NCBI GenBank assembly: GCA_040381555.1
Contig: JBEIHC010000001.1
Location: 3,091 to 67,090, forward strand
Source of the DNA: Bacteroidia bacterium
GTDB lineage: Bacteria > Bacteroidota > Bacteroidia > J057 > RFSG01
Length of the DNA stretch: 64,000 nucleotides
Reading direction: 5' to 3'
In this document: positions 1 to 64,000 of the stretch, in pieces
Layout of the letters: every line of letters begins with the position of its first letter
How positions within the stretch are numbered: the stretch's first letter is position 1
Made by a program: the position numbers and the translations under genes
Notes under the pieces: generated by a model
Database searches by the model: none
Seen by the model: the letters and a program-made list of their open reading frames with translations, nothing else
What the model was told of the DNA's origin: nothing

Positions 1-173
1 GTCTAAGGCTGTTTTGATGTATTTTACGCTGACGCCTCCTAAAATCTGTGATTTGTGAAACTTATCTAGATTTTAGTGTAATATTACTTACTCTGATTTT
101 TTCACCTTTGTAGGGTAATCAATTGTACTTTTTTTAGGTCCTTTATTGTTTATTAAGTAGGGCTTACTCAGAA

Positions 174-347
174 AATTATTTTGTTATCACCAAGCGGTGT
201 TATGACCAAGCGACTATGTTTTTAATTGATTTATGGAATGTGTATGCACAAATTTTAGATATCTTGAACACTTTTCCTTACATTCTGTATTTGATATATC
301 TGTTTATATGCCTGTATTGCAACCATTTATTGCTTTTTGAAAAAGCC
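174..347 (+). repeat. Copy A of a ~170-bp dispersed direct repeat (partner at 2748..2927)
   Basis: Aligns by eye with 2748..2927 in the same orientation at roughly three-quarters identity. It starts with ttgttatcaccaagcgg and ends in a weak hairpin plus T-run (gcaaccatttattgcttttt). Confidence 0.7.
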
Positions 348-443
348 CTATTTGTTTATTTATTCTATCTTTTTATTAGAATTTATTTGTTCTTTTTTAA
401 TCGGAAATCGAATGCTGATTTTCCACTGGCTGATATATATTGA
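216..443 (+). CDS. Possible small hydrophobic peptide; its first ~40 codons are conserved with the sORF at 2806..2922
   Basis: Track ORF MFLIDLWNVYAQILDILNTFPYILYLIYLFICLYCNHLLLF... The same frame is open and similar in repeat copy B. It has no recognisable domain. Confidence 0.2.
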   Translation: MFLIDLWNVYAQILDILNTFPYILYLIYLFICLYCNHLLLFEKALFVYLFYLFIRIYLFFFNRKSNADFPLADIY

Positions 444-471
444 CCATTAAAACTCTGATGATACTTTGATA

Positions 472-2013
472 TCAGATTATTTCGATTTTTAGCTTCTTTA
501 TTTTAATGATATACTGCGTTCCTTGAGTTGTATTCAATTCCATATCTGCTCTTAATTGTTTTTGGAGTCCTTTTATTACCTTCATCCCAATGGAATTCAA
601 TTTCGAGCCACTCAAGATTTTTTCGTCAAATCCTGGGCCATTGTCCTGTATTTGAATCTCAACCCCTTCGTCTGAAACTATAGTATTAAACCACAGTTCT
701 GGATTTATTGATTTTTGGAATGCATGTTTAAACGAATTTAATAGAATTTCATTTATTAAAATCCCTAATGATACCATTTGACTTAAATCAGTTATGTTGA
801 AATCGACAATGTTAATGTTCTTTTTTAGTTGAGTGCCGATTGGGAACATATTTTCTAATCGCCTGACTAGATGATGCATATAATGATAAAACGATAATTG
901 GGCATAATTGCCATTAGAAGAAAGTAAATCATGAATCAATGCAATGTTTTGGACTCTTTGCTGTATTGTTTCCGAGTAGGCAATTGTTTCTTCACTCATG
1001 CTTGTATTCATTTGCATGTCAATGATGCCCGAAACAATGGCCAAATTGTTTTTGGTACGATGATGGAGTTCGGATAATAGTATTTCTTTTTCTTTAATCA
1101 TGTTTTCAAGTTTTGCGAATGATTCCCTTTTTTCGATAAACATTCCCAGCGTATTGGCTGTTATTTTAAGGAGTGATATTTCATCTTGTCGCCATAATCG
1201 TTCTTCAGAGCACGAATCAAAACCTATGAACCCCCAAAAACGATCCTTGATTCGAATAGGGATTAATAACAGTGAAATAATATCTTGGCCTTCAAAGACG
1301 GGTTGAATTTCAGGATCCATATTTTTTACATGGGTATTAATTATTTCTCCATTATTTAAAGGCGTAAATAAAGATGATATTCCATATTCAAACGGAAAGT
1401 TTTTTAGGTCTTCATTCTCAATTTGCTCACTTATACCGGTATTCACCCATTCATGTGTCATTGAGGAATAGATTTGATTTTCATAGCGATAGTTTTCAAA
1501 TATATATACACGGTCTATTTGTACTGTTTGACCAAGTAATTCAAGAGCATGATAAATGGATTCTTTAGAGTCTTCCTTATTTAATAAAATTTCAGTTATC
1601 TGATCCGAGGTCTTCATGATGTCAAGCATCATTTTTTGCTCTTTTTGAATTTCATCTTCTAAAGTGATGTCCCGAATGATGGCTATGGCTATTTTTTCAT
1701 CATTATATGTCATACTTCTCACAGAAGCTTCAACCGGAATCATGCTACCATCTTTTTTCCTGTGAAGTCCCTTGTTTATAACCAGCGAATCTGGTTCAAT
1801 CTCTGAAAAGTGTTTATCCCAGTCTTCCTGATTTTTGAATGTTGTCTCAACTATACTTATATGCTGGCCTTTCAGTTCCTCCATGCTATATCCTAGTAAA
1901 TCACAAGTTCTGTTATTACAATATATAAAATAGCCATGCTCATTGCATACTTGAACTGACTCTGAAAGCTGATTTAAAATTTGAACTAAAATTTCCGAAT
2001 TTTTTGTTATCAT
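472..2013 (-). CDS. Cytoplasmic PAS-GAF sensor histidine kinase (HisKA_2/HWE-like)
   Basis: N-terminal PAS-like segment, central GAF-like segment, H-box LHHRTKNNLAIVSGII typical of HisKA_2, and a C-terminal HATPase_c (DNGPGF). No TM helices are evident. Confidence 0.85.
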   Translation of the reverse strand: MITKNSEILVQILNQLSESVQVCNEHGYFIYCNNRTCDLLGYSMEELKGQHISIVETTFKNQEDWDKHFSEIEPDSLVINKGLHRKKDGSMIPVEASVRSMTYNDEKIAIAIIRDITLEDEIQKEQKMMLDIMKTSDQITEILLNKEDSKESIYHALELLGQTVQIDRVYIFENYRYENQIYSSMTHEWVNTGISEQIENEDLKNFPFEYGISSLFTPLNNGEIINTHVKNMDPEIQPVFEGQDIISLLLIPIRIKDRFWGFIGFDSCSEERLWRQDEISLLKITANTLGMFIEKRESFAKLENMIKEKEILLSELHHRTKNNLAIVSGIIDMQMNTSMSEETIAYSETIQQRVQNIALIHDLLSSNGNYAQLSFYHYMHHLVRRLENMFPIGTQLKKNINIVDFNITDLSQMVSLGILINEILLNSFKHAFQKSINPELWFNTIVSDEGVEIQIQDNGPGFDEKILSGSKLNSIGMKVIKGLQKQLRADMELNTTQGTQYIIKIKKLKIEII

Positions 2014-2042
2014 TGTATTTGAATATTTTGTGTAAAAATACG

Positions 2043-2411
2043 ATGAATTATATTATTGTTGAGGATGAGTTCATTATTAGAGAATCGATTTTTAATTTTC
2101 TCAGTAATAATATGCCAGAATTGAATTGTTCTGGCCAATTTGATTCTTTAGAAGAACTTAAGATTTTTCTTAATTCTCAGATACCATGCATGATATTTAT
2201 GGATATTAATCTTGTTGATGGTTCTGGATTTGATTTTGTACAGATTCTTAGGCTCGATAATATCAATATACCTATCATTTTTATTTCTGCCTATCCGGAA
2301 TTCGAAATGCCTTCAAAAATGCTTCAGAATACACAGTATTTGGTCAAACCCTTTAAAAAAGAGGATCTTATCCGAGTTGTAAATTTTGTTTTGACAAAGC
2401 AATCTGAATAA
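2043..2411 (+). CDS. Stand-alone response regulator receiver (CheY-like, no output domain)
   Basis: MNYIIVEDE..., phospho-acceptor context MIFMDINLVDGSG, and conserved K in YLVKPF. The ATG at 2043 is preferred over the track start at 2004. Confidence 0.85.
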   Translation: MNYIIVEDEFIIRESIFNFLSNNMPELNCSGQFDSLEELKIFLNSQIPCMIFMDINLVDGSGFDFVQILRLDNINIPIIFISAYPEFEMPSKMLQNTQYLVKPFKKEDLIRVVNFVLTKQSE

Positions 2412-2747
2412 GAATCAATTATTTGAGTTTAGTTTCATAATTTATTGGAGAAGTTCATTAATTCGAAGTTGGAGAGCTGTTTCGAATTTAAAGTATTGAT
2501 TTGTATATGTATATGTATATATGGTTTTGTTATTCCATTAATTGTTCAGATTGATGCTTTCCGAGATTTGTCTCTAATCAACGAATAATTGCATTTCATT
2601 TAATTCCATTCATCTGCATAGGCAGTAGTGTTCTGTCATTCATTATTTTCATAGTAGTTGGATTTATGACTAAAATTCTGTGTAAATAAATTGCCCTATA
2701 ACTACTACCCCTGATCTAATTCTGGCATCCTCAGCAAGTAACTGCAT

Positions 2748-2927
2748 AATTTTTATTGTTATCACCAAACGATGTTATCTCCAGAAAATCAGGCCATATA
2801 TTTTAATGGATTTATGGAATGCATGGGCACAGATATTCGACATATTGAATGCTTTTCCTTTCATTTTATGTTTGATATATCTGTTTAAATGCTTGTATTT
2901 CAAGCATTTAATGCTTTTTTAGTAAGC
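2748..2927 (+). repeat. Copy B of the ~170-bp dispersed direct repeat (partner at 174..347)
   Basis: Shares ttgttatcaccaaacga, ttttaatggatttatggaatg and cttttcctttcattttatgtttgatatatctgttta with copy A. It ends in the hairpin aaatgcttg/caagcattt and a T-run. Confidence 0.7.
2806..2922 (+). CDS. Possible 38-aa hydrophobic sORF (MDLWNAWAQIFDILNAFPFILCLIYLFKCLYFKHLMLF), paralogous to the start of 216..443
   Basis: Hand translation from the ATG at 2806 to the TAG at 2920..2922. It is below the ORF-track size cutoff. It is similar to copy A at the amino-acid level. Confidence 0.2.
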   Translation: MDLWNAWAQIFDILNAFPFILCLIYLFKCLYFKHLMLF

Positions 2928-2928
2928 T

Positions 2929-4824
2929 TTACTTACCTCGAGATTTTTCTAAAATTTCTTCCACTACTGCGGGATCTAGAAGAGTCGAAGTATCTCCTAA
3001 TTGCTCATATTCACCCTCCGCTATTTTCCTTAATATCCTTCGCATAATTTTCCCTGAGCGCGTTTTAGGTAAGCCACTAACTAGTATTATCTTGTCAGGC
3101 TTGGCTATTTTTCCAATTTTATAGGTTACCGCCTCCTGAATCTCTCCAATTTGAGTTTCCATACTTTTTTCACTCTGAATTGCTACCACAAAAGCGAAAA
3201 TTCCCTGACCTTTAATATCATGGGGAAATCCTACCACAGCAGATTCCATCACATCTGGTGCAGTGTTAATGGCATTCTCAATTTCGGCAGTGCCAAAACG
3301 ATGCCCTGAAACATTGATAACATCATCTACTCGACCAATAATGCGGTAGTTTCCTTTTTCATCTCTTTTTGCTCCATCACCGGTGAAATAGTATCCGGCA
3401 TAATTGCTGAAATAAGTTTGTTTACATCTTTCGTGGTCACCATAAGTGGTACGAATCATGGAAGGCCATGGAAATCGAATACAGAGGTAGCCTTCTTGAT
3501 TATTTTCTTCTATGATATTTCCGGAAGCATCTAATAAGACTGGTTGTATTCCTGGTAAGGGTAGGGTAGCATGGGTCGGTTTATGTTCCGTTATTCCAGC
3601 GAGATTACTAATCATTATTCCTCCTGTTTCGGTTTGCCACCAGGTATCTACGATTGGGCATTTTTCTTTACCAATATGCGTAAAATACCACCGCCAAGCT
3701 TCTTCGTTAATGGGTTCCCCAACAGTGCCCAAAGTTTTTAAGGTGTGCAAACTATAGGACAATACAGGATCTTCCCCCAAAGACATCAAGGATCTTATCG
3801 CAGTGGGGGCAGTATAAAATATATTGACTCCATATTTATCAATAATTTCCCAGAAGCGGGCAGGATGAGGCCAAGTGGGTACTCCTTCAAACATCACACT
3901 CGTAATGCCGTTGAGCATGGGGCCATACACTAAATAGGTGTGGCCCGTTACCCAACCAATATCCGCAGTGCACCAAAAAATGTCTTTTTCCTTGGGTTGA
4001 AAAACATTGAGAAAAGAATAGCCTGCATAAACCATATATCCTCCGCAGGTATGTACTACGCCTTTCGGTTTGCCTGTAGAGCCTGAAGTATACAGGATAA
4101 ACAATAAGTCTTCCGCATCCATCGGTTCAGCCGGAATAAAGTCTTCACCGTCTTGGAGAAAATCATGCATCCAAACATCTCTTCCTTGCTTCATCGGTAC
4201 ATCCCAACCTAAATGCGAAAGGACAATCACTTTTTCAACAAATGGGCAATTTTCCAGCGCTTCATCTACAATTCTCTTGACTGCTTGTTGTTTAGCTCCT
4301 CTATTTAAGCCATCTGAGGTTAGAATAACTTTAGCTTCTGCGTCTATAATTCTATCGGATAGTGATTGAGCTGAAAATCCTGCAAATACAACTGAATGTA
4401 CTGCCCCAATTCGAGCACAGGCTAATACCGAAAACGCTAGTTCTGGTACCATTGGCATATACAGACAGACCCTATCTCCTTTTTGTACACCTGATTTTTT
4501 TAAGGCTGATGCAATGCGACATACTCGAGTCAATACTTCTGAATAGGTGAAGGATTGAGAGGAATCCTTCGGGTCATTGGGTTCCCAAATGATGGCTGTA
4601 TGATTCCCTTTTTCAGCGATGTGCCTGTCAAGACAATTTTCGGTTATATTTAATTTTCCTCCCTTAAACCATTGAATGTCTGGTTCGGAAAAGTTCCATT
4701 CTAAAGTTTTTTCCCAAGGTTGAATCCATTGAAAATGAGAGGCTACATCCGCCCAAAATGCCTCCGGGTTGTCAATGCTTTGCTGACAGGCACTGGTATA
4801 TTTTTCTTTATCGGTAATTCTCAT
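2929..4824 (-). CDS. acs: Acetyl-CoA synthetase (AMP-forming)
   Basis: Full-length 631 aa with the AMP-binding motif YTSGSTGKPKG, WWQTETGG, and C-terminal PKTRSGKIMRR. Confidence 0.95.
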   Translation of the reverse strand: MRITDKEKYTSACQQSIDNPEAFWADVASHFQWIQPWEKTLEWNFSEPDIQWFKGGKLNITENCLDRHIAEKGNHTAIIWEPNDPKDSSQSFTYSEVLTRVCRIASALKKSGVQKGDRVCLYMPMVPELAFSVLACARIGAVHSVVFAGFSAQSLSDRIIDAEAKVILTSDGLNRGAKQQAVKRIVDEALENCPFVEKVIVLSHLGWDVPMKQGRDVWMHDFLQDGEDFIPAEPMDAEDLLFILYTSGSTGKPKGVVHTCGGYMVYAGYSFLNVFQPKEKDIFWCTADIGWVTGHTYLVYGPMLNGITSVMFEGVPTWPHPARFWEIIDKYGVNIFYTAPTAIRSLMSLGEDPVLSYSLHTLKTLGTVGEPINEEAWRWYFTHIGKEKCPIVDTWWQTETGGIMISNLAGITEHKPTHATLPLPGIQPVLLDASGNIIEENNQEGYLCIRFPWPSMIRTTYGDHERCKQTYFSNYAGYYFTGDGAKRDEKGNYRIIGRVDDVINVSGHRFGTAEIENAINTAPDVMESAVVGFPHDIKGQGIFAFVVAIQSEKSMETQIGEIQEAVTYKIGKIAKPDKIILVSGLPKTRSGKIMRRILRKIAEGEYEQLGDTSTLLDPAVVEEILEKSRGK

Positions 4825-4933
4825 AGGTTAAAACTAAAGGTTCTATTCTTAAAAATCAAATTTACCCATTTTAGTTGCTTATAGCAAACCAAAGCTTGCT
4901 TCAAACCCCGCCGGATGTCGTAAATTTGTAAGG

Positions 4934-5458
4934 ATGAGTTTCCTGATTCTTTATTCTCTGATTGGACTTGTTCTTTGCATCGCACTCTTACTACTGTTGC
5001 CTGTTGACATCAAAGTTCATACTCTCAAAGGGATTTATGAAATTCGATATGCAAAAATATTCCGTTTGGCATTTTGCTTTCGACCTCAACAGTATGGATT
5101 TGATCTGCTCTTTTCCCCTGGGTTCGGTTCCTTTCGATTCCCTGTCAGACCGGGAAAGAAAATCCGCACTTTCACCCGGAAGTCAAAGTCTGCTCCCCTT
5201 CGGAAATGGCATATTCGTCCTAATTTACCCTCCTTATTTAAACAAGTAGAGATTAAAGAATTCGAAATAGACCTGGATGCTTCCCTTCCTTGGCTTTCTG
5301 TTTGGATGAGCTACCTTTCGGATAGTTTAGCTCGCCTGTTTCAATTAAAATTAAATTTAAACCAACAGGGACTCTACGATTTGCGTTTCCAAGCAAGGTT
5401 AATTCCTTTGAAGTTAATCATCGCTCTTATTCAAAAATCTAGACTCATCCGATTTTAA
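4934..5458 (+). CDS. Hypothetical membrane-anchored protein
   Basis: N-terminal TM helix SLIGLVLCIALLLLLP. No recognisable motif. Confidence 0.45.
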   Translation: MSFLILYSLIGLVLCIALLLLLPVDIKVHTLKGIYEIRYAKIFRLAFCFRPQQYGFDLLFSPGFGSFRFPVRPGKKIRTFTRKSKSAPLRKWHIRPNLPSLFKQVEIKEFEIDLDASLPWLSVWMSYLSDSLARLFQLKLNLNQQGLYDLRFQARLIPLKLIIALIQKSRLIRF

Positions 5459-5527
5459 TCTTGATGACTTTTTATGATTATTGAGAATACGCTTAAATTT
5501 GATAGGATTATTCTGTATACAACTTAT

Positions 5528-7141
5528 ATGGCAACTGTCTTTTCACTGATTTCGAAGTTTAATTTTTTCTTCCTGATTGTATTCCTTTTGGGCTTCACCA
5601 ATTTAATCTGTAGAGCACAAGGAAATGATTTGGCCATCACCAATAATATCTATTTTGATGGAGAGCCTTATCTGATATCTAAACCCAGTGAACCGAATAA
5701 GTTGACGATTGCTTGGATGGGTTTTAATTTGCCAGATGGTATTAGAATTACCATAAGAAGCCGAACGAGTACGGATGGCGGACTTTCTTGGTCGGCACCC
5801 GTATCATTACCGCATTTAGACCCTGCCTATGGCTCAGCTGACCCAACCATGGCCTATGGTCCGGATGGTACTTTGTATTTGGTCTATATTGACTACAAGA
5901 AAAACCCAGATGCCGGTAAAATTGTACTCTGTAAATCTACTGATAGTGGTCTTACTTGGAGTGGTCCAACTCCAGTGATGGATATGACCGAAGATTTTCC
6001 TGAACGACCCATCGATAGACCTTGGCTGATTGCGGATGATACAAATGGGCCTACTAGTGGCAACTTATATTTAACTTCTAAGCCTGCGCCGTGGATTCCT
6101 GCCCCGAATAGATCGTATCATAAAAGATCGACAGATGGAGGATTGACCTGGTCCGGGTTGAGGTTTGTGGATACTACGAATTATTTAATTGGCAATTTAA
6201 TTCAGCAACCTATGGCCAGCCCTATGGTATATGCTGATGGGAAATACGCTATGCTCTATCCTTCTTATGTTCCTGCTCAGAATATTTATGGAGTCTTTTA
6301 TCAGGCATTATCCGCAGATGGAGGCCAATCTTTTCAATATAATACGGCACTCGTGAATTTCCAGGGGGTGCAGGATACTAATTATAAATTAGTTTATCAT
6401 GGCATGGCTCATCCAACCGATCCGAATCAGGCAGTGCTTGTCGGCACCAGCAATGCCAATGGGGATCCGGATATCCTACTGAGCCGTACAACGGATCAAG
6501 GTGCAACTTGGGGCCCTTATGTCCGAGTGAATCAAGATGGCCTCGCAAATGGGAAAGCCCAAGATATGGTTTGGGCCGCCTATAATGAGCAGGGGCATGT
6601 AGCTGTTGTATGGCGCGATCGGAGAAATGATTCAGGCTCAGGCTTTTTTGTTTCCAGTGAAATTTATGGCGCAGTTTCCAAAGATGGAGGGGTGACTTTT
6701 CAACCTGATTTTCCGCTCACTTCTGTGCCTGCCGCATTTGATTCTATCCTGCTTGAAAGTGGGAATGATATTTTAGGAGTTGAATTTTGTGGGGATACAG
6801 TATATGCCGCTTGGGGAGATGTTCGTACAGGTAAACTCAATATTTATTTTTCCCGAAAAGTTCTAGATGGAAGCACCGCTCAGGTTCAAGTCTTGACAGA
6901 AGACTATTATCCTCCAATAAGCATGCACCCTAATCCGGTTTCAACGCAAACAAAAGTATTTTTTGCCCCTGAATATTTGGGCGGCAATTGGCAGATTCAT
7001 GATGTTCAGGGTACGCTTATGTTCTCTGGGAATATTGAGCAAGAAATTCAGCTGCTTTCAGTTGAGGGTCTGTCTGCTGGAGCCTATCTTCTTTCAGGAA
7101 ATAAAGGCAGTTTAAAGTGTACCCTAAGTTTTGTGAAATAA
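5528..7141 (+). CDS. Secreted BNR/Asp-box beta-propeller (sialidase-like fold) with a T9SS C-terminal sorting domain
   Basis: Six Asp-box motifs (STDGGLSWS, STDSGLTWS, STDGGLTWS, SADGGQSF, TTDQGATWG, SKDGGVTF). Signal peptide from MATVFSLISK... C-terminal HPNPVSTQTKVFF...GAYLL pattern. Confidence 0.8.
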   Translation: MATVFSLISKFNFFFLIVFLLGFTNLICRAQGNDLAITNNIYFDGEPYLISKPSEPNKLTIAWMGFNLPDGIRITIRSRTSTDGGLSWSAPVSLPHLDPAYGSADPTMAYGPDGTLYLVYIDYKKNPDAGKIVLCKSTDSGLTWSGPTPVMDMTEDFPERPIDRPWLIADDTNGPTSGNLYLTSKPAPWIPAPNRSYHKRSTDGGLTWSGLRFVDTTNYLIGNLIQQPMASPMVYADGKYAMLYPSYVPAQNIYGVFYQALSADGGQSFQYNTALVNFQGVQDTNYKLVYHGMAHPTDPNQAVLVGTSNANGDPDILLSRTTDQGATWGPYVRVNQDGLANGKAQDMVWAAYNEQGHVAVVWRDRRNDSGSGFFVSSEIYGAVSKDGGVTFQPDFPLTSVPAAFDSILLESGNDILGVEFCGDTVYAAWGDVRTGKLNIYFSRKVLDGSTAQVQVLTEDYYPPISMHPNPVSTQTKVFFAPEYLGGNWQIHDVQGTLMFSGNIEQEIQLLSVEGLSAGAYLLSGNKGSLKCTLSFVK

Positions 7142-7232
7142 AGGAAGTGATTTTCTGAGACGCTTTTATCACTGTAACCTAAGTCACTCTATTCCTGAAT
7201 AATACTTCCGAACTTTGAGGCAAATTGGAAGT

Positions 7233-7544
7233 ATGGAAAAAGCTAAAGTAAGTTTTCAGGAATTGATACAGGGAGATGTTCCTGTTCTGGTTGATTTTTC
7301 AGCAGAATGGTGTGGGCCTTGCAAGATGATGGCACCCATATTAAAAGAAACATCTGGGAAATTCGGCGACACAGTTCGAATTATCAAAATCGATGTAGAT
7401 AAAAACCCAGGGCCTTCTGCTGCCTATTCAATCACCGGAGTCCCGACTTTGATAGTATTTAAAGGCGGGAAAATTCTTTGGCGTAAATCCGGTGTTGTTT
7501 CCGCAGGCGAATTAGCCCAAACCCTTCAGCAATTCCTTCCATAA
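7233..7544 (+). CDS. trxA: Thioredoxin
   Basis: Active site WCGPCK, about 104 aa. The ATG at 7233 is preferred over the TTG at 7215. Confidence 0.93.
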   Translation: MEKAKVSFQELIQGDVPVLVDFSAEWCGPCKMMAPILKETSGKFGDTVRIIKIDVDKNPGPSAAYSITGVPTLIVFKGGKILWRKSGVVSAGELAQTLQQFLP

Positions 7545-7546
7545 AA

Positions 7547-7570
7547 TAATCGGGTGCTGCACCCGATTAT
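7547..7570. terminator. Hairpin between convergent trxA and the TraB/GumN gene (possible bidirectional terminator)
   Basis: ataatcgggtg-ctg-cacccgattat, a perfect 11-bp stem immediately after the trxA stop. Confidence 0.6.
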
Positions 7571-8415
7571 CTTGGCTCGACGGTATAGCCTTTGGTACGA
7601 AGTTGTTGGATAATGCCGGTTTTTCCGGGTAAATGAAGGGCGCCTACCGCAATAAATGCTGAGCCCGCATCCTGCAAGGTTAGCGAAATACGCTCACTCA
7701 TCTTATCGTTACGGGAGTCAATTATTTCCTTCTTAAATAATGGGTCTGTTTCCCACTGATTGGCTAATGCGGCCAATTCATTGAGGTTTCCCTTTAGATA
7801 AGCTTGCATTAATCCCTCCTCTTCTTGCCCACTTTCTTGGGTATTCGCCTGTAAGAGTTCTACCAACATATTGGATTGGGCCTGTAAAGACAGGGTATTA
7901 ATAGCTGCTATTTGTTCTTCCAAAGATTCTAGCCCCAATACAGAAACCTTCCATTCTTGGGCCTTTTCTGCTAACCATAAATCTAACGCTTGGGGCATAT
8001 CCTTTGACATTTGCTTTTCTTGTATCATGGCCATCAGAAAGAATGGTTTCAGTTGATTAGCCATAGTCCAAGGTAAATGAAGGGAATCACTTGTCCATTT
8101 TTCCACTAATTTTTTTTCTTCGGGTTTCAACAGAACTTCCAAAGTAGAATCTTTGGGTGCAGACATTAATTCCATCATTTTGCTGGGGTCCGGTGTCTCC
8201 GTTGGGTTCAATTCCAAAATCAAGCGTTTACTCTGAATAAGTTTTTCTTGCCAGCCCTCTGGCAACTGAAAAACTCGAGAGTCCCGAACATGCATCGTTC
8301 CATAAATCCATGCTGATTCTTTCAGCCCATTGCCTCGGATTTCCCAAAGTAAACTTTGTGCCTGTAAAGCAACGCTGCTCGCCAGAACTACTGATAGAAA
8401 ATAAAGGATAGGCAT
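7567..8415 (-). CDS. TraB/GumN family protein (secreted)
   Basis: Signal peptide, GTMHV motif near the N-terminus and AVGALHLPG near the C-terminus. Confidence 0.8.
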   Translation of the reverse strand: MPILYFLSVVLASSVALQAQSLLWEIRGNGLKESAWIYGTMHVRDSRVFQLPEGWQEKLIQSKRLILELNPTETPDPSKMMELMSAPKDSTLEVLLKPEEKKLVEKWTSDSLHLPWTMANQLKPFFLMAMIQEKQMSKDMPQALDLWLAEKAQEWKVSVLGLESLEEQIAAINTLSLQAQSNMLVELLQANTQESGQEEEGLMQAYLKGNLNELAALANQWETDPLFKKEIIDSRNDKMSERISLTLQDAGSAFIAVGALHLPGKTGIIQQLRTKGYTVEPR

Positions 8416-8545
8416 AGTCTAATTCATGAACTAAAAGATTCACTAATACGCATACAGCGATTGAAAGATACAGGACCAAGGAGGTGCTATGCTTTCAAAC
8501 TGTTTTCCTGAGTTGAGTTTATCTTTTTAAACTTCTACCAAACAG

Positions 8546-10378
8546 CTAGGGAGTAACAATGAATTTCCGATTGGCAAGGTTGCTTCCAGACTCATCTTTT
8601 ATCTGCAAGAAATACACTCCTGCGGGTATAGAGTCCGTCCGAATACTCAATTCTATTTTTCCTGCTCTGGTATAATCGCGTGCTATCGTGCGAATTAATT
8701 TTCCTTGTCCATCCAATAGAAGAATCTCTAATAATTTTCCTTCCGCAAGTTCAAAGCGCACACTAATGCGTTCTTGTGCTGGTACGGGAAATAGGCTCAG
8801 CTCTTGCATGGGATTCATTTCTGAATCAGTACCCGCAATAAACTGCCCAACTCTAATTTTGGATATCCAGGTCATGTTCCGCGCGTTGGGACTGCTGTAA
8901 CTACCCGCATACCAGACAGAACCTGGCTCTCCGGGTTGTGCTACACAGCCTGTATAATCGCCCCATCTTTCGGAGGTACCAGAAAGTACATTCAAAATAC
9001 CTCCTCCACTTTTGACCAAACTACGGGCAGAAATCAAGCCGTCGTTGTCTAGGTAAAATGCACTATGGCCCGCATTTGTCGTATTGGATGAATGCAAACA
9101 ACCTACTACTACTGCATAGGGTTGAAGTGGGTCTGCCAAATGTCCAATGGACCCGTAGGCTAAATCCAAGGTGTCCATTAAAATAGTTCCTGTTGCTACT
9201 CTCGTGCCTGAGAAGTTGGTCACCCTTCCATAATATACCATAGGCCTTTGAGTGGCCTGATCGACTGAATTCAATACAAAATGCAAAGCATCATTTTCTA
9301 AAATAGCTGCTTGTACGCGTGAGTCATTTGTAATCAGCGTATGATTGTTTTTCTGTTTGGCTTCTAAGGGCTCATAATAATTTAAACCCATTTGGATAGA
9401 AGTAGCTTGCAAGGTAGCCGTTCCGGATGCTAGGGTATTGGTGATTTCTAACACATAAATGGAATCAGTTCCTGCAGTACTGAAAGGGTTGGAGTTCAGG
9501 AAATACATATTCGGCCCATATAAGGTAACTCCTCCACAAACAGGGGTAGTATTAAATAAAGTATCACCTGCCCATTTGAGGTCATAATAGTAATCACTTG
9601 TCAGAGCCTGACCGGAATACCCATTGTTTTTATCAATTTGCCAAATGGTGGATTCTGTATATCCTGAATTATTGGCAGAACCATTGGTAAAAGTATTATA
9701 TGTCAAGAAAAGCTCCTGCTGATTAAGCCCTATTGCCGGATAATCTGACCAAGTGGAATTATTTAATGGATTGCCATTTAGTAAATAAAAATTCCAGTCT
9801 CCTTCCGGATTATTGGTTTGGGAGAAGGCAATAATTATTTGAGAGGTGGAATCTAGGAAGCCATTCAGGAAAGTTACTATGAAGCGGTCAGCCTGAGGGT
9901 CATAAATGGCACGGGGGTCAAAAGTATAGCCCAGTACACCGAGTGTATCGGCAAAATTAGATAAGCTGCTAGAGAAAAGTACCGCACCGCTCGTATCATA
10001 AACGGTCATATTGGTATTGACTACAGAAATGATTTTCCCATTTGCGCCTACAGCAAGATGATTATCATTGGGTGCAGAAAACTGATATCCCTGCCCAACA
10101 AAGGATTTTACCACCACTGGTACATCGGAGGTTTGAGCTGATTGAAAAGTAGTTTCTGCATTGCTCTGATTAGGAATATTTTGTTGGTTTAGGCGAGGAG
10201 ATTTTCTCATAGGGGCCGGGGCTTCCCGCACCAAAGCTGGTTCCATGCCTTCCCGAATGTGCAGAATCGAAAGGGCTGCTTTCAGTGGAATAGGGGAGGG
10301 AGCGTGTTTCTTATAGGTCAACTGAGCCTGCACCCAGCAGAGGGAAAATAGAAGGATTGAAAGTATCAACTGTTTCAT
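8546..10378 (-). CDS. Secreted protein of unknown function with a T9SS C-terminal sorting domain
   Basis: Signal peptide MKQLILSILLFSLCWVQAQ. C-terminal ~80 aa LSLFPVPAQERISVRF...GVYFLQIKDESG fits the Por secretion tail pattern. Confidence 0.7.
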   Translation of the reverse strand: MKQLILSILLFSLCWVQAQLTYKKHAPSPIPLKAALSILHIREGMEPALVREAPAPMRKSPRLNQQNIPNQSNAETTFQSAQTSDVPVVVKSFVGQGYQFSAPNDNHLAVGANGKIISVVNTNMTVYDTSGAVLFSSSLSNFADTLGVLGYTFDPRAIYDPQADRFIVTFLNGFLDSTSQIIIAFSQTNNPEGDWNFYLLNGNPLNNSTWSDYPAIGLNQQELFLTYNTFTNGSANNSGYTESTIWQIDKNNGYSGQALTSDYYYDLKWAGDTLFNTTPVCGGVTLYGPNMYFLNSNPFSTAGTDSIYVLEITNTLASGTATLQATSIQMGLNYYEPLEAKQKNNHTLITNDSRVQAAILENDALHFVLNSVDQATQRPMVYYGRVTNFSGTRVATGTILMDTLDLAYGSIGHLADPLQPYAVVVGCLHSSNTTNAGHSAFYLDNDGLISARSLVKSGGGILNVLSGTSERWGDYTGCVAQPGEPGSVWYAGSYSSPNARNMTWISKIRVGQFIAGTDSEMNPMQELSLFPVPAQERISVRFELAEGKLLEILLLDGQGKLIRTIARDYTRAGKIELSIRTDSIPAGVYFLQIKDESGSNLANRKFIVTP

Positions 10379-10423
10379 AAGACTTAGGATATTCGTGCCT
10401 TTGATTATTACTGATCAATAAAT

Positions 10424-11800
10424 TTATTTAGGAACTCCATGACGATCGAGCAGGTACAGGAGCACAGCGATGGAAGCAGAACCCAATTCTAATTCTCTCT
10501 TGTGAACATTCGCAAATATATCGGTATCGGCATGATGATGGTCAAAATATCGTTGAGAATCGGGGACCATTCCAATGAGTAAGGATTTTCCTTTAAATGG
10601 AGAAATATCAGCCCCACTTCCTCCCGTTTGCCATAGATGTAAGCCATAGGGCTCTAGTATATCTCTATAGGATTGAAGGGCCTTCAGGGTATCTCCTCCA
10701 GCTTCAATGTGAAAGCCTCGAGGACTAAATCCTCCCCGGTCAGATTCAATACAGGCAACATGTTTTTCTTGCATCAGCTCTGCCTGTTCCGCATATTTCA
10801 AGGCTCCTTTTAAGCCATTCTCTTCATTCATAAATAGAACGGCCCTTATGCTTCTTCGAGGTTTGTATCCACTTGCTGTTAAAATTCTAAGGGCTTCAAT
10901 TGAATGCGCACATCCTGCTCCATCATCATGCGCTCCTTCGCCTTTGTCCCAAGCATCGAGGTGACCACCCGCTAAGAGATATTCTTTTGGAAATTCACTT
11001 CCCCGAATTTCTCCGATAACATTATAGGAAAGAACATCCGGCAAAGTCTTGCAATTAGTCTCTAAATGCAAACTTAAATCGGGTTCTATTTTTAATAAAT
11101 CACTTAAATAATCTGCGTCTTTTGTACTGATGGCAACAGCAGGGATTTTCGTTTGTTCATTTTTATATACCACACTTCCGGTATGAGGATGATCATCATT
11201 GGCCAAAGTCATGGAGCGCACCACGCAAGCAATTGCCCCTTTGGCCGCTGCCTCGTCAGCCCCATAGGCTCTTTGCCCTACACAGCCTCCATAGGCACCG
11301 AAGGTATAAATCAATTTTGGATCCATTGGGCGGTTAAAGAATACGATTTTACCCTTAACCTTGTCCGCAGGCATTTGGCGAAGCTCCTCAAAATTCTGAA
11401 CTTCAATGGCTGTAGTAGTAATCCCTCCCGTCGGCGTAGCAACCGAACCCCCTAATGAACAAATTGTCAGTTCCTGCCCTCCTGTATGTCGGGTGATGAT
11501 TTTGGCATATTCCTTTGAGCCTCTTACCCAGCAAGGAACCATTACAGGCTGTAACCAAACAGAATCAAAGCCTAGGGCGGACATGGTTTGTCTTCCCCAT
11601 TCTACAGCTGCCGCTGCTCCAGGAGACCCACTCAGTCGTTTAGGGGCAATCCGGCATAGTTCTCCCAACATTTCATACGATTTCCCATTTACAAGTGCGG
11701 CATCATACAAACTACGAATCATCACGGTATCAGGGAGGGGTGTTTGAGCATTTGCCCAAAAGAACAATCCAAAGAAAAAAGCAAGTAGGGTAATTTTCAT
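10424..11800 (-). CDS. M28 family zinc aminopeptidase with PA domain
   Basis: Signal peptide and metal-ligand context GGHLDAWDKGEGAHDDGAGCA ... FMNEENGL. Confidence 0.85.
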   Translation of the reverse strand: MKITLLAFFFGLFFWANAQTPLPDTVMIRSLYDAALVNGKSYEMLGELCRIAPKRLSGSPGAAAAVEWGRQTMSALGFDSVWLQPVMVPCWVRGSKEYAKIITRHTGGQELTICSLGGSVATPTGGITTTAIEVQNFEELRQMPADKVKGKIVFFNRPMDPKLIYTFGAYGGCVGQRAYGADEAAAKGAIACVVRSMTLANDDHPHTGSVVYKNEQTKIPAVAISTKDADYLSDLLKIEPDLSLHLETNCKTLPDVLSYNVIGEIRGSEFPKEYLLAGGHLDAWDKGEGAHDDGAGCAHSIEALRILTASGYKPRRSIRAVLFMNEENGLKGALKYAEQAELMQEKHVACIESDRGGFSPRGFHIEAGGDTLKALQSYRDILEPYGLHLWQTGGSGADISPFKGKSLLIGMVPDSQRYFDHHHADTDIFANVHKRELELGSASIAVLLYLLDRHGVPK

Positions 11801-12252
11801 ATTTCTATTGTGTATCGAATAAAATCAGTGGAAGGAATTTCCGGTACATGGCTTTTCAGCAGCAGAGCCAGTTGACCCCGGTGATAGGTGCCGTGAAAAG
11901 CTAGGTGTTGTAAAATGGTTTCTAATTTTTTTTCTTGTAACTCTCCTGCCAGAGTATGATAGGGAACCATAGAGAGTAAATCCGCTTCGGTAATCAAATC
12001 CAGATATTGAAGCCAATCTTTTGAGGTTTCTTCATTGAGTAAAATGGTTTCCTCGATGGGTAACGCGTTCCAAACATCAATCCGGATAGGCTCTTGTTGC
12101 ACGCGCATCCACCAGATTTTTTGAGCTAAGGCAATATGACTTGCCAATCGAAGAATTGTCTCCTCTTGGATGTTTTCTTTTCGAATGAGCGCAAATATTT
12201 TCTGATTGGAATCATGAGTGTATTTCAGCGTTAAATAGTGATGTGCCAGCAT
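11797..12252 (-). CDS. DinB family protein
   Basis: About 150 aa four-helix-bundle size, C-terminal HLAFHGTYHRGQLALLLK motif, and a 4-nt overlap with the downstream M28 gene. Confidence 0.75.
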   Translation of the reverse strand: MLAHHYLTLKYTHDSNQKIFALIRKENIQEETILRLASHIALAQKIWWMRVQQEPIRIDVWNALPIEETILLNEETSKDWLQYLDLITEADLLSMVPYHTLAGELQEKKLETILQHLAFHGTYHRGQLALLLKSHVPEIPSTDFIRYTIEI

Positions 12253-12430
12253 ATTCTGTACTTATGAATAGGTAAAGATACTTCTCGGCTTGCTGCAAGC
12301 CAATTCAAAAAAAATAAAAATTCATAATATTCTATTTATGAGATAGTTAACTTCTATTTTTCATAAAATCAGAAAAATAATCAGAACTTCATGCAACCAT
12401 TTACCCCCAAACCCTCATTAGGTTTATAGA

Positions 12431-13000
12431 ATGCAAACGCTCACTTTATCCCCTGAAACTCAAACCCTGCAAAAATTAGCAGCGGCTTGTGCCCGTCAGG
12501 ACCGGGCGTCTCAAAAAGCTTTATATGAATTTTTTAAAAATCAATTGTTCCGCGTGTGTCTGAGATATGCTGCCAATACACAGGAAGCCGAAGATTTTCT
12601 GCAGGAAGGATTTATTAAAGTGTTTAAGTCTATTCATACCTGGCAGCCCAGCGGTAACCTATTAGCTTGGATGAAGACGATTATGATTCACACTGCCTTA
12701 GAGCATCAGCGAAAATTATCCGCAAAAGTGGGCAAGGTAGAGATCTCTCAGGCAGAAAATCTTCAAGGAACAGAGGAAATACTCAGCCAAATGAGTGGAG
12801 AAGAACTGATGGAAATTATTCAGGGATTACCTGATGGATTTCGTACCGTTTTTAATCTGTATGCAGTTGAAGGGTATTCTCATGCAGAAATTGCCAGCCT
12901 CTTAAATATCTCCGAAGGAACTTCAAAGTCTCAATATTCTCGGGCAAAAAGCATTCTGAGAGATAAATGTTCACAATTGATGGAGGGTACTTTGTCATGA
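12431..13000 (+). CDS. ECF-type RNA polymerase sigma-70 factor
   Basis: Region 2 (EDFLQEGFIKVF) and region 4 HTH (GYSHAEIASLLNISEGTSKSQYSRAK). Confidence 0.9.
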   Translation: MQTLTLSPETQTLQKLAAACARQDRASQKALYEFFKNQLFRVCLRYAANTQEAEDFLQEGFIKVFKSIHTWQPSGNLLAWMKTIMIHTALEHQRKLSAKVGKVEISQAENLQGTEEILSQMSGEELMEIIQGLPDGFRTVFNLYAVEGYSHAEIASLLNISEGTSKSQYSRAKSILRDKCSQLMEGTLS

Positions 13001-13866
13001 GTCAGAGATTTGAAGATATCCTTCGTCAGAAATTAGACGCGACAGAATCTCAGCCCCGACAAGATTTATGGGACTCTATTGAGCACGATTTATCCGAAGA
13101 AATCTTTCGTTCCCAAATTTGCGAAAAGTTAGATAATGCTCAGAGTAAGGATCCTTCCTTTCAGGTTTGGCAGAATATTGATGCTCAGCTTCACCCAGTA
13201 AGTAGTTTCCGTTTTATGCCTTATACCATTTGGTGGGCAGCCGCTGGTTTGATTCTGATTGCTGGATTTTGGTTCTTCCTTCAAAAAACAAATTCTCCTA
13301 GCCCTGAAAATTCAACCTGGTCAATAGCTGAATTGCCCAAGGATACAATTTCATCCAATGAAATTCAACAATTATCCAAATCAGAAACCCCAGGATTAAC
13401 AGAATTGGCAGAGATAAAAATTGAAAACAAGTCTGAATTCCTCACTGTTCAAAATTCTTCTGAGCCAGGCAGTGAAGAGTTAAGTCCGGTGCGCATTTCT
13501 GTAGAGTTAGTACAAACTCCTCCCGATCAGTTTGCTCACACGAAGGTTGATTCTACCCCAAATAGCTCAGTACTCGAAGAGTTGCAGTATGCCAATGTTC
13601 CAGACTCTGGCATCAGTCCTTTCAATATTCCTGTCATTATACCGGAAAAATCTCCAGCTTTAGCCATGGAGCTTAGTACTCAAAAAGAAAGACCTGGATC
13701 AGAAACAGCCCTCAACTATTTTTTTACAAAAATATTAGGTCTGCCCAATGCCAATGTTGCCATCGAGCAAATGGCCAAAGGCGAAAAAAATGTTTGGAAA
13801 GTACAATTTAATAGTCGCTTATTAAGCTTCTCCGGAAATCTGCCCTCCGGTAAAAGAGCAGAATAA
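12997..13866 (+). CDS. Putative anti-sigma factor (single-pass membrane protein)
   Basis: ATGA start/stop overlap with the sigma gene at 12997..13000. One TM helix IWWAAAGLILIAGFWFFL. No zinc-finger motif is seen, so the call rests on position only. Confidence 0.5.
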   Translation: MSQRFEDILRQKLDATESQPRQDLWDSIEHDLSEEIFRSQICEKLDNAQSKDPSFQVWQNIDAQLHPVSSFRFMPYTIWWAAAGLILIAGFWFFLQKTNSPSPENSTWSIAELPKDTISSNEIQQLSKSETPGLTELAEIKIENKSEFLTVQNSSEPGSEELSPVRISVELVQTPPDQFAHTKVDSTPNSSVLEELQYANVPDSGISPFNIPVIIPEKSPALAMELSTQKERPGSETALNYFFTKILGLPNANVAIEQMAKGEKNVWKVQFNSRLLSFSGNLPSGKRAE

Positions 13867-13897
13867 AATCATGTTCCTAAACCCTTAATTAAAATAT

Positions 13898-15220
13898 ATG
13901 AAAACCCTTTTGAAACTTGCCTTTATCAGCATTTCCGCTCTAATCTTTTCTTTTCAACTGGTGAATGCCCAGGAGAAAAATTATGAAGAAAGACTTCGTC
14001 AGTACGATCAAAAACTCAAGGAATATCAACTGGAGTTGAAGAAAATGGAAGAGAAATTGGATACTCTTTCGACTGAAATGATGCGTAAGGAAGTAATCGT
14101 TGAAAAGCAAAGTTCCGGCGATTCGACCCAAACCAGAAAGACCATTATACTCGAGGATAACACCCCTGGCAAAAAAATCAAGGTAGAGATTTATGATTCT
14201 CAGGAAATAACTAAAGAGCAGGAGCAGGAATTATTGGAAAACCTTCAGTCTCTGCGTGGTTTGGAAAGGTTGGGAAGCCTGAGCACGCTGTTTCAGGGTT
14301 CTGAAAAAAAAGCCTTAAGTGAACCTGAAAATGCTACCAAGCTAGAGAAAATCGAAGTGAAATTGAAAAAATTTGAAGACTTCATGACAGAAGATTTGAA
14401 TAGACTCACCGATAAATTGGCTGAAATAGAAATGGATAATATTCAGCTCAATAACGAAAGCAATGGAGACACTACCGTAATTCGCCTGGGTACTTCTAAA
14501 ATTGTCATTATTGAGGATGAAAATGAAAAGAATAATTCTATTCAATGGAAAAAGGATAAATCTGAATTAGAAGAAGATCAAGATGAACCCAAAGAAAATG
14601 ATGTTTTGGAATTCTCTGCACTGGGATTAAGTTTGGGTTTAAATTCTTTCCTATATAAAGGCAATACAAATCTCCCATTGAAATATAATAACCTAGAGTT
14701 AGAAGCCCTTCGTTCTTGGAATGTAAATTTGAAATTAGTGGAAGCCAAAATTAGCCTCATTAATAACCAAGTAAATTTACTAACAGGAATTAGCCTAGAT
14801 TGGAATAATTATCGTTTCCGGAATGATATCAATTTGTCTCCGAGAACAGATACTTTATATATAACCCGGGATACCATAGATTTTAAAAAGAATAAATTAA
14901 TGACTCAAAATCTGATGGGTCATCTGATGCTTCAGTTTGAATCTAAACCAGGTAAAAAAGGCAGAACCTTTGATATTGGCGCAGGAGGATTTGCAGGATA
15001 TATGCTGAATGCCCGCACCAAACAAGTAAGTGATGCCCGTGGAAAGAATAAATTTGAAGATGACTTTCAACTGAATAGTTTCCGTTATGGACTATGCGGA
15101 AGAATAGGATATGGGGCTTTTGACTTGTATGTTAACTATACTTTAAATGATATTTTTCGACCCAATTTAGGTCCTGCAGTTCAGAATTTATCTTTTGGAT
15201 TGAACTTCACAGGCCTTTAA
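13898..15220 (+). CDS. Coiled-coil plus outer-membrane beta-barrel (porin-family-like) protein
   Basis: Signal peptide, E/K-rich coiled coil, and a C-terminal alternating-hydrophobic barrel-like region (GYGAFDLYVNYTL...LSFGLNFTGL). Confidence 0.6.
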   Translation: MKTLLKLAFISISALIFSFQLVNAQEKNYEERLRQYDQKLKEYQLELKKMEEKLDTLSTEMMRKEVIVEKQSSGDSTQTRKTIILEDNTPGKKIKVEIYDSQEITKEQEQELLENLQSLRGLERLGSLSTLFQGSEKKALSEPENATKLEKIEVKLKKFEDFMTEDLNRLTDKLAEIEMDNIQLNNESNGDTTVIRLGTSKIVIIEDENEKNNSIQWKKDKSELEEDQDEPKENDVLEFSALGLSLGLNSFLYKGNTNLPLKYNNLELEALRSWNVNLKLVEAKISLINNQVNLLTGISLDWNNYRFRNDINLSPRTDTLYITRDTIDFKKNKLMTQNLMGHLMLQFESKPGKKGRTFDIGAGGFAGYMLNARTKQVSDARGKNKFEDDFQLNSFRYGLCGRIGYGAFDLYVNYTLNDIFRPNLGPAVQNLSFGLNFTGL

Positions 15221-15313
15221 TTCCACTTAAAACCTGACTCAACCATTTATCCAAAAATTGTTTCGGTTCTTTTTAATACACCCCAACTTTGTGCCAATTA
15301 AAACACACTTGTT

Positions 15314-16021
15314 TTGAAAAACTTACTGGTATTAATTATCTTTTCTTGCATGAGTTTTCTGGGCCTCACTTATGCGTCTACTCCTGCCTCCCCCCAAAAA
15401 CAAATCGGGAAAGAACTTCCTGCTTTTCACAGCATCCACCTTATCGGGGATGTGAAAGTGTACTTGCATCCTTCTGCTACTCATTCATATAAGGCAGAAT
15501 TACCCGCTTCCTTGGAAGAGTATTTTACGATGAGCGTGGAAAATGGGGTACTTCAAATTCGATTGACTAAATCCATTTCCAGATTTGACATGCCCAAAGT
15601 GGAATTATATTTTTCTGAAGTCAATAAAATTCAGGCTGAGGGTGGGTATTATCTTAAAATGGATGAGATCTATACAGGTAGTAATTTAGAATTAGTTCTT
15701 ACCGGATCTGGATTAACTAATTTAATGCTAGATGTTCAAGAATTAAAGGCGCAAATTTCCGGGCAAGCGGTTGCTTCCGTTAAAGGAAAATCCTTGGACG
15801 CAAAAATTTATGGAAGCCAAGAATCTTACTGGGCTGCCTCAGCCTTGAATACCTCCACTCTGTTGGTTTCCGTTGAAGGCATGGCAAAAGCAGAAGTACA
15901 TGCTCAAAAGGATATAACTGCCATTGCCGATAATTCCGGTCAAATACATTGTTCAGGTGAAGCCGAAATTCGTTCGTATATTCACGGTCTGGGACGCATT
16001 ACCAAAGTTCCCTCACTGTAA
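15314..16021 (+). CDS. DUF2807 / head-GIN-domain-like secreted protein
   Basis: About 235 aa with a signal peptide (TTG start) and repetitive beta-strand pattern (VELVLTGSG..., ISGQAVASVKG..., VEGMAKAEVHA...) typical of this family. Confidence 0.55.
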   Translation: MKNLLVLIIFSCMSFLGLTYASTPASPQKQIGKELPAFHSIHLIGDVKVYLHPSATHSYKAELPASLEEYFTMSVENGVLQIRLTKSISRFDMPKVELYFSEVNKIQAEGGYYLKMDEIYTGSNLELVLTGSGLTNLMLDVQELKAQISGQAVASVKGKSLDAKIYGSQESYWAASALNTSTLLVSVEGMAKAEVHAQKDITAIADNSGQIHCSGEAEIRSYIHGLGRITKVPSL

Positions 16022-16023
16022 CC

Positions 16024-18480
16024 ATGCCCCTGCACTCTAGAGTCAATTATTTCCTGAAAAGCCTGTTCCTTCTGGTACAGGCTTTTCCTGTTTTTGTTTA
16101 TGCTCAATCTTGTATTATTCAGGGAAGGGTTCAATCTGAAAGTGGGGAGCCCCTGCCTTTTGCCAGCATACGGGTACAGGGTCAAAATAAAGGGACACTG
16201 GCTGATGCGGAAGGGAATTTTCGGCTGGATACAGAACCAGGAAAGTTAGAACTGGAATTTCGTTTTGTTGGCTATCAAGCCCTTGTACAATCTGCCTCTT
16301 GTCCGGCAAAAACTCAGTTGACCATACAATTAAAAGAACAGGAATATTCCCTAGAAGAAACCTTTGTAACTTCAGATGGAAGGGACCCAGCCTATGGCAT
16401 CATTCGAAAAGCCATTGATCGTCGGAAATATCATTTATCCCGCCCTAAGGCTTATTCTTGTGAAGTGTATATAAAAGGACTTCAACGATTAAATGCTTTT
16501 CCCGAAAGAATTCTAGGCATGAAAGTAAGCCTCGATAGCTCGGACTTAGGAATTGTTTATTTATCTGAATCCGTTTCTCAGTTAAATCTGCGTAAACCCA
16601 AGGATATTCGCGAAATAATGATTTCGTCTAAAGTGAGTGGAAGAAATAATGCATTTAGCTATAATCAAGCTAGTGATATTTTAATTGATTATTATGAATC
16701 TATGATAAATGTATTTGAATTATCTGAACGGGGATTTATTTCTCCTATTTCGCCCTCCTCTTTTTTATATTATCAATTTAAGTTATTGGGGAAATTCACT
16801 GAAAATTCCGAAACAGTTTATCGTATTCAGGTAATTCCCAAGCGTAATTCGGATCCGGTTTTTTCGGGTGAAATATTTATTGCAGCGCCTTCCTATCGCA
16901 TTCACTCCACTCAATTGTTTTTGACAAAGGAATCTGGGGTTGAATTCGTAGATACGCTGCGGATAGAACAATTATTTGTACCCATTCAGGACTCTTTATG
17001 GATGCCTGCTTCCCAGCGATTGGAATTTGCTTTTTCTGCCATGGGCTTTAGAGGGAATGGACATTTTGTAACCAATTTTATGAATTATGGAATTGATCCA
17101 GAATTCCCTAAAGGATTTTTTTCAAAAGAAATTCTCAAAGTAGAGGAGGGGGCCAACAAGCGCAGTCAGGCATACTGGGATTCTATTCGCCCTACGCCCT
17201 TAACTCAGGAAGAGATCGAGGACTATTTTAAGAAAGACAGTATCGCCACTTTAAAAGAACAACCCGAATATCTGGATTCACTGGATCGAGCCAGAAACAA
17301 ATTCGATCCATTTAGCTATTTGGTTTCCGGTCATTCGTGGAGTCGGCGTAAAAAGAAATTGAATTATTCAATTTCGCCGCTATTGGAAGGGGTTCAATAC
17401 AATACAGTAGAAGGATTGGTACTGTTTAATAGTTTTACGGCATTTAAAAATCTCGAGAATGGAAAATCGCTTAATTCTACAGTAGATATACGGTATGGTT
17501 TTTCTTCGGGTAAACCTTTCTTTAGTGAATCATTATCTTGGCGTGCACATGGTCCTACAATGACTGTTTTTACATTGGTTGGTGGGCGATGGATACAACA
17601 ATTTGATGGTAGTAATCCAGTACCCTCTTTACCCAATACACTTTATACGCTTCTGGATGAAACCAATCATCTCAAACTCTTCGAAAAGCAGTTTGTTCGT
17701 TTACAAGCGCAAAGAGAATTGTTCAATGGATTGAGAGTTTGGTTTACAACTGAGTATGCCCGAAGATTGGCTCTAGTGAATTCATCAGATTATACCATTC
17801 GGGATGTAAAGGATAGGGTTTTCTCCTCCAATAATCCCTTAGATGCTTTAGGAAACACGATGGCATTTGAACCGCATAATGCCTGGATCATCGAGCTGAA
17901 TGCAAAAATGGTTTTTGCCAATGAATATTCCAGCCGCCCGGATAGAAAAATAAATAATGGTTCAAAATGGCCCTTTCTTAATCTGATGCTTAGGGCCGGT
18001 ATCCCGGTAGCTGGTGCTACTACCCAATTTGTTGAATCTTCTCTTTCTGTTCAGGATGATTGGAATCTTAAAATGCTCGGTAAAAGCTCCTGGAAAATCA
18101 AGGGAGGCTATTTTTTTGATAATACAAATCTGTACTTTATGGATTACAGGCATTTCGGCGGCAATCTGATGATGCTTCGTATTTCTGGCGATCTGAGTTT
18201 TCAGGGATTACCCTATTATGAGTACAGCACCGATAGTCAGTATGCATCCGGACATTTCGTTCATCATTTCGGAGGTTGGTTTATCAACAAGGTACCCTTG
18301 TTACGAAAATTGAAATTAGGAGAATACGCTGGCCTCAATACTCTTTATGTCCCAGGAAAACTGCCTTATACTGAGTACATATTCGGCCTAGAGCGTTTGG
18401 GTTTAGAAATAGGTGGGGTAGTGTCCTACTCTGGTTCGCGCCTTTCTTATGCCGGATTCCGCCTCGGCACCAGTTTTTAA
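16024..18480 (+). CDS. CarboxypepD_reg-domain protein with a large DUF5686-like beta-barrel region
   Basis: N-terminal CIIQGRVQSESGEPLPFASIRVQGQNKGTLADAEGNFRL, about 818 aa, and an aromatic C-terminus ...GFRLGTSF. Confidence 0.65.
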   Translation: MPLHSRVNYFLKSLFLLVQAFPVFVYAQSCIIQGRVQSESGEPLPFASIRVQGQNKGTLADAEGNFRLDTEPGKLELEFRFVGYQALVQSASCPAKTQLTIQLKEQEYSLEETFVTSDGRDPAYGIIRKAIDRRKYHLSRPKAYSCEVYIKGLQRLNAFPERILGMKVSLDSSDLGIVYLSESVSQLNLRKPKDIREIMISSKVSGRNNAFSYNQASDILIDYYESMINVFELSERGFISPISPSSFLYYQFKLLGKFTENSETVYRIQVIPKRNSDPVFSGEIFIAAPSYRIHSTQLFLTKESGVEFVDTLRIEQLFVPIQDSLWMPASQRLEFAFSAMGFRGNGHFVTNFMNYGIDPEFPKGFFSKEILKVEEGANKRSQAYWDSIRPTPLTQEEIEDYFKKDSIATLKEQPEYLDSLDRARNKFDPFSYLVSGHSWSRRKKKLNYSISPLLEGVQYNTVEGLVLFNSFTAFKNLENGKSLNSTVDIRYGFSSGKPFFSESLSWRAHGPTMTVFTLVGGRWIQQFDGSNPVPSLPNTLYTLLDETNHLKLFEKQFVRLQAQRELFNGLRVWFTTEYARRLALVNSSDYTIRDVKDRVFSSNNPLDALGNTMAFEPHNAWIIELNAKMVFANEYSSRPDRKINNGSKWPFLNLMLRAGIPVAGATTQFVESSLSVQDDWNLKMLGKSSWKIKGGYFFDNTNLYFMDYRHFGGNLMMLRISGDLSFQGLPYYEYSTDSQYASGHFVHHFGGWFINKVPLLRKLKLGEYAGLNTLYVPGKLPYTEYIFGLERLGLEIGGVVSYSGSRLSYAGFRLGTSF

Positions 18481-18540
18481 AAGTTTGACGCAAATTCTTG
18501 AGTTCACTTTAACCCGGCTTTTCTCGTAATTTTGTTTTCC

Positions 18541-19542
18541 ATGAATCGGCAGGTACTTATTATTCAAACAGCCTTTACTGGGGATGTTATCCTGGCACTT
18601 CCGATTGCGCAGCGAATTCGCACGAATTGGCCGGAAGCGAAAATTCATTTTCTCGTTCGAAAGGGAAATGAAAATCTACTGGAGCATCATCCTGCTATTG
18701 ATCAAATCTGGATTTGGGATAAAAATCAGCATAAAATTCGGAACCTCTTGGGTCTGATGTCTCAATTATCTCAGATTCCTTTTGATCTGGCAGTTAACTG
18801 TCAGCGGTTTTTGAGCACGGGCATTTTAATGGCTCGTTTGAATGCTAAACAAAAGCGGGGGTTCTCTGAAAATCCTCTTTCATTTTTATATTCCGCTCAT
18901 TTTCCGCATACTCGTTCTACAAAGGGAAGTGACACACTTATACATGAGGTGGACCGGAATCTGAATCTGTTGAGGGATATTTTTCCGACCACTCGTGAAG
19001 CACCTAAAATTTTCCCAACTCAGGAGGAGGTATTTCGGGTACAACAGTTGCTTCCTCCCGGGAAATGGATTGTGCTTGCTCCGGCTTCTGTTTGGTTTAC
19101 GAAGCAATGGCCAATAGAAAAATGGAAAGCCTTGGTGGGGCTTTTTCCAGAAGACTGGATTCCGGTTGTGGTTGGGGGCCCTAAGGATGCCGATTTGGGT
19201 GATTTATTACTTACCGTAAGCAATAAGGGAGTGAATCTTTGTGGAAAACTTAGCCTAAGGGAGAGTGCCGCTCTTATGTCTCTTGCCCATCGGGTTGTCT
19301 GCAACGATAGCGCCCCCCTGCATTTGGCATCTGCTGTTTCTGCTCCGGTAACCGGAATTTTTTGTTCAACGGTGCCAGAATTTGGATTTTTCCCACTCTC
19401 CCCAAATGCAGTGGTTATTCAAGAAACAAGCGGTCTTGAATGCCGTCCCTGCGGATTGCATGGAAAAAAATCTTGCCCTCAAGGACATTTTCGCTGTGCA
19501 TTGGAAATTCAGCCCGAAAGCGTCTTTCAAACTCTGCTATAA
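18541..19542 (+). CDS. Glycosyltransferase family 9 (heptosyltransferase-like)
   Basis: N-terminal VLIIQTAFTGDVILALP and C-terminal VCNDSAPLHLASAV motifs. Confidence 0.85.
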   Translation: MNRQVLIIQTAFTGDVILALPIAQRIRTNWPEAKIHFLVRKGNENLLEHHPAIDQIWIWDKNQHKIRNLLGLMSQLSQIPFDLAVNCQRFLSTGILMARLNAKQKRGFSENPLSFLYSAHFPHTRSTKGSDTLIHEVDRNLNLLRDIFPTTREAPKIFPTQEEVFRVQQLLPPGKWIVLAPASVWFTKQWPIEKWKALVGLFPEDWIPVVVGGPKDADLGDLLLTVSNKGVNLCGKLSLRESAALMSLAHRVVCNDSAPLHLASAVSAPVTGIFCSTVPEFGFFPLSPNAVVIQETSGLECRPCGLHGKKSCPQGHFRCALEIQPESVFQTLL

Positions 19543-19656
19543 TTCCCTGTTAAAGTTTCCCCGGGATTTGGTACTTTTGTCTGAAACTGTGGGAAAGTTA
19601 TTCCAGAGACAGGTTCTGGTTCGTAATTTTGCCTAATCTCATTATTTTTGCACCCT

Positions 19657-21114
19657 ATGCAATTTAATTTTCAGGATTTAATCCAAACTCTCCCGCTGGT
19701 CATGTTATTGGTGACCGGATTGTTGCTCATGATAAGCGACGCTCTTCAGTTAAGAAGCATCCTTCCCTGGCTCGCCGGATTGGGTCTGCTTTCTTCTCTG
19801 GTTTTGGCTCTGCCTCTTAATACTACAGATGCAGGCATGACTCCCGTCTATAATCAGATGATTTTTACTGGAGGCTTGGCCTCTTTTGTTCATATTTCTT
19901 TATGTCTTGGGGCATTGTTTTCCCTGTTCTTTATTCAGGATTTCTTCCAACGCCACGGAAAGATTGTAGATGAAATCTATGCCCTTCTGGTTTTTGCCGT
20001 AATTGGTATGATTATGTTGGCGAATTCTAACGATTTGACCGTAACCTTTATAGGCCTAGAAACAATGTCCATCTGCCTTTATATTATGGCATCACTTTTT
20101 AAAACCAGTTCCAGCAGCAACGAGGCAGGATTGAAATATTTCCTATTGGGTTCCTTCGCTACCGGTTTCTTGCTTTTTGGAATGTCCATGCTTTATGGTA
20201 TTACAGGTGTTACCCAATACACGGCAATGGCCAATTCTCAAATGGTGGACAACGCTTTGTTCCTGCCAGGTGTATTGTTTATCCTGATTGGTTTCTTGTT
20301 TAAGGTTTCTGCTTTCCCTTTTCATAATTGGACTCCGGATGTGTACCAAGGTACGCCTACCCCCCTAACAGGTTTTATGGCAACCGCTTCCAAGACAGCA
20401 TCTTTTGTGGCCTTGGGAATGTTCTTACATCATACCATGCCGGTAATGGAGGGTAAAATTTTCTGGATTCTAATGGGAGCTGCTGTTATTTCTATGGTTT
20501 ATGGAAATATTGTCGCGGCTCGTCAATCTAATTTGAAAAGAATGCTGGCCTATTCTTCTATCGCTCACTCTGGTTATGTGTTGTTAGGATTGGCTTCTGG
20601 AAAAGAAGGGTTTATTGCCGTTATTTTTTATGCCTTCATTTATACCATCATGAATGTGGGTGCTTTCGGACTTATTGGGATGTATGAAAATTCCGATGAA
20701 GATGCTGAAGTATCCCGTTGGAATGGCTTGGGCTTACGCAAACCTTGGTTTGGGGTGGCTATGTCAATCTTCTTGTTTTCTTTGGCAGGTATTCCTCCTT
20801 TAGCCGGATTCATGAGTAAGTATCAGGTGTTCTTTGCTGCCGTTCGTTCCGAGTTTTATGTTGCTGCTGTAATAGGTGTGTTGGCATCTGTAGTGGGAGC
20901 CTATTATTATATTCGGGTTATTGTGAATATGTATTTCACAAAAGAGGAATCAGATGCACCTGTAGGAGGACTTTCTTGTGCAATGGCTCCGAGTGTTGGG
21001 ATTGCCATTTTGGCTGGGCTTACCCTGTTGTTGGGTATCTTCCCATCCCCTGTGTACACTTGGATTGAGTCTTTGTTTAATGGCTCCGGTATGTTGGCCA
21101 TGGCAGGCTTTTAA
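19657..21114 (+). CDS. nuoN: NADH-quinone oxidoreductase subunit N
   Basis: About 14 TM helices with FHNWTPDVYQGTPTP and LAYSSIAHSGY motifs. The ATG at 19657 is preferred. Confidence 0.88.
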   Translation: MQFNFQDLIQTLPLVMLLVTGLLLMISDALQLRSILPWLAGLGLLSSLVLALPLNTTDAGMTPVYNQMIFTGGLASFVHISLCLGALFSLFFIQDFFQRHGKIVDEIYALLVFAVIGMIMLANSNDLTVTFIGLETMSICLYIMASLFKTSSSSNEAGLKYFLLGSFATGFLLFGMSMLYGITGVTQYTAMANSQMVDNALFLPGVLFILIGFLFKVSAFPFHNWTPDVYQGTPTPLTGFMATASKTASFVALGMFLHHTMPVMEGKIFWILMGAAVISMVYGNIVAARQSNLKRMLAYSSIAHSGYVLLGLASGKEGFIAVIFYAFIYTIMNVGAFGLIGMYENSDEDAEVSRWNGLGLRKPWFGVAMSIFLFSLAGIPPLAGFMSKYQVFFAAVRSEFYVAAVIGVLASVVGAYYYIRVIVNMYFTKEESDAPVGGLSCAMAPSVGIAILAGLTLLLGIFPSPVYTWIESLFNGSGMLAMAGF

Positions 21115-21123
21115 TTCATTCTA

Positions 21124-22554
21124 ATGAGTTTTTTGCGCGAAGCGCTGGCAGATCCGGTCTTTGCCCTTGTCGGGGAAGCCGCAGATCAGCTTAATATTCC
21201 CGCATTTGTTGTTGGAGGCTATGTTCGGGACTTTCTCTTAGGAGATGCTTCTAAAGATGTTGACATAGTGGCAATTGGCAGTGGGGTAAAACTCGCTCAA
21301 GCTTTTGCTGAAAAAATCGGATCCAAACCGGCTGTTGTTTATGAAAATTTTGGAACGGCACTCGTTCGGTACAAAGGGTATGACATTGAGTTTATTGGAG
21401 CTCGTAAAGAAAGTTATCGGGCAGATTCTCGAAAACCCCTGGTCGAAAATGGGAGCCTAGAGGACGATCAAAAGCGAAGAGATTTTACCATTAATGCCTT
21501 ATACCTTTGCCTGAATCAAGATAGATTCGGAGAGTTGCTGGATCCATTTGGCGGAATCGGCGACATGCAATCTAAAATTCTTCGAACCCCATTAGATCCT
21601 GATATTACTTTTTCAGATGATCCATTACGCATGATGCGGGCAGCTCGGTTTGCCGCTCGCCTGGATTATATGCTGGATGAAGCAACCTTTGAGAGTATTG
21701 CCCGAAATAAAGAACGAATTCGCATCGTTTCTATGGAGCGAGTTACAGATGAATTGAATAAATTGATCCTGACCAATCATACGACCAAAGGATTCATGAT
21801 TTTATTCAAAACCGGCTTACTTGAAATCATTTTTCCTGAATTACAGAAACTTCATGGCGTCAAGATAATTAAAGGCAAAGGGCATAAAGATAACTTTTTT
21901 CATACCCTCAAGGTGTTGGAGAATCTCTGTGAAGAATCAGATGATTTATGGCTTAGATGGTCGGCATTATTGCATGATATCGCCAAGCCTGCTACCGCTG
22001 CTTTTGATCCCGTTCATGGATGGTCCTTTCATGGGCATGAGGACAAAGGTGCCCGAATGGTGCCCAAGATTTTCACGCGAATGAAATTGCCTTTGAATGA
22101 TAAAATGAAATTCGTTCAGAAAATGGTGCGTTTGCATTTAAGACCCATAGCCTTAGTGGATTCAGAAGTAAGTGATGCCGCTATTCGACGCCTGATAGTA
22201 GAATCAGGAGAAGACCTAGAGGATTTGTTGAAATTGTGCCGTGCAGATATTACTACTCGAGATGAGGAGAAGAAGGGACGCTATCGGGAGAATTTTAATA
22301 AGGTTGCTCAACGCGTTCGAGAAGTAGAAGAGCGGGATCAGTTGAGAAACTGGCAGCCACCGATAACCGGAGAAATGATCATGGCACATTTTAATTTGCC
22401 CGCGTCTGCAATGGTGGGTAAAATTAAAAATGCTATTCGAGAAGCAATATTGGAAGGAGAAATTCCCAATGAGTTGGAAGCGGCTCGGGCATTTATGATT
22501 CAAACGGGACAACAATTCATTTTAGCAGAAGGGGGAATTCAGCATGAAGAATAA
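21124..22554 (+). CDS. CCA tRNA nucleotidyltransferase / poly(A) polymerase-family HD-domain protein
   Basis: Head-domain motif VVGGYVRDFLLG...DVDIV, RRDFTINAL, and HD motif LLHDIAKP. Confidence 0.88.
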   Translation: MSFLREALADPVFALVGEAADQLNIPAFVVGGYVRDFLLGDASKDVDIVAIGSGVKLAQAFAEKIGSKPAVVYENFGTALVRYKGYDIEFIGARKESYRADSRKPLVENGSLEDDQKRRDFTINALYLCLNQDRFGELLDPFGGIGDMQSKILRTPLDPDITFSDDPLRMMRAARFAARLDYMLDEATFESIARNKERIRIVSMERVTDELNKLILTNHTTKGFMILFKTGLLEIIFPELQKLHGVKIIKGKGHKDNFFHTLKVLENLCEESDDLWLRWSALLHDIAKPATAAFDPVHGWSFHGHEDKGARMVPKIFTRMKLPLNDKMKFVQKMVRLHLRPIALVDSEVSDAAIRRLIVESGEDLEDLLKLCRADITTRDEEKKGRYRENFNKVAQRVREVEERDQLRNWQPPITGEMIMAHFNLPASAMVGKIKNAIREAILEGEIPNELEAARAFMIQTGQQFILAEGGIQHEE

Positions 22555-23191
22555 ATGGATTGCCTGTGTAGTTTTTATTTTCCTCGGAATACAAGCTCTT
22601 CCGGCTCAGACAGGTGTTGGATTTCGGTTTAGTTCTTGGATCAATCATTTTTATCGGGCAGAAACCTATCCTTTAATGGATGGATACTTTTCTCATGCTC
22701 AGGTGGGGGCATTTTATCGATTGTATAAAAAGAATGGCGGTCTTGAAATTGGACTTTCCTATTTGGCAAAGCCATCATCCGGAATTCCCTTTGTCGCTCA
22801 GGATTTTGGGAAAGGGTACAACACACAATATCGAGGAGGGCAGTTGGATTTTTTATTCGGTCCTCAGTTTAATGTATTTAGGCCGAAGACAGGCTATGTA
22901 ATGGGTATTCGTCAAGAGCCTAAAGGATTTTTAGATGCTGGCCTTGCCAATCGTACACTTTCGAAATTTTATATGTTTTTGCCTATAGGCTTTTCGATCG
23001 ATTTCCCTACCAGTTTTGGCACAGTGGGCGGGAGTTTGTTTTATCAAATAGGCATGACGAATGTAATTCGCAATCCCTATCCAGATTTAGATCCTGCATT
23101 TGATGGGGGTAAACAGCGCGCCATTCAAGTAGAATTGACAGTTCTGTATGGGACGGGAGCTAAGAAGAAGCCAGTAAAGAAGTCTAAGTAG
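22544..23191 (+). CDS. Hypothetical outer-membrane beta-barrel-like protein
   Basis: Signal peptide and alternating aromatic/hydrophobic strands. The lysine-rich tail is atypical. Confidence 0.45.
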   Translation: MKNKWIACVVFIFLGIQALPAQTGVGFRFSSWINHFYRAETYPLMDGYFSHAQVGAFYRLYKKNGGLEIGLSYLAKPSSGIPFVAQDFGKGYNTQYRGGQLDFLFGPQFNVFRPKTGYVMGIRQEPKGFLDAGLANRTLSKFYMFLPIGFSIDFPTSFGTVGGSLFYQIGMTNVIRNPYPDLDPAFDGGKQRAIQVELTVLYGTGAKKKPVKKSK

Positions 23192-23193
23192 TT

Positions 23194-23221
23194 TTGCTTG
23201 GTGCAAGCAAGTTTTATTTTT
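23194..23221 (+). terminator. Intrinsic terminator candidate
   Basis: ttgcttg-gtg-caagcaa followed by gttttattttt, between convergent genes. Confidence 0.55.
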
Positions 23222-24428
23222 CCGAATGAATCAATAGGGGTGTGAACATTATTTTTCCGCTTTTTTCAAGTCGCAAAAAATAATAGCCTGAAGGCAAGTC
23301 GGAAAAATCTACCGAAACAGATTGGGACAATTCATTCAGACTGATCCATTCTGTTCTAAGCAATTTTCCTTCAGCAGAAAATAGTTGCAAAGGGGCAGAA
23401 TGAGTATTGTCCGAATCGGAAAATTGAAGGGTAATTTTTCCATTTCCAGGATTAGGATAGATTTCTATTTCTGGAAGTTGTTGTGATAAAGGATTTTTCG
23501 CGGAAGTGATTTTAATCATCTCACTACTGCCTATAGTGCTTTCGGGTGTACTATATTCTATTTTATAATAAGTAGTTCTATTATTAGGATTCGGGTCGAG
23601 GTAAATAAATTGACTTCCATTTTTTGTTATTCTGTTCGGATTTTCTTCGGCCTGAAAATTAAGTCCGTCTAAGCTTTGGTAGAATGTAATTGACTCAGGC
23701 ATTGTTCCTTCTGCATCAAAAATGGCTTCAATTAGGTTGCCTTTTTCTGTACTTCTCCCTTGAAAATGGGTTAGTTGTATGGGTAAAGTGATGCATCCAT
23801 TACAGGGTTGGGTGATGTAGGTCGGCTGTCCAGTCATATAATTATAGGATACATAATTACCATCTGAATTCAAGGGAATAAAAAGAGATGGGTCATAATA
23901 GGCTGTATCGGTGCAACCGCTTCCAAAGTCAACGCGTAGAATTCGGGGGGCAGAATTGGAGAATTTTCCAATCGTACTGAAACTATTGGTAAAAACGGCA
24001 TAAATAGGTCCGGTATTGCAGCTTCCACAAAAGTCATAAGCGAAAGTAGGGGTTGCTCCGGCAAATACAATTACCTCGGCATGTGGGGGAATAATCCCTC
24101 CCGGAGGTTCTATTAACAATCCGGGACAGGTGGGGGTCATTGCTGCAATTGCACTGGCAGTGCTGGGGTTAGGTAATTGCCAAAGGTTGGTTCCGCATCC
24201 ACTATTGCAAAAATTCAAACCGGTACCCGAAGGGAAAGTGACAATCCAAGTGGCCAGATCTACCGGATTTGCTCCATTTCGGAAGGTAAAATATTCATCT
24301 AGTCCTTCGTTTGTGTTGCCCCCACAACTATTGACCATAAGGCCAGTTATTTCCGGGCATTGAGCCTGTACTATAACCGGGAGAAATAGGAGCGGTAATA
24401 TTAAGGATGCAAGGAATCTGTTCACCAC
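23214..24428 (-). CDS. Secreted Cys-rich protein with a T9SS C-terminal sorting domain
   Basis: Signal peptide (GTG start). C-terminal IEIYPNPGNGKITLQF...GYYFLRLEKSGK pattern. Confidence 0.7.
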   Translation of the reverse strand: MVNRFLASLILPLLFLPVIVQAQCPEITGLMVNSCGGNTNEGLDEYFTFRNGANPVDLATWIVTFPSGTGLNFCNSGCGTNLWQLPNPSTASAIAAMTPTCPGLLIEPPGGIIPPHAEVIVFAGATPTFAYDFCGSCNTGPIYAVFTNSFSTIGKFSNSAPRILRVDFGSGCTDTAYYDPSLFIPLNSDGNYVSYNYMTGQPTYITQPCNGCITLPIQLTHFQGRSTEKGNLIEAIFDAEGTMPESITFYQSLDGLNFQAEENPNRITKNGSQFIYLDPNPNNRTTYYKIEYSTPESTIGSSEMIKITSAKNPLSQQLPEIEIYPNPGNGKITLQFSDSDNTHSAPLQLFSAEGKLLRTEWISLNELSQSVSVDFSDLPSGYYFLRLEKSGKIMFTPLLIHSEK

Positions 24429-24577
24429 TACAAAGATAAGTCGGAATTGTTATCTAATTATTAATGAAATCAACGAATAATCAGGAATTTGCGTTTCGGA
24501 TATTGTCAAGGCGTTTTTGGCAATTTCTCGATTTCCTCAGGGAAATGTTACTTTTGCACCATTATTACTCTTTGAAT

Positions 24578-25522
24578 ATGACAAACCCTATTGAGCATGT
24601 AAAATGCCTGATTATCGGATCCGGTCCTGCTGGTTATACTGCCGCCATCTATGCTGCCCGTGCAGGGCTGAATCCTGTTATGTACACCGGGCTTCAACCA
24701 GGAGGACAGTTGATGATTACCAACGATGTAGAAAATTATCCCGGCTATCCTGAGGGAGTGATGGGCCCCAAAATGATGGAAGATTTTCGTTTGCAAGCTG
24801 CTCGTTTCGGGACAGATATTCGGTATACGCTGATTTCTGAGGTGAAATTAGCCCAACAACCGAAATGGGTAAAGACAGATGATGGAAAGGAATTGACGGC
24901 AGATTCAATTATTATAGCCACTGGAGCCTCAGCCAAATGGTTGGGGATTGAGTCTGAGCAACGACTCAATGGATTTGGGGTAAGTGCTTGTGCTGTGTGT
25001 GATGGCTATTTTTTCCGGCAGCAGGAAGTGGCTATTGTGGGAGCCGGTGATACGGCGGCTGAAGAAGCTACCTACTTAGCTAAATTATGTTCAAAAGTCC
25101 ATATGATTGTTCGTCGGGATGCTATGCGAGCATCCAAAGTGATGCAGGATAGGGTATTGAATACGCCCAATATTCAGATTTATTGGAACAGCGAAACCGA
25201 TGAAATTTTAGGAGAAAAAACGGTGGAAGGTGTTCGGATAAAAAACACCCTGACAGGAGAAAAAACGGAAATTCCCATCACAGGTTTCTTTGTCGCCATT
25301 GGGCATAAGCCTAATACAGATATTTTCAAAGATCAGATTACGATGGATGAAACGGGCTATATTTCTACAGAAGGGAAAAGCACCCGGACGAATATCGAAG
25401 GAGTTTTTGCCTGTGGAGATGCGCAGGATCATGTCTATCGTCAGGCAGTTACTGCAGCTGGTACAGGTTGTATGGCAGCCTTGGATGCGGAAAGATGGCT
25501 GGTCGATAAAGGAATTGTATAA
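24578..25522 (+). CDS. trxB: Thioredoxin-disulfide reductase
   Basis: GSGPAGYTAAIYAARA FAD motif, redox-active CAVCDG, and NADPH motif VGAGDTAAEEA. The ATG at 24578 is preferred. Confidence 0.93.
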   Translation: MTNPIEHVKCLIIGSGPAGYTAAIYAARAGLNPVMYTGLQPGGQLMITNDVENYPGYPEGVMGPKMMEDFRLQAARFGTDIRYTLISEVKLAQQPKWVKTDDGKELTADSIIIATGASAKWLGIESEQRLNGFGVSACAVCDGYFFRQQEVAIVGAGDTAAEEATYLAKLCSKVHMIVRRDAMRASKVMQDRVLNTPNIQIYWNSETDEILGEKTVEGVRIKNTLTGEKTEIPITGFFVAIGHKPNTDIFKDQITMDETGYISTEGKSTRTNIEGVFACGDAQDHVYRQAVTAAGTGCMAALDAERWLVDKGIV

Positions 25523-25711
25523 GGTTTAGGGGTTCTACGCGATTAATTGTAGGAGAATCTAAATGCCTTTTTAAGTGCCAAGGTTCTTCTTCCTGACCCA
25601 TTGCGGTTTGCCCCCTCCCTAACGCTCCCAAAAGGAGAGGGAACTCCACCCACAAGCCACAGCTCCAGAGCTTTTATCTTGTGTTTAATAGGCAGAATTC
25701 TGTATTTAGAT

Positions 25712-26212
25712 TTATGGCTTGCTGCAATCGATAACAATTCGGTCAACGATTTCCATGGCGGCAGGGCATACGGCAGTATTGACCAGTACTGTGTTTATCA
25801 AGGGGCCCATAGGTTTTCTATGCGTGTGAGGGAAATTTCGGCAATCCTCCGGGCGAGATTCATATACAGTGCAGCGTAAATCTTTTCCCAAAAAAGGACA
25901 CGGTGTTTGTTGTAAAACAATGTCTCCACTCTTGTCCTGAATTAAATATTCTTGTTGAAATTTTCCCGGAGAGATTCGGAAATGATTGGCGAGTCTTTCG
26001 ATATCTTTTCTGCTGAAAATTGGGGTTCCCAGCAAACAGCAATTCGCACATTGGGTACAATCTGTTTTTTCGAAAACAGCCTCATGAGTCTGATGGAAAA
26101 TCTCATCTACTTCTTTCCCAGGTTTTTTGCGAAACTTTCGAAAGAAGTCTTGAAAGTTTTTGAGTTTTTTTCTCGCTTCTTTTGCTAACTGAGCTTGTTC
26201 TTCCCTGGTCAT
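25712..26212 (-). CDS. YkgJ family cysteine-cluster protein
   Basis: CTQCANCC (CxxCxxCC) plus downstream Cys residues. It has a 4-nt overlap with the upstream GT39-like gene. Confidence 0.75.
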   Translation of the reverse strand: MTREEQAQLAKEARKKLKNFQDFFRKFRKKPGKEVDEIFHQTHEAVFEKTDCTQCANCCLLGTPIFSRKDIERLANHFRISPGKFQQEYLIQDKSGDIVLQQTPCPFLGKDLRCTVYESRPEDCRNFPHTHRKPMGPLINTVLVNTAVCPAAMEIVDRIVIDCSKP

Positions 26213-27861
26213 GGCATGCGTAAATAAAAGGCAAATCCCCCGGATTTTTTTACCAGTTTGAAGGTATAAAACAGCTGTTCTAATTCGGGATTGATTCGGT
26301 CAATGCGTGTTACCATCCAAACAGGGCGATCAATCTCCCCCTGGATTAACCATTCTTTATCGTATAATTCGGGTCGGTCGGGCATATTCACCTGAGCGTA
26401 AAAATAGGGTGCATAGCTTTTGTATCCTTCTGCTATAATTTGCACCCGTTTATTTCGTAAAGATTTATATAATTCTACTGCAGGGCCCTGAGTGATTTCT
26501 GAAATCCTAGGGGCTAACAATCCGGAGGTAAGGTGTAGGAAAATGGTCATTATAAGTGCCTGAATTCCTATGGTTTTCAAGGAAAAGGGTTGGAATTTCT
26601 CGAATAATAATCGCACTAAGAGTAACGATAATGAGGCTCCGAATAAAAAGGCTCCGGGTATCCATTCCTGTCCTGTCCATTGGATTGGTCCTGAAACACC
26701 TGCCAAGAAGAATTTGTCTTTGATTAAGTGGGAATAATCATGAATGTCTGGAAGAATCCATCCAAGGACGAATAGTGCTATTCCCATCATTATTCCCGTG
26801 ATGCTGAGTCCAATAGTCCATTCTATTTTTCCGAAGCCAGAGTTAAATTGGAGCTGTTCTCGAATCCAAATTCCTACCACGATGCAACCCGGAATCCAGG
26901 CAAGAGAAGAATAATGGACAATTTTTGTTGTGCTTAGGGAGAAGATTATCAGCACACAAAGGAATAAGGTTTTGAATAGAAAATGAGCATATCTTGAGCT
27001 GTAGTCAATTGGCTTGTACAGGCTTGCTCTCAGAAATAACCAGCTAAAGGGGAATCCTAATGCGAGTAAAATAAGGATATGATAAAACCAAGGTTGGTCA
27101 TGACCTGCAACTGGTTGAGTAAACAATTCTATTTGATAGGAGAGGAAGTTCAGGATAAAATCAGGTCCACGCAGGTAGGTAAGGGTGCCAAACCAGATGA
27201 GCAGTGGAAGCATGCCCGAAACAGTGGCAATTCCTATGAAAGTAAAAAACTTAGATGGTTTTAATTGAATCCAGTATATACCCAGAACCAGCGTGTAAAA
27301 AAGAATTGCCACGGGGCCTTTCGCTAAAACTGCGAATCCACAGAATAATCCTGAGAGTAAGGCGAGGTGTACTGACTGATTTTGAAGGGTGTAAAGTAGA
27401 AAAAAATACAAAGAAAGTAGAATCAGCAGGTTAAAAAAAGGGTCGATTATTCCAGTACGGAAATACAAGTGGGGAAGTAAACTGCCTAGGCAAATCAAGA
27501 TTAAAATCCATGCTAGGATTCTGTCTTTAAGGAAGATTCCTACATGATACAGGAAAAACAAAGTTGCTAATCCTGTCAGAGCATTCGGGAGCCGAGCTGC
27601 CCATTCGTTGATTCCGAATAAGTACATACAAGCGGCCTGAAACCAGAAGAACAGCGGAGGTTTTTCATAAAATGCCTGATAATTTATTTGGACATCGAGG
27701 AAATTTCCAGATACCAGCATTTCTCTGGCAGATTCAGCAAAGTTGATTTCGTCCCAATCGAATAAGGCAGTGTTGCCCAAGAATGGCAAAAAGCATAGTG
27801 CTGCAATCAAAGAGAGAAGCAGATAATCCCATTGGCCTTTTGGAGTAGGTAAAATCTTCAC
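26209..27861 (-). CDS. GT-C fold glycosyltransferase, family 39 / PMT_2 (ArnT-like)
   Basis: Multi-TM protein. The first periplasmic loop FDWDEINFAESAREM...YEKPPLFFW is typical of ArnT/PMT_2 enzymes. Confidence 0.8.
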   Translation of the reverse strand: MKILPTPKGQWDYLLLSLIAALCFLPFLGNTALFDWDEINFAESAREMLVSGNFLDVQINYQAFYEKPPLFFWFQAACMYLFGINEWAARLPNALTGLATLFFLYHVGIFLKDRILAWILILICLGSLLPHLYFRTGIIDPFFNLLILLSLYFFLLYTLQNQSVHLALLSGLFCGFAVLAKGPVAILFYTLVLGIYWIQLKPSKFFTFIGIATVSGMLPLLIWFGTLTYLRGPDFILNFLSYQIELFTQPVAGHDQPWFYHILILLALGFPFSWLFLRASLYKPIDYSSRYAHFLFKTLFLCVLIIFSLSTTKIVHYSSLAWIPGCIVVGIWIREQLQFNSGFGKIEWTIGLSITGIMMGIALFVLGWILPDIHDYSHLIKDKFFLAGVSGPIQWTGQEWIPGAFLFGASLSLLLVRLLFEKFQPFSLKTIGIQALIMTIFLHLTSGLLAPRISEITQGPAVELYKSLRNKRVQIIAEGYKSYAPYFYAQVNMPDRPELYDKEWLIQGEIDRPVWMVTRIDRINPELEQLFYTFKLVKKSGGFAFYLRMP

Positions 27862-27935
27862 AGCCCTTAAAATTAAGGTAAATATGAATTAGCCTGATTT
27901 TTGTTTAATTTTATCTAAAACTTACCACTTGAATT

Positions 27936-29033
27936 ATGATAAAAATCTACACTTTTCTTCTCTCGCTTTTACTTACGAGTTCTTTATCTGCTCAAATTAC
28001 TATTACTTTGAATGAAGTTCCGGATATTGGAAATTCACTTTGGGAAGTGTTGGATAGTTCCGGCTCACCCGCACTGACAGGCAGTTTCAATGGTGGAGCC
28101 AATCAAACTTGGAATTTCGCCGGAGGTTGGCAAATTAGAGATACCAGCAAAATTACTTTCGCAGCAGTATCCTCTGTTGCGAATACGATTTCTTCCAATT
28201 TTCCGAATGCTACCATGGCCTATGATAGGGTAGAGGATAGCGTGGCTTTGTTTTTTACACGCAATACTAATGGTTTATATATTAGTGGAAATTTTCTGTA
28301 CGGGACTTTGGATGTAGGGAATGGTATTTTAGTGAGTAATATCGGTACTATTTTTAGTAGTCCAGAAATGCTGGTGCCGGTTCCTCTTACCTATAATCAC
28401 AACCAAACCTACACCAGTCATAATACAACTACCGTAAATGCGACTATTCCCCCGGTAGGTGCAGTTACAGTATATCAATATCAACGGAAGGTGAAGCAAA
28501 TGTCGTGCATTGGATATGGAAGTCTTACGACACCATCTGGTACTTATCCCAATGCACTGATGGTAAAATCTAACATTACTACTTATGATACCACTTATAC
28601 TCCAAACCCATTATTAGGGCCACAGGTAAATTCAGATACTATCTCTTATTCCACTGAATATACTTGGATGACCAACGATAATAATCAGGTTATTTTACTT
28701 CAAATTGGAGCGGATAGTGCAGGTGCTATTATGGAATCAGCATCCTACACTTACAAAACATCTGTTGCCAATGACCCTGAATTTCAGGCATTAAATGCTG
28801 TACAGCTTTATCCAGTGCCTACTACGGGAATGGTAACAGTTGAGGTGCCTTCAGTATTGAGTTCCTGTCAAATGAAACTATTTAGCGTAGACGGTCAGGA
28901 AATTTCTCAATTTGGAAAGGAACTTCAAGGAACTACTCAACTGGATTTATCAGGTCTTGCTCAGGGGGTGTATTTAATTGAATTGACTTCTGGAAATTTT
29001 GTTCGTACCGGAAAGATTACAAAAACGAACTAA
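27936..29033 (+). CDS. Secreted protein of unknown function with a T9SS C-terminal sorting domain
   Basis: Signal peptide. C-terminal LYPVPTTGMVTVEV...GVYLIELTSGNFVRTGKI. Confidence 0.7.
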   Translation: MIKIYTFLLSLLLTSSLSAQITITLNEVPDIGNSLWEVLDSSGSPALTGSFNGGANQTWNFAGGWQIRDTSKITFAAVSSVANTISSNFPNATMAYDRVEDSVALFFTRNTNGLYISGNFLYGTLDVGNGILVSNIGTIFSSPEMLVPVPLTYNHNQTYTSHNTTTVNATIPPVGAVTVYQYQRKVKQMSCIGYGSLTTPSGTYPNALMVKSNITTYDTTYTPNPLLGPQVNSDTISYSTEYTWMTNDNNQVILLQIGADSAGAIMESASYTYKTSVANDPEFQALNAVQLYPVPTTGMVTVEVPSVLSSCQMKLFSVDGQEISQFGKELQGTTQLDLSGLAQGVYLIELTSGNFVRTGKITKTN

Positions 29034-29054
29034 GGCACAATTTAACCTTTAGAA

Positions 29055-29095
29055 AGCACCCTTCTGATTCCCAATCAGGAGGGTGCTTTTTTTTA
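29055..29095 (+). terminator. Strong rho-independent terminator
   Basis: agcacccttctgatt-ccc-aatcaggagggtgct (15-bp stem with one G-U pair) followed by T8. Confidence 0.85.
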
Positions 29096-29212
29096 TAGAT
29101 TCGAAGAAATTCCCTATCATTTTCAGATGGTTTCTGCTTATCTTTGTCCAGGGGCAGTTAGGTCTCGGTTGCCTCAAATATTTCATTCATTCTTACCTTT
29201 TTAGTCAATAAA

Positions 29213-30580
29213 ATGTTTTACAATAATATTCTAGAAGCCATTGGGAATACTCCCCTTATCCGGATTAATACAGTAAGTACAAATGTGAAGCCTATAATTT
29301 TGGGTAAGGTAGAGTATTTTAATCCGGGTAATAGCATCAAAGACCGAATCGCGGTAAAAATGGTGGAGGATGCAGAAAAAGCAGGACTTCTAAAACCCGG
29401 GGGAACCATCATTGAAGGGACATCCGGAAATACGGGGATGGGACTCGCCTTGGTAGCCGCTATCAAAGGATACCGATGCATTTTTACCATGCCGGATAAG
29501 CAGTCTAAAGAGAAAATGGACATACTGAGAGCTGTAGGAGCCGAAGTAGTGGTAACTCCGACGGCAGTTGCTCCAGATGATCCGAGATCCTACTATTCTG
29601 TAGCTAAAAGACTAGCGGCTGAAATTCCTAATTCTTATTATCCCAATCAGTATGATAATTTGTCCAATACCCAAGCACATATAGAATCTACAGGTCCTGA
29701 AATTTGGGAACAAACAGAAGGTAAGGTTACCCATGTCGTTGCCGGTATGGGTACTTGTGGAACCATTTCAGGAATTGCAAAATATTTGAAATCGAAGAAT
29801 CCGGATATTAAAATCATTGGAATTGATACTTACGGTTCCGTATTTAAGAAACTGCATGAAACAGGTATTTTTGACGAAAAAGAAATTCATTCTTATTTGA
29901 CAGAAGGAATTGGGGAAGATATTATTCCTGCCAACACAGATATGACGGTAGTGGATAAAATCATTAAAGTGACAGATAAGGATGCCGCTATCATGGCTAG
30001 GAAATTAGCGCGGTTGGAAGGTTTGTTTGTTGGATGGTCTTGTGGCTCTGCCATGCATGGAGCATTAGAATATGCGCGTGATTTGGGTAAGGATGCTTTG
30101 ATGGTTGTGATACTACCCGATCATGGTACCCGGTATTTGGGGAAAATTTATAATGATACCTGGATGTCTGATCATGGATTTCTGGAAGAAGGAAATATGC
30201 TGACAGCGAGAGATATATTAGCTCGAAAAGAGGGTAGAAGTGAGTTTATTACCCTAAGCCCCCAGCATACTCTTAAAGATGCGATTAACCTGATTCGGAA
30301 GAATTATATCACTCAGATTCCTGTTGTCGAAAATGGAAAGGTGGTGGGGAGCATAACCGAAAGAAGGGTACTGAACACTATTTTGGATGACCCAGGATTG
30401 AAAGATGAGCCGGTCACTATTGCGATGAATGACCCTTTCCCATTTGTACTGGCTACAACACGGATTGATGTTCTATCTAAAATGATTAATAAGGAGAATC
30501 CAGCGGTGTTGGTTCAAACGGAAGATGGGCAGTTGGACATTATCACTGAGTTTGATTTAATTAGTGTTTTAGCGGGTTAA
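29213..30580 (+). CDS. Cystathionine beta-synthase-type PLP enzyme (cysteine synthase fold plus tandem CBS domains)
   Basis: PLP-lysine context GNSIKDRIA, GTSGNTG loop, and a C-terminal CBS pair (ITQIPVVENGKVVGSITE...). Confidence 0.88.
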   Translation: MFYNNILEAIGNTPLIRINTVSTNVKPIILGKVEYFNPGNSIKDRIAVKMVEDAEKAGLLKPGGTIIEGTSGNTGMGLALVAAIKGYRCIFTMPDKQSKEKMDILRAVGAEVVVTPTAVAPDDPRSYYSVAKRLAAEIPNSYYPNQYDNLSNTQAHIESTGPEIWEQTEGKVTHVVAGMGTCGTISGIAKYLKSKNPDIKIIGIDTYGSVFKKLHETGIFDEKEIHSYLTEGIGEDIIPANTDMTVVDKIIKVTDKDAAIMARKLARLEGLFVGWSCGSAMHGALEYARDLGKDALMVVILPDHGTRYLGKIYNDTWMSDHGFLEEGNMLTARDILARKEGRSEFITLSPQHTLKDAINLIRKNYITQIPVVENGKVVGSITERRVLNTILDDPGLKDEPVTIAMNDPFPFVLATTRIDVLSKMINKENPAVLVQTEDGQLDIITEFDLISVLAG

Positions 30581-30655
30581 CTGCTTTTTCCAAGTTTTTG
30601 GGAAATAATTTTTTTGCCGAAATTTGCGTTATAATGCTTGTTTTAATTGGATCAT

Positions 30656-32083
30656 ATGAGCAAAATGCAGAAACTGTTTTGGGTATTGATTGCCTTTTCT
30701 TCTGGAATTTTTGGGGCTTGGGTATTTTCTTACCTGCAGCCTAATCCTTCCGCCTTTCCGGTATATGCCGAGAACAGTCCTTCGAGTTTGACTCATTTGA
30801 GGGAGACCATGTCCGATGCGGGAAGTTTCATTACAGCCTCGGAAGTTTCAACCCATTCTGTCGTATTTATTAAAACCACTTCAACCTACCAACAGCAGCC
30901 CAATTCTTTTTGGTTTTGGGGTGATTTTTTTGGTAACCGGGGGCCCGTTTATAATTCAGGTTCTGGTGTAATCGTCTCTGCTGATGGAGTTATTGTAACG
31001 AATAATCATGTGGTAGATAAAGCAGATGAAATCGAAGTGGTCATGAATGACAAAAGATCCTTTAAGGCGAAAGTGATTGGAACGGACCCATCTTCGGATT
31101 TGGCTGTATTGAGAATAGAAGCCAAGGATTTGCCTTTTGTGAAATTCGATAACTCCGATAATTTACGAATAGGAGAATGGGTAATTGCGGTCGGAAATCC
31201 CTTTAACTTGACCTCAACCGTTACCGCGGGCATTGTCAGTGCCAAAGGAAGAAATATCAATATTGTCAATTCACAATTTCCGATAGAATCTTTTATTCAA
31301 ACGGATGCTGCAATTAATCCAGGAAATTCGGGTGGTGCCTTAGTCAATTTAAGAGGCCAATTAGTGGGTATCAATACAGCGATATATTCTCAAACAGGAA
31401 GTTATGCAGGATATGGGTTTGCAGTTCCCGCCAATGTGGTATCCAAAGTGGTGAAAGATATGGTGGAATTTGGTGAGGTTCAGCGCCCCTTTTTGAATGC
31501 TGATATTCAGGATATAGATCAAAAGTTGGCAGATAAGTTAAAAGAAGAAAATCTTAAAGGAGTATTTGTAAAAGATATTGGGAGCGGGGGAGCCGCTGAT
31601 AAGGCGGGCTTGGAGGTAGGCGATATCATTTTGAAAGTGGATGGGGTAGAGGTGAATTCGAAGGCCACATTTGAGGAGCGAATCAGTTATTACCGTCCGG
31701 GCGATAAGGTAAAGCTTACGGTAAAGCGAAAGTCAGAGTTGCGTGACCATGTGGTATCGCTTACGAATCGGGAAGGAACCGTTGAGATGTTGCGGAAGCA
31801 AAGTGTAACATCCGTTTCATTAGGGGCAGATTTTGAATTGCTTTCAAAAGTGGAACGAGAGAAAATGAATGTCGATGGAGGCGTAAAGGTTTCGAACATT
31901 CGAAATGGTTTGATACGGAATATGAATTTGCCGGAAGGATTTGTGATTACAGCCATTAATAAGGTGAAATTAACAGATGCCGAAGATGCGATTCGGATAT
32001 TGGAGTCGAATAAAGGAACAGTTGTGATAGAAGGCGTTCATCCGAATGGGACTCGGGCGTATTATTCGTTTTATGTGCGGTAG
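30656..32083 (+). CDS. HtrA/DegP-family periplasmic serine protease with PDZ domains
   Basis: Catalytic triad contexts TNNHVV, SDLAVL and GNSGGALV, followed by a PDZ region. Confidence 0.9.
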   Translation: MSKMQKLFWVLIAFSSGIFGAWVFSYLQPNPSAFPVYAENSPSSLTHLRETMSDAGSFITASEVSTHSVVFIKTTSTYQQQPNSFWFWGDFFGNRGPVYNSGSGVIVSADGVIVTNNHVVDKADEIEVVMNDKRSFKAKVIGTDPSSDLAVLRIEAKDLPFVKFDNSDNLRIGEWVIAVGNPFNLTSTVTAGIVSAKGRNINIVNSQFPIESFIQTDAAINPGNSGGALVNLRGQLVGINTAIYSQTGSYAGYGFAVPANVVSKVVKDMVEFGEVQRPFLNADIQDIDQKLADKLKEENLKGVFVKDIGSGGAADKAGLEVGDIILKVDGVEVNSKATFEERISYYRPGDKVKLTVKRKSELRDHVVSLTNREGTVEMLRKQSVTSVSLGADFELLSKVEREKMNVDGGVKVSNIRNGLIRNMNLPEGFVITAINKVKLTDAEDAIRILESNKGTVVIEGVHPNGTRAYYSFYVR

Positions 32084-32094
32084 GTAGGGTTTGG

Positions 32095-32109
32095 GTTATC
32101 ACCAAGCGG
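32095..32109 (+). promoter_or_regulatory. Third occurrence of the 15-mer GTTATCACCAAGCGG (identical to 183..197)
   Basis: Exact 15/15 match to repeat copy A and 13/15 to copy B (2758..2772). It lies 109 nt upstream of the lipoprotein gene start at 32218. Confidence 0.4.
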
Positions 32110-32217
32110 GAACTGTAAAAATTTGATTATTAGATTTTTATGTACTTTGTTACTTTCCCTAATTTCTATTTAGAAATTTAATCTTAATTTGGAGGGACAA
32201 ATTTGAAACCTACCTGT

Positions 32218-32952
32218 ATGAAATTAAAGTTTTTGTTAATTGCTCTGCTGTCTTTTACAGTCATTACTGCTTGCAAGAAAAAGGAAAAAGCGGAGGATGC
32301 TCCGGTCGTGAAGGGATGTATGAATTCCAACTCGATGAATTATAATCCCGCAGCCACTCAGGATGATGGCAGTTGCCAGAATGCAGATGTATTCTTACCG
32401 ATGAAGGTGGGAAATAATTGGCAATTGCTGGATACCGTTGAGGTGCCTATCCCAGGTTTTGAATTGTCATTGCCTGTCACAGCTTCTTTGAATATTGATA
32501 AGGATACCGTTATGGGAGGCAATACCTATTTTATGATTTCCCAGTCTTTTGAGGTAGAAGGTTCCCCGATTCCCATTGGCAATGTTTTGCCTTCAACCCG
32601 ATTTGGATATAGAACCGATCGTACCGGAAAAATATACCGTCGGGTACCCGGTGAGGATAAGGAGTATATTTATGTTAATTACCCGCTAGCAGTAGGGGAT
32701 ACTTGGGAAGATCAATCCGCCAGTGCTGCTACCTATACCGTTACTGGCACACAACTCATGTGGGTACCTGCAGTAAATAAATTAGTATCAGCCTGGAAGA
32801 TTCAGGTAGTATCCGGCACCACCGGGGGGCAACCCATAGAATTATACTTCAGTAAGGATATTGGTTTGGTTCGCCAGGAAATTTCCTTTACCATTATGGG
32901 CTTTAATCTCGGATTGGATGCCTTCCTGCAAAGTATCGCCCTCCAAAAGTAA
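32218..32952 (+). CDS. Hypothetical lipoprotein
   Basis: Lipobox LSFTVITAC from the ATG at 32218. No recognisable domain. Confidence 0.6.
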   Translation: MKLKFLLIALLSFTVITACKKKEKAEDAPVVKGCMNSNSMNYNPAATQDDGSCQNADVFLPMKVGNNWQLLDTVEVPIPGFELSLPVTASLNIDKDTVMGGNTYFMISQSFEVEGSPIPIGNVLPSTRFGYRTDRTGKIYRRVPGEDKEYIYVNYPLAVGDTWEDQSASAATYTVTGTQLMWVPAVNKLVSAWKIQVVSGTTGGQPIELYFSKDIGLVRQEISFTIMGFNLGLDAFLQSIALQK

Positions 32953-32978
32953 TTCGTCTACAATTAGTAATAATTTAA

Positions 32979-33012
32979 AACCTCCCTCACTCCAATCAGG
33001 GAGGTTCTTTTT
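32979..33012 (+). terminator. Rho-independent terminator
   Basis: aacctccct-(10-nt loop)-agggaggtt followed by cttttt. Confidence 0.75.
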
Positions 33013-33020
33013 ATCAGTCC

Positions 33021-34844
33021 ATGAAGCGTAATAGTATAGCTTGCTTACTTTCTCTGGTCATCACCGGAGTGGTCTATTTTCTAACCATGGCTCCCAGTGT
33101 GGTGGAGATTGATTCGGGAGAATTATCCGCCGTACAATTCACCGCTGGAATAGCTCATCCAACGGGCTATCCTCTTTTTACCTGGTTAGGCTGGCTTTTT
33201 ACTCGAATTCCTTTGGCCTCCTCCATGATTTATCAGATCAATGTATTGGCACTGGTTTATGTATTGGCTTCTCTGGGAATACTCTGGTTTGCATTTAATT
33301 TATTTCTGACAAAAGTATTATCGGTGAAAGATGAATGGGCTGGTTTCATTCTTCCATCTGCTTTAGTAATTACCCTGGGATTATCTAAAACCTACTGGGC
33401 ACAGGCTACTGCAACGGAAGTTTATTCCCTGAATCTGGTCGTATTGGCTGCTATTATTTTCTGCCTGATTTATATACAAGTTTATAATAATCTGAAATAT
33501 TGGTATGTTTTAGCCATATTGTTGGGTCTAGGGTTCTCCAATCACATGACCACCTTGATGATTTTACCCGGTATCGCCTGGCTCTATTTTAATTCTTATG
33601 GAATCAGCAAACCCGAATTATGGAAAAGGCTGGGGAAAATGATTGCAATTTTTTTGAGCGTTCTGGGAATTAATTATGGCGGATTAATGTTCCGGGCTGC
33701 TTCTGAACCCCTGTTAAATTGGGGAAATCCTCATTCCTTTGAGCGATTAATGGTGCATGTAAGTGGTTGGCAATATCGTGTATGGTTATTCTCTTCTTCA
33801 AAAGTAACCAAAGCCAATTTGGCAGAATTCTTTGCTGGTTTCCAGAATGAATTTATGGTATTGGCAATTCTTACTTTAATTGCTGGACTTTTATTTCTCT
33901 GGAAACAAAATAAAAGATGGGCGATATTCTTTAGTATCAGTTTTGCTTTTACGGTATTGTATGCCTCCAATTATGATATTGCTGATTTGGATTCCTATTT
34001 TTTATTAGCCTATATTGCTGCCAGTTTTTTATTGTTAAGTGGCTGGGTCTATTGTATGCAATGGAAACCTGCATATTCAAAAATAATTCTCGCGATTGCC
34101 TTTATTCCCGGAATTTGGCAAGGTATCACTCAATTTGAAGCTCAGGACAGAAGCCAAGAATTCGTATTTGAAGATTACACCCGTGATGCCATGAATTCTC
34201 TTCCTGAGAATGCTTTGTTGATGAGTTATCAGTGGGATTTTCTCGTTTCACCTACTTATTATTTTCAACAAGTAGAAGGGTTTAGAAAGGATATTTGTGT
34301 AGTAGATAAAGAATTACTTCGTCGCTCTTGGTATTATCCACAAATGGAGCGACAGTATCCGGATGTATTTAAAAGGGTAGAGGCAGATAGCAAGGAATTT
34401 ATTCAAGAGGTAAGTCCTATGGAATTGGGACAAACGAATTTCGATGCTAAAAAGCTCGAATTTCTATTTCGGAAAATAATTAAAGATTTAATTACACCCG
34501 GAAAATACGAAGCCTATCTGGGTATTGAAATGATGCAGAACGATCTACGGAATAATAAAATAGATTTACCTCAGGGATATACTTTTATTCCGGATAAATA
34601 CTTTATGCGCATTGTTGCGGACTCTGCTGGATATCAGCCCTTGGAATTTACCCCCTATCAAATTCGATTTGGAAACCCTAAAAATTCCTATGGCACTGAA
34701 ATCCGCAAGATTGCTGCCAGTATGGCGGTCTATCGTGCCTTATACGAAAAAGCTGCAGGCTTCCCCGATAAAGCAAACCAATGGAAAACAGAAGCCCTGA
34801 GAGTTAAACCCGATTTTCAATTACCCAGCGAATTGAAGGAGTAA
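33021..34844 (+). CDS. DUF2723 / TMEM260-like GT-C fold membrane glycosyltransferase
   Basis: N-terminal FLTMAPSVVEIDSGELSAVQFTAGIAHPTGYPLF is characteristic of DUF2723 proteins. It has about 10 TM helices and a soluble C-terminal region. Confidence 0.7.
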   Translation: MKRNSIACLLSLVITGVVYFLTMAPSVVEIDSGELSAVQFTAGIAHPTGYPLFTWLGWLFTRIPLASSMIYQINVLALVYVLASLGILWFAFNLFLTKVLSVKDEWAGFILPSALVITLGLSKTYWAQATATEVYSLNLVVLAAIIFCLIYIQVYNNLKYWYVLAILLGLGFSNHMTTLMILPGIAWLYFNSYGISKPELWKRLGKMIAIFLSVLGINYGGLMFRAASEPLLNWGNPHSFERLMVHVSGWQYRVWLFSSSKVTKANLAEFFAGFQNEFMVLAILTLIAGLLFLWKQNKRWAIFFSISFAFTVLYASNYDIADLDSYFLLAYIAASFLLLSGWVYCMQWKPAYSKIILAIAFIPGIWQGITQFEAQDRSQEFVFEDYTRDAMNSLPENALLMSYQWDFLVSPTYYFQQVEGFRKDICVVDKELLRRSWYYPQMERQYPDVFKRVEADSKEFIQEVSPMELGQTNFDAKKLEFLFRKIIKDLITPGKYEAYLGIEMMQNDLRNNKIDLPQGYTFIPDKYFMRIVADSAGYQPLEFTPYQIRFGNPKNSYGTEIRKIAASMAVYRALYEKAAGFPDKANQWKTEALRVKPDFQLPSELKE

Positions 34845-34880
34845 GGGAGGAAAATAGTATATTCGTTATTCTTTCTTTAT

Positions 34881-35463
34881 TCTCGTGAGCTAACTCTTTC
34901 GCTCTCTTCTCTCATTCTCGCTCTGACCTTTGGGGTGTGTTGTCATTCGTACGGCTCTGTGCAAGTGTTAGTGCGGCAAATATTGCATCCGTGCGGCAGG
35001 GTAGGTTTTCCTATTATTGAACTTTTATATTTAAGTCTGAATCACAGACCAAAAGGAATGGGGGATTGCGCAGATTGTGCTATTGCATTTTTCCAAGTAG
35101 AGATGCACAATTGTGCGTCTCTACTGTAAGAGCGCAATATCATAGCGAGGCGGTACCGCCCCTCGTGAAATTAAATTCGCTACGCTCATTATTGTTTAAC
35201 CACTAAGATCACAAAGAAGGTTACAAAGTACCACAAAGTGTAATCTGCGCGTATCAAGAATTAACCGCAAAGTAACAAAGGGACGCAAAGGGGCGCTTCG
35301 CTTTTTAATTTACGCTACTTAAATAATTGAGGTGCGTGCGGCCGGCTGTCATGTCGAGTACGAGGCCCAATGGAATTTTGCAATAACGAAATTTAGGAGG
35401 CCTCGTATCGAGACAGGTGCGGCTCGAAAAACAGAGTGAGAATGAGAGCGAAGTTGAGAATTC
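34881..35463. repeat. Non-coding structured island bounded by imperfect inverted repeats (MITE/REP-like composite)
   Basis: The reverse complement of the left end (34881..34925) reads cagagcgagaatgagag..., and the right end (35432..35463) reads cagagtgagaatgagag... Internal hairpins lie at 35097..35124 (12-bp stem) and 35346..35416 (18 paired positions). Six RCAAAG hexamers lie at 35209..35290. Confidence 0.5.
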
Positions 35464-35583
35464 TAAAGTATAAAGTTTAATAAACGAAGGGTAAATCTGG
35501 ATAGCGAAATGTCGGTTTCATTGCTATTCGGAATAGTTTTCGGCCAAACATCAAACTCTGTCTCTCCCCTCCCTGCCCTGAAA

Positions 35584-35655
35584 GGGCATTTTAGTTTGTC
35601 CTGCACTTTAGTGCAGGAAGGGTATTTTAGTTTGCCCGGCACTTCAGTGCCGGAC
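35584..35655 (-). terminator. Two tandem 36-bp hairpin modules immediately 3' of the minus-strand gene ending at 35670
   Basis: The units are gggcattttagtttgtcctgcactttagtgcaggaa and gggtattttagtttgcccggcacttcagtgccggac. The stems cctgcac/gtgcagg and ccggcac/gtgccgg differ by a compensatory pair. No U-tract follows, so the terminator role is tentative. Confidence 0.4.
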
Positions 35656-35669
35656 AAAAAGATAACCCA

Positions 35670-36572
35670 TCACTTCATTTGATACTTATCTCTCGCTTTC
35701 TGCCATTGCTGCTCTGATTTTTTCTTATGTTTGGGAAGCATCGCAATATAGGATGTTTGATACGATTTTTTGATATTTTTCTTGAAAATTTCCGTGCCCC
35801 CACTCATAATTGCATATTTTAATGAAAGGCTTATTTCATAACTATTAATCTGAAATCCCATTAATTTTTTGCCTTTACGGAACTGGTAGTTTACCGGATA
35901 GTATTCGTAATTCATAGATTTTAATAATTCGTAAATGGATTTATTATCCTGATAGGGTTGTTGAAAAAATGCTTGCTTTAAATCTATGGCACAGAAATTT
36001 ACTGGGGGGTAATTAGAAAATTCGATAATAAGTGTAATTCTTTCTGGTGTATAAATCATTATGCCCATTGAATCTCTTACTCGGATATTGACTTGCATAG
36101 TTCGGCTAACGCTGTAATTAAAACTATCCCTTGAGTTTTGACTTTCTTGAGTAATGGATTTACTATCTCTAAAATAGATTTTATCTATGAAATATTTTAG
36201 GGAATCTTTATGAAGTTCATGGAAATCATACACACTCATTTCGCTCAAAGGGTCTGGTTTTGTATCATAGGCAATTACTTTGCATTTTTCATTTTTAATA
36301 CCTTCCAGGATTAATGCAGGAATACCACTTAACACAGGCTCATTTACCTGTTGAAACAGGGGCGTATTGTTCATCACATGTTTTAAATGGGGGGGTACAA
36401 ATCGTGGCCAGTTCTGATCCAAAGGAATCCAAATGGTCATGACCTGATCATACGGGGTATAAATAAATTCTGAATCAGGAGTTAATGTTTCTGGCTTGCT
36501 GGGATTGGGTAATTTCTGCGCACTGCATTCTAACAGAATGAATACCATCAATAAAGTCAAAATATTTTTCAT
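35670..36572 (-). CDS. Hypothetical secreted protein
   Basis: Signal peptide MKNILTLLMVFILLECSAQ from the ATG at 36572. No recognisable domain. It lies downstream of the TMTC-like cluster. Confidence 0.55.
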   Translation of the reverse strand: MKNILTLLMVFILLECSAQKLPNPSKPETLTPDSEFIYTPYDQVMTIWIPLDQNWPRFVPPHLKHVMNNTPLFQQVNEPVLSGIPALILEGIKNEKCKVIAYDTKPDPLSEMSVYDFHELHKDSLKYFIDKIYFRDSKSITQESQNSRDSFNYSVSRTMQVNIRVRDSMGIMIYTPERITLIIEFSNYPPVNFCAIDLKQAFFQQPYQDNKSIYELLKSMNYEYYPVNYQFRKGKKLMGFQINSYEISLSLKYAIMSGGTEIFKKNIKKSYQTSYIAMLPKHKKKSEQQWQKARDKYQMK

Positions 36573-36596
36573 GATATATGAGGGTAAATACCAGGA

Positions 36597-36604
36597 CAAA
36601 TTTA
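36597..36604 (-). promoter_or_regulatory. Bacteroidota -7 box candidate (TAAATTTG on the minus strand)
   Basis: Matches TAnnTTTG about 25 nt upstream of the ATG at 36572. Confidence 0.4.
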
Positions 36605-36699
36605 TAAAAATATAATTAAAAAAAAAGTAAAATGTTTTATTTTGAAATCGGCCAGGAGGAGAGCCGGCTTATTCGATGTTATCCTTTAGGTTTGTAACA

Positions 36700-38505
36700 T
36701 CACCAAACGGTTTTATCCTGATCTATCGCAACCTGAGCTTCTGCGATTCCTTTAGAGGCCGCAACTTTCATCCAGCCTCTGGATTCGGATAATTTTCCTT
36801 GTTTCGCTAAAAGTAATGCCATTTGGTAATAAGCCTGGCCATTTGTACTATCAATGTTTAGGGCCTGATATAAGCTATGAGTGGCTAAGCTGTCTTGTCC
36901 GGTATTTTTGTAGGCTTCGGATAGCTGAATTCTATATCGGGCATTCTGTGGATACTCCTTAATACTTGCTCTGAAATAGTACAAAGCCGTGTCCCATTTC
37001 TGCTGATATAAGCTTGCCTGTGCCAATTCCGGATAATAGATTTCCGGTTCAGAAGATAAGCCTATCGCTTTGCGATACATGTTCTCGGCAGCGTAATATT
37101 TTCCTGCCTGTAAGAATGTCTTGCCCGCCCCGGTATAAGCTTGTATAGAATCGGGATATAATTCGGTAAGTTTTAAATAGAGTGGCAAGGCCTGATCCGA
37201 TTCTTGCCTGTTGTATCTGCTCTGCGCCAGATTGAAATTAGCGGCATAAATATCAGGATTGTAGCTTAAAATATCTCCATAAAAACTCTCATCATTTCTC
37301 CAGACTCTGATTCGATTTATCTGGATAGCAGAAAAAATAATAACAGTAAGGACGATAGCAATAGGTAATGAATTTCTTAATATCTGATATCTGTACCAGG
37401 CAATCCAGGAAAATTCGACAATCAGATACAGTAAGCCCAATCCTGCTATATAGTGATTTCGATCGGCCATGAGTGCCTGACCAGCAGGAAATAATTGTAA
37501 TACAGGTAGAATACAGACAAAGAAAAATAACCAGCCACTTAAGGTAACCCGACTAAAAGGTAAAATCTTAAAAAAGGTTATTAGCAGTCCAATCAATACA
37601 ACAGGCGCAAGGTAATCTCTCAATTCCGGGGATTCCGGGAAGGGATAAAAGGTTGATAATTGAATGGGCATTACCGTTCGGGAAATATAAAACACCAGAG
37701 CCCGGCATACAAATAGAAATTCCTGCCAATTGTGTAGGGTGCCGATTCGTCCTTCATTTAATTGAGCCAGAAAGGTAAACCAGACTAAAACAATTCCGAT
37801 AAAAAAAAATGGGAATTTCTCACTGATTGTATCCCTCCAGTTTATTTTCCTATTTTCCAGATAATCAATTAAAGGCAATAGTAAGGGTAAACTCATAGCC
37901 ATGGGTTTACATAAACAAGCCCAGACAAATCCAACTAAACTCAGTCGATAAAAATATTTATTTCCGCTGACCGTATAGCGGTAATAGAATAAAATGGAAA
38001 ACAAAAAACCAGCCGCATATAGTACATCCTTTCTTCCGTTTACCCAGGCAATACTTTCTGCATGCAGTGGGTGAATGCCGAAAAATAGTGCCACCATCCA
38101 TCCTTTGGTGCGATTATTTCCCAGTCTTCGAAATATTCTGTACACCAGCCAGACGTTGATTAAATGCCAGAATAGATTCTGTGCATGATAACTCAATGGA
38201 TTAAATCCACCTATTCGAAAATCCAGGGCAATACTTATGTCCACCAATGGATGATACCCTCCCTGGGTTGCGGAGGTAAATAATTTAAACAGACCAGAAA
38301 AATCTAAATTTCGGATTAATTCATTTTCTAGTACCAGTTGCTTATCCTCAATCCCAGCAAATCCATTCCACAAGGCTATCAAATTTACACTCAATACAAT
38401 CAGCAGAAGTATTACAATCGATGGACCTCTTTTACGGAGATATAAAGCAAATGAACTATCCGTAACAGAACCAGCAACCGTGGGAGAGGGGTGTAGGATT
38501 TTCAT
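36700..38505 (-). CDS. TMTC/DUF1736-like GT-C membrane glycosyltransferase fused to C-terminal TPR repeats (paralog 4, most divergent)
   Basis: Contains GGYHPLVDISIALDF and HPLHAESIAWVNGRKDVLY motifs, about 10 TM helices and C-terminal TPRs. The ATG at 38505 forms an ATGA overlap with the upstream paralog's stop. Confidence 0.75.
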   Translation of the reverse strand: MKILHPSPTVAGSVTDSSFALYLRKRGPSIVILLLIVLSVNLIALWNGFAGIEDKQLVLENELIRNLDFSGLFKLFTSATQGGYHPLVDISIALDFRIGGFNPLSYHAQNLFWHLINVWLVYRIFRRLGNNRTKGWMVALFFGIHPLHAESIAWVNGRKDVLYAAGFLFSILFYYRYTVSGNKYFYRLSLVGFVWACLCKPMAMSLPLLLPLIDYLENRKINWRDTISEKFPFFFIGIVLVWFTFLAQLNEGRIGTLHNWQEFLFVCRALVFYISRTVMPIQLSTFYPFPESPELRDYLAPVVLIGLLITFFKILPFSRVTLSGWLFFFVCILPVLQLFPAGQALMADRNHYIAGLGLLYLIVEFSWIAWYRYQILRNSLPIAIVLTVIIFSAIQINRIRVWRNDESFYGDILSYNPDIYAANFNLAQSRYNRQESDQALPLYLKLTELYPDSIQAYTGAGKTFLQAGKYYAAENMYRKAIGLSSEPEIYYPELAQASLYQQKWDTALYYFRASIKEYPQNARYRIQLSEAYKNTGQDSLATHSLYQALNIDSTNGQAYYQMALLLAKQGKLSESRGWMKVAASKGIAEAQVAIDQDKTVW

Positions 38506-40508
38506 CGGTTGGAATTTAACCACTGTTGTGCCGCACCATGACCTAAGGAGGCTGCTTTTTCAAAATTCGCCCGGGATTTTTGCTGATCCTTTAAGTAATA
38601 CCAGGTAACTCCCATATTAAAATAGGCATCTCTGAAATTTGGGTCTACCTGTAACGCCTTTTCATACCAAGATAAGGCTGTCTGATATTCCTTGCGGGAA
38701 AAATAGATTACTCCCATGTTTCCCATTGCATCCGGATAGTCAGGCTTCATTTCCAATGCCTTCTGATAGCAATATATACTGGAATCTGTTTTCTGAATCT
38801 GATAGTACAAATTCCCTAAATTATACCATACCCTTGGCTCATTTTCCTTAAGCCTTAAAGCCTCATTGTAGTGATAGGCTGCCTCGTTATATCTTCCTAA
38901 TTCATTTAATAGGGTCCCTAAATTATTATGGGGAGAGGGGTTATTGGGGTCAACTGACAATGATTTGTTGAATATACTTAACGCCTCTTCATATTTTCCT
39001 AAAGCCTGTAATGCAGTAGCCAGATTGTTATAAGTATCCGAATTGTTGGGATTCAATGTAATTGCCTTATAATACAGGGGAATTGCAGTTCCAGGTTGTC
39101 CATATTGATTTAGTAAAATCCCATAATTATTATAAGGTTCAAAATAGGATGAATCTATCGCCAAGGCTTTTTGATATAATTCCATTGCGCGCAGGTCACT
39201 TTCTTTTCCTGACTTTTCCAGTGAAACGCCTAAGTTAAATAATACAAAAGGTACATTCTGATTTTCTTTATAAGTATCTTCCCAAAGACTTTTGGAATCT
39301 TTCCATATACTTATTCGTGGAATTGTTAGGGTATATCCAATAACGATAAAGATTACCGATACTATCATGGAATATAGTTTGCCTGAAAATTTACTGAGTC
39401 TCCAGGCCAGCGCAATTGAAAATCCAATGGAGGCAAAATAAAAGTACCTATCGGCTGCAATTGCTTTCCCAACCGGAAGGATTTGTAGTACGATACTAAT
39501 TCCTATAAAGTAAAATAAGAAAGCGAGAATCCATTCAGGAAATTTCTTTCTAATCATCCATAATCCAACTACCAATCCGATGCTTAAAACAGGAGATAGA
39601 AGTAGTAGTATATTTTTTAAGGAGGGATACTCATAATGCGCGGATAAAGGGATAGGAAAAATAAACTTTTGAAGATAAAACCACACTCCATAGGATGGAT
39701 AGAGTATTTTGGCATAAAAGGGCAAGTTTCCTGTGTCTGTTCGAATAGCAGCTGCCTCGGCTTGAGCTAAAATAGCGACATAACCAAAAATTAAGCTTAC
39801 AATCAAGAACGGAAGAAATTTGGGATTTAAAATGTATTTGGGAATTTCTCTCCATTCTAATTTTCCTTCCTTTTCAATTTTTAAGGTGATACCAATCAAA
39901 ATAATAATTGGAGTTACCACCACGGCCATTCCTTTAGATAAACAGGCAAGGACTAAACAGAATATACTTAAACCCCAAAATATATTGGATTGACGCGTAT
40001 GCCAAAGATAGGCCATTAAAATGGATAAACTAGCAAACATAGTATATAAGACATCCTTTCTTTCTGCTATCCAGGCAACTGATTCCACATGTAATGGATG
40101 CAAGGAAAATAATAATCCTCCAGCCAATGATGCCCAAGGATTTTTAGTCCACATAACTAAAAGAATATATAGGATGAGGGAGGTCAGGCAATGGAGTAAA
40201 ATATTGGTCAAAATATATCCAGCGGGATCCTTACCCTGAAAGGAATAATCAATGGCGTAACTAATCATCGTTAAAGGATGATAATTTCCCATAAAGAACG
40301 ACTTGAATTCGTGGGAAATCATTTCCGTATTTAATTGTTGAATGCCTCTATTTTCACTTACATACGCTCTTTCATCATAATTGGTAAATTTATTATCTAA
40401 AGCGGGTTGATAGATGAAACCAGTTATTAAGATTAAAATCAATCCTCCTAACCAGGATAAATAAGGCGACTCGACAGTATCTTTTACCTGTATGTTTTTC
40501 TTTTTCAT
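38502..40508 (-). CDS. TMTC/DUF1736-like GT-C membrane glycosyltransferase fused to C-terminal TPR repeats (paralog 3)
   Basis: Contains YDERAYVSEN, GNYHPLTMISYAIDY and HPLHVESVAWIAERKDVLY, about 7 TPRs, and the terminal motif KAASLGHGAAQQWL. Confidence 0.8.
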   Translation of the reverse strand: MKKKNIQVKDTVESPYLSWLGGLILILITGFIYQPALDNKFTNYDERAYVSENRGIQQLNTEMISHEFKSFFMGNYHPLTMISYAIDYSFQGKDPAGYILTNILLHCLTSLILYILLVMWTKNPWASLAGGLLFSLHPLHVESVAWIAERKDVLYTMFASLSILMAYLWHTRQSNIFWGLSIFCLVLACLSKGMAVVVTPIIILIGITLKIEKEGKLEWREIPKYILNPKFLPFLIVSLIFGYVAILAQAEAAAIRTDTGNLPFYAKILYPSYGVWFYLQKFIFPIPLSAHYEYPSLKNILLLLSPVLSIGLVVGLWMIRKKFPEWILAFLFYFIGISIVLQILPVGKAIAADRYFYFASIGFSIALAWRLSKFSGKLYSMIVSVIFIVIGYTLTIPRISIWKDSKSLWEDTYKENQNVPFVLFNLGVSLEKSGKESDLRAMELYQKALAIDSSYFEPYNNYGILLNQYGQPGTAIPLYYKAITLNPNNSDTYNNLATALQALGKYEEALSIFNKSLSVDPNNPSPHNNLGTLLNELGRYNEAAYHYNEALRLKENEPRVWYNLGNLYYQIQKTDSSIYCYQKALEMKPDYPDAMGNMGVIYFSRKEYQTALSWYEKALQVDPNFRDAYFNMGVTWYYLKDQQKSRANFEKAASLGHGAAQQWLNSNR

Positions 40509-40514
40509 GTTGAA

Positions 40515-42353
40515 TTATGAATTTCCTCTTTGAGAAAGCCATTGTGATGCTTGCGTGTGGCCTAAGCCTGCCGCTTTTTGAATTGCCTCTACTCCTTCCT
40601 GATTTTTTCCGGATTGTAATCGCATCAATCCCAAGTTAAACCATGTACCTGAGTTTTCTGGATTGAGCAGAAGTGCACTATTGTATCTATTCTCAGCAGT
40701 GACAAAGTCCTGTTTCATGGCGGCAATATTTCCTAGATTTACATAGCATTCTGTTAAATCTGGATCATGTTCTATTGCTAGAATGAGATATTTTTCCGCG
40801 TCTGCTAAATTATTGGCTTCAGCTGACGCACTGCCCATTTTACTATATACAGTACCTATTTTTTTATAAACTACCTCATCGTCTGGACGAATAGTTAGGT
40901 ATTGTTTAAATGATTTTAGTGCTTGAGGATATTTTCCCAAATGGGTGTAATTATTCCCTAAGTTATGCCAGCCAATAGCATATTTAGGTCTAATACTCAA
41001 TGCTTTTTTATAAAGTGGTATGGCGAGCTCATATTTCTTGTCTTTTGTAAATTGGTTGGCTATATTATTGTATGCTACCGGAACATTCTCATGCTGGTGC
41101 ATGACATCCAGAAATAACGAATAGGTATTGTTCCAGATTTTTACTCTTTGATGACATAAATATCCTGAGGCAACTACTAATGTTGAGGCAAGCAGAATGG
41201 GAATTTTACTTGGTAAAGGCACTTGGGCAATTAACCAAGCCAATACCAAAAATAAACCGGCGGAGGGTAGGTAATAGTATCGTTCTGAAATCATGGTTTC
41301 TCCAACGGGCATAATTTGAAGTACGGGTAATATTGCAATAAAGAAGAATCCCATACCAAACCAAATGATTTTATGTTTTCTGGAAAAGTAAAGTATGAGC
41401 CCACTTAAAGCCAGCAATGCAAATGGTACTGCATAATATAAGTTAGGTAGGTTTCCACTTTCTTTGAGTGGGTAAGGATAATAAGCTGATTGAGCAATAG
41501 GAGCTATCGTTTTAGCTAAATACAGAAACAAGCCATATAGGGCTATTAAAAGTTGATCTAACCAAGTGTACTCTCGAAAAATTCTTACATTCCCTCCTTC
41601 TGTTTGGGCATCTATGGCAACCATGCCAATTATTAAGGACAGGACAAAATAGGGGGCAATAGATAGAAGCGATTTTATTTCTTTTAAGGTTTCCGGTTTT
41701 TCCCAAGCCGTAATTAATAGTGCTATTACAGGCATAATGACAGCCTGTGCTTTTGCCGTACAGGCTAGAAAAAATAGCACAAGGGATAGTATCCAATATT
41801 TTTGTCTTTCAGTTTTTATCCACTGATGCCAATATATTAATGATCCTAAAGTTCCACAAGTATAGAGCACATCTTTTCTTTCGGAAATCCAAGCAACAGA
41901 TTCTACATGCAAGGGATGAACAGCAAATAGGGCAGAGGCCACTACTGCAACGAAGGCGTTTTTTGTGAGTCGAATGCAGAGTATATAGAGTAGGGCGCTA
42001 TTTATTGCATGAAGGAGTATGTTGGTTGCATGAAATCCAGCAGGATTTAAATCAAATAATACTTTGTCAATGCTTAGACTAATCATGGTTAAGGGATGCC
42101 AATTCCCCATTACATATTTTCCCAATAAATATTTCCATCCTTCCCAGTTCCATTTGCCTAAATCCGGATTGTCATATACATAGCGATTGTCATCCCATTC
42201 GACAAAGTCATTACTCAGAGCTGCGAGATAGACCAAGATGGACAATGCAAATGGCACAAGCATCCATTTTCTTTCTTCTGTCCAAAAAGATGCTGTACTT
42301 GCTTCTGCTTTTTTACCAGTCTTATTTTCTGTTTTAAATTTTTGCTTTGCCAA
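40515..42353 (-). CDS. TMTC/DUF1736-like GT-C membrane glycosyltransferase fused to C-terminal TPR repeats (paralog 2)
   Basis: Contains WDDNRYVYDNP, GNWHPLTMISLSID and HPLHVESVAWISERKDVLY, TPRs, and the terminal motif KAAGLGHTQASQWL. Confidence 0.8.
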   Translation of the reverse strand: MAKQKFKTENKTGKKAEASTASFWTEERKWMLVPFALSILVYLAALSNDFVEWDDNRYVYDNPDLGKWNWEGWKYLLGKYVMGNWHPLTMISLSIDKVLFDLNPAGFHATNILLHAINSALLYILCIRLTKNAFVAVVASALFAVHPLHVESVAWISERKDVLYTCGTLGSLIYWHQWIKTERQKYWILSLVLFFLACTAKAQAVIMPVIALLITAWEKPETLKEIKSLLSIAPYFVLSLIIGMVAIDAQTEGGNVRIFREYTWLDQLLIALYGLFLYLAKTIAPIAQSAYYPYPLKESGNLPNLYYAVPFALLALSGLILYFSRKHKIIWFGMGFFFIAILPVLQIMPVGETMISERYYYLPSAGLFLVLAWLIAQVPLPSKIPILLASTLVVASGYLCHQRVKIWNNTYSLFLDVMHQHENVPVAYNNIANQFTKDKKYELAIPLYKKALSIRPKYAIGWHNLGNNYTHLGKYPQALKSFKQYLTIRPDDEVVYKKIGTVYSKMGSASAEANNLADAEKYLILAIEHDPDLTECYVNLGNIAAMKQDFVTAENRYNSALLLNPENSGTWFNLGLMRLQSGKNQEGVEAIQKAAGLGHTQASQWLSQRGNS

Positions 42354-42416
42354 TTTATCCTTGTTATTGCTGATACTTTATTTTCTAGTGGAATATTTCG
42401 AAAGTAATTAAATGTA

Positions 42417-44294
42417 TTACCAACCTATTCCTTGACTTTTTAGGAAATCTATCGCAGGGGCATGTCCTAGTCTTGCTGCCTTTTTATACGATTCAACTGC
42501 CTGGTCTTTGTTTCCCATACTTTGTAAGGCAATGCCTGCATTAAACCAAGCTCCTCCGAAATTTGGATTAAGTGCAATAGCTTTCTGAAATAGTTCTAAT
42601 GCTTTCGTGTTATTCCCCATCATTCCATAACTGGATCCTTCATTATTATAGGCATCGGCATACTCGGGTTTTAATCGTATGGCTTCCTCAAAGGATTGAA
42701 TGGCTTCTGTGTATTTTCCCATCATGCTGTAAGTACTCCCCAGATTATTAAAGGCCGTCTCATTTTTGGGATTGAGTTTTATGGATTTGGTTAAATATAG
42801 TTCCGATGAATCAAATTGCTGCATCATACTAAAATTATATCCCATATTGTTATACGCTTCTGCCATTTCGGGTGCTAGTTGAATGGCTTGGGTTAATAAA
42901 ATTTTGGCACTGTCATATTTTCCTAAATGGCTGAGTGTGTAACCTCCATCATTGTATTGGTCTGGATAATCAGGATTTTCTTGTATACCTTTTATATACA
43001 CATCTGCAGCTTCTCTTTTCCGATTCTGTTTTTCCAAATATCTTCCTAGGTTGACAAATGCAAAATCAACAGAAGGATCTTTTTTGATGATATGGGTAAA
43101 AAATGTTTCTGTGTTTTTCCATATCCCAATTTGCTGGTAACTTAAAATTCCCCAGAATATGGCAATTCCTACTCCAGTTAATAAGGCAATTCTCTCTTTC
43201 AATTTCGTGGCAATCACCCAGGCTACTAGAAGGCCTAATCCCAAGCCCGGAAGGTAAAAGTATCTGTCTGCTGCAATGGCATTACCAACGGGTAAAAATT
43301 GCGCAACCGGAAGTAGATGGATTAAATAAAAACTAAGACCAAAGAATATAATTTTTTCTTTTTTCCAACTTGCCAATAGAATATAAAGGAGTAAGGTAAT
43401 TCCAGCGAGGCTTAAATACCAGATACCCGATAAAGGAGCTTCGGGATAAGGATAAAATGGAACTAATGGATAAGGGAAAATAAATTTTGGCAAATAGAAG
43501 AGTAAACTCCCACAACCCAGTAGTAGTTGTTCCCCTATATTGAAGGCTTCGGAGCTGCGGATATTGCCCCCAGATTTTTGGGCATAGATGGCTATAATTC
43601 CAAAAACAAGAGATAAAAGAATGCTGAACAAAAGCGGTATGTTTTTAAATAATTCCTTCGGTTTACTTCCTAAGAATAGTTCAATAAGGATAATTGCCAA
43701 TGGAAGGGTTACGGCTTGTCCTTTGGAAAGACAAGATAAAATAAAGAGTGCCATCATAACGATAATGTCCTTCATTTTTCCTGATTCACGATACAATAGC
43801 CAAAAGGATAGGGAGGCGAGGTAGAAGAATCCGTACAATACATCTTTCCTTTCAGTGACCCAAGCTACGGACTCCACTTTCAGAGGATGTAACCCAAAAA
43901 ATAGGGCTGCCAGCAGCGCCATGGGTAGATTTTGGGTTAATTGATGTATTACTCTCAATGCCAGCAGGGTGGTTCCAATATGGAGAGCGAGATTGGTTAG
44001 GTGGTATAATTTGGGTTCTATTCCAGCTATAGAGAATTCAATTGCATAGGATAAAATCACTAAAGGGTGATAATTACCCATGACAAAATTTCTGAAAATA
44101 TCCTGTATGGCAGTCCAGGTAAGATTGCGTATCAGTGGATTTTCGTAGACATACACATTGTCATCCCAGGAAAGAAAGTTTAAGTTTTGAACAGACCAGA
44201 ATGCCAATAGTATCCCCAAAAAAGTACCTGAGTAGGCGATTAAAGGTGTTAACTGGCTCTTTGTCGATTTCTTTTTCATTGGTATGTTTTTCAT
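42417..44294 (-). CDS. TMTC/DUF1736-like GT-C membrane glycosyltransferase fused to C-terminal TPR repeats (paralog 1)
   Basis: Contains WDDNVYVYENP, GNYHPLVILSYAIEF and HPLKVESVAWVTERKDVLY, TPRs, and the terminal motif KAARLGHAPAIDFL. Confidence 0.8.
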   Translation of the reverse strand: MKNIPMKKKSTKSQLTPLIAYSGTFLGILLAFWSVQNLNFLSWDDNVYVYENPLIRNLTWTAIQDIFRNFVMGNYHPLVILSYAIEFSIAGIEPKLYHLTNLALHIGTTLLALRVIHQLTQNLPMALLAALFFGLHPLKVESVAWVTERKDVLYGFFYLASLSFWLLYRESGKMKDIIVMMALFILSCLSKGQAVTLPLAIILIELFLGSKPKELFKNIPLLFSILLSLVFGIIAIYAQKSGGNIRSSEAFNIGEQLLLGCGSLLFYLPKFIFPYPLVPFYPYPEAPLSGIWYLSLAGITLLLYILLASWKKEKIIFFGLSFYLIHLLPVAQFLPVGNAIAADRYFYLPGLGLGLLVAWVIATKLKERIALLTGVGIAIFWGILSYQQIGIWKNTETFFTHIIKKDPSVDFAFVNLGRYLEKQNRKREAADVYIKGIQENPDYPDQYNDGGYTLSHLGKYDSAKILLTQAIQLAPEMAEAYNNMGYNFSMMQQFDSSELYLTKSIKLNPKNETAFNNLGSTYSMMGKYTEAIQSFEEAIRLKPEYADAYNNEGSSYGMMGNNTKALELFQKAIALNPNFGGAWFNAGIALQSMGNKDQAVESYKKAARLGHAPAIDFLKSQGIGW

Positions 44295-44376
44295 TCTGCC
44301 TGGGATGGAAATTTAGACACCACTGAATTCATCCTGGTATGTAAAAGATTCTGCCTTAAAGTTAGGGTCTTCCCGA

Positions 44377-44384
44377 TACTTTTG
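44377..44384 (+). promoter_or_regulatory. Bacteroidota -7 box candidate (TACTTTTG)
   Basis: Matches TAnnTTTG in the divergent intergenic region, upstream of the gene starting at 44510/44561. Confidence 0.3.
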
Positions 44385-44416
44385 TGCAAGATTCTATGTG
44401 CAAAACTAAAATTTTA

Positions 44417-44445
44417 CTTAGGGTAAGCCTCAGCTTACGGTAAGC
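44417..44445. repeat. Two degenerate units of the 17-bp palindromic-core repeat family
   Basis: cttagggtaagc (44417..44428) and cttacggtaagc (44434..44445) lie exactly 17 bp apart with spacer cctca. The architecture matches GTTTAGGGTAAAC-NNNN: inverted arms around a G-rich centre. Confidence 0.5.
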
Positions 44446-44560
44446 AAAAGGGAATTCTCTCTATTCCTGTGGATATGGGAATAAACTTTCCTCTGAATTC
44501 GTTAATATTGTGCAAGTTGACAAGGCGTCCTTGGCAATTGCCTTGATTTCGATTTATTTT

Positions 44561-45838
44561 ATGCGTTCTGTGTTCACTCGTTTCCTATTAATTTCTTTAG
44601 CCTGCCTGATTTTTCTTCCCGGAAAAGTCTTAGCTGATTTTATTCTCATTCCAATGGATTCCCGCCAAACTGACCACCTAAAGGCTTATGGAATAGCTTT
44701 TTGGGTTATTAAGAACGGCGGTGAGGTAGATTGGCTCCTCAACTATCGAGGAGGGAGTTTTATGTTTAGTTACACCGGACCATATGAAAATGAACTTCGA
44801 ATCCGTGATGTCTCCTATGAACGCATTTCCGATGGGCAATCTTCCAAAATATTAATGGAGGTAACTTCTGAAAATGCCAATATGGATGCCATGAAACTAG
44901 AAAAGGCTCCTAAAGTGGCAGTCTATTCCCCAAAAAATAAGCAACCTTGGGATGATGCAGTGACTTTGGCCCTGACTTATGCCGAAATTCCCTATGATGT
45001 GGTCTATGACGAAGAAGTTTTAGATGGTAAACTCAAGGAGTACGATTGGTTGCACCTGCATCATGAGGATTTTACCGGGCAATATGGAAAATTCTATGCT
45101 GCCTTTCATACCCAGCAATGGTATAAAGATCAGGTCGCTGAAAATGAAGGAATTGCGGCCAAATATAAATTCTCAAAAGTTTCTCAACTGAAATTGGCCG
45201 TTAGTCTCATAATTAGAGAGTTCGTCAATAATGGGGGATTTTTATTTGCTATGTGCTCTGCAACAGATAGTTATGATATCGCTTTGGCCTCTCAGAGTAC
45301 CGATATTTGCGATGTGATGTTTGATGGAGACCCAGCAGATCCGGACGCTCAGTCAAAATTGGATTTTAATCAGACTTTTGCTTTTACGGATTTTAGCTTG
45401 ATTATGAATCCATTCTATTATGAGTTTTCTAATATTGATATGGATGGTCAGACGCGTCAGGTGCCAAAGGATTTAGATTATTTTTCTTTGTTTGAGTTTT
45501 CTGCAAAATGGGATCCTGTTCCAACGATGCTTTGTCAAAATCATACCCAGACAATTAAGGGGTTTATGGGTCAAACAACGGCATTTGACATGAGAGTGCT
45601 CAAACCAGAAGTTTTGGTGATGGGCATGCTGAAAGCGTATAACGAAGCCCGTTATCTTCATGGAAATTATGGTAAGGGAATGTGGACTTTTTATGGGGGG
45701 CATGACCCAGAGGATTATCAGCATCATGTGGGCGAGGAACCTACCATGTTGGAACTACACAAGAATTCTCCTGGGTATCGGTTGATTCTCAATAATATTT
45801 TATTTCCTGCCGCTAAAAAGAAAAAACAAAAGACCTGA
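44561..45838 (+). CDS. Conserved secreted protein of unknown function (possible class-I glutamine-amidotransferase-like fold)
   Basis: Signal peptide from MRSVFTRFLL. Contains DHLKAYGIAFWV and GGFLFAMCSATDSYD (nucleophile-elbow-like Cys). From memory, homologs are often labelled asparagine synthetase B, which I cannot verify. Confidence 0.5.
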   Translation: MRSVFTRFLLISLACLIFLPGKVLADFILIPMDSRQTDHLKAYGIAFWVIKNGGEVDWLLNYRGGSFMFSYTGPYENELRIRDVSYERISDGQSSKILMEVTSENANMDAMKLEKAPKVAVYSPKNKQPWDDAVTLALTYAEIPYDVVYDEEVLDGKLKEYDWLHLHHEDFTGQYGKFYAAFHTQQWYKDQVAENEGIAAKYKFSKVSQLKLAVSLIIREFVNNGGFLFAMCSATDSYDIALASQSTDICDVMFDGDPADPDAQSKLDFNQTFAFTDFSLIMNPFYYEFSNIDMDGQTRQVPKDLDYFSLFEFSAKWDPVPTMLCQNHTQTIKGFMGQTTAFDMRVLKPEVLVMGMLKAYNEARYLHGNYGKGMWTFYGGHDPEDYQHHVGEEPTMLELHKNSPGYRLILNNILFPAAKKKKQKT

Positions 45839-46137
45839 TGAAAACATCTTTTTATACTGAGGATGAGGTAATTCCTCGTTTGGTTTTCCTGCCCGGATGG
45901 AAATTTGAGGCCAATGCCTTACACCAGAACTTAGAGTTTCGGAATTTTCGGGAAGCTTTCCTTTTTATGACCTTCGTTGCTTTCCTAGCAGAGAAAATGG
46001 ATCACCATCCAGACTGGAGTAATTCCTATTCCAAGGTAAAAATTAGCCTGAGTACCCATACTGCCGGTGGGGTGACGGACAAGGATTTTGAATTGGCAGA
46101 ACAAATTAATCGATATGTCAGTGTTCCGAATACTTAA
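45838..46137 (+). CDS. Pterin-4-alpha-carbinolamine dehydratase
   Basis: About 99 aa with the MDHHPDW motif. TGATG overlap with the upstream gene. Confidence 0.85.
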
Positions 46138-46549
46138 TTCTTCTGGTTTTCCTAACCCGGAGTATGCCACTGCTTTTTCTGCGGGAATGGATATTCGAGC
46201 CAACCTTTCCGTTGAGCAAGTTCTTAATCCCGGCCAAAGAGTGTTGATCCCTACCGGATTACAACTTGAGCTACCAATTGGATATGAGGCTCAAATTCGT
46301 CCCAGAAGTGGGCTTGCCTTAAAACAAGGTCTTACTGTGTTAAATAGTCCTGGTACAATTGATGCAGATTATCGGGGCGAAGTGAAAATTCTGCTCATCA
46401 ACCTAGGGCAAGAAGCTGTAATTATTCATCCAGGGGACAAGATTGCCCAGATGGTCGTAAGTCGTCATGAACGCGTAATTTGGGAAGATGCAGATATGTT
46501 GGAGGAGAGTAAAAGAGGTGAAGGTGGGTTCGGGCATACCGGGATTTGA
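46115..46549 (+). CDS. dut: dUTP diphosphatase
   Basis: Contains [33 protein letters not shown] and C-terminal [10 protein letters not shown]. The ATG at 46115 is preferred. Confidence 0.93.
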
Positions 46550-46550
46550 A

Positions 46551-46558
46551 TAAATTTG
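46551..46558 (+). promoter_or_regulatory. Bacteroidota -7 box candidate (TAAATTTG)
   Basis: Matches TAnnTTTG just after the dut stop. It argues that the TPR gene starts at a downstream codon rather than the TTG at 46546. Confidence 0.35.
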
Positions 46559-46614
46559 CACAGATTTTGAAAAACACGAAACCTCATATTATTGTAATAG
46601 CTTCTTTCACCCAA

Positions 46615-48453
46615 ATGGTACTTTTCTATAAGTGGTATCGGAAAGAACTATTTCCCAATTATAATACTCTCTGTTTACCTACTGAATGGAAGTCAGGTAA
46701 AATACAGCAGTCGTCTTCCTATTCTTTATATCTAAACAAGATATTTTTACTGTGTATCCTATTTTTATTAGCTGCTTGTTCCTCCCGCAAATCAGTGGAC
46801 AAGGGAGGTTATTCAAGCCCTTTAGGTACATCGGCAGTGCAAGAAATTAAAGTGAAGGTGGATAATTACTTTGTGGAGGCTGCCACCCAGGCACTACTAC
46901 TCAATTATCCAGAGGCGATATCGCTCTACAAAGAAGTATTGAATCTTCAGCCGAATAATCATGCTGCCCTTTATGAGGTATCCCGTCTTATGGTTCAGGC
47001 TGGGCGTCCAGCAGAAGGATTGGATTATGCTCAAAAAGCTTGGTTGCTGCAGAATAAAAATTATTGGTACGGTAAACAGGCTGCGGATGTTAATCTGATG
47101 CTCAGTAAAACGGCTGAAGCGGAGAAAATTTTAGTGAAAATGGCTGAACTTTTTCCGGATGATCCGGAAGTTAGAATTGAATTGTCTGATTTATATTTAA
47201 AAACCAGTCAGAATGACAAGGCCATCAAAAGTTTAGACCAGTTGGAGCGTATTTCGGGAGCTTCTCCTCAGATTGGATTGCAGCGTTTTCGAATTTATGC
47301 AGGAACAGGTAAACCGATTGAGGCCAAGAATGAAATACGGAAATTGATTCGGTCAGAGCCTGAAAATTCGGATTATTATCGTTTTCTTCATGATTTTTTT
47401 CTACTCCAAAATCAGCCGGACAGTGCTGGTTTGGTACTTCAGAATTTGCTGGAAGTAGACCCTTCTAATTCCTTTGCTCTCATTAGTTTATCTCAATTCT
47501 ATAAGAGTAAAGGAAAAACAAAGGAAGCGGCTGAATTACAATCTCGGGCACTGAAGTCAGATGGGATGACTCCGGATGGGAGGTTGCAATTGTTGTTGGC
47601 CCTAACTACTCAACTTGAAAGAGATTCTGCGCTATTACCCCAGATAACAGAAGCGGCAGATGGCTTGTTAAAAGAAATTCCAGACAATGCTTTATTAATG
47701 GCGCTCAGAGCAGATTTATTTCGCTTTCGAGGTCAGTATGATTCTGCCCGTTATTGGCTCAGTGCCTCTCTACTCAAAGAAGGTACCCAAGAAAGTTTAT
47801 GGGAAAATCTATTGTACTTAGATGCCAGTATGGAACGCTATGATTTATTGTACAAAGACAGTGAGCGGGCCTTGGAATATTTCCCCAACAATGAATCCAT
47901 TCTTTATATGCAGGGGGTTTCTGCCTTCTCCTTGAAAAAATATGAGGATGCACGCTATGCTTTGGAGAAGACGATTAAAGTGATGCAAGAAGATGCTCAG
48001 AAGAAAGCTCAAATACTGGGTACTTTGGGAGATATTTATCATTATTTGGAAAACCATGAATTATCCGATAAATCTTTTGAGGAGGCATTAAAAGTAGATC
48101 AGAACAATGCGACCCTATTGAATAATTATGCCTACTATCTCTCTTTGAGAAATGTCCAATTGGAAAAAGCAGCCGAAATGGTCAAGAAGGCTATGGAATT
48201 GGTTCCCAACACTGCTTCCTTTGAGGATACTTATGGTTGGATTTTGTATCAGCAAGGAAAATATTCTGAGGCAAAAAAATGGATTCAAGCAGCATTTGAT
48301 AAGTCTGAATCTGCAGATGTGGCGCATCATTTGGGAGATGTGCTCTTTAAAACCGGAGAATTGTCTAAGGCTTTGGAATATTGGAAGAAAGCCAAAGAAT
48401 TGGGAATTGACACTCCCGAATTGAATTTGAAAATTTCTAGCGGGAAGTTTTGA
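46615..48453 (+). CDS. TPR-repeat lipoprotein
   Basis: Lipobox-like LLCILFLLAACSS followed by many TPR-like helices. The start codon is uncertain (the track gives 46546). Confidence 0.7.
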   Translation: MVLFYKWYRKELFPNYNTLCLPTEWKSGKIQQSSSYSLYLNKIFLLCILFLLAACSSRKSVDKGGYSSPLGTSAVQEIKVKVDNYFVEAATQALLLNYPEAISLYKEVLNLQPNNHAALYEVSRLMVQAGRPAEGLDYAQKAWLLQNKNYWYGKQAADVNLMLSKTAEAEKILVKMAELFPDDPEVRIELSDLYLKTSQNDKAIKSLDQLERISGASPQIGLQRFRIYAGTGKPIEAKNEIRKLIRSEPENSDYYRFLHDFFLLQNQPDSAGLVLQNLLEVDPSNSFALISLSQFYKSKGKTKEAAELQSRALKSDGMTPDGRLQLLLALTTQLERDSALLPQITEAADGLLKEIPDNALLMALRADLFRFRGQYDSARYWLSASLLKEGTQESLWENLLYLDASMERYDLLYKDSERALEYFPNNESILYMQGVSAFSLKKYEDARYALEKTIKVMQEDAQKKAQILGTLGDIYHYLENHELSDKSFEEALKVDQNNATLLNNYAYYLSLRNVQLEKAAEMVKKAMELVPNTASFEDTYGWILYQQGKYSEAKKWIQAAFDKSESADVAHHLGDVLFKTGELSKALEYWKKAKELGIDTPELNLKISSGKF

Positions 48454-49232
48454 TGAGGAAATTTGAGCTGATTATATTGTTAATGCTATCCACCGGTTTT
48501 TTTTCCTGTGGCTCGTCCCTAAAAAGTTCTAAATCAGCTACTCCAATTTCTGAAAAAGAAATAACTCCACAGGACATGTTGAATCGGAATAAATCCGGTG
48601 ATTTTTTATTCCATAACTTGTCTTTAAAAGGAGACGGAAAATTTCAAAGTAAAAAGGAGGACCTCTCTTTTAGTTATCGGGTATTGATGGTTCAGGATAG
48701 TCTTATTTGGTGTTCTATATCAAAGTTAGGAATTGAAGCGTTGCGCATTCAGATAAGCCCGGATAGTATTGAAGTGTTGGATCGTTTAAACAAGCAGTAT
48801 GCCCACGCCGACTATAGTTTTTTGCAAAGACTCACTGGAATGGATTTAGATTATCGGGCCCTTGAAAATCTTTTGACGGGTAATATTGTGTTTGTAAAAG
48901 ACAGTTTATTGGCTGATCCAAAAAGTAAAATTCCCCATCGCTTTTTAGGAAAAAAAGACAGTACATTTTTTGCTTATCATCTGAATGCAGAAAATTTCAA
49001 AGTGAATCGAATGGAGGCTGAAAACACAGCTAAAAATCAAAAAACTTTTATTACCTATTCCACATTCAAGGAGTTAAGCGGATTTCTGATACCAGAGTAC
49101 ATTTTGTTGACAGTTGTAAAGCCCGAGCGAAACCAACTGGAATTGACTCACACTCGAATTGAACGCGACCAGGCGATGTTATCTTTAAATTTTACTATTC
49201 CGGAATCCTATGCACGCATTCGGCTTCGTTAG
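48450..49232 (+). CDS. DUF4292-like (LolB-like) lipoprotein
   Basis: Lipobox LSTGFFSC, about 260 aa. It sits in the conserved TPR / DUF4292 / M23 arrangement I recall from Bacteroidota. Confidence 0.55.
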   Translation: MMRKFELIILLMLSTGFFSCGSSLKSSKSATPISEKEITPQDMLNRNKSGDFLFHNLSLKGDGKFQSKKEDLSFSYRVLMVQDSLIWCSISKLGIEALRIQISPDSIEVLDRLNKQYAHADYSFLQRLTGMDLDYRALENLLTGNIVFVKDSLLADPKSKIPHRFLGKKDSTFFAYHLNAENFKVNRMEAENTAKNQKTFITYSTFKELSGFLIPEYILLTVVKPERNQLELTHTRIERDQAMLSLNFTIPESYARIRLR

Positions 49233-50436
49233 GAAACGCTTGTCCTTCTGGGTGCTGATTATCCTGCTGATGCTTGCCCAAGGACTTCATGCTCAGAAAA
49301 AAAGCAAAGCCCAATTAGAGCGGGAAAGAGTCCGGATGGAGAAGGAAATTCAGTTGACCAACAAATTGCTAAAAGAAACTAAACAAGTAAAGAAGCAATC
49401 GTTGAATGAATTGAATTTATTGAAAAAACAGATCAATTTACGAGAGCGTTTAGTTACTAGTCTCAACGAAGAAATCACTACGCTGCAGCGAGATATTTAT
49501 CGTTCAATAGACATGATCGATATGATGCATCAGGATTTGACGAGGCTTCAGATAGAATATGGGGAAATAGCTTGGCTCACTTATAAAGAACAGACACCTG
49601 TTTCTGTCATGCTTTGGTTGTTTAGTTCGGACAGTTTTTATCAAGCCTATCGAAGATTGCAATATTTTCGGGAGTTTAGCCGGTATCGAAAAAATCAGAT
49701 TCAGATTATTCGAAGGACTCAGGTTTTTCTTACGCGTAAAACGCAAGAGTTGGATTTTAAGCGAAACGAGAAAAATCATTTAATGGGAAAACAGCAGACT
49801 GAAAATGTGAAGTTAGTCAGCATTAAAAAGGAGAAGGATTATTTGGTTAATTCTCTTCAGATGAAAGAAAGTGAATATCAAAAGACTCTCAAAGAAAAAC
49901 AAAAGGCACTAGAGAAGTTGAATTCTGAGATTGATAAAATGATTCGGGAGTCGATGAAGGTAAATGCAAAGAAGTCAGAGAAAGGAGAAGGCGAATCAGA
50001 CATTTTAAATCCATTGTCTGGAGCATTTGAGCGAAACAAAGGTCTTCTTCCCTGGCCTTTACCTTCCAATAAGGGCCTGATTACCGGGGAGTTCGGTATC
50101 CAAAAAGACAAGGACGGCTTGGAAGTTAACAATCATGGAATTTATATTTCAACTGCTCAGAATCAGACTGTAAGGGCAATTTTCAGCGGGGTAGTCACAG
50201 CAGTTAAAAGCATCCCGGGTTTCGGTAAAGTGGTCATTATTGGGCATGGTCGGTATCGTACTGTTTACACCAACTTGAAGGAGGTAATTGTGCAGGAAGG
50301 GGATAAGATTCAAGGACTGCAAGAAATTGGGATTGTCAAAACGGATAACCAAACAGGGGAAACTGAATTGCACTTTCAGATTTATCGGGATAAAATACCC
50401 ATTGATCCTGCGGAATGGATCGCGGGTAAGCGCTGA
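49210..50436 (+). CDS. M23 peptidase-domain murein hydrolase activator (EnvC-like, coiled coil)
   Basis: Signal peptide, long coiled coil, and a C-terminal LytM region (GKVVIIGHGRYRTVYTNL, ELHFQIY). Confidence 0.85.
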   Translation: MHAFGFVRKRLSFWVLIILLMLAQGLHAQKKSKAQLERERVRMEKEIQLTNKLLKETKQVKKQSLNELNLLKKQINLRERLVTSLNEEITTLQRDIYRSIDMIDMMHQDLTRLQIEYGEIAWLTYKEQTPVSVMLWLFSSDSFYQAYRRLQYFREFSRYRKNQIQIIRRTQVFLTRKTQELDFKRNEKNHLMGKQQTENVKLVSIKKEKDYLVNSLQMKESEYQKTLKEKQKALEKLNSEIDKMIRESMKVNAKKSEKGEGESDILNPLSGAFERNKGLLPWPLPSNKGLITGEFGIQKDKDGLEVNNHGIYISTAQNQTVRAIFSGVVTAVKSIPGFGKVVIIGHGRYRTVYTNLKEVIVQEGDKIQGLQEIGIVKTDNQTGETELHFQIYRDKIPIDPAEWIAGKR

Positions 50437-50503
50437 TATTTATTGGCTGCTGCACCCTGTACCTTAACTTTCAAACTTTAATCGTATATTTGCCTGTATA
50501 GTT

Positions 50504-50719
50504 ATGCAAATTCCTCTGCTTATGTTTGGTTTAGGTACTGGTGAGATTATTCTCATACTTCTCGTTATTATTATTTTCTTTGGCGCTAAGAAAATTCCAG
50601 AATTAGCGCGTGGAATGGGGCGCGGTATCCGCGAATTCAAAGAAGCCTCTCAGGAGGTCAAAAAAGAAATAGAAACTTCGGTACAGGAAAAACCTGCACA
50701 GAAGGAGGATAAAGCCTGA
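50504..50719 (+). CDS. tatA: Twin-arginine translocase subunit TatA/E
   Basis: One TM helix followed by FGAKKIPELARGMGRGIREFK. Confidence 0.9.
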   Translation: MQIPLLMFGLGTGEIILILLVIIIFFGAKKIPELARGMGRGIREFKEASQEVKKEIETSVQEKPAQKEDKA

Positions 50720-50729
50720 TTGTTCGAAA

Positions 50730-52169
50730 GTGGAGTGGAAATATGATGGTCTGAGTGCTATACGCGCAGTAAAGACCGGCGAAATTTCGTGTCGTGAAGT
50801 TACTTCTTGGTTTCTACATGAGGCTAAACGAAAGAATGATTCCCTGAATTGCTGGTTAGATATCTATGAAGATTCAGCCTTGGCTCAATCGGATAAGTTG
50901 GATGTAAAAATCCAATCAGGTGAGTATCTCCCTTTAGCCGGCATGGTTATCGGAATAAAAGATGTACTCTGCTATGCCCAACATCCAGTTAGTGCAGGAT
51001 CACAAATTTTAAAAGGATATAATTCTCCCTTTACCGCCACCTCTGTACAGCGCCTAATAGATGCAGGCGCTATTATCTTGGGGCGTTTAAATTGTGATGA
51101 ATTTGCCATGGGGTCCTCCAATGAAAACTCTTCTTATGGTTCGGTAAAAAATCCATTGGATTTAGGTAGGGTGCCTGGCGGATCTTCAGGAGGTTCCTCG
51201 GCCGCTGTCGCTGCAGGTACATGTCATGCTACCTTGGGCACCGATACGGGAGGGTCCATTCGTCAGCCTGCTGCTTTTTGCGGCTTGGTTGGATTAAAGC
51301 CTACTTACGGCAGAGTTTCACGCTATGGTATGTTGGCTTATGCTTCCTCATTTGACCAAATAGGACCCCTGTCTCATACCATAGAGGACGCAGCATTAAT
51401 ATTACAATATATGGCTGGTTTTGACCCAAACGATTCGACCAGTTCCAATCGTGCGGTGGATACCTATTCCGATTTACTGAATACTCAAAGCAAGAAGTTT
51501 ACAATAGGGGTTATAGCCGAAACATTGGAAATGTCAGGCTTAGATCCGGAAATAAAAGCTGCCACTTTCGCTCTCTTGGAAAAGCTCAAAGAGAAAGGTC
51601 ATATCATAAAAGAAGTTAGTTTTCCGTTTCTTAATCATGTTGTTCCAACTTATTATGTATTAACTACGGCCGAGGCCTCCTCAAATTTATCCCGATATGA
51701 TGGAGTGCGCTTTGGATATCGGGCTACCGATGCTCAAACTATTGACGAAGTTTATACAAAATCAAGGTCAACTGGATTTGGACCAGAGGTAAAACGGAGA
51801 ATAATGTTAGGAACTTTTGTCCTGTCTGCAGGATATTATGATGCTTATTATACAAAAGGAATGCAGGTCAGACGGAAAATAAAAGAATCAACCCAAGAAC
51901 TTTTGAAGGAATGTGATTTCATTATTTCCCCCACTACTCCCACACCTGCCTTTGCTTTCGGCGAAAAAAGCAAGGATCCAATCTCTATGTATTTATCCGA
52001 TATATTTACCGTTCATGCCAACCTATCTGGGCATCCGGCAATCAGTGTACCATTTGCAGGACACAGTAGTGGACTACCATTTGGGATTCAGGTTTTAGGA
52101 GACTACTTTAGCGAATCCAAATTACTCGGGTTTTCCCGGGCATTAATGGAACTTACCTGGAAGAATTAA
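50730..52169 (+). CDS. gatA: Asp-tRNA(Asn)/Glu-tRNA(Gln) amidotransferase subunit A
   Basis: Amidase signature GGSSGGSSAAVAAG...GTDTGGSIRQPA. GTG start. Confidence 0.92.
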   Translation: MEWKYDGLSAIRAVKTGEISCREVTSWFLHEAKRKNDSLNCWLDIYEDSALAQSDKLDVKIQSGEYLPLAGMVIGIKDVLCYAQHPVSAGSQILKGYNSPFTATSVQRLIDAGAIILGRLNCDEFAMGSSNENSSYGSVKNPLDLGRVPGGSSGGSSAAVAAGTCHATLGTDTGGSIRQPAAFCGLVGLKPTYGRVSRYGMLAYASSFDQIGPLSHTIEDAALILQYMAGFDPNDSTSSNRAVDTYSDLLNTQSKKFTIGVIAETLEMSGLDPEIKAATFALLEKLKEKGHIIKEVSFPFLNHVVPTYYVLTTAEASSNLSRYDGVRFGYRATDAQTIDEVYTKSRSTGFGPEVKRRIMLGTFVLSAGYYDAYYTKGMQVRRKIKESTQELLKECDFIISPTTPTPAFAFGEKSKDPISMYLSDIFTVHANLSGHPAISVPFAGHSSGLPFGIQVLGDYFSESKLLGFSRALMELTWKN

Positions 52170-52180
52170 CAGAATTGCTT

Positions 52181-53464
52181 ATGAAGTATTTTTTTCGTGC
52201 ACTCGTCTTACCTATTTGTCTGATTTTTTCAGCAAACATTCTGCCTGCACAAACTCCCGATTGTGACCAAACTCCAATTGCGTGTATGTTGGACAGTCTG
52301 CTGAGCAACTATCAGTACAAGGTAAAGACCCGGATGAATAACCGAAACACAGTAAAAAATACTTTTGGGTATGCAGAAACAGATGTTCCAAGCGCTGAAC
52401 CTCAGGTAATCAAAGATAGAATGCGTCGCTTGGGTTATGAGATACCTTTGAATTACAATCCCCAAGTTCAGTCATTTATCGATTTGTATACCGTTCGTCG
52501 TCGAGATCAGGTTGAGAAAATATTAGGATTGATGCCTGTTTACTTTCCCATTTTTGAGGAAGTATTTGACAAGGCAGGTATTCCTATGGAAATTAAATAC
52601 CTTTCAATTGTGGAGAGTGCTCTCAATCCTCATGCAATTTCCAGAGTAGGAGCTACTGGTGCTTGGCAGTTCATGTATTATACTGCCCGATTGTATAATT
52701 TAAATATTGATACTTATGTCGATGAACGCCGCGATCCACACAAATCCGCCGTTGCTGCAGCAGAGTATTTTAAAAACATGTACCGTATCTACAAAGATTG
52801 GCATTTGGTTATTGCCGCTTATAATTGTGGTCCAGGAAATGTAAACAAGGCTATTCGTCGCTCTGGAGGGAAAACAAATTTTTGGGAGATTAGCCCTTAT
52901 CTACCAGCAGAAACACGGGGGTATGTGCCAGCCTTTATGGCTGCTTGTTATGTATTTAATTATTCTGCGGAACATAATCTATACGCTCAACAGGTAGATT
53001 TTTCCTACCATCAAGATACCTTACACATCGTGCAATGCAAATTGAATTTGAAAGAATTAGCGGCAACATCCGGTGTTGAATATGAATTACTCAAAAGCCT
53101 CAATCCTGAATTGAAAACGGATTTTGTGCCTTATTCTGAAAAGGGGTATGTATTGAGAGTGCCTGCTAAAATTTCACAAATTGCCGCTTCAAATCCGGAG
53201 CAAGTTTATAAGTCCAGTGTGGCTCCGGTTGAAACACCCACGCTCGCCTCCAATTCTACTGACGCATCCGATAGCCGCCAATTAGTAAGTGGAAAAGGAA
53301 ATCTTACCTATTACACAGTAAAATCAGGAGATGTGGTTGGTAATATCGCGAAGAAATATGGGGTGACAGCCTCTCAAATTGCCCAATGGAATGGTTTAAG
53401 AGCCTATCGAATTAATCCAGGACAAAGGTTAAAGATATATCCGCGTACCCAATACAAAGGATAA
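52181..53464 (+). CDS. Lytic transglycosylase (MltD-like) with a C-terminal LysM domain
   Basis: SLT motif SIVESALNPHAISRVGATGAWQFM and LysM YYTVKSGDVVGNIAKKYGVTASQIAQWNGL. Confidence 0.88.
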   Translation: MKYFFRALVLPICLIFSANILPAQTPDCDQTPIACMLDSLLSNYQYKVKTRMNNRNTVKNTFGYAETDVPSAEPQVIKDRMRRLGYEIPLNYNPQVQSFIDLYTVRRRDQVEKILGLMPVYFPIFEEVFDKAGIPMEIKYLSIVESALNPHAISRVGATGAWQFMYYTARLYNLNIDTYVDERRDPHKSAVAAAEYFKNMYRIYKDWHLVIAAYNCGPGNVNKAIRRSGGKTNFWEISPYLPAETRGYVPAFMAACYVFNYSAEHNLYAQQVDFSYHQDTLHIVQCKLNLKELAATSGVEYELLKSLNPELKTDFVPYSEKGYVLRVPAKISQIAASNPEQVYKSSVAPVETPTLASNSTDASDSRQLVSGKGNLTYYTVKSGDVVGNIAKKYGVTASQIAQWNGLRAYRINPGQRLKIYPRTQYKG

Positions 53465-53615
53465 TAATAAGAGTATTTATTTAGTGCTTATACAGAAAGT
53501 ATAAATATTTACTACTACTGAATCTCAGGTTTTTGCGTTATTCAAGTAAAAGGAATAAGTGCATAAACCGCTAAAATCAATTCTTTTTTCAAAGAATCCA
53601 GTATCCCAACCTTCG

Positions 53616-53815
53616 GTTTAGGGTAAACTTCAGTTTAGGGTAAACTTCAGTTTAGGGTAAACCTCCGTTTAGGGTAAACTTCCGTTTAGGGTAAACTTCC
53701 GTTTAGGGTAAACTTCCGTTTAGGGTAAACCTCTGTTTAGGGTAAACCTCTGTTTAGGGTAAACCCCGGTTTAGGGTAAACCTCGGTTTAGGGTAAACTT
53801 CCGTTTAGGGTAAAC
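53616..53815. repeat. Tandem array 1: 12 perfect copies of GTTTAGGGTAAAC at a 17-bp period with pyrimidine-rich 4-nt spacers
   Basis: Cores start at 53616 and recur every 17 nt up to 53803. Spacers are ttca, ttca, ctcc, ttcc, ttcc, ttcc, ctct, ctct, cccg, ctcg, ttcc. The array ends 4 nt before the yggS stop codon. Confidence 0.97.
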
Positions 53816-53819
53816 CTTA

Positions 53820-54500
53820 CTATTTCCTTCTGCCGAAAATGGCAGATCCAATTCTCACCATTGTTGCACCCTCTGCTATCGCTATTGCATAGTCTGAACT
53901 CATTCCCATACTCAATTCTGTCAAGGACACATTTCCTCCATTCATAGAGCTTAATTCTTTCAATAGGTTTCTTAAACCTGAAAATTGAGAACGAATCAAT
54001 TGCTGATCCTCTGTCAAAGCAGCCATGCCCATTAAGCCACAAAATTGTATGTTGGGATATAAGGTGGCTTCTTCAAGAATTTTTCTGGCTTCTTCCGGGC
54101 TCATGCCAGATTTGGTCGCTTCCCCTGAAATGAATAGTTGAAGTAATACCGAAATGCTTCGATTGTTCACTGCCGCTTCTTTTTGAATCACCTGCAGTAA
54201 TTTCTCACTATCTACTGAATGAATCATATAGATAAAGGGAGCAATAAATTTTACTTTGTTCGTCTGTAAATGCCCAATCAAATGCCATCTGGCATTGGAT
54301 ATTTCTGCTTGTTTTAGCACCAATTCCTGAACTTTATTTTCTCCCAGATCTAATTGGCCTAACTCAATTACTTTCCGAATATCTTCCACCGGATAGGTTT
54401 TGCTCACTGCAATAAGCTTGACCGAATGGGGCACTCGACCGCTTAAATTTTCCAGGTTCCGGATTTTTTCCTGAACTTCCAACAAGGGATGTAGAACCAT
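53820..54500 (-). CDS. yggS: YggS family pyridoxal-phosphate homeostasis protein
   Basis: PLP-lysine context LIAVSKTYP, HLIGHLQTNKVK, and C-terminal MVRIGSAIFG. Confidence 0.9.
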   Translation of the reverse strand: MVLHPLLEVQEKIRNLENLSGRVPHSVKLIAVSKTYPVEDIRKVIELGQLDLGENKVQELVLKQAEISNARWHLIGHLQTNKVKFIAPFIYMIHSVDSEKLLQVIQKEAAVNNRSISVLLQLFISGEATKSGMSPEEARKILEEATLYPNIQFCGLMGMAALTEDQQLIRSQFSGLRNLLKELSSMNGGNVSLTELSMGMSSDYAIAIAEGATMVRIGSAIFGRRK

Positions 54501-54503
54501 AAA

Positions 54504-55490
54504 TTATTCTTCTAAAGGATTGTACCAGGATAACAATTGAAAGACTAAAGAAAGTAAAAATAAAACCAGGCCAGCCTTAATGAAGAATGGATATTGATCT
54601 TCTACTCTTCGATCGTTTTCTCCTGCACTCAGGCTTTTTTCCAACTGGTTAATTTCATTAAACACTTTTGTGAGCATTTGAGGTTCACTGGCACGATAAA
54701 AATTTCCACCCGTTAGGGTAGATATTTTCTGTAAGGTTTGAATATCTAAGTCAGTCTTTTGAGTGACTAACCCTTTTCCTGGCTCTTTAACCAGAAATTC
54801 TTCTTTCCCAACTCCAACAGTATAAATCCGAATGCCCCTGCTAGCAGCTAGTCTGGCTGAATTGAGTGGATCTAATTTTCCTCTATTATTGGCCCCATCA
54901 GTTACAAGAATGATGATTTTTGAAATGCTTTTAGATTCTTCGAATCGATTAATCGAAACGGCAATGGCCGACCCCATAGCTGTTCCTTCTTTAGGCAGGA
55001 TTCCAATTTTTAACTGCTCCAGTAACTGCAGTAATAAATCATGGTCCATAGTTAAGGGTGCATATGTAAAAGCATCTTCTGCAAATATCACTAGGTTGAT
55101 TCGATCGGAAGGTCTTGCTTGAATAAATTCCTTGCATACCTGCTTTGCCGCTTCTAATCTATTAGGCTCAAAGTCTTCTGTTTCCATAGAAGCAGAGGTG
55201 TCGAGGATTAGCGAGATGTCAATTCCAGAATCTTCTCGTAGCAGTAATTCTCCGGCAGATTGAGGCCTAGCCAGAGCCAATATCCAGCAAGAGATGGCTA
55301 ATATTCGAACACTGATAGGTACCCACCGAAGAATTGAATTGATGGATCCTCTTTTTTGAATTATTTCAGGGTCGTAGCTTAAAGAAATTCTCAGTCTTTT
55401 TTCCGGGTACACCAACAAAAACCAAGATACCCATCCCAATAAAGGAAGCAAGAGCAAAAGAAACCAAGGATGTTCAAAGGTTAGATTCAT
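54504..55490 (-). CDS. batA: VWA domain membrane protein (BatA-like)
   Basis: N-terminal TM helices, MIDAS motif ILDTSASM, and a C-terminal TM helix. Confidence 0.85.
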   Translation of the reverse strand: MNLTFEHPWFLLLLLPLLGWVSWFLLVYPEKRLRISLSYDPEIIQKRGSINSILRWVPISVRILAISCWILALARPQSAGELLLREDSGIDISLILDTSASMETEDFEPNRLEAAKQVCKEFIQARPSDRINLVIFAEDAFTYAPLTMDHDLLLQLLEQLKIGILPKEGTAMGSAIAVSINRFEESKSISKIIILVTDGANNRGKLDPLNSARLAASRGIRIYTVGVGKEEFLVKEPGKGLVTQKTDLDIQTLQKISTLTGGNFYRASEPQMLTKVFNEINQLEKSLSAGENDRRVEDQYPFFIKAGLVLFLLSLVFQLLSWYNPLEE

Positions 55491-56395
55491 ATCCGGATTT
55501 CTTCTACGAGTTGATGCTTTTTACGAAGTAATAATTGAAGGGCGTTTTGCTTTAATTCCTCTCCTTGAAATGATATGGGTGTTTGGCCTGCATAAATAAT
55601 CGAATCTGCCAGTGTGGATAGTTTCAGCAAAAACTGAAGATCTTCAGAAACTAGCTGATTGGGGAATTGGATTTTCTTGAGTTCGGGTGTGCTTAAACTT
55701 TCCAATCGGATGGGCAGATTATTAGAATAATAAGAACGAAATAATTGGTTGAGCGAATAAATGAATTCCTCTTGATAATCAGGGGACAAGCTTTCAATTT
55801 TCTTTCGAATTTGATTGAATTCACTTTGTATTTTTCTCTTTGCCAGGTATTTTAGAATAGGCTTATAGGCGAAATAGACTGTTAGGCCAAGGAGGAGAAT
55901 TCCGATTAAAATAAGTAAAAGCCAGCCTGAATAATCCGGGGGGGCGTGTACCGCTAATAAGTCTTCATGAGCTTTTACCTGTAGGCTATCTTTATTTTCG
56001 GGTAATCGGGAAATGAGCTTAAAAGAATCTTTTAGAATAAGTGTTTTAAGGGTGTCTTGTTTGGAAAGGAGTATGAACGGAAGACTGAGAATTTGTTTTG
56101 GCGCGATTTCAAAAGATCTGAATTCATAAAAAAAGCTATCAACCTGATTAGATCCTATTGTGTTAGAGGAGAGTTCTTTTCGGATATACTCATAGGGTTT
56201 GAATGCTTGTGAGGTATCTGGGAAAATTACTTTTTGATTGCGGTTATATTTAATCCAACCTTTTACCTGCACAGGGTATCCTAAAGCAGCTGTATCTGCA
56301 AGCAACTGCATTTCTCCTTGCAATTGGGCAGATACCTGATTGGACAGGCCATAAATCAGCAACCAAAAAATATATTTATTTAGAATGTGCTGCAT
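55487..56395 (-). CDS. Hypothetical single-pass membrane protein in the DUF58/BatA operon
   Basis: Signal peptide from MQHILNKYIFWLLIYGLSNQVSAQ and central TM helix WLLLILIGILLLGLTVYF. Its position between DUF58 and BatA is typical of small Bat-operon membrane proteins. Confidence 0.5.
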   Translation of the reverse strand: MQHILNKYIFWLLIYGLSNQVSAQLQGEMQLLADTAALGYPVQVKGWIKYNRNQKVIFPDTSQAFKPYEYIRKELSSNTIGSNQVDSFFYEFRSFEIAPKQILSLPFILLSKQDTLKTLILKDSFKLISRLPENKDSLQVKAHEDLLAVHAPPDYSGWLLLILIGILLLGLTVYFAYKPILKYLAKRKIQSEFNQIRKKIESLSPDYQEEFIYSLNQLFRSYYSNNLPIRLESLSTPELKKIQFPNQLVSEDLQFLLKLSTLADSIIYAGQTPISFQGEELKQNALQLLLRKKHQLVEEIRI

Positions 56396-57317
56396 GCAGT
56401 TGTTGGAAAAATTTCCCCAATACAGGGACATAGTCTTTGGAAGTATCTATAGAAAGCAGAAACACATGCTTTTGACGACTAATTTCTTCCAGGTTTTTTT
56501 GAATACTGTCGAGATAGGTTTTAGAGTTTCGAGCAAATAAGTTTCCACCTGCACTGAGCCAGCGAATGATGCCGGCTTCATTGTCTCTAACAGGAAGAAT
56601 GCCTTCTCGATGATTTATAATTTCAGAAGGGTGGTAGAGTCGGATTAATATCACTTCATGTCGGCGCGATAATTTTCGAATACTTTCTTCATAGCCTGCA
56701 TCCATGAAGTCTGAAATAACAATAACAACAGATCTTTTTTTCTGAATGCTTCTAAAAAATTCTAGTGCTTGTTTGAGATTGGTTTTTGCATGTGCAGCTT
56801 GGAATTCCAGCATATTACTCATCATAGATAAAATATGCGAGCGTCCTTTGACTGGGCGATAAAATTTTTCCACCTGATCTGAAAAAAGCAACAGTCCGAA
56901 ACGGTCATTGTTTTTCATAGCTGAGTAAGCAAATATTGCAGCTAACTCTGTGGCAATTTCTTTTTTGTTTTGTCCTTCAATACCAAAATCCAGTGATCCG
57001 CTCGTGTCCAGAATGACAAACAATTCTTGTTCTCTTTCTTCTCTAAATAATTTTACATAGACAGTGTCACTTCTTGCTGTTACATTCCAATCAATGGAGC
57101 GAATATCATCTCCAAATTGATAGGCTCGTACTTCATCAAATTCAAGACCTTGCCCTCGAAATGCAGAGCGATATTCACCCGCAAACGAGGAATCCACGAT
57201 TCTCCGGATTTTGATATCCAGCTTTTTGACTTTATGAAGAATCTCTTTCACGGGGAAGCAGGACAAAATTCGTATTTTTGCAGGTATATAACAATGTTTG
57301 GAACTTTTTCCCTCCAT
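56376..57317 (-). CDS. DUF58 domain protein (MoxR-associated VWA-like)
   Basis: The DDIRSIDWNVTAR motif is characteristic of DUF58. Confidence 0.85.
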   Translation of the reverse strand: MEGKSSKHCYIPAKIRILSCFPVKEILHKVKKLDIKIRRIVDSSFAGEYRSAFRGQGLEFDEVRAYQFGDDIRSIDWNVTARSDTVYVKLFREEREQELFVILDTSGSLDFGIEGQNKKEIATELAAIFAYSAMKNNDRFGLLLFSDQVEKFYRPVKGRSHILSMMSNMLEFQAAHAKTNLKQALEFFRSIQKKRSVVIVISDFMDAGYEESIRKLSRRHEVILIRLYHPSEIINHREGILPVRDNEAGIIRWLSAGGNLFARNSKTYLDSIQKNLEEISRQKHVFLLSIDTSKDYVPVLGKFFQQLHAAHSK

Positions 57318-57327
57318 TAAAAATTAA

Positions 57328-57747
57328 ATGCATGGATTTAAATTATTGAGGGTGCAGGATTTATCTGTAAATTTATTTTTAGGGGTACTATTGAATTTGG
57401 TTCTTTTCCTCTTCGGATGCGGGGAGAAGCAGGCTTCAACCGTTATGGCTGCAGAATCATTTAGGCCTTTACTCAAAGAAATGCTGATTGCGGAGAGTGG
57501 GGTAGAGGCTCTGCCTTTAAGTTACACGGAAAAAAAGGAAGCTCGTGAACAGAGGTATCGGCTTATTTTTCAAAATGCAGGTATATCCGCTGAAGATTTT
57601 TTTAACAGCTTTGAGTATTATCGTATGCAACCAGAAATAATGGACACCCTGTATGCCCATATTCTGGATGAGTTAAACGAATCACTCATGCAGCAGCGTA
57701 TGACCATCAACCCAGGTTTGGATTCTAGTCTCCTCAATCGTCCATGA
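57328..57747 (+). CDS. DUF4296-like small lipoprotein
   Basis: Lipobox LFLFGCG. The family assignment, based on the FFNSFEYYRMQPEIMDTLYAHILDEL region, is from memory. Confidence 0.45.
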   Translation: MHGFKLLRVQDLSVNLFLGVLLNLVLFLFGCGEKQASTVMAAESFRPLLKEMLIAESGVEALPLSYTEKKEAREQRYRLIFQNAGISAEDFFNSFEYYRMQPEIMDTLYAHILDELNESLMQQRMTINPGLDSSLLNRP

Positions 57748-60125
57748 AGGTTTATCCTCCAGACGCAGCAGAACGCTTAGGCTTTGATACCATACTTCGG
57801 GAATTAGCGCGTTTATCGGAGACTGATCCTATCCGAGAACAATTTTTGCATCTTCAGCCCAGTCATAATCCTTTATTAATTCGGGAGAGCCTGGTTCAGA
57901 CCAAAGCCTATATGCGCTTATTGATGCAGGCTGAGTATCCCAGAGATATTGTTTTTAGAGAGATTCAGCCTTATCTGAAAAAAGCTCTTCCCCAAAATGC
58001 CTGGTTGAGTGCAGAAGAGATTTTTAGAGTCATTTTATGGTTGCGAACTTTAAGAGTGTTATTGGCTTTTATAGAAAAAAAGAAGGATGATTTTCCAGAA
58101 TTGTTGGCTTTAATTCCTGCTGCTGAGCGTCCATTTGGCTTGCAGGAATTTTTGGCGGGTCATTTTACCTCAGAAGGTCAATTAAAAGATAATGCCAGTC
58201 CTGAGTTAGGTCGCTTGCGAAAAGGTATTTTGGAAACGGGGCATAAAGTAAGGCGACTAACCGAAAAAATACACAAAGCAGCCAGGGATCAAGGCTGGTC
58301 GGATGCTCGAGAGGTAAGTATTCGCAATAATCGTCTGGTTATCCCCTTGAATGCCGATTTCAAAGGACGGATTGAAGGATTTGTGCAGGATGTTTCTCAG
58401 TCGGGACAGACTATTTTTATAGAGCCCGCGGAGGCTCTTCCGCTTAACAATGAATTGAGTTTATTGCAGCTCAAAGAGAGGCAGGAGATTATTCGAATTT
58501 TGACCGATTTGACAGATCATCTACGAGCAAAAATGCCGGAGTTGAAGGTTTGGGAAGAATGGTTACAAAAAATGGAGATTTTGCAGGCTCGGGCTAAGTT
58601 TTCGACTAAAATTCAAGCAGATATTCCCCAGTTAGATCCCTCAGGTGATTGCCTGAAAATTGTTCAAGGCCGAAATCCATTACTAGTTCTGCAAATTCAG
58701 CAGGCGGTTGTGCCTTTAGATTTAGATTTGAACCGTCAGCAAAGGATATTATTGATTTCGGGACCGAATGCGGGCGGGAAATCTGTTGCGTTAAAAACGG
58801 CTGGGATATTACAATGGATGGTACAATGCGGATTACCAGTTCCCGCCGATTCCTCTTCCATTTTTCCTGTATTAGCTTCTTTGTTTACAGTTGTAGGGGA
58901 TGGGCAGTCGATTGAAAATGATCTAAGTACTTATACGGCACATTTAAGTCATATGCGGTATTTGTTGGAGCGAGCCCATGAGTCCTCTTTATTTTTGATA
59001 GATGAGTTTGGTTCGGGAACGGATCCCCGTTCAGGAGGACCCATTGCAGTGGCTTTGTTGGAGGCGCTCGTTGAACAAGGCGCGCTTGGTATTGTTACAA
59101 CACATTATAGTGATTTAAAGCAACTTGCGCGTCGAAATCCTGCTGTTCGGAATGCTGCCATGCATTTTGATTTGAAAGATTTTAAGCCTTCTTATCAGCT
59201 GGAAATGGGGCATGCCGGAAGTAGTTATGCTTTTGAAATTGCCCGGAAAGCCGGAATTCCGGAATCTGTACTTCGAAGGGGAAAGACCCTAATGGGAAAG
59301 GCACCTGCGGAAACGGAAGAATTATTAACCGCCTTAAATCGAGACAAGGAAGAGATACTTAAGCTACAGGAGAAATTAGGAATTGAATCTCTGGAGAATC
59401 AAAAAATAAGGGATAAATTAAATCAGGCGGAAAGAGAAGCCAAGGAGAAAGTCAGGAAACTAATTGCCGATGCACGCGAGCAGGCTAGGGGAATGTTAAC
59501 CGAAGCTTCCAAAAAAATTGGAGAATTAGTTCAGGAAACGAGGGAGAAGCAATTAGAAAAAAAGGTTGCCAAAAGCATACAGAAGGAATTGATGAGTTTT
59601 ATTCCGGATATTGATCAGGGAGAGGAAGTTTTTCTGGAGCCAATACCTGGATTTAAAGAAGTAATCGGAGTAGATCCTGTTATAGGAGATCGGGTAAAAT
59701 GGTTCAGTACCGGTGCAATTGGTAGGGTGCTGGATATTCTGAATGGAAGATTTGTTATTGCCTTTGGAGATATTCGAACCTCTTTGAAAAGAGAAGAGAT
59801 TATTCTCTTAAAAACGGAAGAAGATATTTCTAAAATTAAGGTAGAAATTTCTGCGCAAACTCGAGCTGATCATAAAATGAATGCGACAATCACTTTGGAT
59901 ATTCGGGGTCAAAGAATGGAACCTGCGCAATTGATGTTGCAAAAATTTCTAGATGATGCTTTTGTGAATGGCTTGCCTTTCGTTCATATTATCCATGGAA
60001 AGGGAAATGGGATTTTAAGAACCATGACTCGGGATATGTTGAAACGGGCACCTGGGGTGAAGCGGGTAGAAGAACCGCCCATTGAGCAGGGCGGGGCAGG
60101 GGCAACGGATGCTTATTTTAATTGA
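57744..60125 (+). CDS. mutS2: Endonuclease MutS2 (MutS domain V plus C-terminal Smr)
   Basis: Walker A GPNAGGKS, DEFGSGTDP, and a C-terminal Smr domain (LDIRGQRMEPA...IIHGKGNGILR). Confidence 0.93.
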   Translation: MKVYPPDAAERLGFDTILRELARLSETDPIREQFLHLQPSHNPLLIRESLVQTKAYMRLLMQAEYPRDIVFREIQPYLKKALPQNAWLSAEEIFRVILWLRTLRVLLAFIEKKKDDFPELLALIPAAERPFGLQEFLAGHFTSEGQLKDNASPELGRLRKGILETGHKVRRLTEKIHKAARDQGWSDAREVSIRNNRLVIPLNADFKGRIEGFVQDVSQSGQTIFIEPAEALPLNNELSLLQLKERQEIIRILTDLTDHLRAKMPELKVWEEWLQKMEILQARAKFSTKIQADIPQLDPSGDCLKIVQGRNPLLVLQIQQAVVPLDLDLNRQQRILLISGPNAGGKSVALKTAGILQWMVQCGLPVPADSSSIFPVLASLFTVVGDGQSIENDLSTYTAHLSHMRYLLERAHESSLFLIDEFGSGTDPRSGGPIAVALLEALVEQGALGIVTTHYSDLKQLARRNPAVRNAAMHFDLKDFKPSYQLEMGHAGSSYAFEIARKAGIPESVLRRGKTLMGKAPAETEELLTALNRDKEEILKLQEKLGIESLENQKIRDKLNQAEREAKEKVRKLIADAREQARGMLTEASKKIGELVQETREKQLEKKVAKSIQKELMSFIPDIDQGEEVFLEPIPGFKEVIGVDPVIGDRVKWFSTGAIGRVLDILNGRFVIAFGDIRTSLKREEIILLKTEEDISKIKVEISAQTRADHKMNATITLDIRGQRMEPAQLMLQKFLDDAFVNGLPFVHIIHGKGNGILRTMTRDMLKRAPGVKRVEEPPIEQGGAGATDAYFN

Positions 60126-60191
60126 TTTTTTGGGGGTATTCCCCAATACCTGACTCGTATTTTTTTGAACCCAACTCTTGACCTCTAATAG

Positions 60192-60391
60192 GTTTAGGGT
60201 AAACTGAGGTTTAGGGTAAACGGAAGTTTAGGGTAAACGGGAGTTTAGGGTAAACGGAGGTTTAGGGTAAACGGAAGTTTAGGGTAAACGGGAGTTTAGG
60301 GTAAACTGAGGTTTAGGGTAAACGGAAGTTTAGGGTAAACGGAAGTTTAGGGTAAACGGGAGTTTAGGGTAAACGGAGGTTTAGGGTAAAC
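60192..60391. repeat. Tandem array 2: 12 perfect copies of GTTTAGGGTAAAC at a 17-bp period with purine-rich 4-nt spacers
   Basis: Cores start at 60192 and recur every 17 nt up to 60379. Spacers are tgag, ggaa, ggga, ggag, ggaa, ggga, tgag, ggaa, ggaa, ggga, ggag. The array lies between the mutS2 stop (60125) and the adhesin ATG (60484). Confidence 0.97.
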
Positions 60392-60464
60392 CCTCCATCT
60401 GAACCGTCCACCATTCTATTCAGACCATTCAAATGCCTGAGTATTACAGCGTGAGATTAATTTG

Positions 60465-60472
60465 TAAATTTG
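60465..60472 (+). promoter_or_regulatory. Bacteroidota -7 box candidate (TAAATTTG)
   Basis: Matches TAnnTTTG and ends 11 nt before the ATG at 60484. Confidence 0.35.
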
Positions 60473-60483
60473 ATTGATATACA

Positions 60484-63400
60484 ATGATTGCTATCCCCTA
60501 TATAGAATCCATTATCCCATTACGCCAAATTTATTGGCGGTTTTGGCTATTGGTTTCGATATTGGGAATTGGGGGGTTAAGTTTAAATCCTGTTAAAGCT
60601 CAAGTTACTGCTGGAGATTGTGGTGCCGCAGTTCCGGTTTGCACGAATTTGAATTTTCAAATCAGTCCGAATGGATTTGGTTCTCTGAATGAGTTGGGGA
60701 TTGGTACGATTAGTAATCCTTCCATTAATCCAGCGAGTGGAAATATGGGATGCCTATTAGCGGGAGAACAAAATTCAACTTGGGTTCTCGTTAATATTGC
60801 TCAATCTGGTACTTTACAATTTAGTTTTGGCAGCCCGGGTCCTGTTCAATGTTTTGACTGGATAATGTGGCGTTATACCCCCGCAACCTGTAATCAAATT
60901 TTAAACAATACAATAGCACCTATTCGCTGTAATTGGAATTCTCCTTGCAATTCATTCACCGGCATGGCCTCTCCAGTTCCCCAGGGTGGAAACTCCACTA
61001 ATTTCGAACCTCCTTTACCTGTGCTATGTGGTGAGCAGTATTTGGTTTGTTTTTCCAACTATAGTTCTGCGGTTACTTCTGTTCCCTTGAACTTTTTTGG
61101 TACTGCAGTAGTAAGCTGTTCCCCAACCAATATAATGACGGTGACTGCTAGTCCTAATCAAATCTGTTCAGGAGCGTCCACCACTTTAAATGCCAGTGGA
61201 GGGTCCAATTATACTTGGTCACCAGCTACAGGACTATCTTCTACCACAGGTTCCCCTGTAACTGCAACTCCGACATCCACAACCACTTACACAGTGACGG
61301 GTCAAAATGGCTGTGGTACAGTGAGCCAGTCTGTAGTGGTGACTGTTATTCCTGCACCCATTATTTCAGTTAGTACGACCATTCCTACCGTTTGTCTTCC
61401 CTGCAATGGGTCCGCATTCGCTTCTGTATCAGGGGCAACTCCCCCCATTTTATATAGTTGGTCACCGACAGGAGGGAATCAACCTACTGCGAATAATCTG
61501 TGCCCAGGTACCTATACCCTAACCATCAATGCTGGTGGGTGTGTAGGGTCTCAAACGGTTGTACTACCTGAGCCTTATATCATTCGTGGTACTTTCGCTA
61601 CTACTCCTGCTGATTGTGGATTAAATAATGGAACTGCAACAGTTTTTAATATCACCGGAGCAGTATCGCCCTATACGGTAACTTGGAGTACCTCTCCCGT
61701 TCAATCGGGAAATACAGCTACAGGATTGCCTTCGGGCAATTATACTGTCACCATTCTGGATGCTAATAATTGTCGTAAGGATACCTTCATTTTTGTTCCC
61801 CTAAATTCCAATTTGAATGCAACTACAGGCAGTACTCCATTGAGTTGTCCCAATTCTACGGATGCGACCGTCAGTGTTTCCCCTACAGGAGGGACACCAG
61901 TTTATACAATAACCTGGAATACCACTCCTGTGCAATCGGGATTAACAGCCACAGGATTGGGTGTCGGAAATTATACTGCCACTATTACCGATCAAAATAA
62001 TTGTTCTATCATTCGTTTGGTTCAAATAGTTAGACCACCCGGAATGACGCTTACTTCCACCTATATACCGGTGAGTTGTTATAATGCTTCAGACGGAATG
62101 CTATCTGTTGTGCCCGGCAACACAATTGGTCCGTATCAATATTCTTGGAGTACAGTACCAATCCAATCCACTGCTACGGCTACTGGAGTTTCTGCTGGTT
62201 CTTATCAGGTAACCGTAACGGATGGTGTCGGTTGTTGGGAACGCGATACCATTATCCTAACGAATCCTCCTTCATTGGCTTCTACTGTAACTTATACTAT
62301 GCCCACCTGCTTTGGGGGAATTAATGGGAGTGCCGGTGTTCAAATCCCTCCTAATCTGTTAAATATTTCCTTTACTTGGAATACAGTTCCAGTGCAAACC
62401 ACTCAAGTTGCAGGTGGCTTGAGTGCTGGATCCTATTTTGTCATTGTATCTAATCGTACGGGTTGTGCAGATACGGTCAATTTTGTTCTGCCCCAACCAT
62501 CTGCCATTAATCTGAATTCAACTTTTGTGCCAGCAACCTGCTTGGGTTCTTCGAATGGTACGGCTTCTGCAATAGTAAGTGGAGGGACAGGTGCATTTTC
62601 CTATTCTTGGCAAACCATTCCGGTACAAAATACTTTAACTGCTACGGGTTTATCTGCTGGTTCGTGGAAAGTGGTTGTTACGGATGCAAACACCTGCTCA
62701 GATAGCATTTGGGCAAGTGTAGGGGAGTTACCAGATTCTATTTTGTTGCAATGGTCAGCTACTCCGGCAACTTGTAGGCTAGATTCCAATGGAACCGCCA
62801 GTGTTCAAGTCGTGAATGGAAGTGGGGTATATCAATATTTATGGTTTACCCAACCCACACAAACCACCCAAACCGCGACTGGATTAAGCCCAGGTTCTTA
62901 TCGGGTTCGGGTCGTGAATTCTGCTGGATGTGTGGGGTCGACATGGGCAACTGTACCGGTTGTACCCGCAATGACATTTGTCACCCAGGCATTTGATCCA
63001 TCCTGTTTTGGGGGGAATGACGGTCAAGTACAAGTTCAAGTTAGCAATGGTGCTCCGAGTTACAGCTATACATGGAACACCAGCCCTATTCAAACTAGTT
63101 CGACAGCAACAGGCTTAAGTTCTGGTACCTGGAATGTGATCGTTCGGGATGCTAATAATTGCAGAGATACGCTCCTTATTGCTCTAAATCAGCCACCGTT
63201 ATTGACAATTACAGCAACCGCCAGTCCAGCCTCTTGCTATGGTCGCTCCGATGGTGCTGCTGTTTCATTCGCCTCGGGTGGGACTCCCGGGTATTCTTAT
63301 ACTTGGAACACGAGTCCAATTCAGTCTTCCAATTTGGCAACTGGACTTACCGCAGGAGTATATACAGTTACCGCAAGAGATCAACAAAATTGTATTGCCT

Positions 63401-64000
63401 CTGCCCAAATATGGGTACAGCAACCTGCAGATATAATCGTTACCACAAACTATACGATGCCCTTATGTTACCAGGGAATGGATGGGGAAATGAGCGCACT
63501 TGCTTCTGGTGGGCTTGCACCTTATATTTATTTATGGAGTAATGGCCAGACAGGGGCTTTGGCCACCGGATTAAGTACAGGTACTTGGTCTGTTATTGTA
63601 ACAGATGCTTTGGGTTGTTCCGCAGTGCATTCCCGATTTTTGCCCGAACCAAGTGAGTTGTTGATTCAGATGAGTGGTATTGATTTAACCTGCGATGTAC
63701 CTCCTGATAATGGCATTGCATCGGTATTTGCTAGCGGAGCTTCAGCGCCTTACACCTATTTATGGAATGGAGGAGGGCAAGTAACTCAGGCTTGGAATAC
63801 AGGTATGCCTGCGGGCACTTGGACAGTTGTCGTAAGTGATCGAAATAATTGCAGTAAAACAGATAGTGTTATTTTAACTGCTCCGGTTTTACCTGTAGCT
63901 TTAACGGCACCCGATACCTATAAATGTGCGGGCACTGGCATGGTTCCCCTGCAAGGATGGGGTAGTGGAGGAGCAGCACCTTATTCTTATTTATGGTTCC
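60484..64000 (+). CDS. Very large SprB-repeat cell-surface protein (gliding/adhesin-like), 3'-truncated by the window edge
   Basis: Hand translation gives an uninterrupted frame from the ATG at 60484 to the end of the window (over 1170 codons). It has a signal/TM segment and a Cys-rich N-terminal domain. It then has at least 13 units of about 76 aa of the form C..(S/N)DG......GG..PY.Y.W......T..ATGL.AG.Y.V.V.D..GC. It is absent from the ORF track because no stop falls within the window. Confidence 0.9.
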   Translation, partial: MIAIPYIESIIPLRQIYWRFWLLVSILGIGGLSLNPVKAQVTAGDCGAAVPVCTNLNFQISPNGFGSLNELGIGTISNPSINPASGNMGCLLAGEQNSTWVLVNIAQSGTLQFSFGSPGPVQCFDWIMWRYTPATCNQILNNTIAPIRCNWNSPCNSFTGMASPVPQGGNSTNFEPPLPVLCGEQYLVCFSNYSSAVTSVPLNFFGTAVVSCSPTNIMTVTASPNQICSGASTTLNASGGSNYTWSPATGLSSTTGSPVTATPTSTTTYTVTGQNGCGTVSQSVVVTVIPAPIISVSTTIPTVCLPCNGSAFASVSGATPPILYSWSPTGGNQPTANNLCPGTYTLTINAGGCVGSQTVVLPEPYIIRGTFATTPADCGLNNGTATVFNITGAVSPYTVTWSTSPVQSGNTATGLPSGNYTVTILDANNCRKDTFIFVPLNSNLNATTGSTPLSCPNSTDATVSVSPTGGTPVYTITWNTTPVQSGLTATGLGVGNYTATITDQNNCSIIRLVQIVRPPGMTLTSTYIPVSCYNASDGMLSVVPGNTIGPYQYSWSTVPIQSTATATGVSAGSYQVTVTDGVGCWERDTIILTNPPSLASTVTYTMPTCFGGINGSAGVQIPPNLLNISFTWNTVPVQTTQVAGGLSAGSYFVIVSNRTGCADTVNFVLPQPSAINLNSTFVPATCLGSSNGTASAIVSGGTGAFSYSWQTIPVQNTLTATGLSAGSWKVVVTDANTCSDSIWASVGELPDSILLQWSATPATCRLDSNGTASVQVVNGSGVYQYLWFTQPTQTTQTATGLSPGSYRVRVVNSAGCVGSTWATVPVVPAMTFVTQAFDPSCFGGNDGQVQVQVSNGAPSYSYTWNTSPIQTSSTATGLSSGTWNVIVRDANNCRDTLLIALNQPPLLTITATASPASCYGRSDGAAVSFASGGTPGYSYTWNTSPIQSSNLATGLTAGVYTVTARDQQNCIASAQIWVQQPADIIVTTNYTMPLCYQGMDGEMSALASGGLAPYIYLWSNGQTGALATGLSTGTWSVIVTDALGCSAVHSRFLPEPSELLIQMSGIDLTCDVPPDNGIASVFASGASAPYTYLWNGGGQVTQAWNTGMPAGTWTVVVSDRNNCSKTDSVILTAPVLPVALTAPDTYKCAGTGMVPLQGWGSGGAAPYSYLWF

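Follow-up and report, generated by a model that had tools for sequence, protein, structure and literature searches.

What kind of element is a run of twelve identical short palindromes lying between two convergent bacterial genes, and what keeps its cores uniform while the letters between them vary? The question is raised by array 1, which occupies positions 53616..53815 on the forward strand of the window (the whole 64-kb stretch of Bacteroidia DNA analysed here) and comprises 12 exact copies of GTTTAGGGTAAAC at a 17-bp period, separated by 11 internal 4-nt spacers. The core measures 13 bp, with 5-bp inverted arms (GTTTA/TAAAC) flanking GGG. Its copies start at 53616, 53633 and so forth up to 53803, and the spacers read, in order, ttca, ttca, ctcc, ttcc, ttcc, ttcc, ctct, ctct, cccg, ctcg and ttcc. 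A first-pass annotation of this DNA had described perfect cores, a strict 17-bp period and variable pyrimidine spacers, and this description is exact, with zero mismatches across the 12 copies; TRF returned a period of 17, 12.1 copies and 0% indels. Core matches with up to two mismatches numbered 25 in the window against 1.78 expected, a count equalled in 0 of 100 shuffles, and chance is not an explanation for array 1.

Genomic context of the arrays

Array 1 sits between an SLT transglycosylase/LysM gene (mltD-like; 52175..53464, forward strand; PF01464, PF01476) and a convergent yggS-like gene encoding a PLP-binding protein (53820..54500, reverse strand; Ala_racemase_N). It had been thought to fill this gap. 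However, because the SLT/LysM gene ends at 53464, the array does not span the entire interval, and 151 nt of non-repeat DNA (53465..53615), 76-83% conserved in relatives and terminating in ttcg, itself a frequent spacer type, stand before the 200-nt array. The other boundary was correctly placed 4 nt from the yggS stop codon: the tetranucleotide ctta (53816..53819) follows the last core and precedes the complement of the stop at 53820-53822, and this right flank is identical across all array-bearing relatives.

Contrary to the initial impression of a singular structure, a twin array lies 6.4 kb away. Array 2 (60192..60391, forward strand) carries 12 cores identical to those of array 1, in equal orientation and with the same period. 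Between these cores lie spacers (tgag, ggaa, ggga, ggag) that fit N-G-R-R, which is the array-1 profile in reverse complement, although the orientation of the GGG centre is common to both arrays; the spacers display a 3-unit (51-bp) higher-order periodicity. Array 2 begins 66 nt past the stop codon of mutS2 (57744..60125, forward strand; MutS_V + Smr), with a G+C-rich hairpin (ttgggg/ccccaa; 60130..60146, forward strand), detected by folding, just 3' of that stop and upstream of the array. On its other side, TAAATTTG (60465..60472, forward strand), a putative promoter motif kept in relatives, lies 73 nt 3' of array 2, with 11 nt separating it from the ATG of a giant SprB-repeat surface protein gene (60484..64000, forward strand) that extends beyond the window end and whose product in relatives has PKD and CHU_C domains and a length of ~1885-1897 aa. 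TAAATTTG fits TAnnTTTG, the consensus of the -7 promoter motif in Bacteroidota, and we presume that it serves as a promoter.

No coding potential was found in the arrays, and none of the listed ORFs crosses array 1 or array 2. The sole ORF overlap is a spurious 84-aa ORF within yggS that ends in the last two units of array 1. While the exact copy number and spacer order of the arrays derive from metagenome assembly, a Logan contig from another sequencing run (99.8% identical) independently confirms the array ends, itself breaking inside both arrays.

Core constancy and spacer variation

In the long arrays, none of the changes affects the 13 core positions as against at least nine mutational steps in the four spacer positions, a contrast with a probability of ~2e-6 if changes were uniformly distributed. 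Across more than 70 units from two loci and four lineages, the core arms show 100% conservation and the 17-bp phasing is free of indels; within the core, only the central base, on the axis of the dyad (GGG, GTG or GAG), varies. Besides, the non-coding left flank of array 1 has diverged by 17-24% in relatives whose arms are invariant. With variation restricted to the spacers and invariant arms beside a diverged flank, some constraint or homogenisation acts on the core. The first-pass annotation had gone further and assigned constraint or conversion to the core alone. Its positive half stands, as changes are confined to the spacers and the arms invariant, but the spacers are not free either: they follow a Y-Y-C-N profile in which the C is invariant in 43 of 43 internal spacers. 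Adjacent spacers in array 1 are more often identical than in permutations (4 pairs, P = 0.024), and spacer autocorrelation is highest at 51 and 102 bp for array 2 and at 68 bp for the array 2 of the relative L033. Growth proceeds via duplicated blocks of 1-4 units, which fits replication slippage or unequal exchange.

Copy number and decay in relatives

Among syntenic relatives, site 1 (the position of array 1) holds 12 units in the window, 15 in L033 (93.7% nucleotide identity), 4 in L036 (90.6%), 5 in L021 (89.6%) and 0 in L015 (~70% identity), where the gap is just 26 bp. Site 2 (the position of array 2) has 12 units in the window and elsewhere at least 8, 3, no recognisable array, or a degenerate remnant; paired by genome, the counts for sites 1 and 2 are 12/12, 15/at least 8, 4/3 and 5/none recognisable. 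In every relative the array ends keep their position with respect to the host genes, and assemblies made independently from different runs (NCBI/ENA, JGI, Logan) place arrays at the same two sites. The arrays hence grow, shrink and decay quickly among close relatives. Copy number that is this unstable between relatives (0, 4, 5, 12 and 15 units at site 1) is part of what the first-pass annotation had named as speaking against its own reading. Nor does the perfection of the cores extend to the short arrays of ~90% identical relatives, in which centres read GTG or GAG and the terminal unit is decayed (TAAAG). Such decay is what weak homogenisation would leave behind.

A probable dispersed family of phased mini-palindromes

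Core-bearing loci number at least three, namely sites 1 and 2 and a third one in L027, where GTTTAGTGTAAAC units reside in an unrelated gene context; related units occur at sites 3 and 4 in relatives. Isolated single cores were absent from 229 kb of lineage DNA (the 64-kb window and ~165 kb from relatives). Relatives with ~70% identity possess 17-bp-phased mini-arrays at orthologous or nearby sites, with arms that differ by compensatory changes. L015 and L016 carry GTTTGCAGCACAC ttca GTTTACAGCATAC at site 2 and, at site 4, GTGTGCAGCACAT ttaa GTTTGCAGCAAAC and GCGTTCAGCACGC cccg ATATGCAGCACGC. The site 3 mini-array of L016 reads GTTATGTGTTAAC tttg GTTAAGTGTTAAC, and site 3 of L021, L034 and L036 has two units of GGTTAG-NNN-CTAACC. 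Each clade has a consensus common to its loci: in L015/L016 it is GTTTGCAGCAMAC (sites 2 and 4), here GTTTAGGGTAAAC (sites 1 and 2). Phased mini-palindromes with arms other than those of the arrays thus occur in the same genomes, among them GTTAG/CTAAC and a 16-bp CCAAGCG family; by chance, 0.05 phased palindrome pairs of the array kind would be expected per 64 kb.

Over 17 distinct unit variants, 89% of the arm cells are paired as compared with 74% in shuffles (reached by 0 of 500), a count biased because several of the mini-arrays came from scanning for palindromes. Cells changed on both sides amount to 13 against 4.7 expected (0 of 500 shuffles), and compensatory changes affect four of the five arm pairs. 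At several loci, and from lineage to lineage, the dyad arms are therefore either constant or altered in compensatory pairs. Most arrays and mini-arrays of the family sit shortly past a stop codon, yet the strand of the tag, as we call the 4-nt spacer of a unit, bears no consistent relation to the transcription of flanking genes; L027 and L015 site 2 have it on the opposite strand.

Searches for homologs, mobile elements and RNA or promoter signals

A loose two-unit pattern retrieved 13 scattered single chance matches, and nothing else, from 185,579 species-representative genomes. The exact two-unit pattern had 0 matches in metagenome contigs and viral contigs, the relaxed pattern had 0 in viral contigs, and blastn found nothing similar among plasmids and phages. 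A relaxed scan of metagenomes mostly returned a satellite, GTTTAGGGTAAAGTAGT, in G+C-rich, apparently eukaryotic contigs, which we rejected as a homologue because the match was forced by the pattern, its unit is not dyad-symmetric and its composition differs. A literature search with the core string found no papers and Rfam yielded 0 matches, at the gathering threshold as well as at E <= 1, in keeping with the earlier remark that the array was not recognised as any described repeat class.

A Pfam scan of 47 window ORFs (nearly all at least 130 aa) revealed chromosomal housekeeping and surface-protein genes only; par, rep, cas, transposase (including RAYT) or candidate binding-protein genes were not among the genes of the 64-kb window. 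A mobile element with shared flanks was discarded, as the flanks of arrays 1 and 2 are dissimilar on either strand (best local alignment score <=18), and so was a target-site duplication, the array-2 flanks (atag and cctc) being different from its spacers. Folds of the arrays were no more stable than those of shuffles (z = +1.8, -0.3 and -0.9), a single hairpin, computed as DNA, was marginally stable (-1.2 to -2.0 kcal/mol), and positions 53300-54000 contained no terminator-like sites; Rfam, folding and terminator scan alike lend no support to a structured RNA or terminator. A search for TTTG-N17-23-TAnnTTTG gave chance-level matches, none of them near the arrays, and a sigma-70 promoter scan is uninformative for Bacteroidota. 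Judged on the sequence alone, four further candidates fit poorly: a G-quadruplex (four closely spaced G3 runs are missing), curvature (17 bp is out of helical phase), a CsrA sponge (GGA occurs in just 5 of 11 complemented array-1 spacers) and a parS-like site (the geometry of parS differs).

Discussion

The reading that we prefer, and to which we give about an even chance, sees arrays 1 and 2 as expanded copies from a dispersed, lineage-specific family of phased mini-palindromes that resembles REP/BIME elements and behaves as a hypervariable minisatellite. Each unit would consist of the 13-bp dyad-symmetric core and its 4-nt tag, and units would follow one another head to tail at 17-bp intervals between genes, mostly past stop codons; we infer that a family-wide constraint on the dyad holds the core. 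This constraint could stem from recognition by a trans-acting factor, in the way RAYT transposases act on REPs or in the form of a dimeric DNA-binding protein, or from a drive at the level of the unit, whereby only intact palindromes would go on being amplified. Tag and centre might then represent two loops between arms, both less constrained and prone to flipping through hairpin-loop inversion, which would explain why the array-2 spacers are inverted relative to the GGG centre. A drive based on hairpins, however, has a weak footing, because single hairpins are marginal and the arrays fold no better than shuffles. It also speaks against this preferred reading that the 13+4 bp unit is below REP size, that the tag is neither GTAG nor CGTC, that a head-to-tail arrangement is rare for REPs and that the window contained no transposase or candidate binding-protein gene. 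In addition, neutral concerted evolution should have homogenised spacers together with cores, so that perfect cores (including the non-pairing G6 and G8) beside diverse spacers are explained only by adding a constraint. Any effect on the cell is most likely a cis, DNA-level by-product, e.g. spacing or insulation of transcription units or an altered promoter context of the SprB-like gene, and the arrays probably have no essential function.

The alternatives differ mainly in what they make of the uniform core. A functionless cis VNTR, born from local 17-bp duplication and slippage, would need neither a trans factor nor a family, and its core uniformity would reflect recency. The extreme variability of copy number, decayed end units, block-duplication signatures in the spacers and a degenerate proto-repeat at site 2 in the ~70% identity relatives, which suggests that such repeats pass in situ through birth, expansion and decay, are all in line with it. 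Yet we regard it as unlikely: the identical 13-mer is present at two loci 6.4 kb apart that have no common flanks, and at a third, unrelated one; each clade's consensus (GTTTGCAGCAMAC versus GTTTAGGGTAAAC) is common to its loci; and the core is unchanged at a flank divergence of 17-24%, where neutral concerted evolution predicts ~2-3 changes per core. Moreover, a recent expansion should have left uniform spacers as well, and the spacers are diverse. Another alternative would be a dedicated binding array, iteron-, centromere- or roadblock-like, whose 13-bp dyad is read by a dimeric protein and whose 12 sites would seed a filament with an insulating, pausing or chromosome-organising role at either end of the 6.4-kb yggS-mutS2 segment. 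The 5+3+5 dyad symmetry with variation limited to the central base on the axis, the strict phasing without an indel in more than 70 units, arms conserved far above the flanks, one invariant spacer position and the parallel expansion of both arrays in one clade (12/12 and 15/at least 8, versus 4/3 and 5/none recognisable) point in this direction, as does the weak single-strand folding, which makes duplex recognition the more natural reader of the core symmetry. What makes this explanation doubtful is that the arrays are dispensable and unstable, being absent, decayed or reduced to 3-5 units in relatives with identical gene order, and that 229 kb contain no single sites, the 64 kb no par, rep or candidate binding gene, and the plasmid and phage collections no match. 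In addition, the mini-palindromes with different arms in the same genomes could not be read by one sequence-specific protein, and the conserved G6/G8 asymmetry and flipped spacers ill suit a single protein reading the whole 17 bp. In a wider version, which we deem rather unlikely, the arrays would be loading platforms for a sequence-specific factor encoded elsewhere, either a polymerising dimeric protein that might form a centromere-, insulator- or roadblock-like filament bracketing yggS-mutS2, or a unit-adding or propagating enzyme that might read tag and palindrome. If the specificity of the factor co-evolved with the clade-specific core, this would explain identical cores, parallel expansion and decay in sister lineages.

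An RNA element, on the other hand, would be transcribed with the yggS 3'UTR or with the mutS2 3' or sprB 5' region, as a string of hairpins with NGRR loops that might serve as a protein sponge, mRNA stabiliser or terminator. On the sense strands of yggS and of mutS2/sprB, NGRR spacers (GGAA, GGAG, GGGA and others) do lie between UAAAC/GUUUA stems, array 1 begins 4 nt past the yggS stop, and arrays of the family are mostly found shortly past stop codons. Still, the lack of an Rfam match even at E <= 1, folds no better than shuffles with A/U-rich stems of 5 bp, the absence of terminator-like sites near array 1, the inconsistent orientation of units relative to flanking genes (L027, L015 site 2) and the placement of array 2 after the hairpin that follows mutS2 render it very unlikely. 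Barely credible, finally, is an origin as an assembly artefact or as mobile-element cargo: short-read metagenome assembly is prone to errors in tandem repeats, and a minisatellite inside a MITE has a precedent in Bacteroidota (BrickBuilt; PMC4596501), but the NCBI/ENA, JGI and Logan assemblies agree on the two array sites, whose flanks have no common leader, tail or inverted repeat and whose boundaries relative to host genes are fixed in all relatives.

If the preferred reading of a dispersed mini-palindrome family is right, the arrays constitute a very small and hitherto undescribed relative of REP/BIME elements in an uncultured freshwater-type Bacteroidota lineage, whose birth, expansion, loop flipping and decay could be traced across a graded series of relatives. 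They would provide a compact natural system for asking whether the uniformity of palindromic repeats results from selection, drive or a trans-acting enzyme, and whether such arrays affect the genes beside them, in this case one for a giant SprB-type surface adhesin. On the practical side, the arrays break short-read assemblies, with Logan contigs stopping inside them, and are candidate strain-typing markers. As direct repeats of 200 bp, the two could mediate loss of the 6.4-kb segment with mutS2.

Comparison with known systems

In layout the arrays superficially resemble CRISPR, with copies of a repeat that does not vary set apart by variable spacers of constant length. However, CRISPR repeats measure 24-48 bp and their unique spacers ~26-72 bp, as opposed to 13 bp and 4 nt here, and the window contains neither cas genes nor a leader; the spacers are not captured foreign DNA, because they are 4 nt long and share a common profile. 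Plasmid iteron and centromere arrays (R1 parC, pSM19035 omega heptads, pBtoxis tubC, F sopC) consist of ~7-20 short units, often dyad-symmetric and often in two arrays, which are bound by dimeric RHH/HTH proteins that form filaments. Contiguous short dyad-symmetric units in two arrays are found here too, but in a chromosomal housekeeping context without par or rep in 64 kb, with unconserved copy number and absent in close relatives. With regard to mutational mechanism, hairpin-loop inversion and quasi-palindrome template switching are familiar from chloroplast non-coding DNA and E. coli mutational hotspots, usually with longer stems. By analogy, the short arms of the present units may allow the loop to flip and arms to be copied, which would fit both the spacer inversion in array 2 and the compensatory changes in the arms.

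With minisatellites and VNTRs (e.g. mycobacterial MIRU), the arrays share an intergenic head-to-tail unit of 10-100 bp at several loci and a copy number that is polymorphic at the same locus between close relatives. Ordinary VNTRs, by contrast, homogenise whole units, whereas in our case 13 nt are invariant, 4 nt diverse and the unit dyad-symmetric. BrickBuilt, a 23-nt minisatellite of Porphyromonas gingivalis situated inside a MITE with common leader and tail (PMC4596501), comes from the same phylum; it has no spacers, unlike the arrays described here, which have spacers and no common flanks.

Among REP families there are 5-bp-stem elements in tandem clusters with an unpaired tetranucleotide tag, located downstream of ORFs and variable between strains (PMC3733652). 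The present core of 13 bp with 5-bp arms is smaller than the 20-40 bp REP palindrome, whose stems usually span 6-9 bp; the tags are YYCN or the complementary NGRR and none is GTAG, CTAC, CGTC or GACG; and rather than the head-head/tail-tail dimers with variable linkers of most REP clusters, the units are arranged head to tail in a rigid 17-bp phase, with no isolated copies in 229 kb. Nevertheless, a short palindromic unit with a tetranucleotide tag, clade-specific families, compensatory stem changes and strain-variable cluster size are features of REP/BIME elements, and so is the extragenic position, array 1 lying between convergent and array 2 between co-directional genes. A parallel is offered by the GTAG-1 REPs of Thauera, which likewise have 5-bp stems and whose arrays flank surface-polysaccharide genes (PMC3733652), much as array 2 adjoins the gene for an SprB-like adhesin.

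Two arrays of an identical palindromic core

Array 1 (53616-53815) comprises 12 exact copies of the 13-bp core GTTTAGGGTAAAC at a strict 17-bp period, separated by spacers that read, in order, ttca ttca ctcc ttcc ttcc ttcc ctct ctct cccg ctcg ttcc, and the twelve identical cores with variable spacers described in the first-pass annotation were thus confirmed in the sequence. Allowing up to two mismatches, we observed 25 core matches in the window (1.78 expected; a count reached in none of 100 shuffles), and 12 of those outside array 1 make up a second array (array 2, 60192-60391) that matches array 1 in core, orientation, period and copy number but has purine-rich spacers (tgag ggaa ggga ggag ggaa ggga tgag ggaa ggaa ggga ggag). 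When spacers were pooled from the long arrays of the window and of L033, a contig from a relative, the array 1 profile was C15T10 / T20C5 / C25 / G12C7T4A2, i.e. Y-Y-C-N, and that of array 2 (G16T2 / G18 / A14G4 / A12G6) was its exact reverse complement. The spacer is therefore inverted between the arrays relative to the asymmetric GGG centre, whose orientation stays. Together, the arrays form two 200-bp direct repeats, 6.4 kb apart, that flank yggS, the batA cluster and mutS2.

Genomic context

The window represents ordinary chromosomal DNA of an uncultured member of the Bacteroidota, encoding, among others, gatA, tatA, an M23 peptidase, an SLT/LysM transglycosylase, yggS, a batA/DUF58 cluster, mutS2 (whose product is only 36-40% identical to named relatives), a giant adhesin with SprB repeats, TPR/PMT_2 glycosyltransferase paralogues and T9SS-tailed proteins. 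Plasmid, phage, par/rep and transposase genes were not found in the window. The glycosyltransferase paralogues are membrane proteins of the PMT_2 / TMEM260-like O-mannosyltransferase type (26209-27861, 33021-34844 and 36700-44294); the last interval holds four tandem genes, three of which fuse PMT_2 to C-terminal TPR repeats, and the fourth (38502-40508) has TPR matches only.

Of the 355 nt that separate the convergent SLT/LysM gene, ending at 53464, from yggS, array 1 takes up 200 nt; the complement of the yggS stop codon (53820-53822) lies 4 nt from the array end. Array 2 sits between mutS2 and the SprB-like gene: it starts 66 nt past the mutS2 stop, on the far side of a G+C-rich hairpin, and 73 nt lie between its downstream end and a conserved TAAATTTG box, which is followed by the SprB-like ATG at 60484. 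The box, TAAATTTG(AT) at 60465-60472, is kept at orthologous positions in four contigs from relatives (L015, L016, L018 and L036), and its conservation just upstream of the SprB-like start reaches relatives at about 67% identity. Its sequence agrees with TAnnTTTG, the -7 promoter motif of Bacteroidota, and, as a putative promoter element, its position would imply a very short leader for the SprB-like gene.

Copy number in relatives with conserved gene order

Relatives were located via MutS2 homologues and their 90% cluster and their contigs compared, with identity expressed as nucleotide identity to the window over the 6.4-kb inter-array segment. In the closest one (L014, 99.8%), the contig breaks inside the array at both sites, and the last spacer at site 1, the array 1 position, is tttc vs ttcc in the window. 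L033 (93.7%) carries 15 units at site 1, all with GGG centres as in the window, and at least 8 at site 2, the array 2 position, where the contig ends. At 90.5% identity, L036 has four units at site 1 (GTG GTG GGG GGG, the last core ending in ...TAAAG), where L034 has a scaffold gap, and both have three at site 2 (GAG GGG GGG). L021 (89.6%) has five units at site 1 (three GTG, one GGG and one GGG with ...TAAAG) and no recognisable array at site 2. At about 70%, L015 lacks the site 1 array altogether (gap of 26 bp) and the L016 contig ends before it; site 2 of this pair holds a degenerate GTTTGCAGCACAC ttca GTTTACAGCATAC cc GTTTAGG... remnant. These counts indicate that copy number is highly unstable; across relatives, perfect cores are confined to long arrays, and end units are decayed.

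Array growth and constraint

Identical spacers adjoin each other in four pairs within array 1, more than in permutations (P = 0.024), and the spacer pattern recurs every three units in array 2 (autocorrelation 0.78 at 51 bp, 0.80 at 102 bp) and every four in array 2 of L033 (0.88 at 68 bp). Such patterns suggest that blocks of one to four units have been duplicated or deleted, as slippage or unequal exchange would bring about.

At least 9 mutational steps are needed to link the spacer types of the long arrays vs none in the 13 core positions, a contrast with a probability of about 2e-6 were changes uniform. More than 70 units from two loci and four lineages keep the arms GTTTA/TAAAC intact, the exceptions being terminal units only. 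Yet on the left of array 1 the non-repeat sequence has diverged to 83% identity to the window in L033 and 76-77% in L036 and L021; since neutral concerted evolution lets a consensus drift at the neutral rate, this argues that the core is constrained. Constraint extends to the spacers: position 3 is C in 43 of 43 internal spacers and positions 1-2 are always pyrimidines. The types ttca, ttcg and cccg reappear in units of relatives at about 70% identity.

A proposed dispersed family of related units

A third core locus, GGGTAAAC ttcg GTTTAGTGTAAAT ttca GTTTAGTGTAAAC, lies in an unrelated gene context on contig L027, beside an Rpn-like nuclease gene. This adjoining gene encodes a PD-(D/E)XK nuclease/transposase homologue with (MEGK)n near its C-terminus, specified by 3.3 copies of the 12-bp repeat CTTCCATCTTTC (L027:1063-1102).

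Besides, conserved intergenic sites in relatives hold pairs of 13-15-bp palindromes in 17-bp phase, of which 0.05 are expected by chance per 64 kb. After the SprB-like gene, L021, L034 and L036 carry GGTTAG-ATA-CTAACC cc GGTTAG-AGG-CTAACC, L016 has GTTATGTGTTAAC tttg GTTAAGTGTTAAC, and L015 has one hairpin only; between batA and yggS we observed GTGTGCAGCACAT ttaa GTTTGCAGCAAAC in L015 and GCGTTCAGCACGC cccg ATATGCAGCACGC in L016. Different loci share a clade consensus, namely GTTTGCAGCAMAC in L015 and L016 vs GTTTAGGGTAAAC in the window. Among 17 distinct unit variants, 89% of the cells of the five arm pairs are complementary vs 74% in shuffles (0/500), and double-sided changes occur in 13 cells vs 4.7 expected (0/500), with compensatory changes in four of the five pairs, a covariation count that is biased in that some variants came from a palindrome scan. 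Across 229 kb of this lineage's DNA, no isolated single core occurred.

In database searches, a loose two-unit pattern gave only 13 scattered single chance matches in 185,579 species-representative genomes; the exact two-unit pattern was absent from metagenome and viral contigs, the relaxed pattern was likewise absent from viral contigs, and blastn against plasmids and phages, Rfam (even at E <= 1) and a literature search with the core string returned no match. The first-pass annotation had held that its reading of a constrained core would fall if the unit were an abundant generic intergenic repeat with random copy numbers and degenerate cores, neither bound by protein nor linked to a transcript or termination signal. 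Variable copy number and degenerate cores do occur in relatives, which goes some way against that reading; the data do not show generic abundance. The reading holds in part.

In metagenome contigs (L024-L026 and L028-L031, from Ga0206677, Ga0206126, Ga0115572 and ERZ807291), a 17-bp satellite that is not related to the core, GTTTAGGGTAAAGTAGT, reaches as many as about 41 copies; its 12-nt identity to the core arises because the search pattern forced the match. Many other tandem repeats crowd these contigs, most of which have 54-70% G+C, and a telomere-like tract of CCCTAA type lies on L031; the satellites are probably subtelomeric repeats of marine picoeukaryotes.

Other repeats

A second small family, of 16-bp period and built on CCAAGCG, has exclusively intergenic copies. 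In the window, GTTATCACCAAGCGG occurs as two tandem copies (183-213), a two-mismatch copy (2758-2772) and an exact single copy 12 nt past the htrA-like stop (32095-32109), with marginal significance from the window alone (6/100 shuffles). Arrays of the motif span 2.8 units in L027:2541-2585 and 5.8 units in L018:9585-9677, the latter at the mutS2-sprB site of a relative with 67% MutS2 identity. The 826-nt non-coding region 34845-35669 has several G+C-rich hairpins, no Rfam match, and two copies of the 36-bp unit AAGGGCATTTTAGTTTGCCCGGCACTTCAGTGCAGG (35582-35654) with two short inverted repeats each. Other tandem repeats between genes of relatives are a 23-bp unit, CCCCCAAAACCGTATGCCGCATA, whose core, GTATGC-S-GCATAC, is palindromic and which lies at a contig break (L018:1-49), a 66-bp unit x2 (L015:15791-15920) and a 16-bp unit x2 beside yggS (L019:5922-5953).

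Discussion

The best explanation is that the arrays belong to a dispersed family of phased mini-palindromes which is specific to the lineage and acts as a hypervariable minisatellite. Our comparisons demonstrate instability, block duplication, edge decay, conservation and covariation of the arms, and a clade consensus across separate loci. A VNTR that is purely local and functionless fits less well: block-wise copy-number change is as expected of a VNTR, but identical cores occur at unlinked flanks and their consensus is conserved. The folding results do not fit a role in RNA: single-strand units reach only -1.2 to -2.0 kcal/mol as DNA hairpins, a marginal stability, and the arrays are no more stably folded than their shuffled versions (z = +1.8, -0.3 and -0.9). 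No terminator-like sites were found near array 1; unit orientation relative to neighbouring genes varies by locus, which counts against a strand-specific function. The unrelated flanks of arrays 1 and 2 likewise count against a MITE such as BrickBuilt.

A serious rival is a candidate dedicated protein-binding array, which we consider rather improbable; no candidate binding protein is encoded within the window. Under the preferred reading of a dispersed minisatellite family, core constraint could reflect either a trans-acting factor that reads the dyad or an amplification advantage of intact palindromes at the unit level, and the inverted spacers of array 2 might have arisen by hairpin-loop inversion in a founder unit, followed by amplification. 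Perfect cores vs variable tags, flipped spacers and a graded evolutionary series make this system both unusual and testable, but the analyses yielded no sign of a new mechanism or of a role in the cell.

Among known systems, REP/BIME elements are nearest in kind. Tandemly clustered members with a 5-bp stem and an unpaired tetranucleotide tag exist, and these elements are found downstream of ORFs, with compensatory stem variants and strain-variable clusters (PMC3733652). The window arrays, however, depart from the formal REP criteria in their unit size, tag sequence and head-to-tail arrangement.

Follow-up and report, generated by a model that had tools for sequence, protein, structure and literature searches.

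What do two tandem repeat arrays do at the borders of a 6.4-kb block of housekeeping-like genes, and how did they come to agree in the direction of their cores and disagree in that of their spacers? We analyzed both arrays within a 64,000-nucleotide stretch of DNA, the window (Table 1). The repeat unit is 17 bp long and comprises a 13-bp dyad-symmetric core, GTTTAGGGTAAAC (GTTTA-GGG-TAAAC), and a spacer of 4 nt, whose sequence is N-G-R-R on one strand. In the window strain all 24 cores are identical, 12 in each array, and all lie on the + strand in a strict 17-bp period with GGG pointing the same way; the count, identity and shared direction are just as a preliminary description of the locus had stated. 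The spacers of array 1 are, in order, ttca ttca ctcc ttcc ttcc ttcc ctct ctct cccg ctcg ttcc (purines at 4 of 44 positions), and those of array 2 are tgag ggaa ggga ggag ggaa ggga tgag ggaa ggaa ggga ggag (42 of 44). After reverse complementation ggaa/ttcc and ggag/ctcc are common to both lists, which bears out the earlier view that the two spacer sets are alike when one is inverted. With up to two mismatches allowed, the core is matched 25 times against 1.8 expected from shuffles, and the sole match outside the arrays, at 11347, is a chance two-mismatch match. Whichever orientation is compared, the sequences flanking array 1 do not resemble those flanking array 2 (P>0.4), so only the units are common to both.

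The arrays sit at the 3′ ends of two operons that face outward from the block. The SLT-LysM and yggS genes converge on array 1, whose end is 4 nt away from the stop codon of yggS. Array 2 starts 67 nt past the mutS2 stop codon, and 93 nt separate its end from the ATG of an sprB-like gene. A hairpin in the 67-nt gap before array 2 may act as a terminator, and it was not called by a simple terminator scan. The promoter-like TAAATTTG stands about 12 nt before the sprB-like ATG, placing array 2 upstream of that promoter; the GTAAATTTGAT motif is kept in L036, L037, L038 and L040. Among all ORFs of 100 aa or more, Pfam annotation identified no integrase, transposase, Rep or Par gene in the 64 kb, and the domains found in the bracketed genes agree with their earlier characterization as housekeeping-like. 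The 151-bp non-repeat spacer before array 1 is 78% identical in a lineage at ~90% identity, and is absent from L036, a 72% relative in which the whole intergenic gap measures 26 bp.

Table 1 Features at and around the two arrays (positions in the window).
Feature	Position	Strand	Description or basis
Non-repeat spacer, 151 bp	53465..53615		SLT-LysM stop to array 1
Array 1	53616..53815	+	12 x (GTTTAGGGTAAAC + 4-nt pyrimidine-rich spacer YYCN)
Outward-facing operon, 4 genes	53820..57317	-	3′ end abuts array 1; same gene order in all relatives
YggS-like PLP protein gene (YggS/Ala_racemase_N)	53820-54500	-	Pfam
BatA/VWA gene	54504-55490	-	Pfam
314-aa protein gene	55487-56431	-	without Pfam domain
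DUF58 gene	56376-57317	-	Pfam
Outward-facing operon, DUF4296 + mutS2	57328..60125	+	3′ end precedes array 2
DUF4296 gene	57328-57747	+	Pfam
MutS2/Smr gene	57744-60125	+	Pfam
Terminator-like hairpin TTGGGG-gtatt-CCCCAA, T7 run at a distance	60130..60166	+	sequence read, RNA fold
Array 2	60192..60391	+	12 x (GTTTAGGGTAAAC + 4-nt purine-rich spacer NGRR)
Promoter-like TAAATTTG	60465..60472	+	fits TAnnTTTG, the Bacteroidetes -7 promoter consensus; ~12 nt upstream of sprB-like ATG (60484)

Four other independent assemblies, at 99.9% to ~90% nucleotide identity, have arrays at the same flanks, and the arrays are therefore not an assembly artefact. Site 1 is occupied in ERR9973195 (L041/L001), ERR12084935 (L047), JGI Ga0335305_1106193 (L048, 13 units) and L046 (a scaffold gap and the last unit), and site 2 in ERR9973195 (L001/L042) and L046 (3 units, the first with centre GAG). 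The proposal that relatives keep arrays at both borders thus holds down to ~90% identity and fails at ~70%, where the block and its synteny are kept and the GTTTAGGGTAAAC core is absent. One of the relatives, L038, has a different palindromic-core array in the same mutS2-sprB spacer. The gene content and synteny of the block are the same in lineages without arrays, and are older than the arrays. Assemblies built at k=31 break at the arrays, leaving scaffold gaps exactly at both borders.

The ~90% lineage separates what is lasting in this configuration from what is not. Site 1 holds 12 units in the window and 13 in L048; site 2 holds 12 in the window and 3 in L046. Five of the 13 cores in the L048 array are mutated, mostly at its edges (units 1, 12 and 13). 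The equal size and 24/24 core identity on which the preliminary description drew are therefore accidents of one strain. Spacer order differs wholly between the lineages, and runs of identical adjacent units are present, with adjacent identical spacers enriched in array 1 (P=0.024). In contrast, the ~90% lineage keeps both the direct GGG orientation and the opposed polarity of the spacers, with site 1 Y-rich and site 2 R-rich.

Within this variability, the unit itself evolves unevenly. At least 14 mutational steps fall in the four spacer positions against 7 in the 13 core positions (P=3e-5), and the core consensus is unchanged between lineages at both arrays, with non-coding flanks 84% identical (P=0.012); these constraint statistics reflect few independent events in two lineages. 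Read in the purine sense, spacer positions 2-4 contain no pyrimidine in 39 spacers, and their inferred changes are ten transitions and no transversions, against one and four at position 1 (Fisher P=0.0037). Moreover, across four assembled arrays with 40 complete units there is no length variant, despite C5 and G-runs. Judged from such sequence comparisons, the 17-bp unit is statistically shown to behave as one under constraint: its core consensus is invariant, its 17-bp phase is strict, and its spacer positions 2-4 are confined to purines.

Overall, we favour a model in which the locus carries a lineage-specific, hypervariable pair of 17-bp minisatellites of a STAR-like kind and a protein probably binds the unit; we give this model a probability of about 0.42. 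Slipped-strand mispairing adds and removes units, as the copy numbers from 3 to 13, the differing spacer order and the runs of identical neighbours show. A DNA-binding protein, sequence-specific and probably dimeric, would recognize each unit and might load side by side along the array, by analogy with iteron and centromere-type arrays. Bound arrays would mark the 3′ boundaries of both outward-facing operons, and array 2 would in addition lie just upstream of the promoter of the sprB-like adhesin gene. Hairpins of single units are weak (-0.6 to -2.3 kcal/mol), and RNA folds of whole arrays exceed shuffles in stability by a narrow margin at most (z of -0.9 for array 2 and -2.2 for the array 1 region), so two-fold recognition by a protein accounts for the dyad better than nucleic-acid structure does. 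Against a binding site stand the position of array 1, where two 3′ ends converge and a bound protein would have no promoter to act on, the tolerance of mutated cores in L048, and the reduction of array 2 to three units in one lineage. The region compared contains no candidate regulator gene gained together with the arrays.

The same model may account for the discordant polarity, which is one bit of information. That a single duplication or inversion cannot produce the pattern, as had been argued, is overstated: because the 5-bp core arms are self-complementary, one flip of the 3-nt centre or the 4-nt spacer suffices when followed by slippage amplification, and only a founder effect is needed. 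Such a flip would have occurred in the founder unit of one array, or a longer palindrome may have expanded in the other register; clonal amplification would then have fixed the configuration across the whole array, to be inherited afterwards. The last unit of array 2 and its flank form an extended near-palindrome, GGAG-GTTTA-GGG-TAAAC-C-CTCC, that is kept in L046. It also counts against a binding site that the two configurations would not be bound equally by a protein that recognizes GGG centre and GRR spacer jointly.

Among known systems, the arrays most resemble the STAR elements of Staphylococcus. These are interspersed intergenic direct repeats that join a constant short repeat to variable spacers and expand and contract; spacers are locus-specific and lineage-conserved, locations are kept within a species group and not in more distant species, and the authors describe the function as unknown and argue for selective or molecular maintenance (PMC3532100). 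Here too a constant repeat with variable spacers lies between genes, units are gained and lost with position kept, and spacer character is specific to each site and conserved in both lineages. The likeness is one of kind, since the phylum is different and the sequence unrelated, the period is 17 bp with 4-nt spacers and a 5-3-5 dyad core, and only two loci are known so far, whose spacers differ in polarity with respect to the core. In STAR elements the spacers run to tens of nucleotides.

BrickBuilt of Porphyromonas gingivalis is likewise a species-restricted Bacteroidota tandem repeat, always intergenic and present at several loci per genome, tens to hundreds of nucleotides from coding sequences; its 23-nt units, however, lack spacers and come with a conserved leader and tail with inverted-repeat ends and promoter elements (PMC4596501). 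Here the flanks share nothing and, by eye, the unit contains no Bacteroidetes promoter motif, and we rejected a minisatellite embedded in a MITE of this type. REP/BIME elements share the short palindromic extragenic units at gene 3′ ends and between convergent genes, but REPs are 20-40 nt long, have a GTAG or CGTC tag and usually alternate in orientation (PMC3733652). The dyad here is 13 nt, untagged and strictly direct in tandem, no RAYT gene or Y1 transposase is visible in the window, and this class too was rejected.

The partition centromeres parC (ParR) and tubC (TubR), to which the arrays had been likened, share tandem arrays of short identical sites in fixed phase, here of 17 bp, and offer a plausible working model of protein loading. 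In R1 parC, two separate sets of five iterons flank one promoter, and each iteron binds about one ParR dimer (PMC2241845); the arrays here are 6.4 kb apart, and their copy number is unstable between lineages. They lie in syntenic chromosomal housekeeping context with no parR/parM, tubR/tubZ, ParA/ParB or replication genes beside them, and BLAST against 72,556 plasmids gave no hit. We therefore set aside a plasmid partition centromere as such.

Several further element classes were rejected. Origin iterons find no Rep or DnaA gene in the window and no DnaA boxes or AT-rich unwinding element around the arrays. A CRISPR array would have repeats of ~23-50 nt, unique spacers of ~26-72 nt, a leader and usually cas genes, against repeats of 13 nt and spacers of 4 nt here without cas genes. 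The array units are not intrinsic terminators, having weak hairpins, no T tract and no call by the terminator scan. Neither strand of either array contains a canonical G-quadruplex motif (four G3+ tracts with loops of 1-7 nt).

An alternative that we consider rather unlikely is a selfish or neutral minisatellite without host function. A hairpin-prone dyad would favour slippage, perfect units would out-replicate mutated ones by molecular drive, spacers would mutate faster, mostly by transitions, as single-stranded hairpin loops, and any effect on neighbouring genes would be incidental. Such a view fits the hypervariable copy number and spacer order, the clustering of mutated L048 cores at array edges as in ordinary VNTRs, the transitions-only pattern at spacer positions 2-4, and the absence of arrays from ~70% relatives with the same genes; the separate array in L038 further suggests that such arrays arise repeatedly in the clade. 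Yet concerted evolution alone predicts drift of the consensus at the neutral rate, and the consensus is unchanged though non-coding flanks differ by 16-22%. Hairpin drive would permit compensatory arm changes and a free GGG centre, and the consensus shows neither; the hairpins are very weak, transversions do occur at spacer position 1, and length variants are missing.

Distinctly less probable is an element acting in RNA, with both arrays transcribed as 3′ UTRs. UAAAC-NGRR-GUUUA modules with purine-rich tetraloops would then form a repeated, sponge-like protein-binding or stability element, and the CCC or GGG centre would be only a linker. In favour, array 1 follows the yggS stop (-) and array 2 the mutS2 stop (+), spacer polarity relative to the upstream operon is the same at both sites and is kept in the ~90% lineage, and loop positions 2-4 are restricted to purines. 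STAR-type repeats are also reported to expand Staphylococcus 3′ UTRs with regulatory effect. However, the module hairpins are marginal (-1.5 to -2.3 kcal/mol), array 2 folds no better than shuffles, the terminator-like hairpin intervenes between mutS2 and array 2, GNRA or GGA appears in only part of the loops, Rfam gives no match, and two sites would agree in polarity by chance one time in two.

We are slightly more doubtful of a reading with two independently selected asymmetry marks, GGG fixed to the chromosome strand and GRR to the direction of the adjacent outward-facing operon. The 17-bp unit would then serve as cis-site for a Bacteroidota system not yet described: either an array-coating protein that bridges or insulates the block, or an RNA-binding factor titrated by arrays of purine-loop hairpins in the two 3′ UTRs.

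Improbable, too, is a matched pair of arrays joined by a bridging protein that loops or insulates the 6.4-kb block as a chromosomal domain. The arrays do persist together at both borders down to ~90% identity, the core is confined to these two sites within 261 kb of clade sequence (a scan of public collections, which are incomplete, found no other), and the 5-3-5 dyad has the geometry bound by dimeric proteins, resembling the matS site of MatP. But the sizes are unmatched at 13 against 3, the block predates the arrays with its content and synteny, and the bracketed genes have unrelated housekeeping functions.

Very improbable are recombination substrates for excision, inversion or amplification of the block, or mobile-element ends, since the arrays, although at once 79% direct and 74-76% inverted repeats, share exact runs of only 15 bp direct and 14 bp inverted where RecA-dependent exchange usually needs roughly 20-30 bp, no recombinase or transposase is encoded in the window, the flanks are unrelated without target-site-like duplications, the block was never excised, inverted, duplicated or amplified and keeps its order and orientation in every contig examined, and divergence is uniform (89.4% identity in the left flank, 90.5% in the block and 88.5% in the right flank).

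What the locus means depends on the unit. Should it prove to be no more than a constrained minisatellite, the locus still illustrates how self-complementary arms make two arrays look direct and inverted at once, provides a usable strain-typing locus, and serves as a practical warning that k=31 assemblies break at such arrays. If the two-mark reading were true, the arrays would form a new class, boundary or sponge elements of the chromosome that withstand changes in copy number. A unit that does bind a protein would make the arrays a chromosomal iteron-like system in a deep, uncultured Bacteroidota lineage, and the bound protein might act by bridging, looping or insulation. Chromosome-organizing and RNA-binding factors of the Bacteroidota are poorly known, and the core with its NGRR sequence would then be a direct bait for finding such a factor.

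Tandem Repeats Finder and exact search recover the two 12-copy arrays of the preliminary description, with their identical, same-strand cores: all 24 copies of the 13-bp dyad core (GTTTA-GGG-TAAAC) are the same, and all lie on the plus strand. With up to two mismatches allowed, GTTTAGGGTAAAC occurs 25 times in the window versus 1.8 times expected from shuffles, and the sole extra match, at 11347, carries two mismatches and is a chance match. Purines occupy 4 of 44 positions in the eleven internal 4-nt spacers of array 1, and 42 of 44 in the internal spacers of array 2; as reverse complements, the arrays share ggaa/ttcc and ggag/ctcc. The window also holds a second, unrelated tandem repeat, located intergenically between ORFs that end at 34844 and 35670. 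Rfam, at gathering and permissive thresholds, gave no match other than a RAGATH-12 hit in the spacer between the SLT-LysM gene and array 1, which we treat as chance. Cumulative GC skew is lowest around 12-14 kb, at which point the genes also change orientation (divergent pair 11797-12252 minus/12431-13000 plus). From there to 64 kb the plus strand, which bears GGG in both arrays, is G-rich; this switch could be replication-related or merely a gene-strand effect.

Coordinates of the arrays, of other features in the window and of related assemblies
Feature	Source	Position	Strand	Nucleotide identity to window	Remarks
Array 1	window	53616-53815	+		12 copies of GTTTAGGGTAAAC, strict 17-bp period
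Array 2	window	60192-60391	+		12 copies of GTTTAGGGTAAAC, strict 17-bp period
Other tandem repeat	window	35582-35654			AAGGGCATTTTAGTTTGCCCGGCACTTCAGTGCAGG, 36-bp unit x2, 86% match
RAGATH-12 match	window	53459-53555	+		17.3 bits (gathering score 75), E=0.59
GC skew minimum	window	12000-14500
Domainless protein	window	55487-56431	-		314 aa, no Pfam domain
TPR paralogues	window	36700-44294	-		four consecutive: 607, 668, 612, 625 aa
PMT_2/TMEM260-like gene	window	26209-27861
PMT_2/TMEM260-like gene	window	33021-34844
Related contigs	ERR9973195 (L001, L041, L042)			99.8-99.9%	three contigs start or end within arrays
Related contig	ERR12084935 (L047)			98.3%	array 1 present; left junction 4 nt shorter; first spacer cccg
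Related contig	JGI Ga0335305_1106193 (L048, JGI 3300032322)			91.6%	array 1 completely assembled
Related contig	ENA ERZ28593802 scaffold_183 (L046)			89.7%	both sites spanned
N-gap	L046	12991-13091			exactly at array 1
N-gap	L046	19586-19685			just upstream of sprB-like gene
Rearranged left border	L039	2814-6005
Rearranged left border	L040	1-1500
Rearranged left border	L043	1-4132
Other tandem array	L038	9585-9677			16-bp period, ~5.8 copies
Other tandem repeat	L038	1-49			CCCCCAAAACCGTATGCSGCATA, 23-bp unit

By ORF and Pfam analysis, array 1 lies between an SLT-LysM gene (plus) and a minus-strand series of yggS, BatA-VWA, a domainless protein and DUF58; DUF4296 and MutS2-Smr (plus) then lead to array 2 and to a long SprB/PKD/CHU_C surface protein gene (plus). 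The 6.4-kb block is therefore two divergent operons, with one array just past the 3' end of each. The domainless protein sits inside the BatA/DUF58 operon and keeps this position in all relatives (285-314 aa). Among all ORFs of at least 100 aa in the 64-kb window, Pfam identified no integrase, transposase, Rep, ParA/B or cas gene, in agreement with the earlier statement on integrases and transposases, and the domain content is that of an ordinary Bacteroidota chromosomal stretch. Each of the four TPR paralogues listed in the table carries its repeats at the C terminus, and the 607- and 612-aa members also contain a PMT_2 glycosyltransferase domain.

We collected related assemblies at graded distances by exact-protein look-ups. 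MutS2 of named Bacteroidia and Cytophagales is merely 36-40% identical to that of the window, so the source lineage is deep and poorly sampled. In the closest assembly, ERR9973195, contig L001 is exactly the 6.4-kb block, and a single spacer differs from the window (gaaa for ggaa). In a lineage at ~90% identity (L046 and L048), array 1 has 13 units in a spacer order wholly unlike the window's and includes five mutated cores (GTTTAGTGTAAGC, GTTTAGGTTAAAC, GCTTAGGGTAAAC, GTTTAGGGTAAGT and GTTTAGGGTAAAG); array 2 has 3 units only, reading GTTTAGAGTAAAC ggaa core ggag core. The equal copy numbers and the 24 identical cores of the window are therefore accidents of one strain, and the symmetry is coincidental: neither the matched size nor the core identity stressed in the preliminary description holds as a general feature. 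Relatives do keep arrays at both borders, and the arrays are real and paired to species-to-genus depth. More distant relatives at ~70% nucleotide identity (L036-L040 and L043-L045; MutS2 59-76%) retain the block and most of its synteny and have zero copies of the core. From this distribution the arrays are younger than the block, which already existed when they arose. In the array-less relatives the left block border is a hot spot of rearrangement: between SLT-LysM and yggS, L039 carries two additional genes, for a 111-aa protein and a CarboxypepD_reg/Plug receptor, and the L040/L043-45 lineage has an unrelated 250-aa gene in place of yggS, with MutL, rhomboid, DUF6576 and Exo_endo_phos as left neighbors.

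Contigs of ERR9973195 and Logan contigs (k=31) terminate inside both arrays, and L046 has N-gaps at or near them. The repeats therefore systematically fragment short-read assemblies and make copy numbers there doubtful, a doubt that possibly extends to the window's own 12 and 12. An exact core dimer has no match in GTDB species genomes, the pattern GTTTANNNTAAAC N4 GTTTANNNTAAAC returned nothing beyond chance dimers and a few plain, unrelated tandem repeats from genomes and JGI metagenomes and no match at all from IMG/VR, and BLAST of array 2 found no match in plasmids and phages. These negatives are weak, since coverage of JGI samples is incomplete: L048 carries an array with many matches to the pattern yet was missed, so the scanned collections are partial. 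A literature search with the core sequence found no paper.

The arrays are a lineage-specific pair of minisatellites that evolve by slippage, and both loci behave as hypervariable, with copy numbers from 3 to 13 and complete turnover of spacer order between lineages. Identical neighboring units occur in runs in array 1 (P=0.024), array 2 contains higher-order repeats, including a 64-bp repeat within the array whose copies stand seven units apart, and mutated cores lie mostly near array edges. Sequences flanking one array show no similarity, in any orientation, to those flanking the other, which rules out both a segmental duplication and a MITE with leader and tail. In a relative with 67% identical MutS2 (L038), the same mutS2-sprB spacer holds a different array, with palindromic core CTTGGTCCAAG and a TYCSG spacer; its last two units, CTAGGTACTAG, carry compensatory T3A/A9T changes that keep the dyad. 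This spacer thus seems prone to such arrays. The same contig begins within a tandem repeat of CCCCCAAAACCGTATGCSGCATA, which contains the palindrome GTATGC-S-GCATAC, lies ~150 bp upstream of tatA and is another assembly-breaking repeat with a palindromic core in the clade. For an origin of the core from GTTT-units 3' of mutS2 (L036/L037), two alignments disagree, one of them made by eye on an ATAG anchor.

Within this turnover, the unit is genuinely sequence-constrained. At least 14 mutational steps within arrays fall in the four spacer positions, compared to 7 across all 13 positions of the core (binomial P=3e-5), and in the window alone all 8 of 8 fall in spacers. When oriented to the purine sense, 39 spacers follow N-G-R-R with zero pyrimidines at positions 2-4, where inferred changes comprise 10 transitions and no transversions, versus 1 and 4 at position 1 (Fisher P=0.0037); purine/pyrimidine character itself is therefore maintained. 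The 17-bp phase is kept in 40 of 40 complete units, homopolymer runs notwithstanding. Based on these patterns, we favor, at a probability of about 0.4, a reading in which a sequence-specific DNA-binding protein, probably a dimer, would recognize each unit as its site and load along the array at fixed phase. Somewhat less likely is a repeat that has no function and propagates itself, perfect units being the ones that slip best. Concerted evolution alone leaves a consensus free to drift at the neutral rate; however, the core consensus is the same at both arrays in the window and the ~90% lineage, although the non-coding array flanks are 84% identical (array 1 flank 78%; P~0.012 under the flank rate).

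The spacer polarity in the preliminary description is real: GGG lies on the same strand and the spacers on opposite strands in both lineages, a discordance that amounts to one binary fact. The special design proposed for it is unneeded. Because the GTTTA and TAAAC arms are mutually reverse-complementary, inverting an arm-bounded segment alters only the intervening sequence, and a flip of one spacer or center in a founder unit, followed by slippage amplification, would set an entire array. Alternatively, a longer palindrome may have expanded in the other register. The last array 2 unit and its flank read GGAG-GTTTA-GGG-TAAAC-C-CTCC in both lineages; expanding purine spacer plus core would give array 2, and core plus pyrimidine spacer an array 1-type repeat in which GGG points the same way. 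The purine half that this route predicts is missing from the TTCG sequence at the left of array 1.

Both arrays read NGRR along the direction of the outward-facing operon next to them, which keeps alive a 3'-UTR RNA element, though this agreement is a 1-in-2 coincidence and we consider such an element unlikely. A single unit forms hairpins of -0.6 to -2.3 kcal/mol, whether as DNA or as RNA, and RNA folds of entire arrays gain little if any stability over shuffles (array 2, z=-0.9; array 1 region, z=-2.2). On these marginal energies we reject terminator or RNA-stabilizing hairpins as the main role; a terminator scan did not call the arrays, which are probably not a structural hairpin element. 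A canonical G-quadruplex is rejected for want of a canonical motif. Partition centromeres, origin iterons, CRISPR, REP/BIME, MITEs, terminators, G-quadruplexes and transposon ends each fail at least one tested defining feature. The bridging or insulator pair of the preliminary description, in which the two arrays would act together, is improbable. Its further suggestion of recombination substrates is very improbable: the arrays are 79% identical as direct and 74-76% as inverted repeats of each other, but their longest shared exact run is 15 bp direct or 14 bp inverted, making them probably not a good substrate, and block order and orientation are alike in every contig examined. Identity between the window and L046 is uniform across left flank (89.4%), block (90.5%) and right flank (88.5%), on which ground we reject a separately exchanged cassette; the block is probably neither mobile nor separately exchanged.

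The STAR elements of staphylococci are the closest described kind: interspersed intergenic direct repeats whose spacers vary, are specific to a locus and are conserved within lineages, at loci that expand and contract and keep their positions within a species group, not among more distant species (PMC3532100). Among Bacteroidota repeats, the BrickBuilt minisatellite of P. gingivalis comes nearest (PMC4596501). What sets the present arrays apart from both is their sequence, their very short, constrained 4-nt spacer and 5-3-5 dyad core, the absence of flanks common to the two arrays, and a spacer polarity that is opposite at the two loci.

Under the protein-binding reading, the putative protein would load unit by unit at fixed phase, in the manner of ParR on parC iterons (PMC2241845), placing protein-loaded arrays at the 3' boundaries of both operons. 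Array 2 also occupies the stretch about 70-270 bp ahead of the sprB-like gene's conserved TAAATTTG -7 box; expression of this gene could therefore shift when 3 units become 12.

Follow-up and report, generated by a model that had tools for sequence, protein, structure and literature searches.

Bacterial intergenic minisatellites, or VNTRs, such as the MIRU-type loci and the Yersinia minisatellites, are built from head-to-tail units of 10–100 bp. Plasmid centromere and iteron arrays (parC/ParR, tubC/TubR) are found on plasmids or phages, with the gene for the cognate protein adjacent. REP sequences are imperfect palindromes of 20–40 bp that occur in more than 100 copies per genome and are linked to RAYT (PMC2817692, PMC3733652, PMC3333891). 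They end in a GTAG or CGTC tetranucleotide tag (PMC3733652), and neighboring REPs alternate in orientation within a BIME (PMC2817692). BrickBuilt of Porphyromonas gingivalis is a minisatellite within a MITE, with 23-nt units without spacers and 19 copies per genome; its leader and tail subunits are conserved and end in inverted repeats, and it has promoter activity (PMC4596501). Direct-repeat arrays of the heptamer TAACTGA are known from Beggiatoaceae, Cyanobacteria and Bacteroidetes, mostly just upstream of start codons (PMC4679880).

Here we analyze two arrays of a 17-bp palindromic unit in a 64,000-nucleotide stretch of a Bacteroidia genome (hereafter the window). With moderate confidence, we interpret the array that precedes a SprB-like adhesin gene (array 2) as one locus of a lineage-specific family of palindromic-unit minisatellites (VNTRs) at operon boundaries. 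The family occupies at least three neighboring intergenic regions, each behind the 3′ end of a gene, as judged from 64 kb of this genome and 12–22 kb per relative. We found no match to the core sequence or to such 17-bp tandem repeats in the literature.

Two arrays of a palindromic unit and their gene neighborhood

The arrays lie 6.4 kb apart, with yggS, the bat operon, a DUF4296 gene, mutS2 and the SprB-like gene as neighbors. The features referred to below are as follows.

52175–53464, + strand: gene for an SLT-LysM lytic transglycosylase, convergent with yggS
53616–53815, + strand: array 1, 12 units, core GTTTAGGGTAAAC on the same strand as in array 2, pyrimidine spacers (YYCN)
53820–54500, − strand: gene for a yggS-like PLP-binding protein, whose stop codon abuts array 1
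57744–60125, + strand: mutS2 (MutS_V and Smr), the gene upstream of array 2
60130–60146, + strand: hairpin TTGGGGGTATTCCCCAA, 5 nt past the mutS2 stop codon, terminator-like by folding
60153–60163, + strand: the 11-mer ACTCGTATTTT, 28 nt upstream of array 2
60192–60391, + strand: array 2, 12 units of 17 bp, each a 13-bp core GTTTAGGGTAAAC plus a 4-nt purine spacer (KGRR)
60375–60396, + strand: last spacer, core and flank, GGAG-GTTTAGGGTAAAC-CCTCC, an extended palindrome with a 9-bp stem by folding
60392–60483, + strand: promoter block of the SprB-like gene, from alignment with relatives
60425–60435, + strand: imperfect palindrome CCATTCAAATG inside the promoter block
60465–60472, + strand: TAAATTTG, putative −7 box, conserved in the promoter-block alignment
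60484–64000, + strand: gene for a SprB-repeat cell-surface protein, continuing past the end of the window

Each core, GTTTA-GGG-TAAAC, reads as a 5-3-5 palindrome in which a center of 3 bp is framed by two arms of 5 bp. The existence of the 17-bp repeats ahead of the adhesin gene was confirmed. A preliminary description of array 2 had given 12 perfect cores on a strict 17-bp period over 200 bp, with the spacers tgag, ggaa, ggga, ggag, ggaa, ggga, tgag, ggaa, ggaa, ggga and ggag in that order, and all of this proved accurate; TRF returned a period of 17, 11.8 copies and a score of 337. The higher-order spacer pattern that it described is present as well, the block tgag-ggaa-ggga-ggag coming twice, the second time with one extra ggaa. 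So is the G-richness of the + strand (75 G, 12 C, GC skew 0.72), and the distances from the end of array 2 agree too, 73 nt to TAAATTTG and 92 nt to the ATG (60484); the ORF that follows indeed encodes a SprB-repeat protein (Pfam SprB, E=1e-54). Misassembly does not explain the arrays: independent assemblies of related strains (L001, L090, L091, L092 and L093) contain them.

In array 1 the spacers run ttca, ttca, ctcc, ttcc, ttcc, ttcc, ctct, ctct, cccg, ctcg and ttcc. The spacers of array 2 are thus of the reverse-complement type (KGRR against YYCN), with GGG on the + strand in both arrays. Exact identity between the two arrays extends over at most 15 bp in direct and 14 bp in inverted orientation, which is probably too short for efficient RecA recombination, so RecA-dependent deletion of the 6.4-kb segment is probably inefficient. 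Within the window the unit is confined to the arrays. With up to two mismatches the core occurs 25 times, against 1.78 expected from shuffled sequence, and 24 of the 25 matches belong to arrays 1 and 2; none of 100 shuffles reached 25. Palindromes of the form GTTxy-NNN-y′x′AAC number 24 in the window, every one of them inside the two arrays and none elsewhere in the 64 kb.

Array 1 sits between the convergent 3′ ends of the SLT-LysM gene and yggS, separated from the former by a 151-bp AT-rich leader and from the yggS stop codon by 4 nt; because these genes converge, no promoter is expected there. On the other side of the segment, a T-run follows a few bases beyond the TTGGGGGTATTCCCCAA hairpin behind mutS2, and the hairpin is kept in L090, L091 and L093. 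In L088 and L093, the 11-mer ACTCGTATTTT recurs 26 nt ahead of array 1 (alignment p about 0.001–0.004 against shuffles), and it may be a remnant of a leader common to both arrays, a weak suggestion from sequence. The genes predicted in the window are those of an ordinary Bacteroidota chromosome, of housekeeping type. Among them we found no mobile-element, transposase, RAYT, integrase, cas, partition/ParB-like or helix-turn-helix partner gene in the 64 kb, and no Rfam family reached its gathering score anywhere in the window.

Downstream of array 2, the promoter block of the SprB-like gene has the order GACCGTCCA, ATTCAGACCATTCRAATG, TGTAAATTTGATT, ATG, and the orthologous genes encode proteins of 1,759–1,897 aa with SprB, PKD and CHU_C domains. 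This block is kept in L002, L003, L004, L005, L088, L091 and L093, whether an array is present or absent; in L006 the gene order is kept without a recognizable promoter block. Direct inspection of both strands revealed no Bacteroidota promoter motif in the 17-bp units.

Unit number across relatives and additional loci

Relatives found through MutS2 homologues form a graded series of syntenic loci, 12–22 kb each, with copy numbers taken from metagenome assemblies; a MutS2 search of genome contigs gave identities of at most 38% among the matches listed. The unit numbers are listed by MutS2 identity.

Window, MutS2 100%: array 1, 12 units; array 2, 12 units
L001, MutS2 99.5%: arrays 1 and 2 both present, unit count not resolved by the assembly
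L090, MutS2 98.4%: array 1, 15 perfect cores; array 2, at least 8 units, where the contig stops
L091 and L093, MutS2 96%: array 1, 4 units (L093; N gap in L091); array 2, 3 units in two independent assemblies
L088, MutS2 95.3%, about 90% at the nucleotide level: array 1, 5 units; array 2, 0 units
L002 to L006, MutS2 59–76%: array 1, none; array 2, none; gene order kept

Strains below 96% MutS2 identity showed no array 2; in those at or above this value it comprises 3 to 12 units. With 0, 3, at least 8 and 12 units, it bears out the strain-to-strain variation that the preliminary description had proposed looking for. The equal copy number of 12 in the two arrays, also remarked on there, holds in this assembly but not beyond it; in L090 the numbers are 15 and at least 8, so the match between the two arrays is probably a coincidence or a limit of assembly. 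The L001 sequence is a 6,434-bp Logan contig that runs from inside array 1 to inside array 2, indicating that assembly breaks at the arrays. Array 1 is the older locus, as it is present in L088, where array 2 is absent. By this series, array 2 was gained inside the clade of at least 96% identity and has expanded there from 3 to 12 units. The array 1 region exceeds the intergenic region of L002, which is 26 bp, by about 330 bp. The units are head-to-tail, fall in the 10–100-bp size range and are polymorphic in number over 95–100% MutS2 identity, as is characteristic of VNTRs.

The sequence of individual units varies along the same series. In array 2 of L091 and L093 the centers are GAG, GGG and GGG. 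In array 1 of L093 they are GTG, GTG, GGG and GGG, with a last unit that ends in AAAG, and array 1 of L088 consists of GTTTAGTGTAAAC three times, a single GGG unit and an edge unit with a final G. Between the window and L090, five of the six spacer types of array 1 are common, and both strains have the spacer run ggaa-ggga-ggag-ggaa in array 2. Spacer types and runs that are common to strains and yet reordered are the footprint of whole-unit duplication and loss, and together with the unit numbers they indicate that the arrays gain and lose whole 17-bp units fast.

A third locus lies in the gap between the SprB-like stop codon and the ABC2 gene in L088, L089, L091 and L093; the window stops short of this region. 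It comprises two units on a 17-bp period, cttcg-GTTAGATACTAAC-cccg-GTTAGAGGCTAAC-ccag, with YYCN spacers and a cttcg left flank, both as in array 1. Its arms, GTTAG/CTAAC in place of GTTTA/TAAAC, differ by two compensatory pairs, and its centers are ATA and AGG. At the orthologous spot we observed a single GTTAAGTGTTAAC in L003 and TGTGTTAGATAAACACA in L002. All three loci come after stop codons: those of the SLT-LysM gene and yggS, of mutS2 and of the SprB-like gene.

More distant relatives carry other repeats in the mutS2/SprB-like gap. In L005 (67% identity), a different 16-bp array holds 5.8 copies of GCTTGGTCCAAGTCCN, two units of which (CTAGGTACTAG) stay palindromic through one compensatory arm change. 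In L002 and L003, the gap contains two clear units and one doubtful unit of a degenerate GTTTRCAGCAYAC, which agrees with the core at 9 of 13 positions, a likeness that is no more than suggestive. In two distant Bacteroidota, L010 and L017, low-complexity repeats follow the mutS2 stop codon; a link between repeats and mutS2 drawn from these two was judged a probable coincidence. A 21-bp palindrome-like array in L086 proved to be a coding repeat. Exact-pattern scans, run with the core dimer and also with a degenerate center, gave 0 matches in genome, metagenome and viral contigs, in collections that do not cover this organism and with limited sensitivity, given that the JGI contig behind L087 carries the pattern yet went unmatched.

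Constraint on the palindrome and competing explanations

To describe where the units change, we counted minimum change events over 59 non-redundant array units. The spacers account for at least 12 events and the center base for 2 (GTG and GAG); one more affects an edge unit, at its outermost base, and the inner arms have none. So few core events have a probability of P = 6e-6 under uniform change. The 17-bp period shows no deviation or indel in any of the 59 units, all 47 cores of the window and L090 are invariant, GGG center included, and the arms of different loci differ only by compensatory pairs.

Folded as single-stranded DNA, the array is more stable than its shuffles (z = −4.0), forming a row of TAAAC-N4-GTTTA hairpins, each of which is weak on its own (−0.6 to −2 kcal/mol). 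Structured RNA was considered and set aside, with z = −0.76 for array 2 (+ strand) and −0.32 for array 1 (− strand) against shuffles, as was a stable cruciform or terminator at these hairpin energies. A classical terminator role is not supported, because no U-tract follows the units.

In the minisatellite interpretation, the units would have descended from small terminator-like hairpins at operon boundaries and expanded by whole units through slipped-strand mispairing or unequal exchange. Palindromy itself would be under selection or mechanistically required, whether through hairpins in single-stranded DNA or RNA, hairpin-dependent amplification or template-switch correction. The ancestor may have been an extended hairpin of the form RRRR-GTTTA-GGG-TAAAC-YYYY. 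Array 2 could then have arisen by repeated duplication of the "left arm + core" of GGAG-GTTTAGGGTAAAC-CCTCC and array 1 by duplication of "core + right arm", a difference that would yield complementary spacers with GGG still on the same strand. Any function would be at most that of an operon-boundary element, either hairpins stacked at 3′ ends or an insulator that separates mutS2 from the adhesin promoter. Two observations sit poorly with this scheme: a pure hairpin loop does not predict the invariant GGG of the 47 units, and array 1 has ttcg as its 5′ flank, where a purine arm would be predicted.

A third difficulty is that a dimeric DNA-binding protein would need palindromy too, and this leads to the main rival, namely that the arrays are phased sites at which such a protein binds the 13-bp palindrome and polymerizes cooperatively along the 17-bp phasing. 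A 5-3-5 palindrome is typical of helix-turn-helix dimer sites, and the core fits that type; the invariance of all 47 cores, GGG included, amid varying spacers, the indel-free phasing of the 59 units and hairpins too weak for an obvious structural role speak for it as well. The protein might mark or bridge the ends of the 6.4-kb yggS-mutS2 segment. However, GTTTA/TAAAC and GTTAG/CTAAC arms coexist in the same genomes, so that two proteins or one tolerant protein would be needed, and relatives tolerate GTG and GAG centers. There are also no solitary sites in the 64 kb and no candidate DNA-binding or partition gene beside the arrays, and in close relatives the array is missing or down to 3 units. 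We regard phased binding as possible, with the balance clearly tilted against it. A bolder proposal makes the arrays phased landing pads for a dedicated palindrome-reading protein that co-evolves with them; placed at successive operon boundaries, they would flank the adhesin locus as chromosomal insulators or as anchors of loops, and their fast-changing copy number would tune the adhesin. Co-evolution of protein and palindrome would account for the compensatory arm changes between loci. We think this proposal improbable.

Tuning of the adhesin gene by unit number, as an upstream regulatory or phase-variation tract acting on transcription, was the view of the preliminary description. Variable repeat tracts upstream of promoters do exist, such as the TAAA tract of Neisseria nadA. 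Here, array 2 ends 73 nt ahead of the conserved −7 box, closely related strains carry it in different lengths (0, 3, at least 8 or 12 units), and tandem units of 16–17 bp recur in the same gap elsewhere, in L005 and, as degenerate GTTTRCAGCAYAC, in L002 and L003. Of that view, the adjacency to a conserved promoter block stands. What does not fit is that sister arrays occupy non-promoter sites, one in the promoterless convergent gap and one downstream of the adhesin gene, that the block survives without the array in L088 and L002–L004, and that the units hold no Bacteroidota promoter motif. Absence of such an array at orthologous loci, one half of what the preliminary description had named as telling against its view, was found in the sister lineage of ~90% nucleotide identity and in relatives with 59–76% MutS2 identity. 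Array 2 is therefore not among the conserved elements of that promoter; it may have some influence on adhesin regulation, but unit-number tuning as the explanation of the array strikes us as rather unlikely.

Movement of the repeats as a mobile element, either a MITE that carries a minisatellite, as in BrickBuilt, or a REP moved by a RAYT transposase, would be in keeping with intergenic arrays at several loci of one lineage, with ACTCGTATTTT at a similar distance upstream of array 1 (L088 and L093) and array 2, and with the extra length of the array 1 region relative to L002. Yet the arrays have no common leader or tail and no terminal inverted repeats, neither strand of either array carries a GTAG or CGTC tag, and the units are direct rather than alternating. 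The window contains no transposase, RAYT or integrase gene, and plasmid, phage and viral collections gave no matches. We find this explanation very improbable. Two specific candidates were rejected: a MITE with common leader and tail, as blastn-short of the flanks of array 1 against those of array 2 returned only the 11-mer ACTCGTATTTT, and a plasmid or phage origin, for which the plasmid and phage collections gave no match.

The preliminary description had also raised the idea that the G-rich + strand might form a G-quadruplex or R-loop; as an explanation of the array, such a structure would affect replication or transcription. The GC skew of 0.72, the GGG in every unit and two-tetrad (G2) short-loop motifs in array 2 are in line with this idea, which is nevertheless weak, and a canonical G-quadruplex was rejected. 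We searched for four runs of at least three G with loops of 1–7 nt, relaxed to 12 nt, and neither array contains such a G3 motif; matches need 14-nt loops. Array 1 has the same GGG spacing at a low skew of 0.19, GTG and GAG centers interrupt the G-runs in up to three of five units of relatives, and the centers of the third locus are ATA and AGG. A G-quadruplex or R-loop is, in our assessment, barely plausible as the basis of the arrays.

Comparison with known repeat families

If the minisatellite interpretation holds, the locus is a natural time series of minisatellite birth and growth, with 0, 3, at least 8 and 12 units as successive steps over about 5% protein divergence, under an unusually sharp constraint in which the palindrome arms are fixed while linkers and center are free. 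The arrays break short-read assemblies at their edges, and they offer a strain-typing marker for an uncultured lineage. Should the landing-pad proposal be true instead, the arrays would tune a surface adhesin of type IX secretion in VNTR fashion, strain by strain, within an uncultured lineage of Bacteroidota; in general, the significance would be greater if unit number tunes adhesin expression or a binding protein exists.

Several systems share single traits with the arrays. CRISPR loci have repeats of 23–47 bp, unique spacers of 21–72 bp and cas genes, whereas the repeats here are 13 bp, the spacers 4 nt, and the window is free of cas genes. Centromere and iteron arrays likewise consist of about ten phased direct repeats of 11–20 bp, sometimes in two clusters, and are thought to be cooperatively coated; the arrays described here, however, lie among chromosomal housekeeping genes with no ParR, TubR or Rep neighbor. 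The TAACTGA arrays are also intergenic in Bacteroidetes, the gaps of the closest relatives are shorter and without repeats, and contigs often end inside them, but they are pure heptamers without palindrome or linker. BrickBuilt offers a further parallel in Bacteroidota, with intergenic arrays of about 20-nt units at several loci, 49–591 nt from coding sequences; by contrast, the arrays of the window have no common leader or tail, and no promoter motif in their units.

The closest likenesses are to VNTRs and to REP/BIME elements. As in VNTRs, the arrays are intergenic, unit number varies between close strains and whole-unit gain and loss shuffles the variants. They differ in that variation is limited to the 4-nt linker and one center base while the 13-bp palindrome is constant, and in the presence of two arrays 6.4 kb apart with a common core and complementary linkers. 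With REP/BIME elements they share small extragenic palindromes at 3′ ends and in convergent gaps, arrays of variable length, lineage specificity and retained palindromy. Here, though, the palindrome is 13 bp, or at most 15 bp with the flanking G/C, and the units are untagged and all direct, with a fixed 17-bp period and constant polarity of GGG and spacer; three clustered loci are seen, and there is no RAYT gene within the 64-kb window. The arrays resemble REP/BIME elements in position and dynamics and are not members of that class, from which size, tag and orientation separate them. If our interpretation is correct, the REP/BIME idea reaches Bacteroidota, in a much smaller and directly repeated form.

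The 17-bp repeat family beyond the two arrays

In relatives' syntenic loci, the 17-bp repeat family occupies a third locus, in the interval between the stop codon of the SprB-like gene and the ABC2 gene. This interval lies beyond the window end, and the third locus is known from four relatives' loci:

L088 (sister lineage), 18313-18346: two 17-bp units
L089, 12322-12355: two 17-bp units
L091, 18013-18046: two 17-bp units
L093, 12457-12490: two 17-bp units

The units, GTTAGATACTAAC and GTTAGAGGCTAAC, have YYCN spacers, and their arms stand two compensatory pairs apart from those of the window core.

Two further features are relevant to array 2:

Window 60153-60163, L088 ~5955-5965 and L093 ~159-169: 11-mer ACTCGTATTTT
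L088, 12383-12540: T-rich stretch of ~150 bp between mutS2 and the SprB-like gene

The 11-mer is located 26-28 nt upstream of array 2; L088 and L093 carry it at such a distance upstream of array 1 as well. This recurrence is a hint that array 2 may have started as a copy of array 1 plus a short leader. The T-rich stretch of L088, a locus that lacks array 2, is unrelated sequence; within it, CTGAGTGTAAGCC matches the GTG-type core at 10/13 positions and could be a decayed or proto unit.

Copy numbers and pattern scans

Assemblies of this lineage break systematically at the arrays, which makes unit counts taken from short-read data unreliable: contig ends of L001, L089 and L092 (short-read Logan) fall exactly inside arrays, and the L091 scaffold has N gaps at the arrays (5960-6058 and 12546-12649). 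The JGI contig behind L087 carries the searched pattern, though the scan of the metagenome-contig collection returned 0 matches; negative pattern scans are therefore no evidence of absence for this organism.

Other repeats and palindromes

Tandem repeats also occur in more distant relatives, including next to mutS2:

L005 (67% identity), 9585-9677: 16-bp unit with a palindromic core, GCTTGGTCCAAGTCCN, in 5.8 tandem copies
L005, 1-49 (contig start): 23-bp tandem repeat with palindrome TATGC-G-GCATA
L010, 10381-10479, and L017, 10380-10461: low-complexity tandem repeats, 14-bp period

The 16-bp array of L005 is different from array 2 of the window and occupies the same intergenic region between mutS2 and the SprB-like gene. 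In L010 and L017 (a Pedobacter and a Bacteroidia MAG, both distant Bacteroidota), the repeats begin at most ~20 nt from the mutS2 stop codon, and this adjacency is probably a coincidence.

Within the window, we noted three other elements:

182-212: 16-bp direct repeat, TGTTATCACCAAGCGG / TGTTATGACCAAGCGA, downstream of the histidine-kinase gene (472-2013, - strand)
35582-35654: 36-bp unit, two copies, in a convergent intergenic region
60425-60435 (L002, 8702-8713): palindrome CCATTCGAATGG, window form CCATTCAAATG

Each 36-bp copy contains one strong hairpin (CCTGCAC-TTTA-GTGCAGG and CCGGCAC-TTCA-GTGCCGG), with a compensatory change between the two stems and an RNA-fold z of -5.0 for the repeat, which looks like a tandemly duplicated terminator. 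L002 and L003 carry the perfect form of the palindrome, and the window an imperfect one. Its position, ~30 nt ahead of the SprB-like gene's -7 box, is conserved, and it may be an operator.
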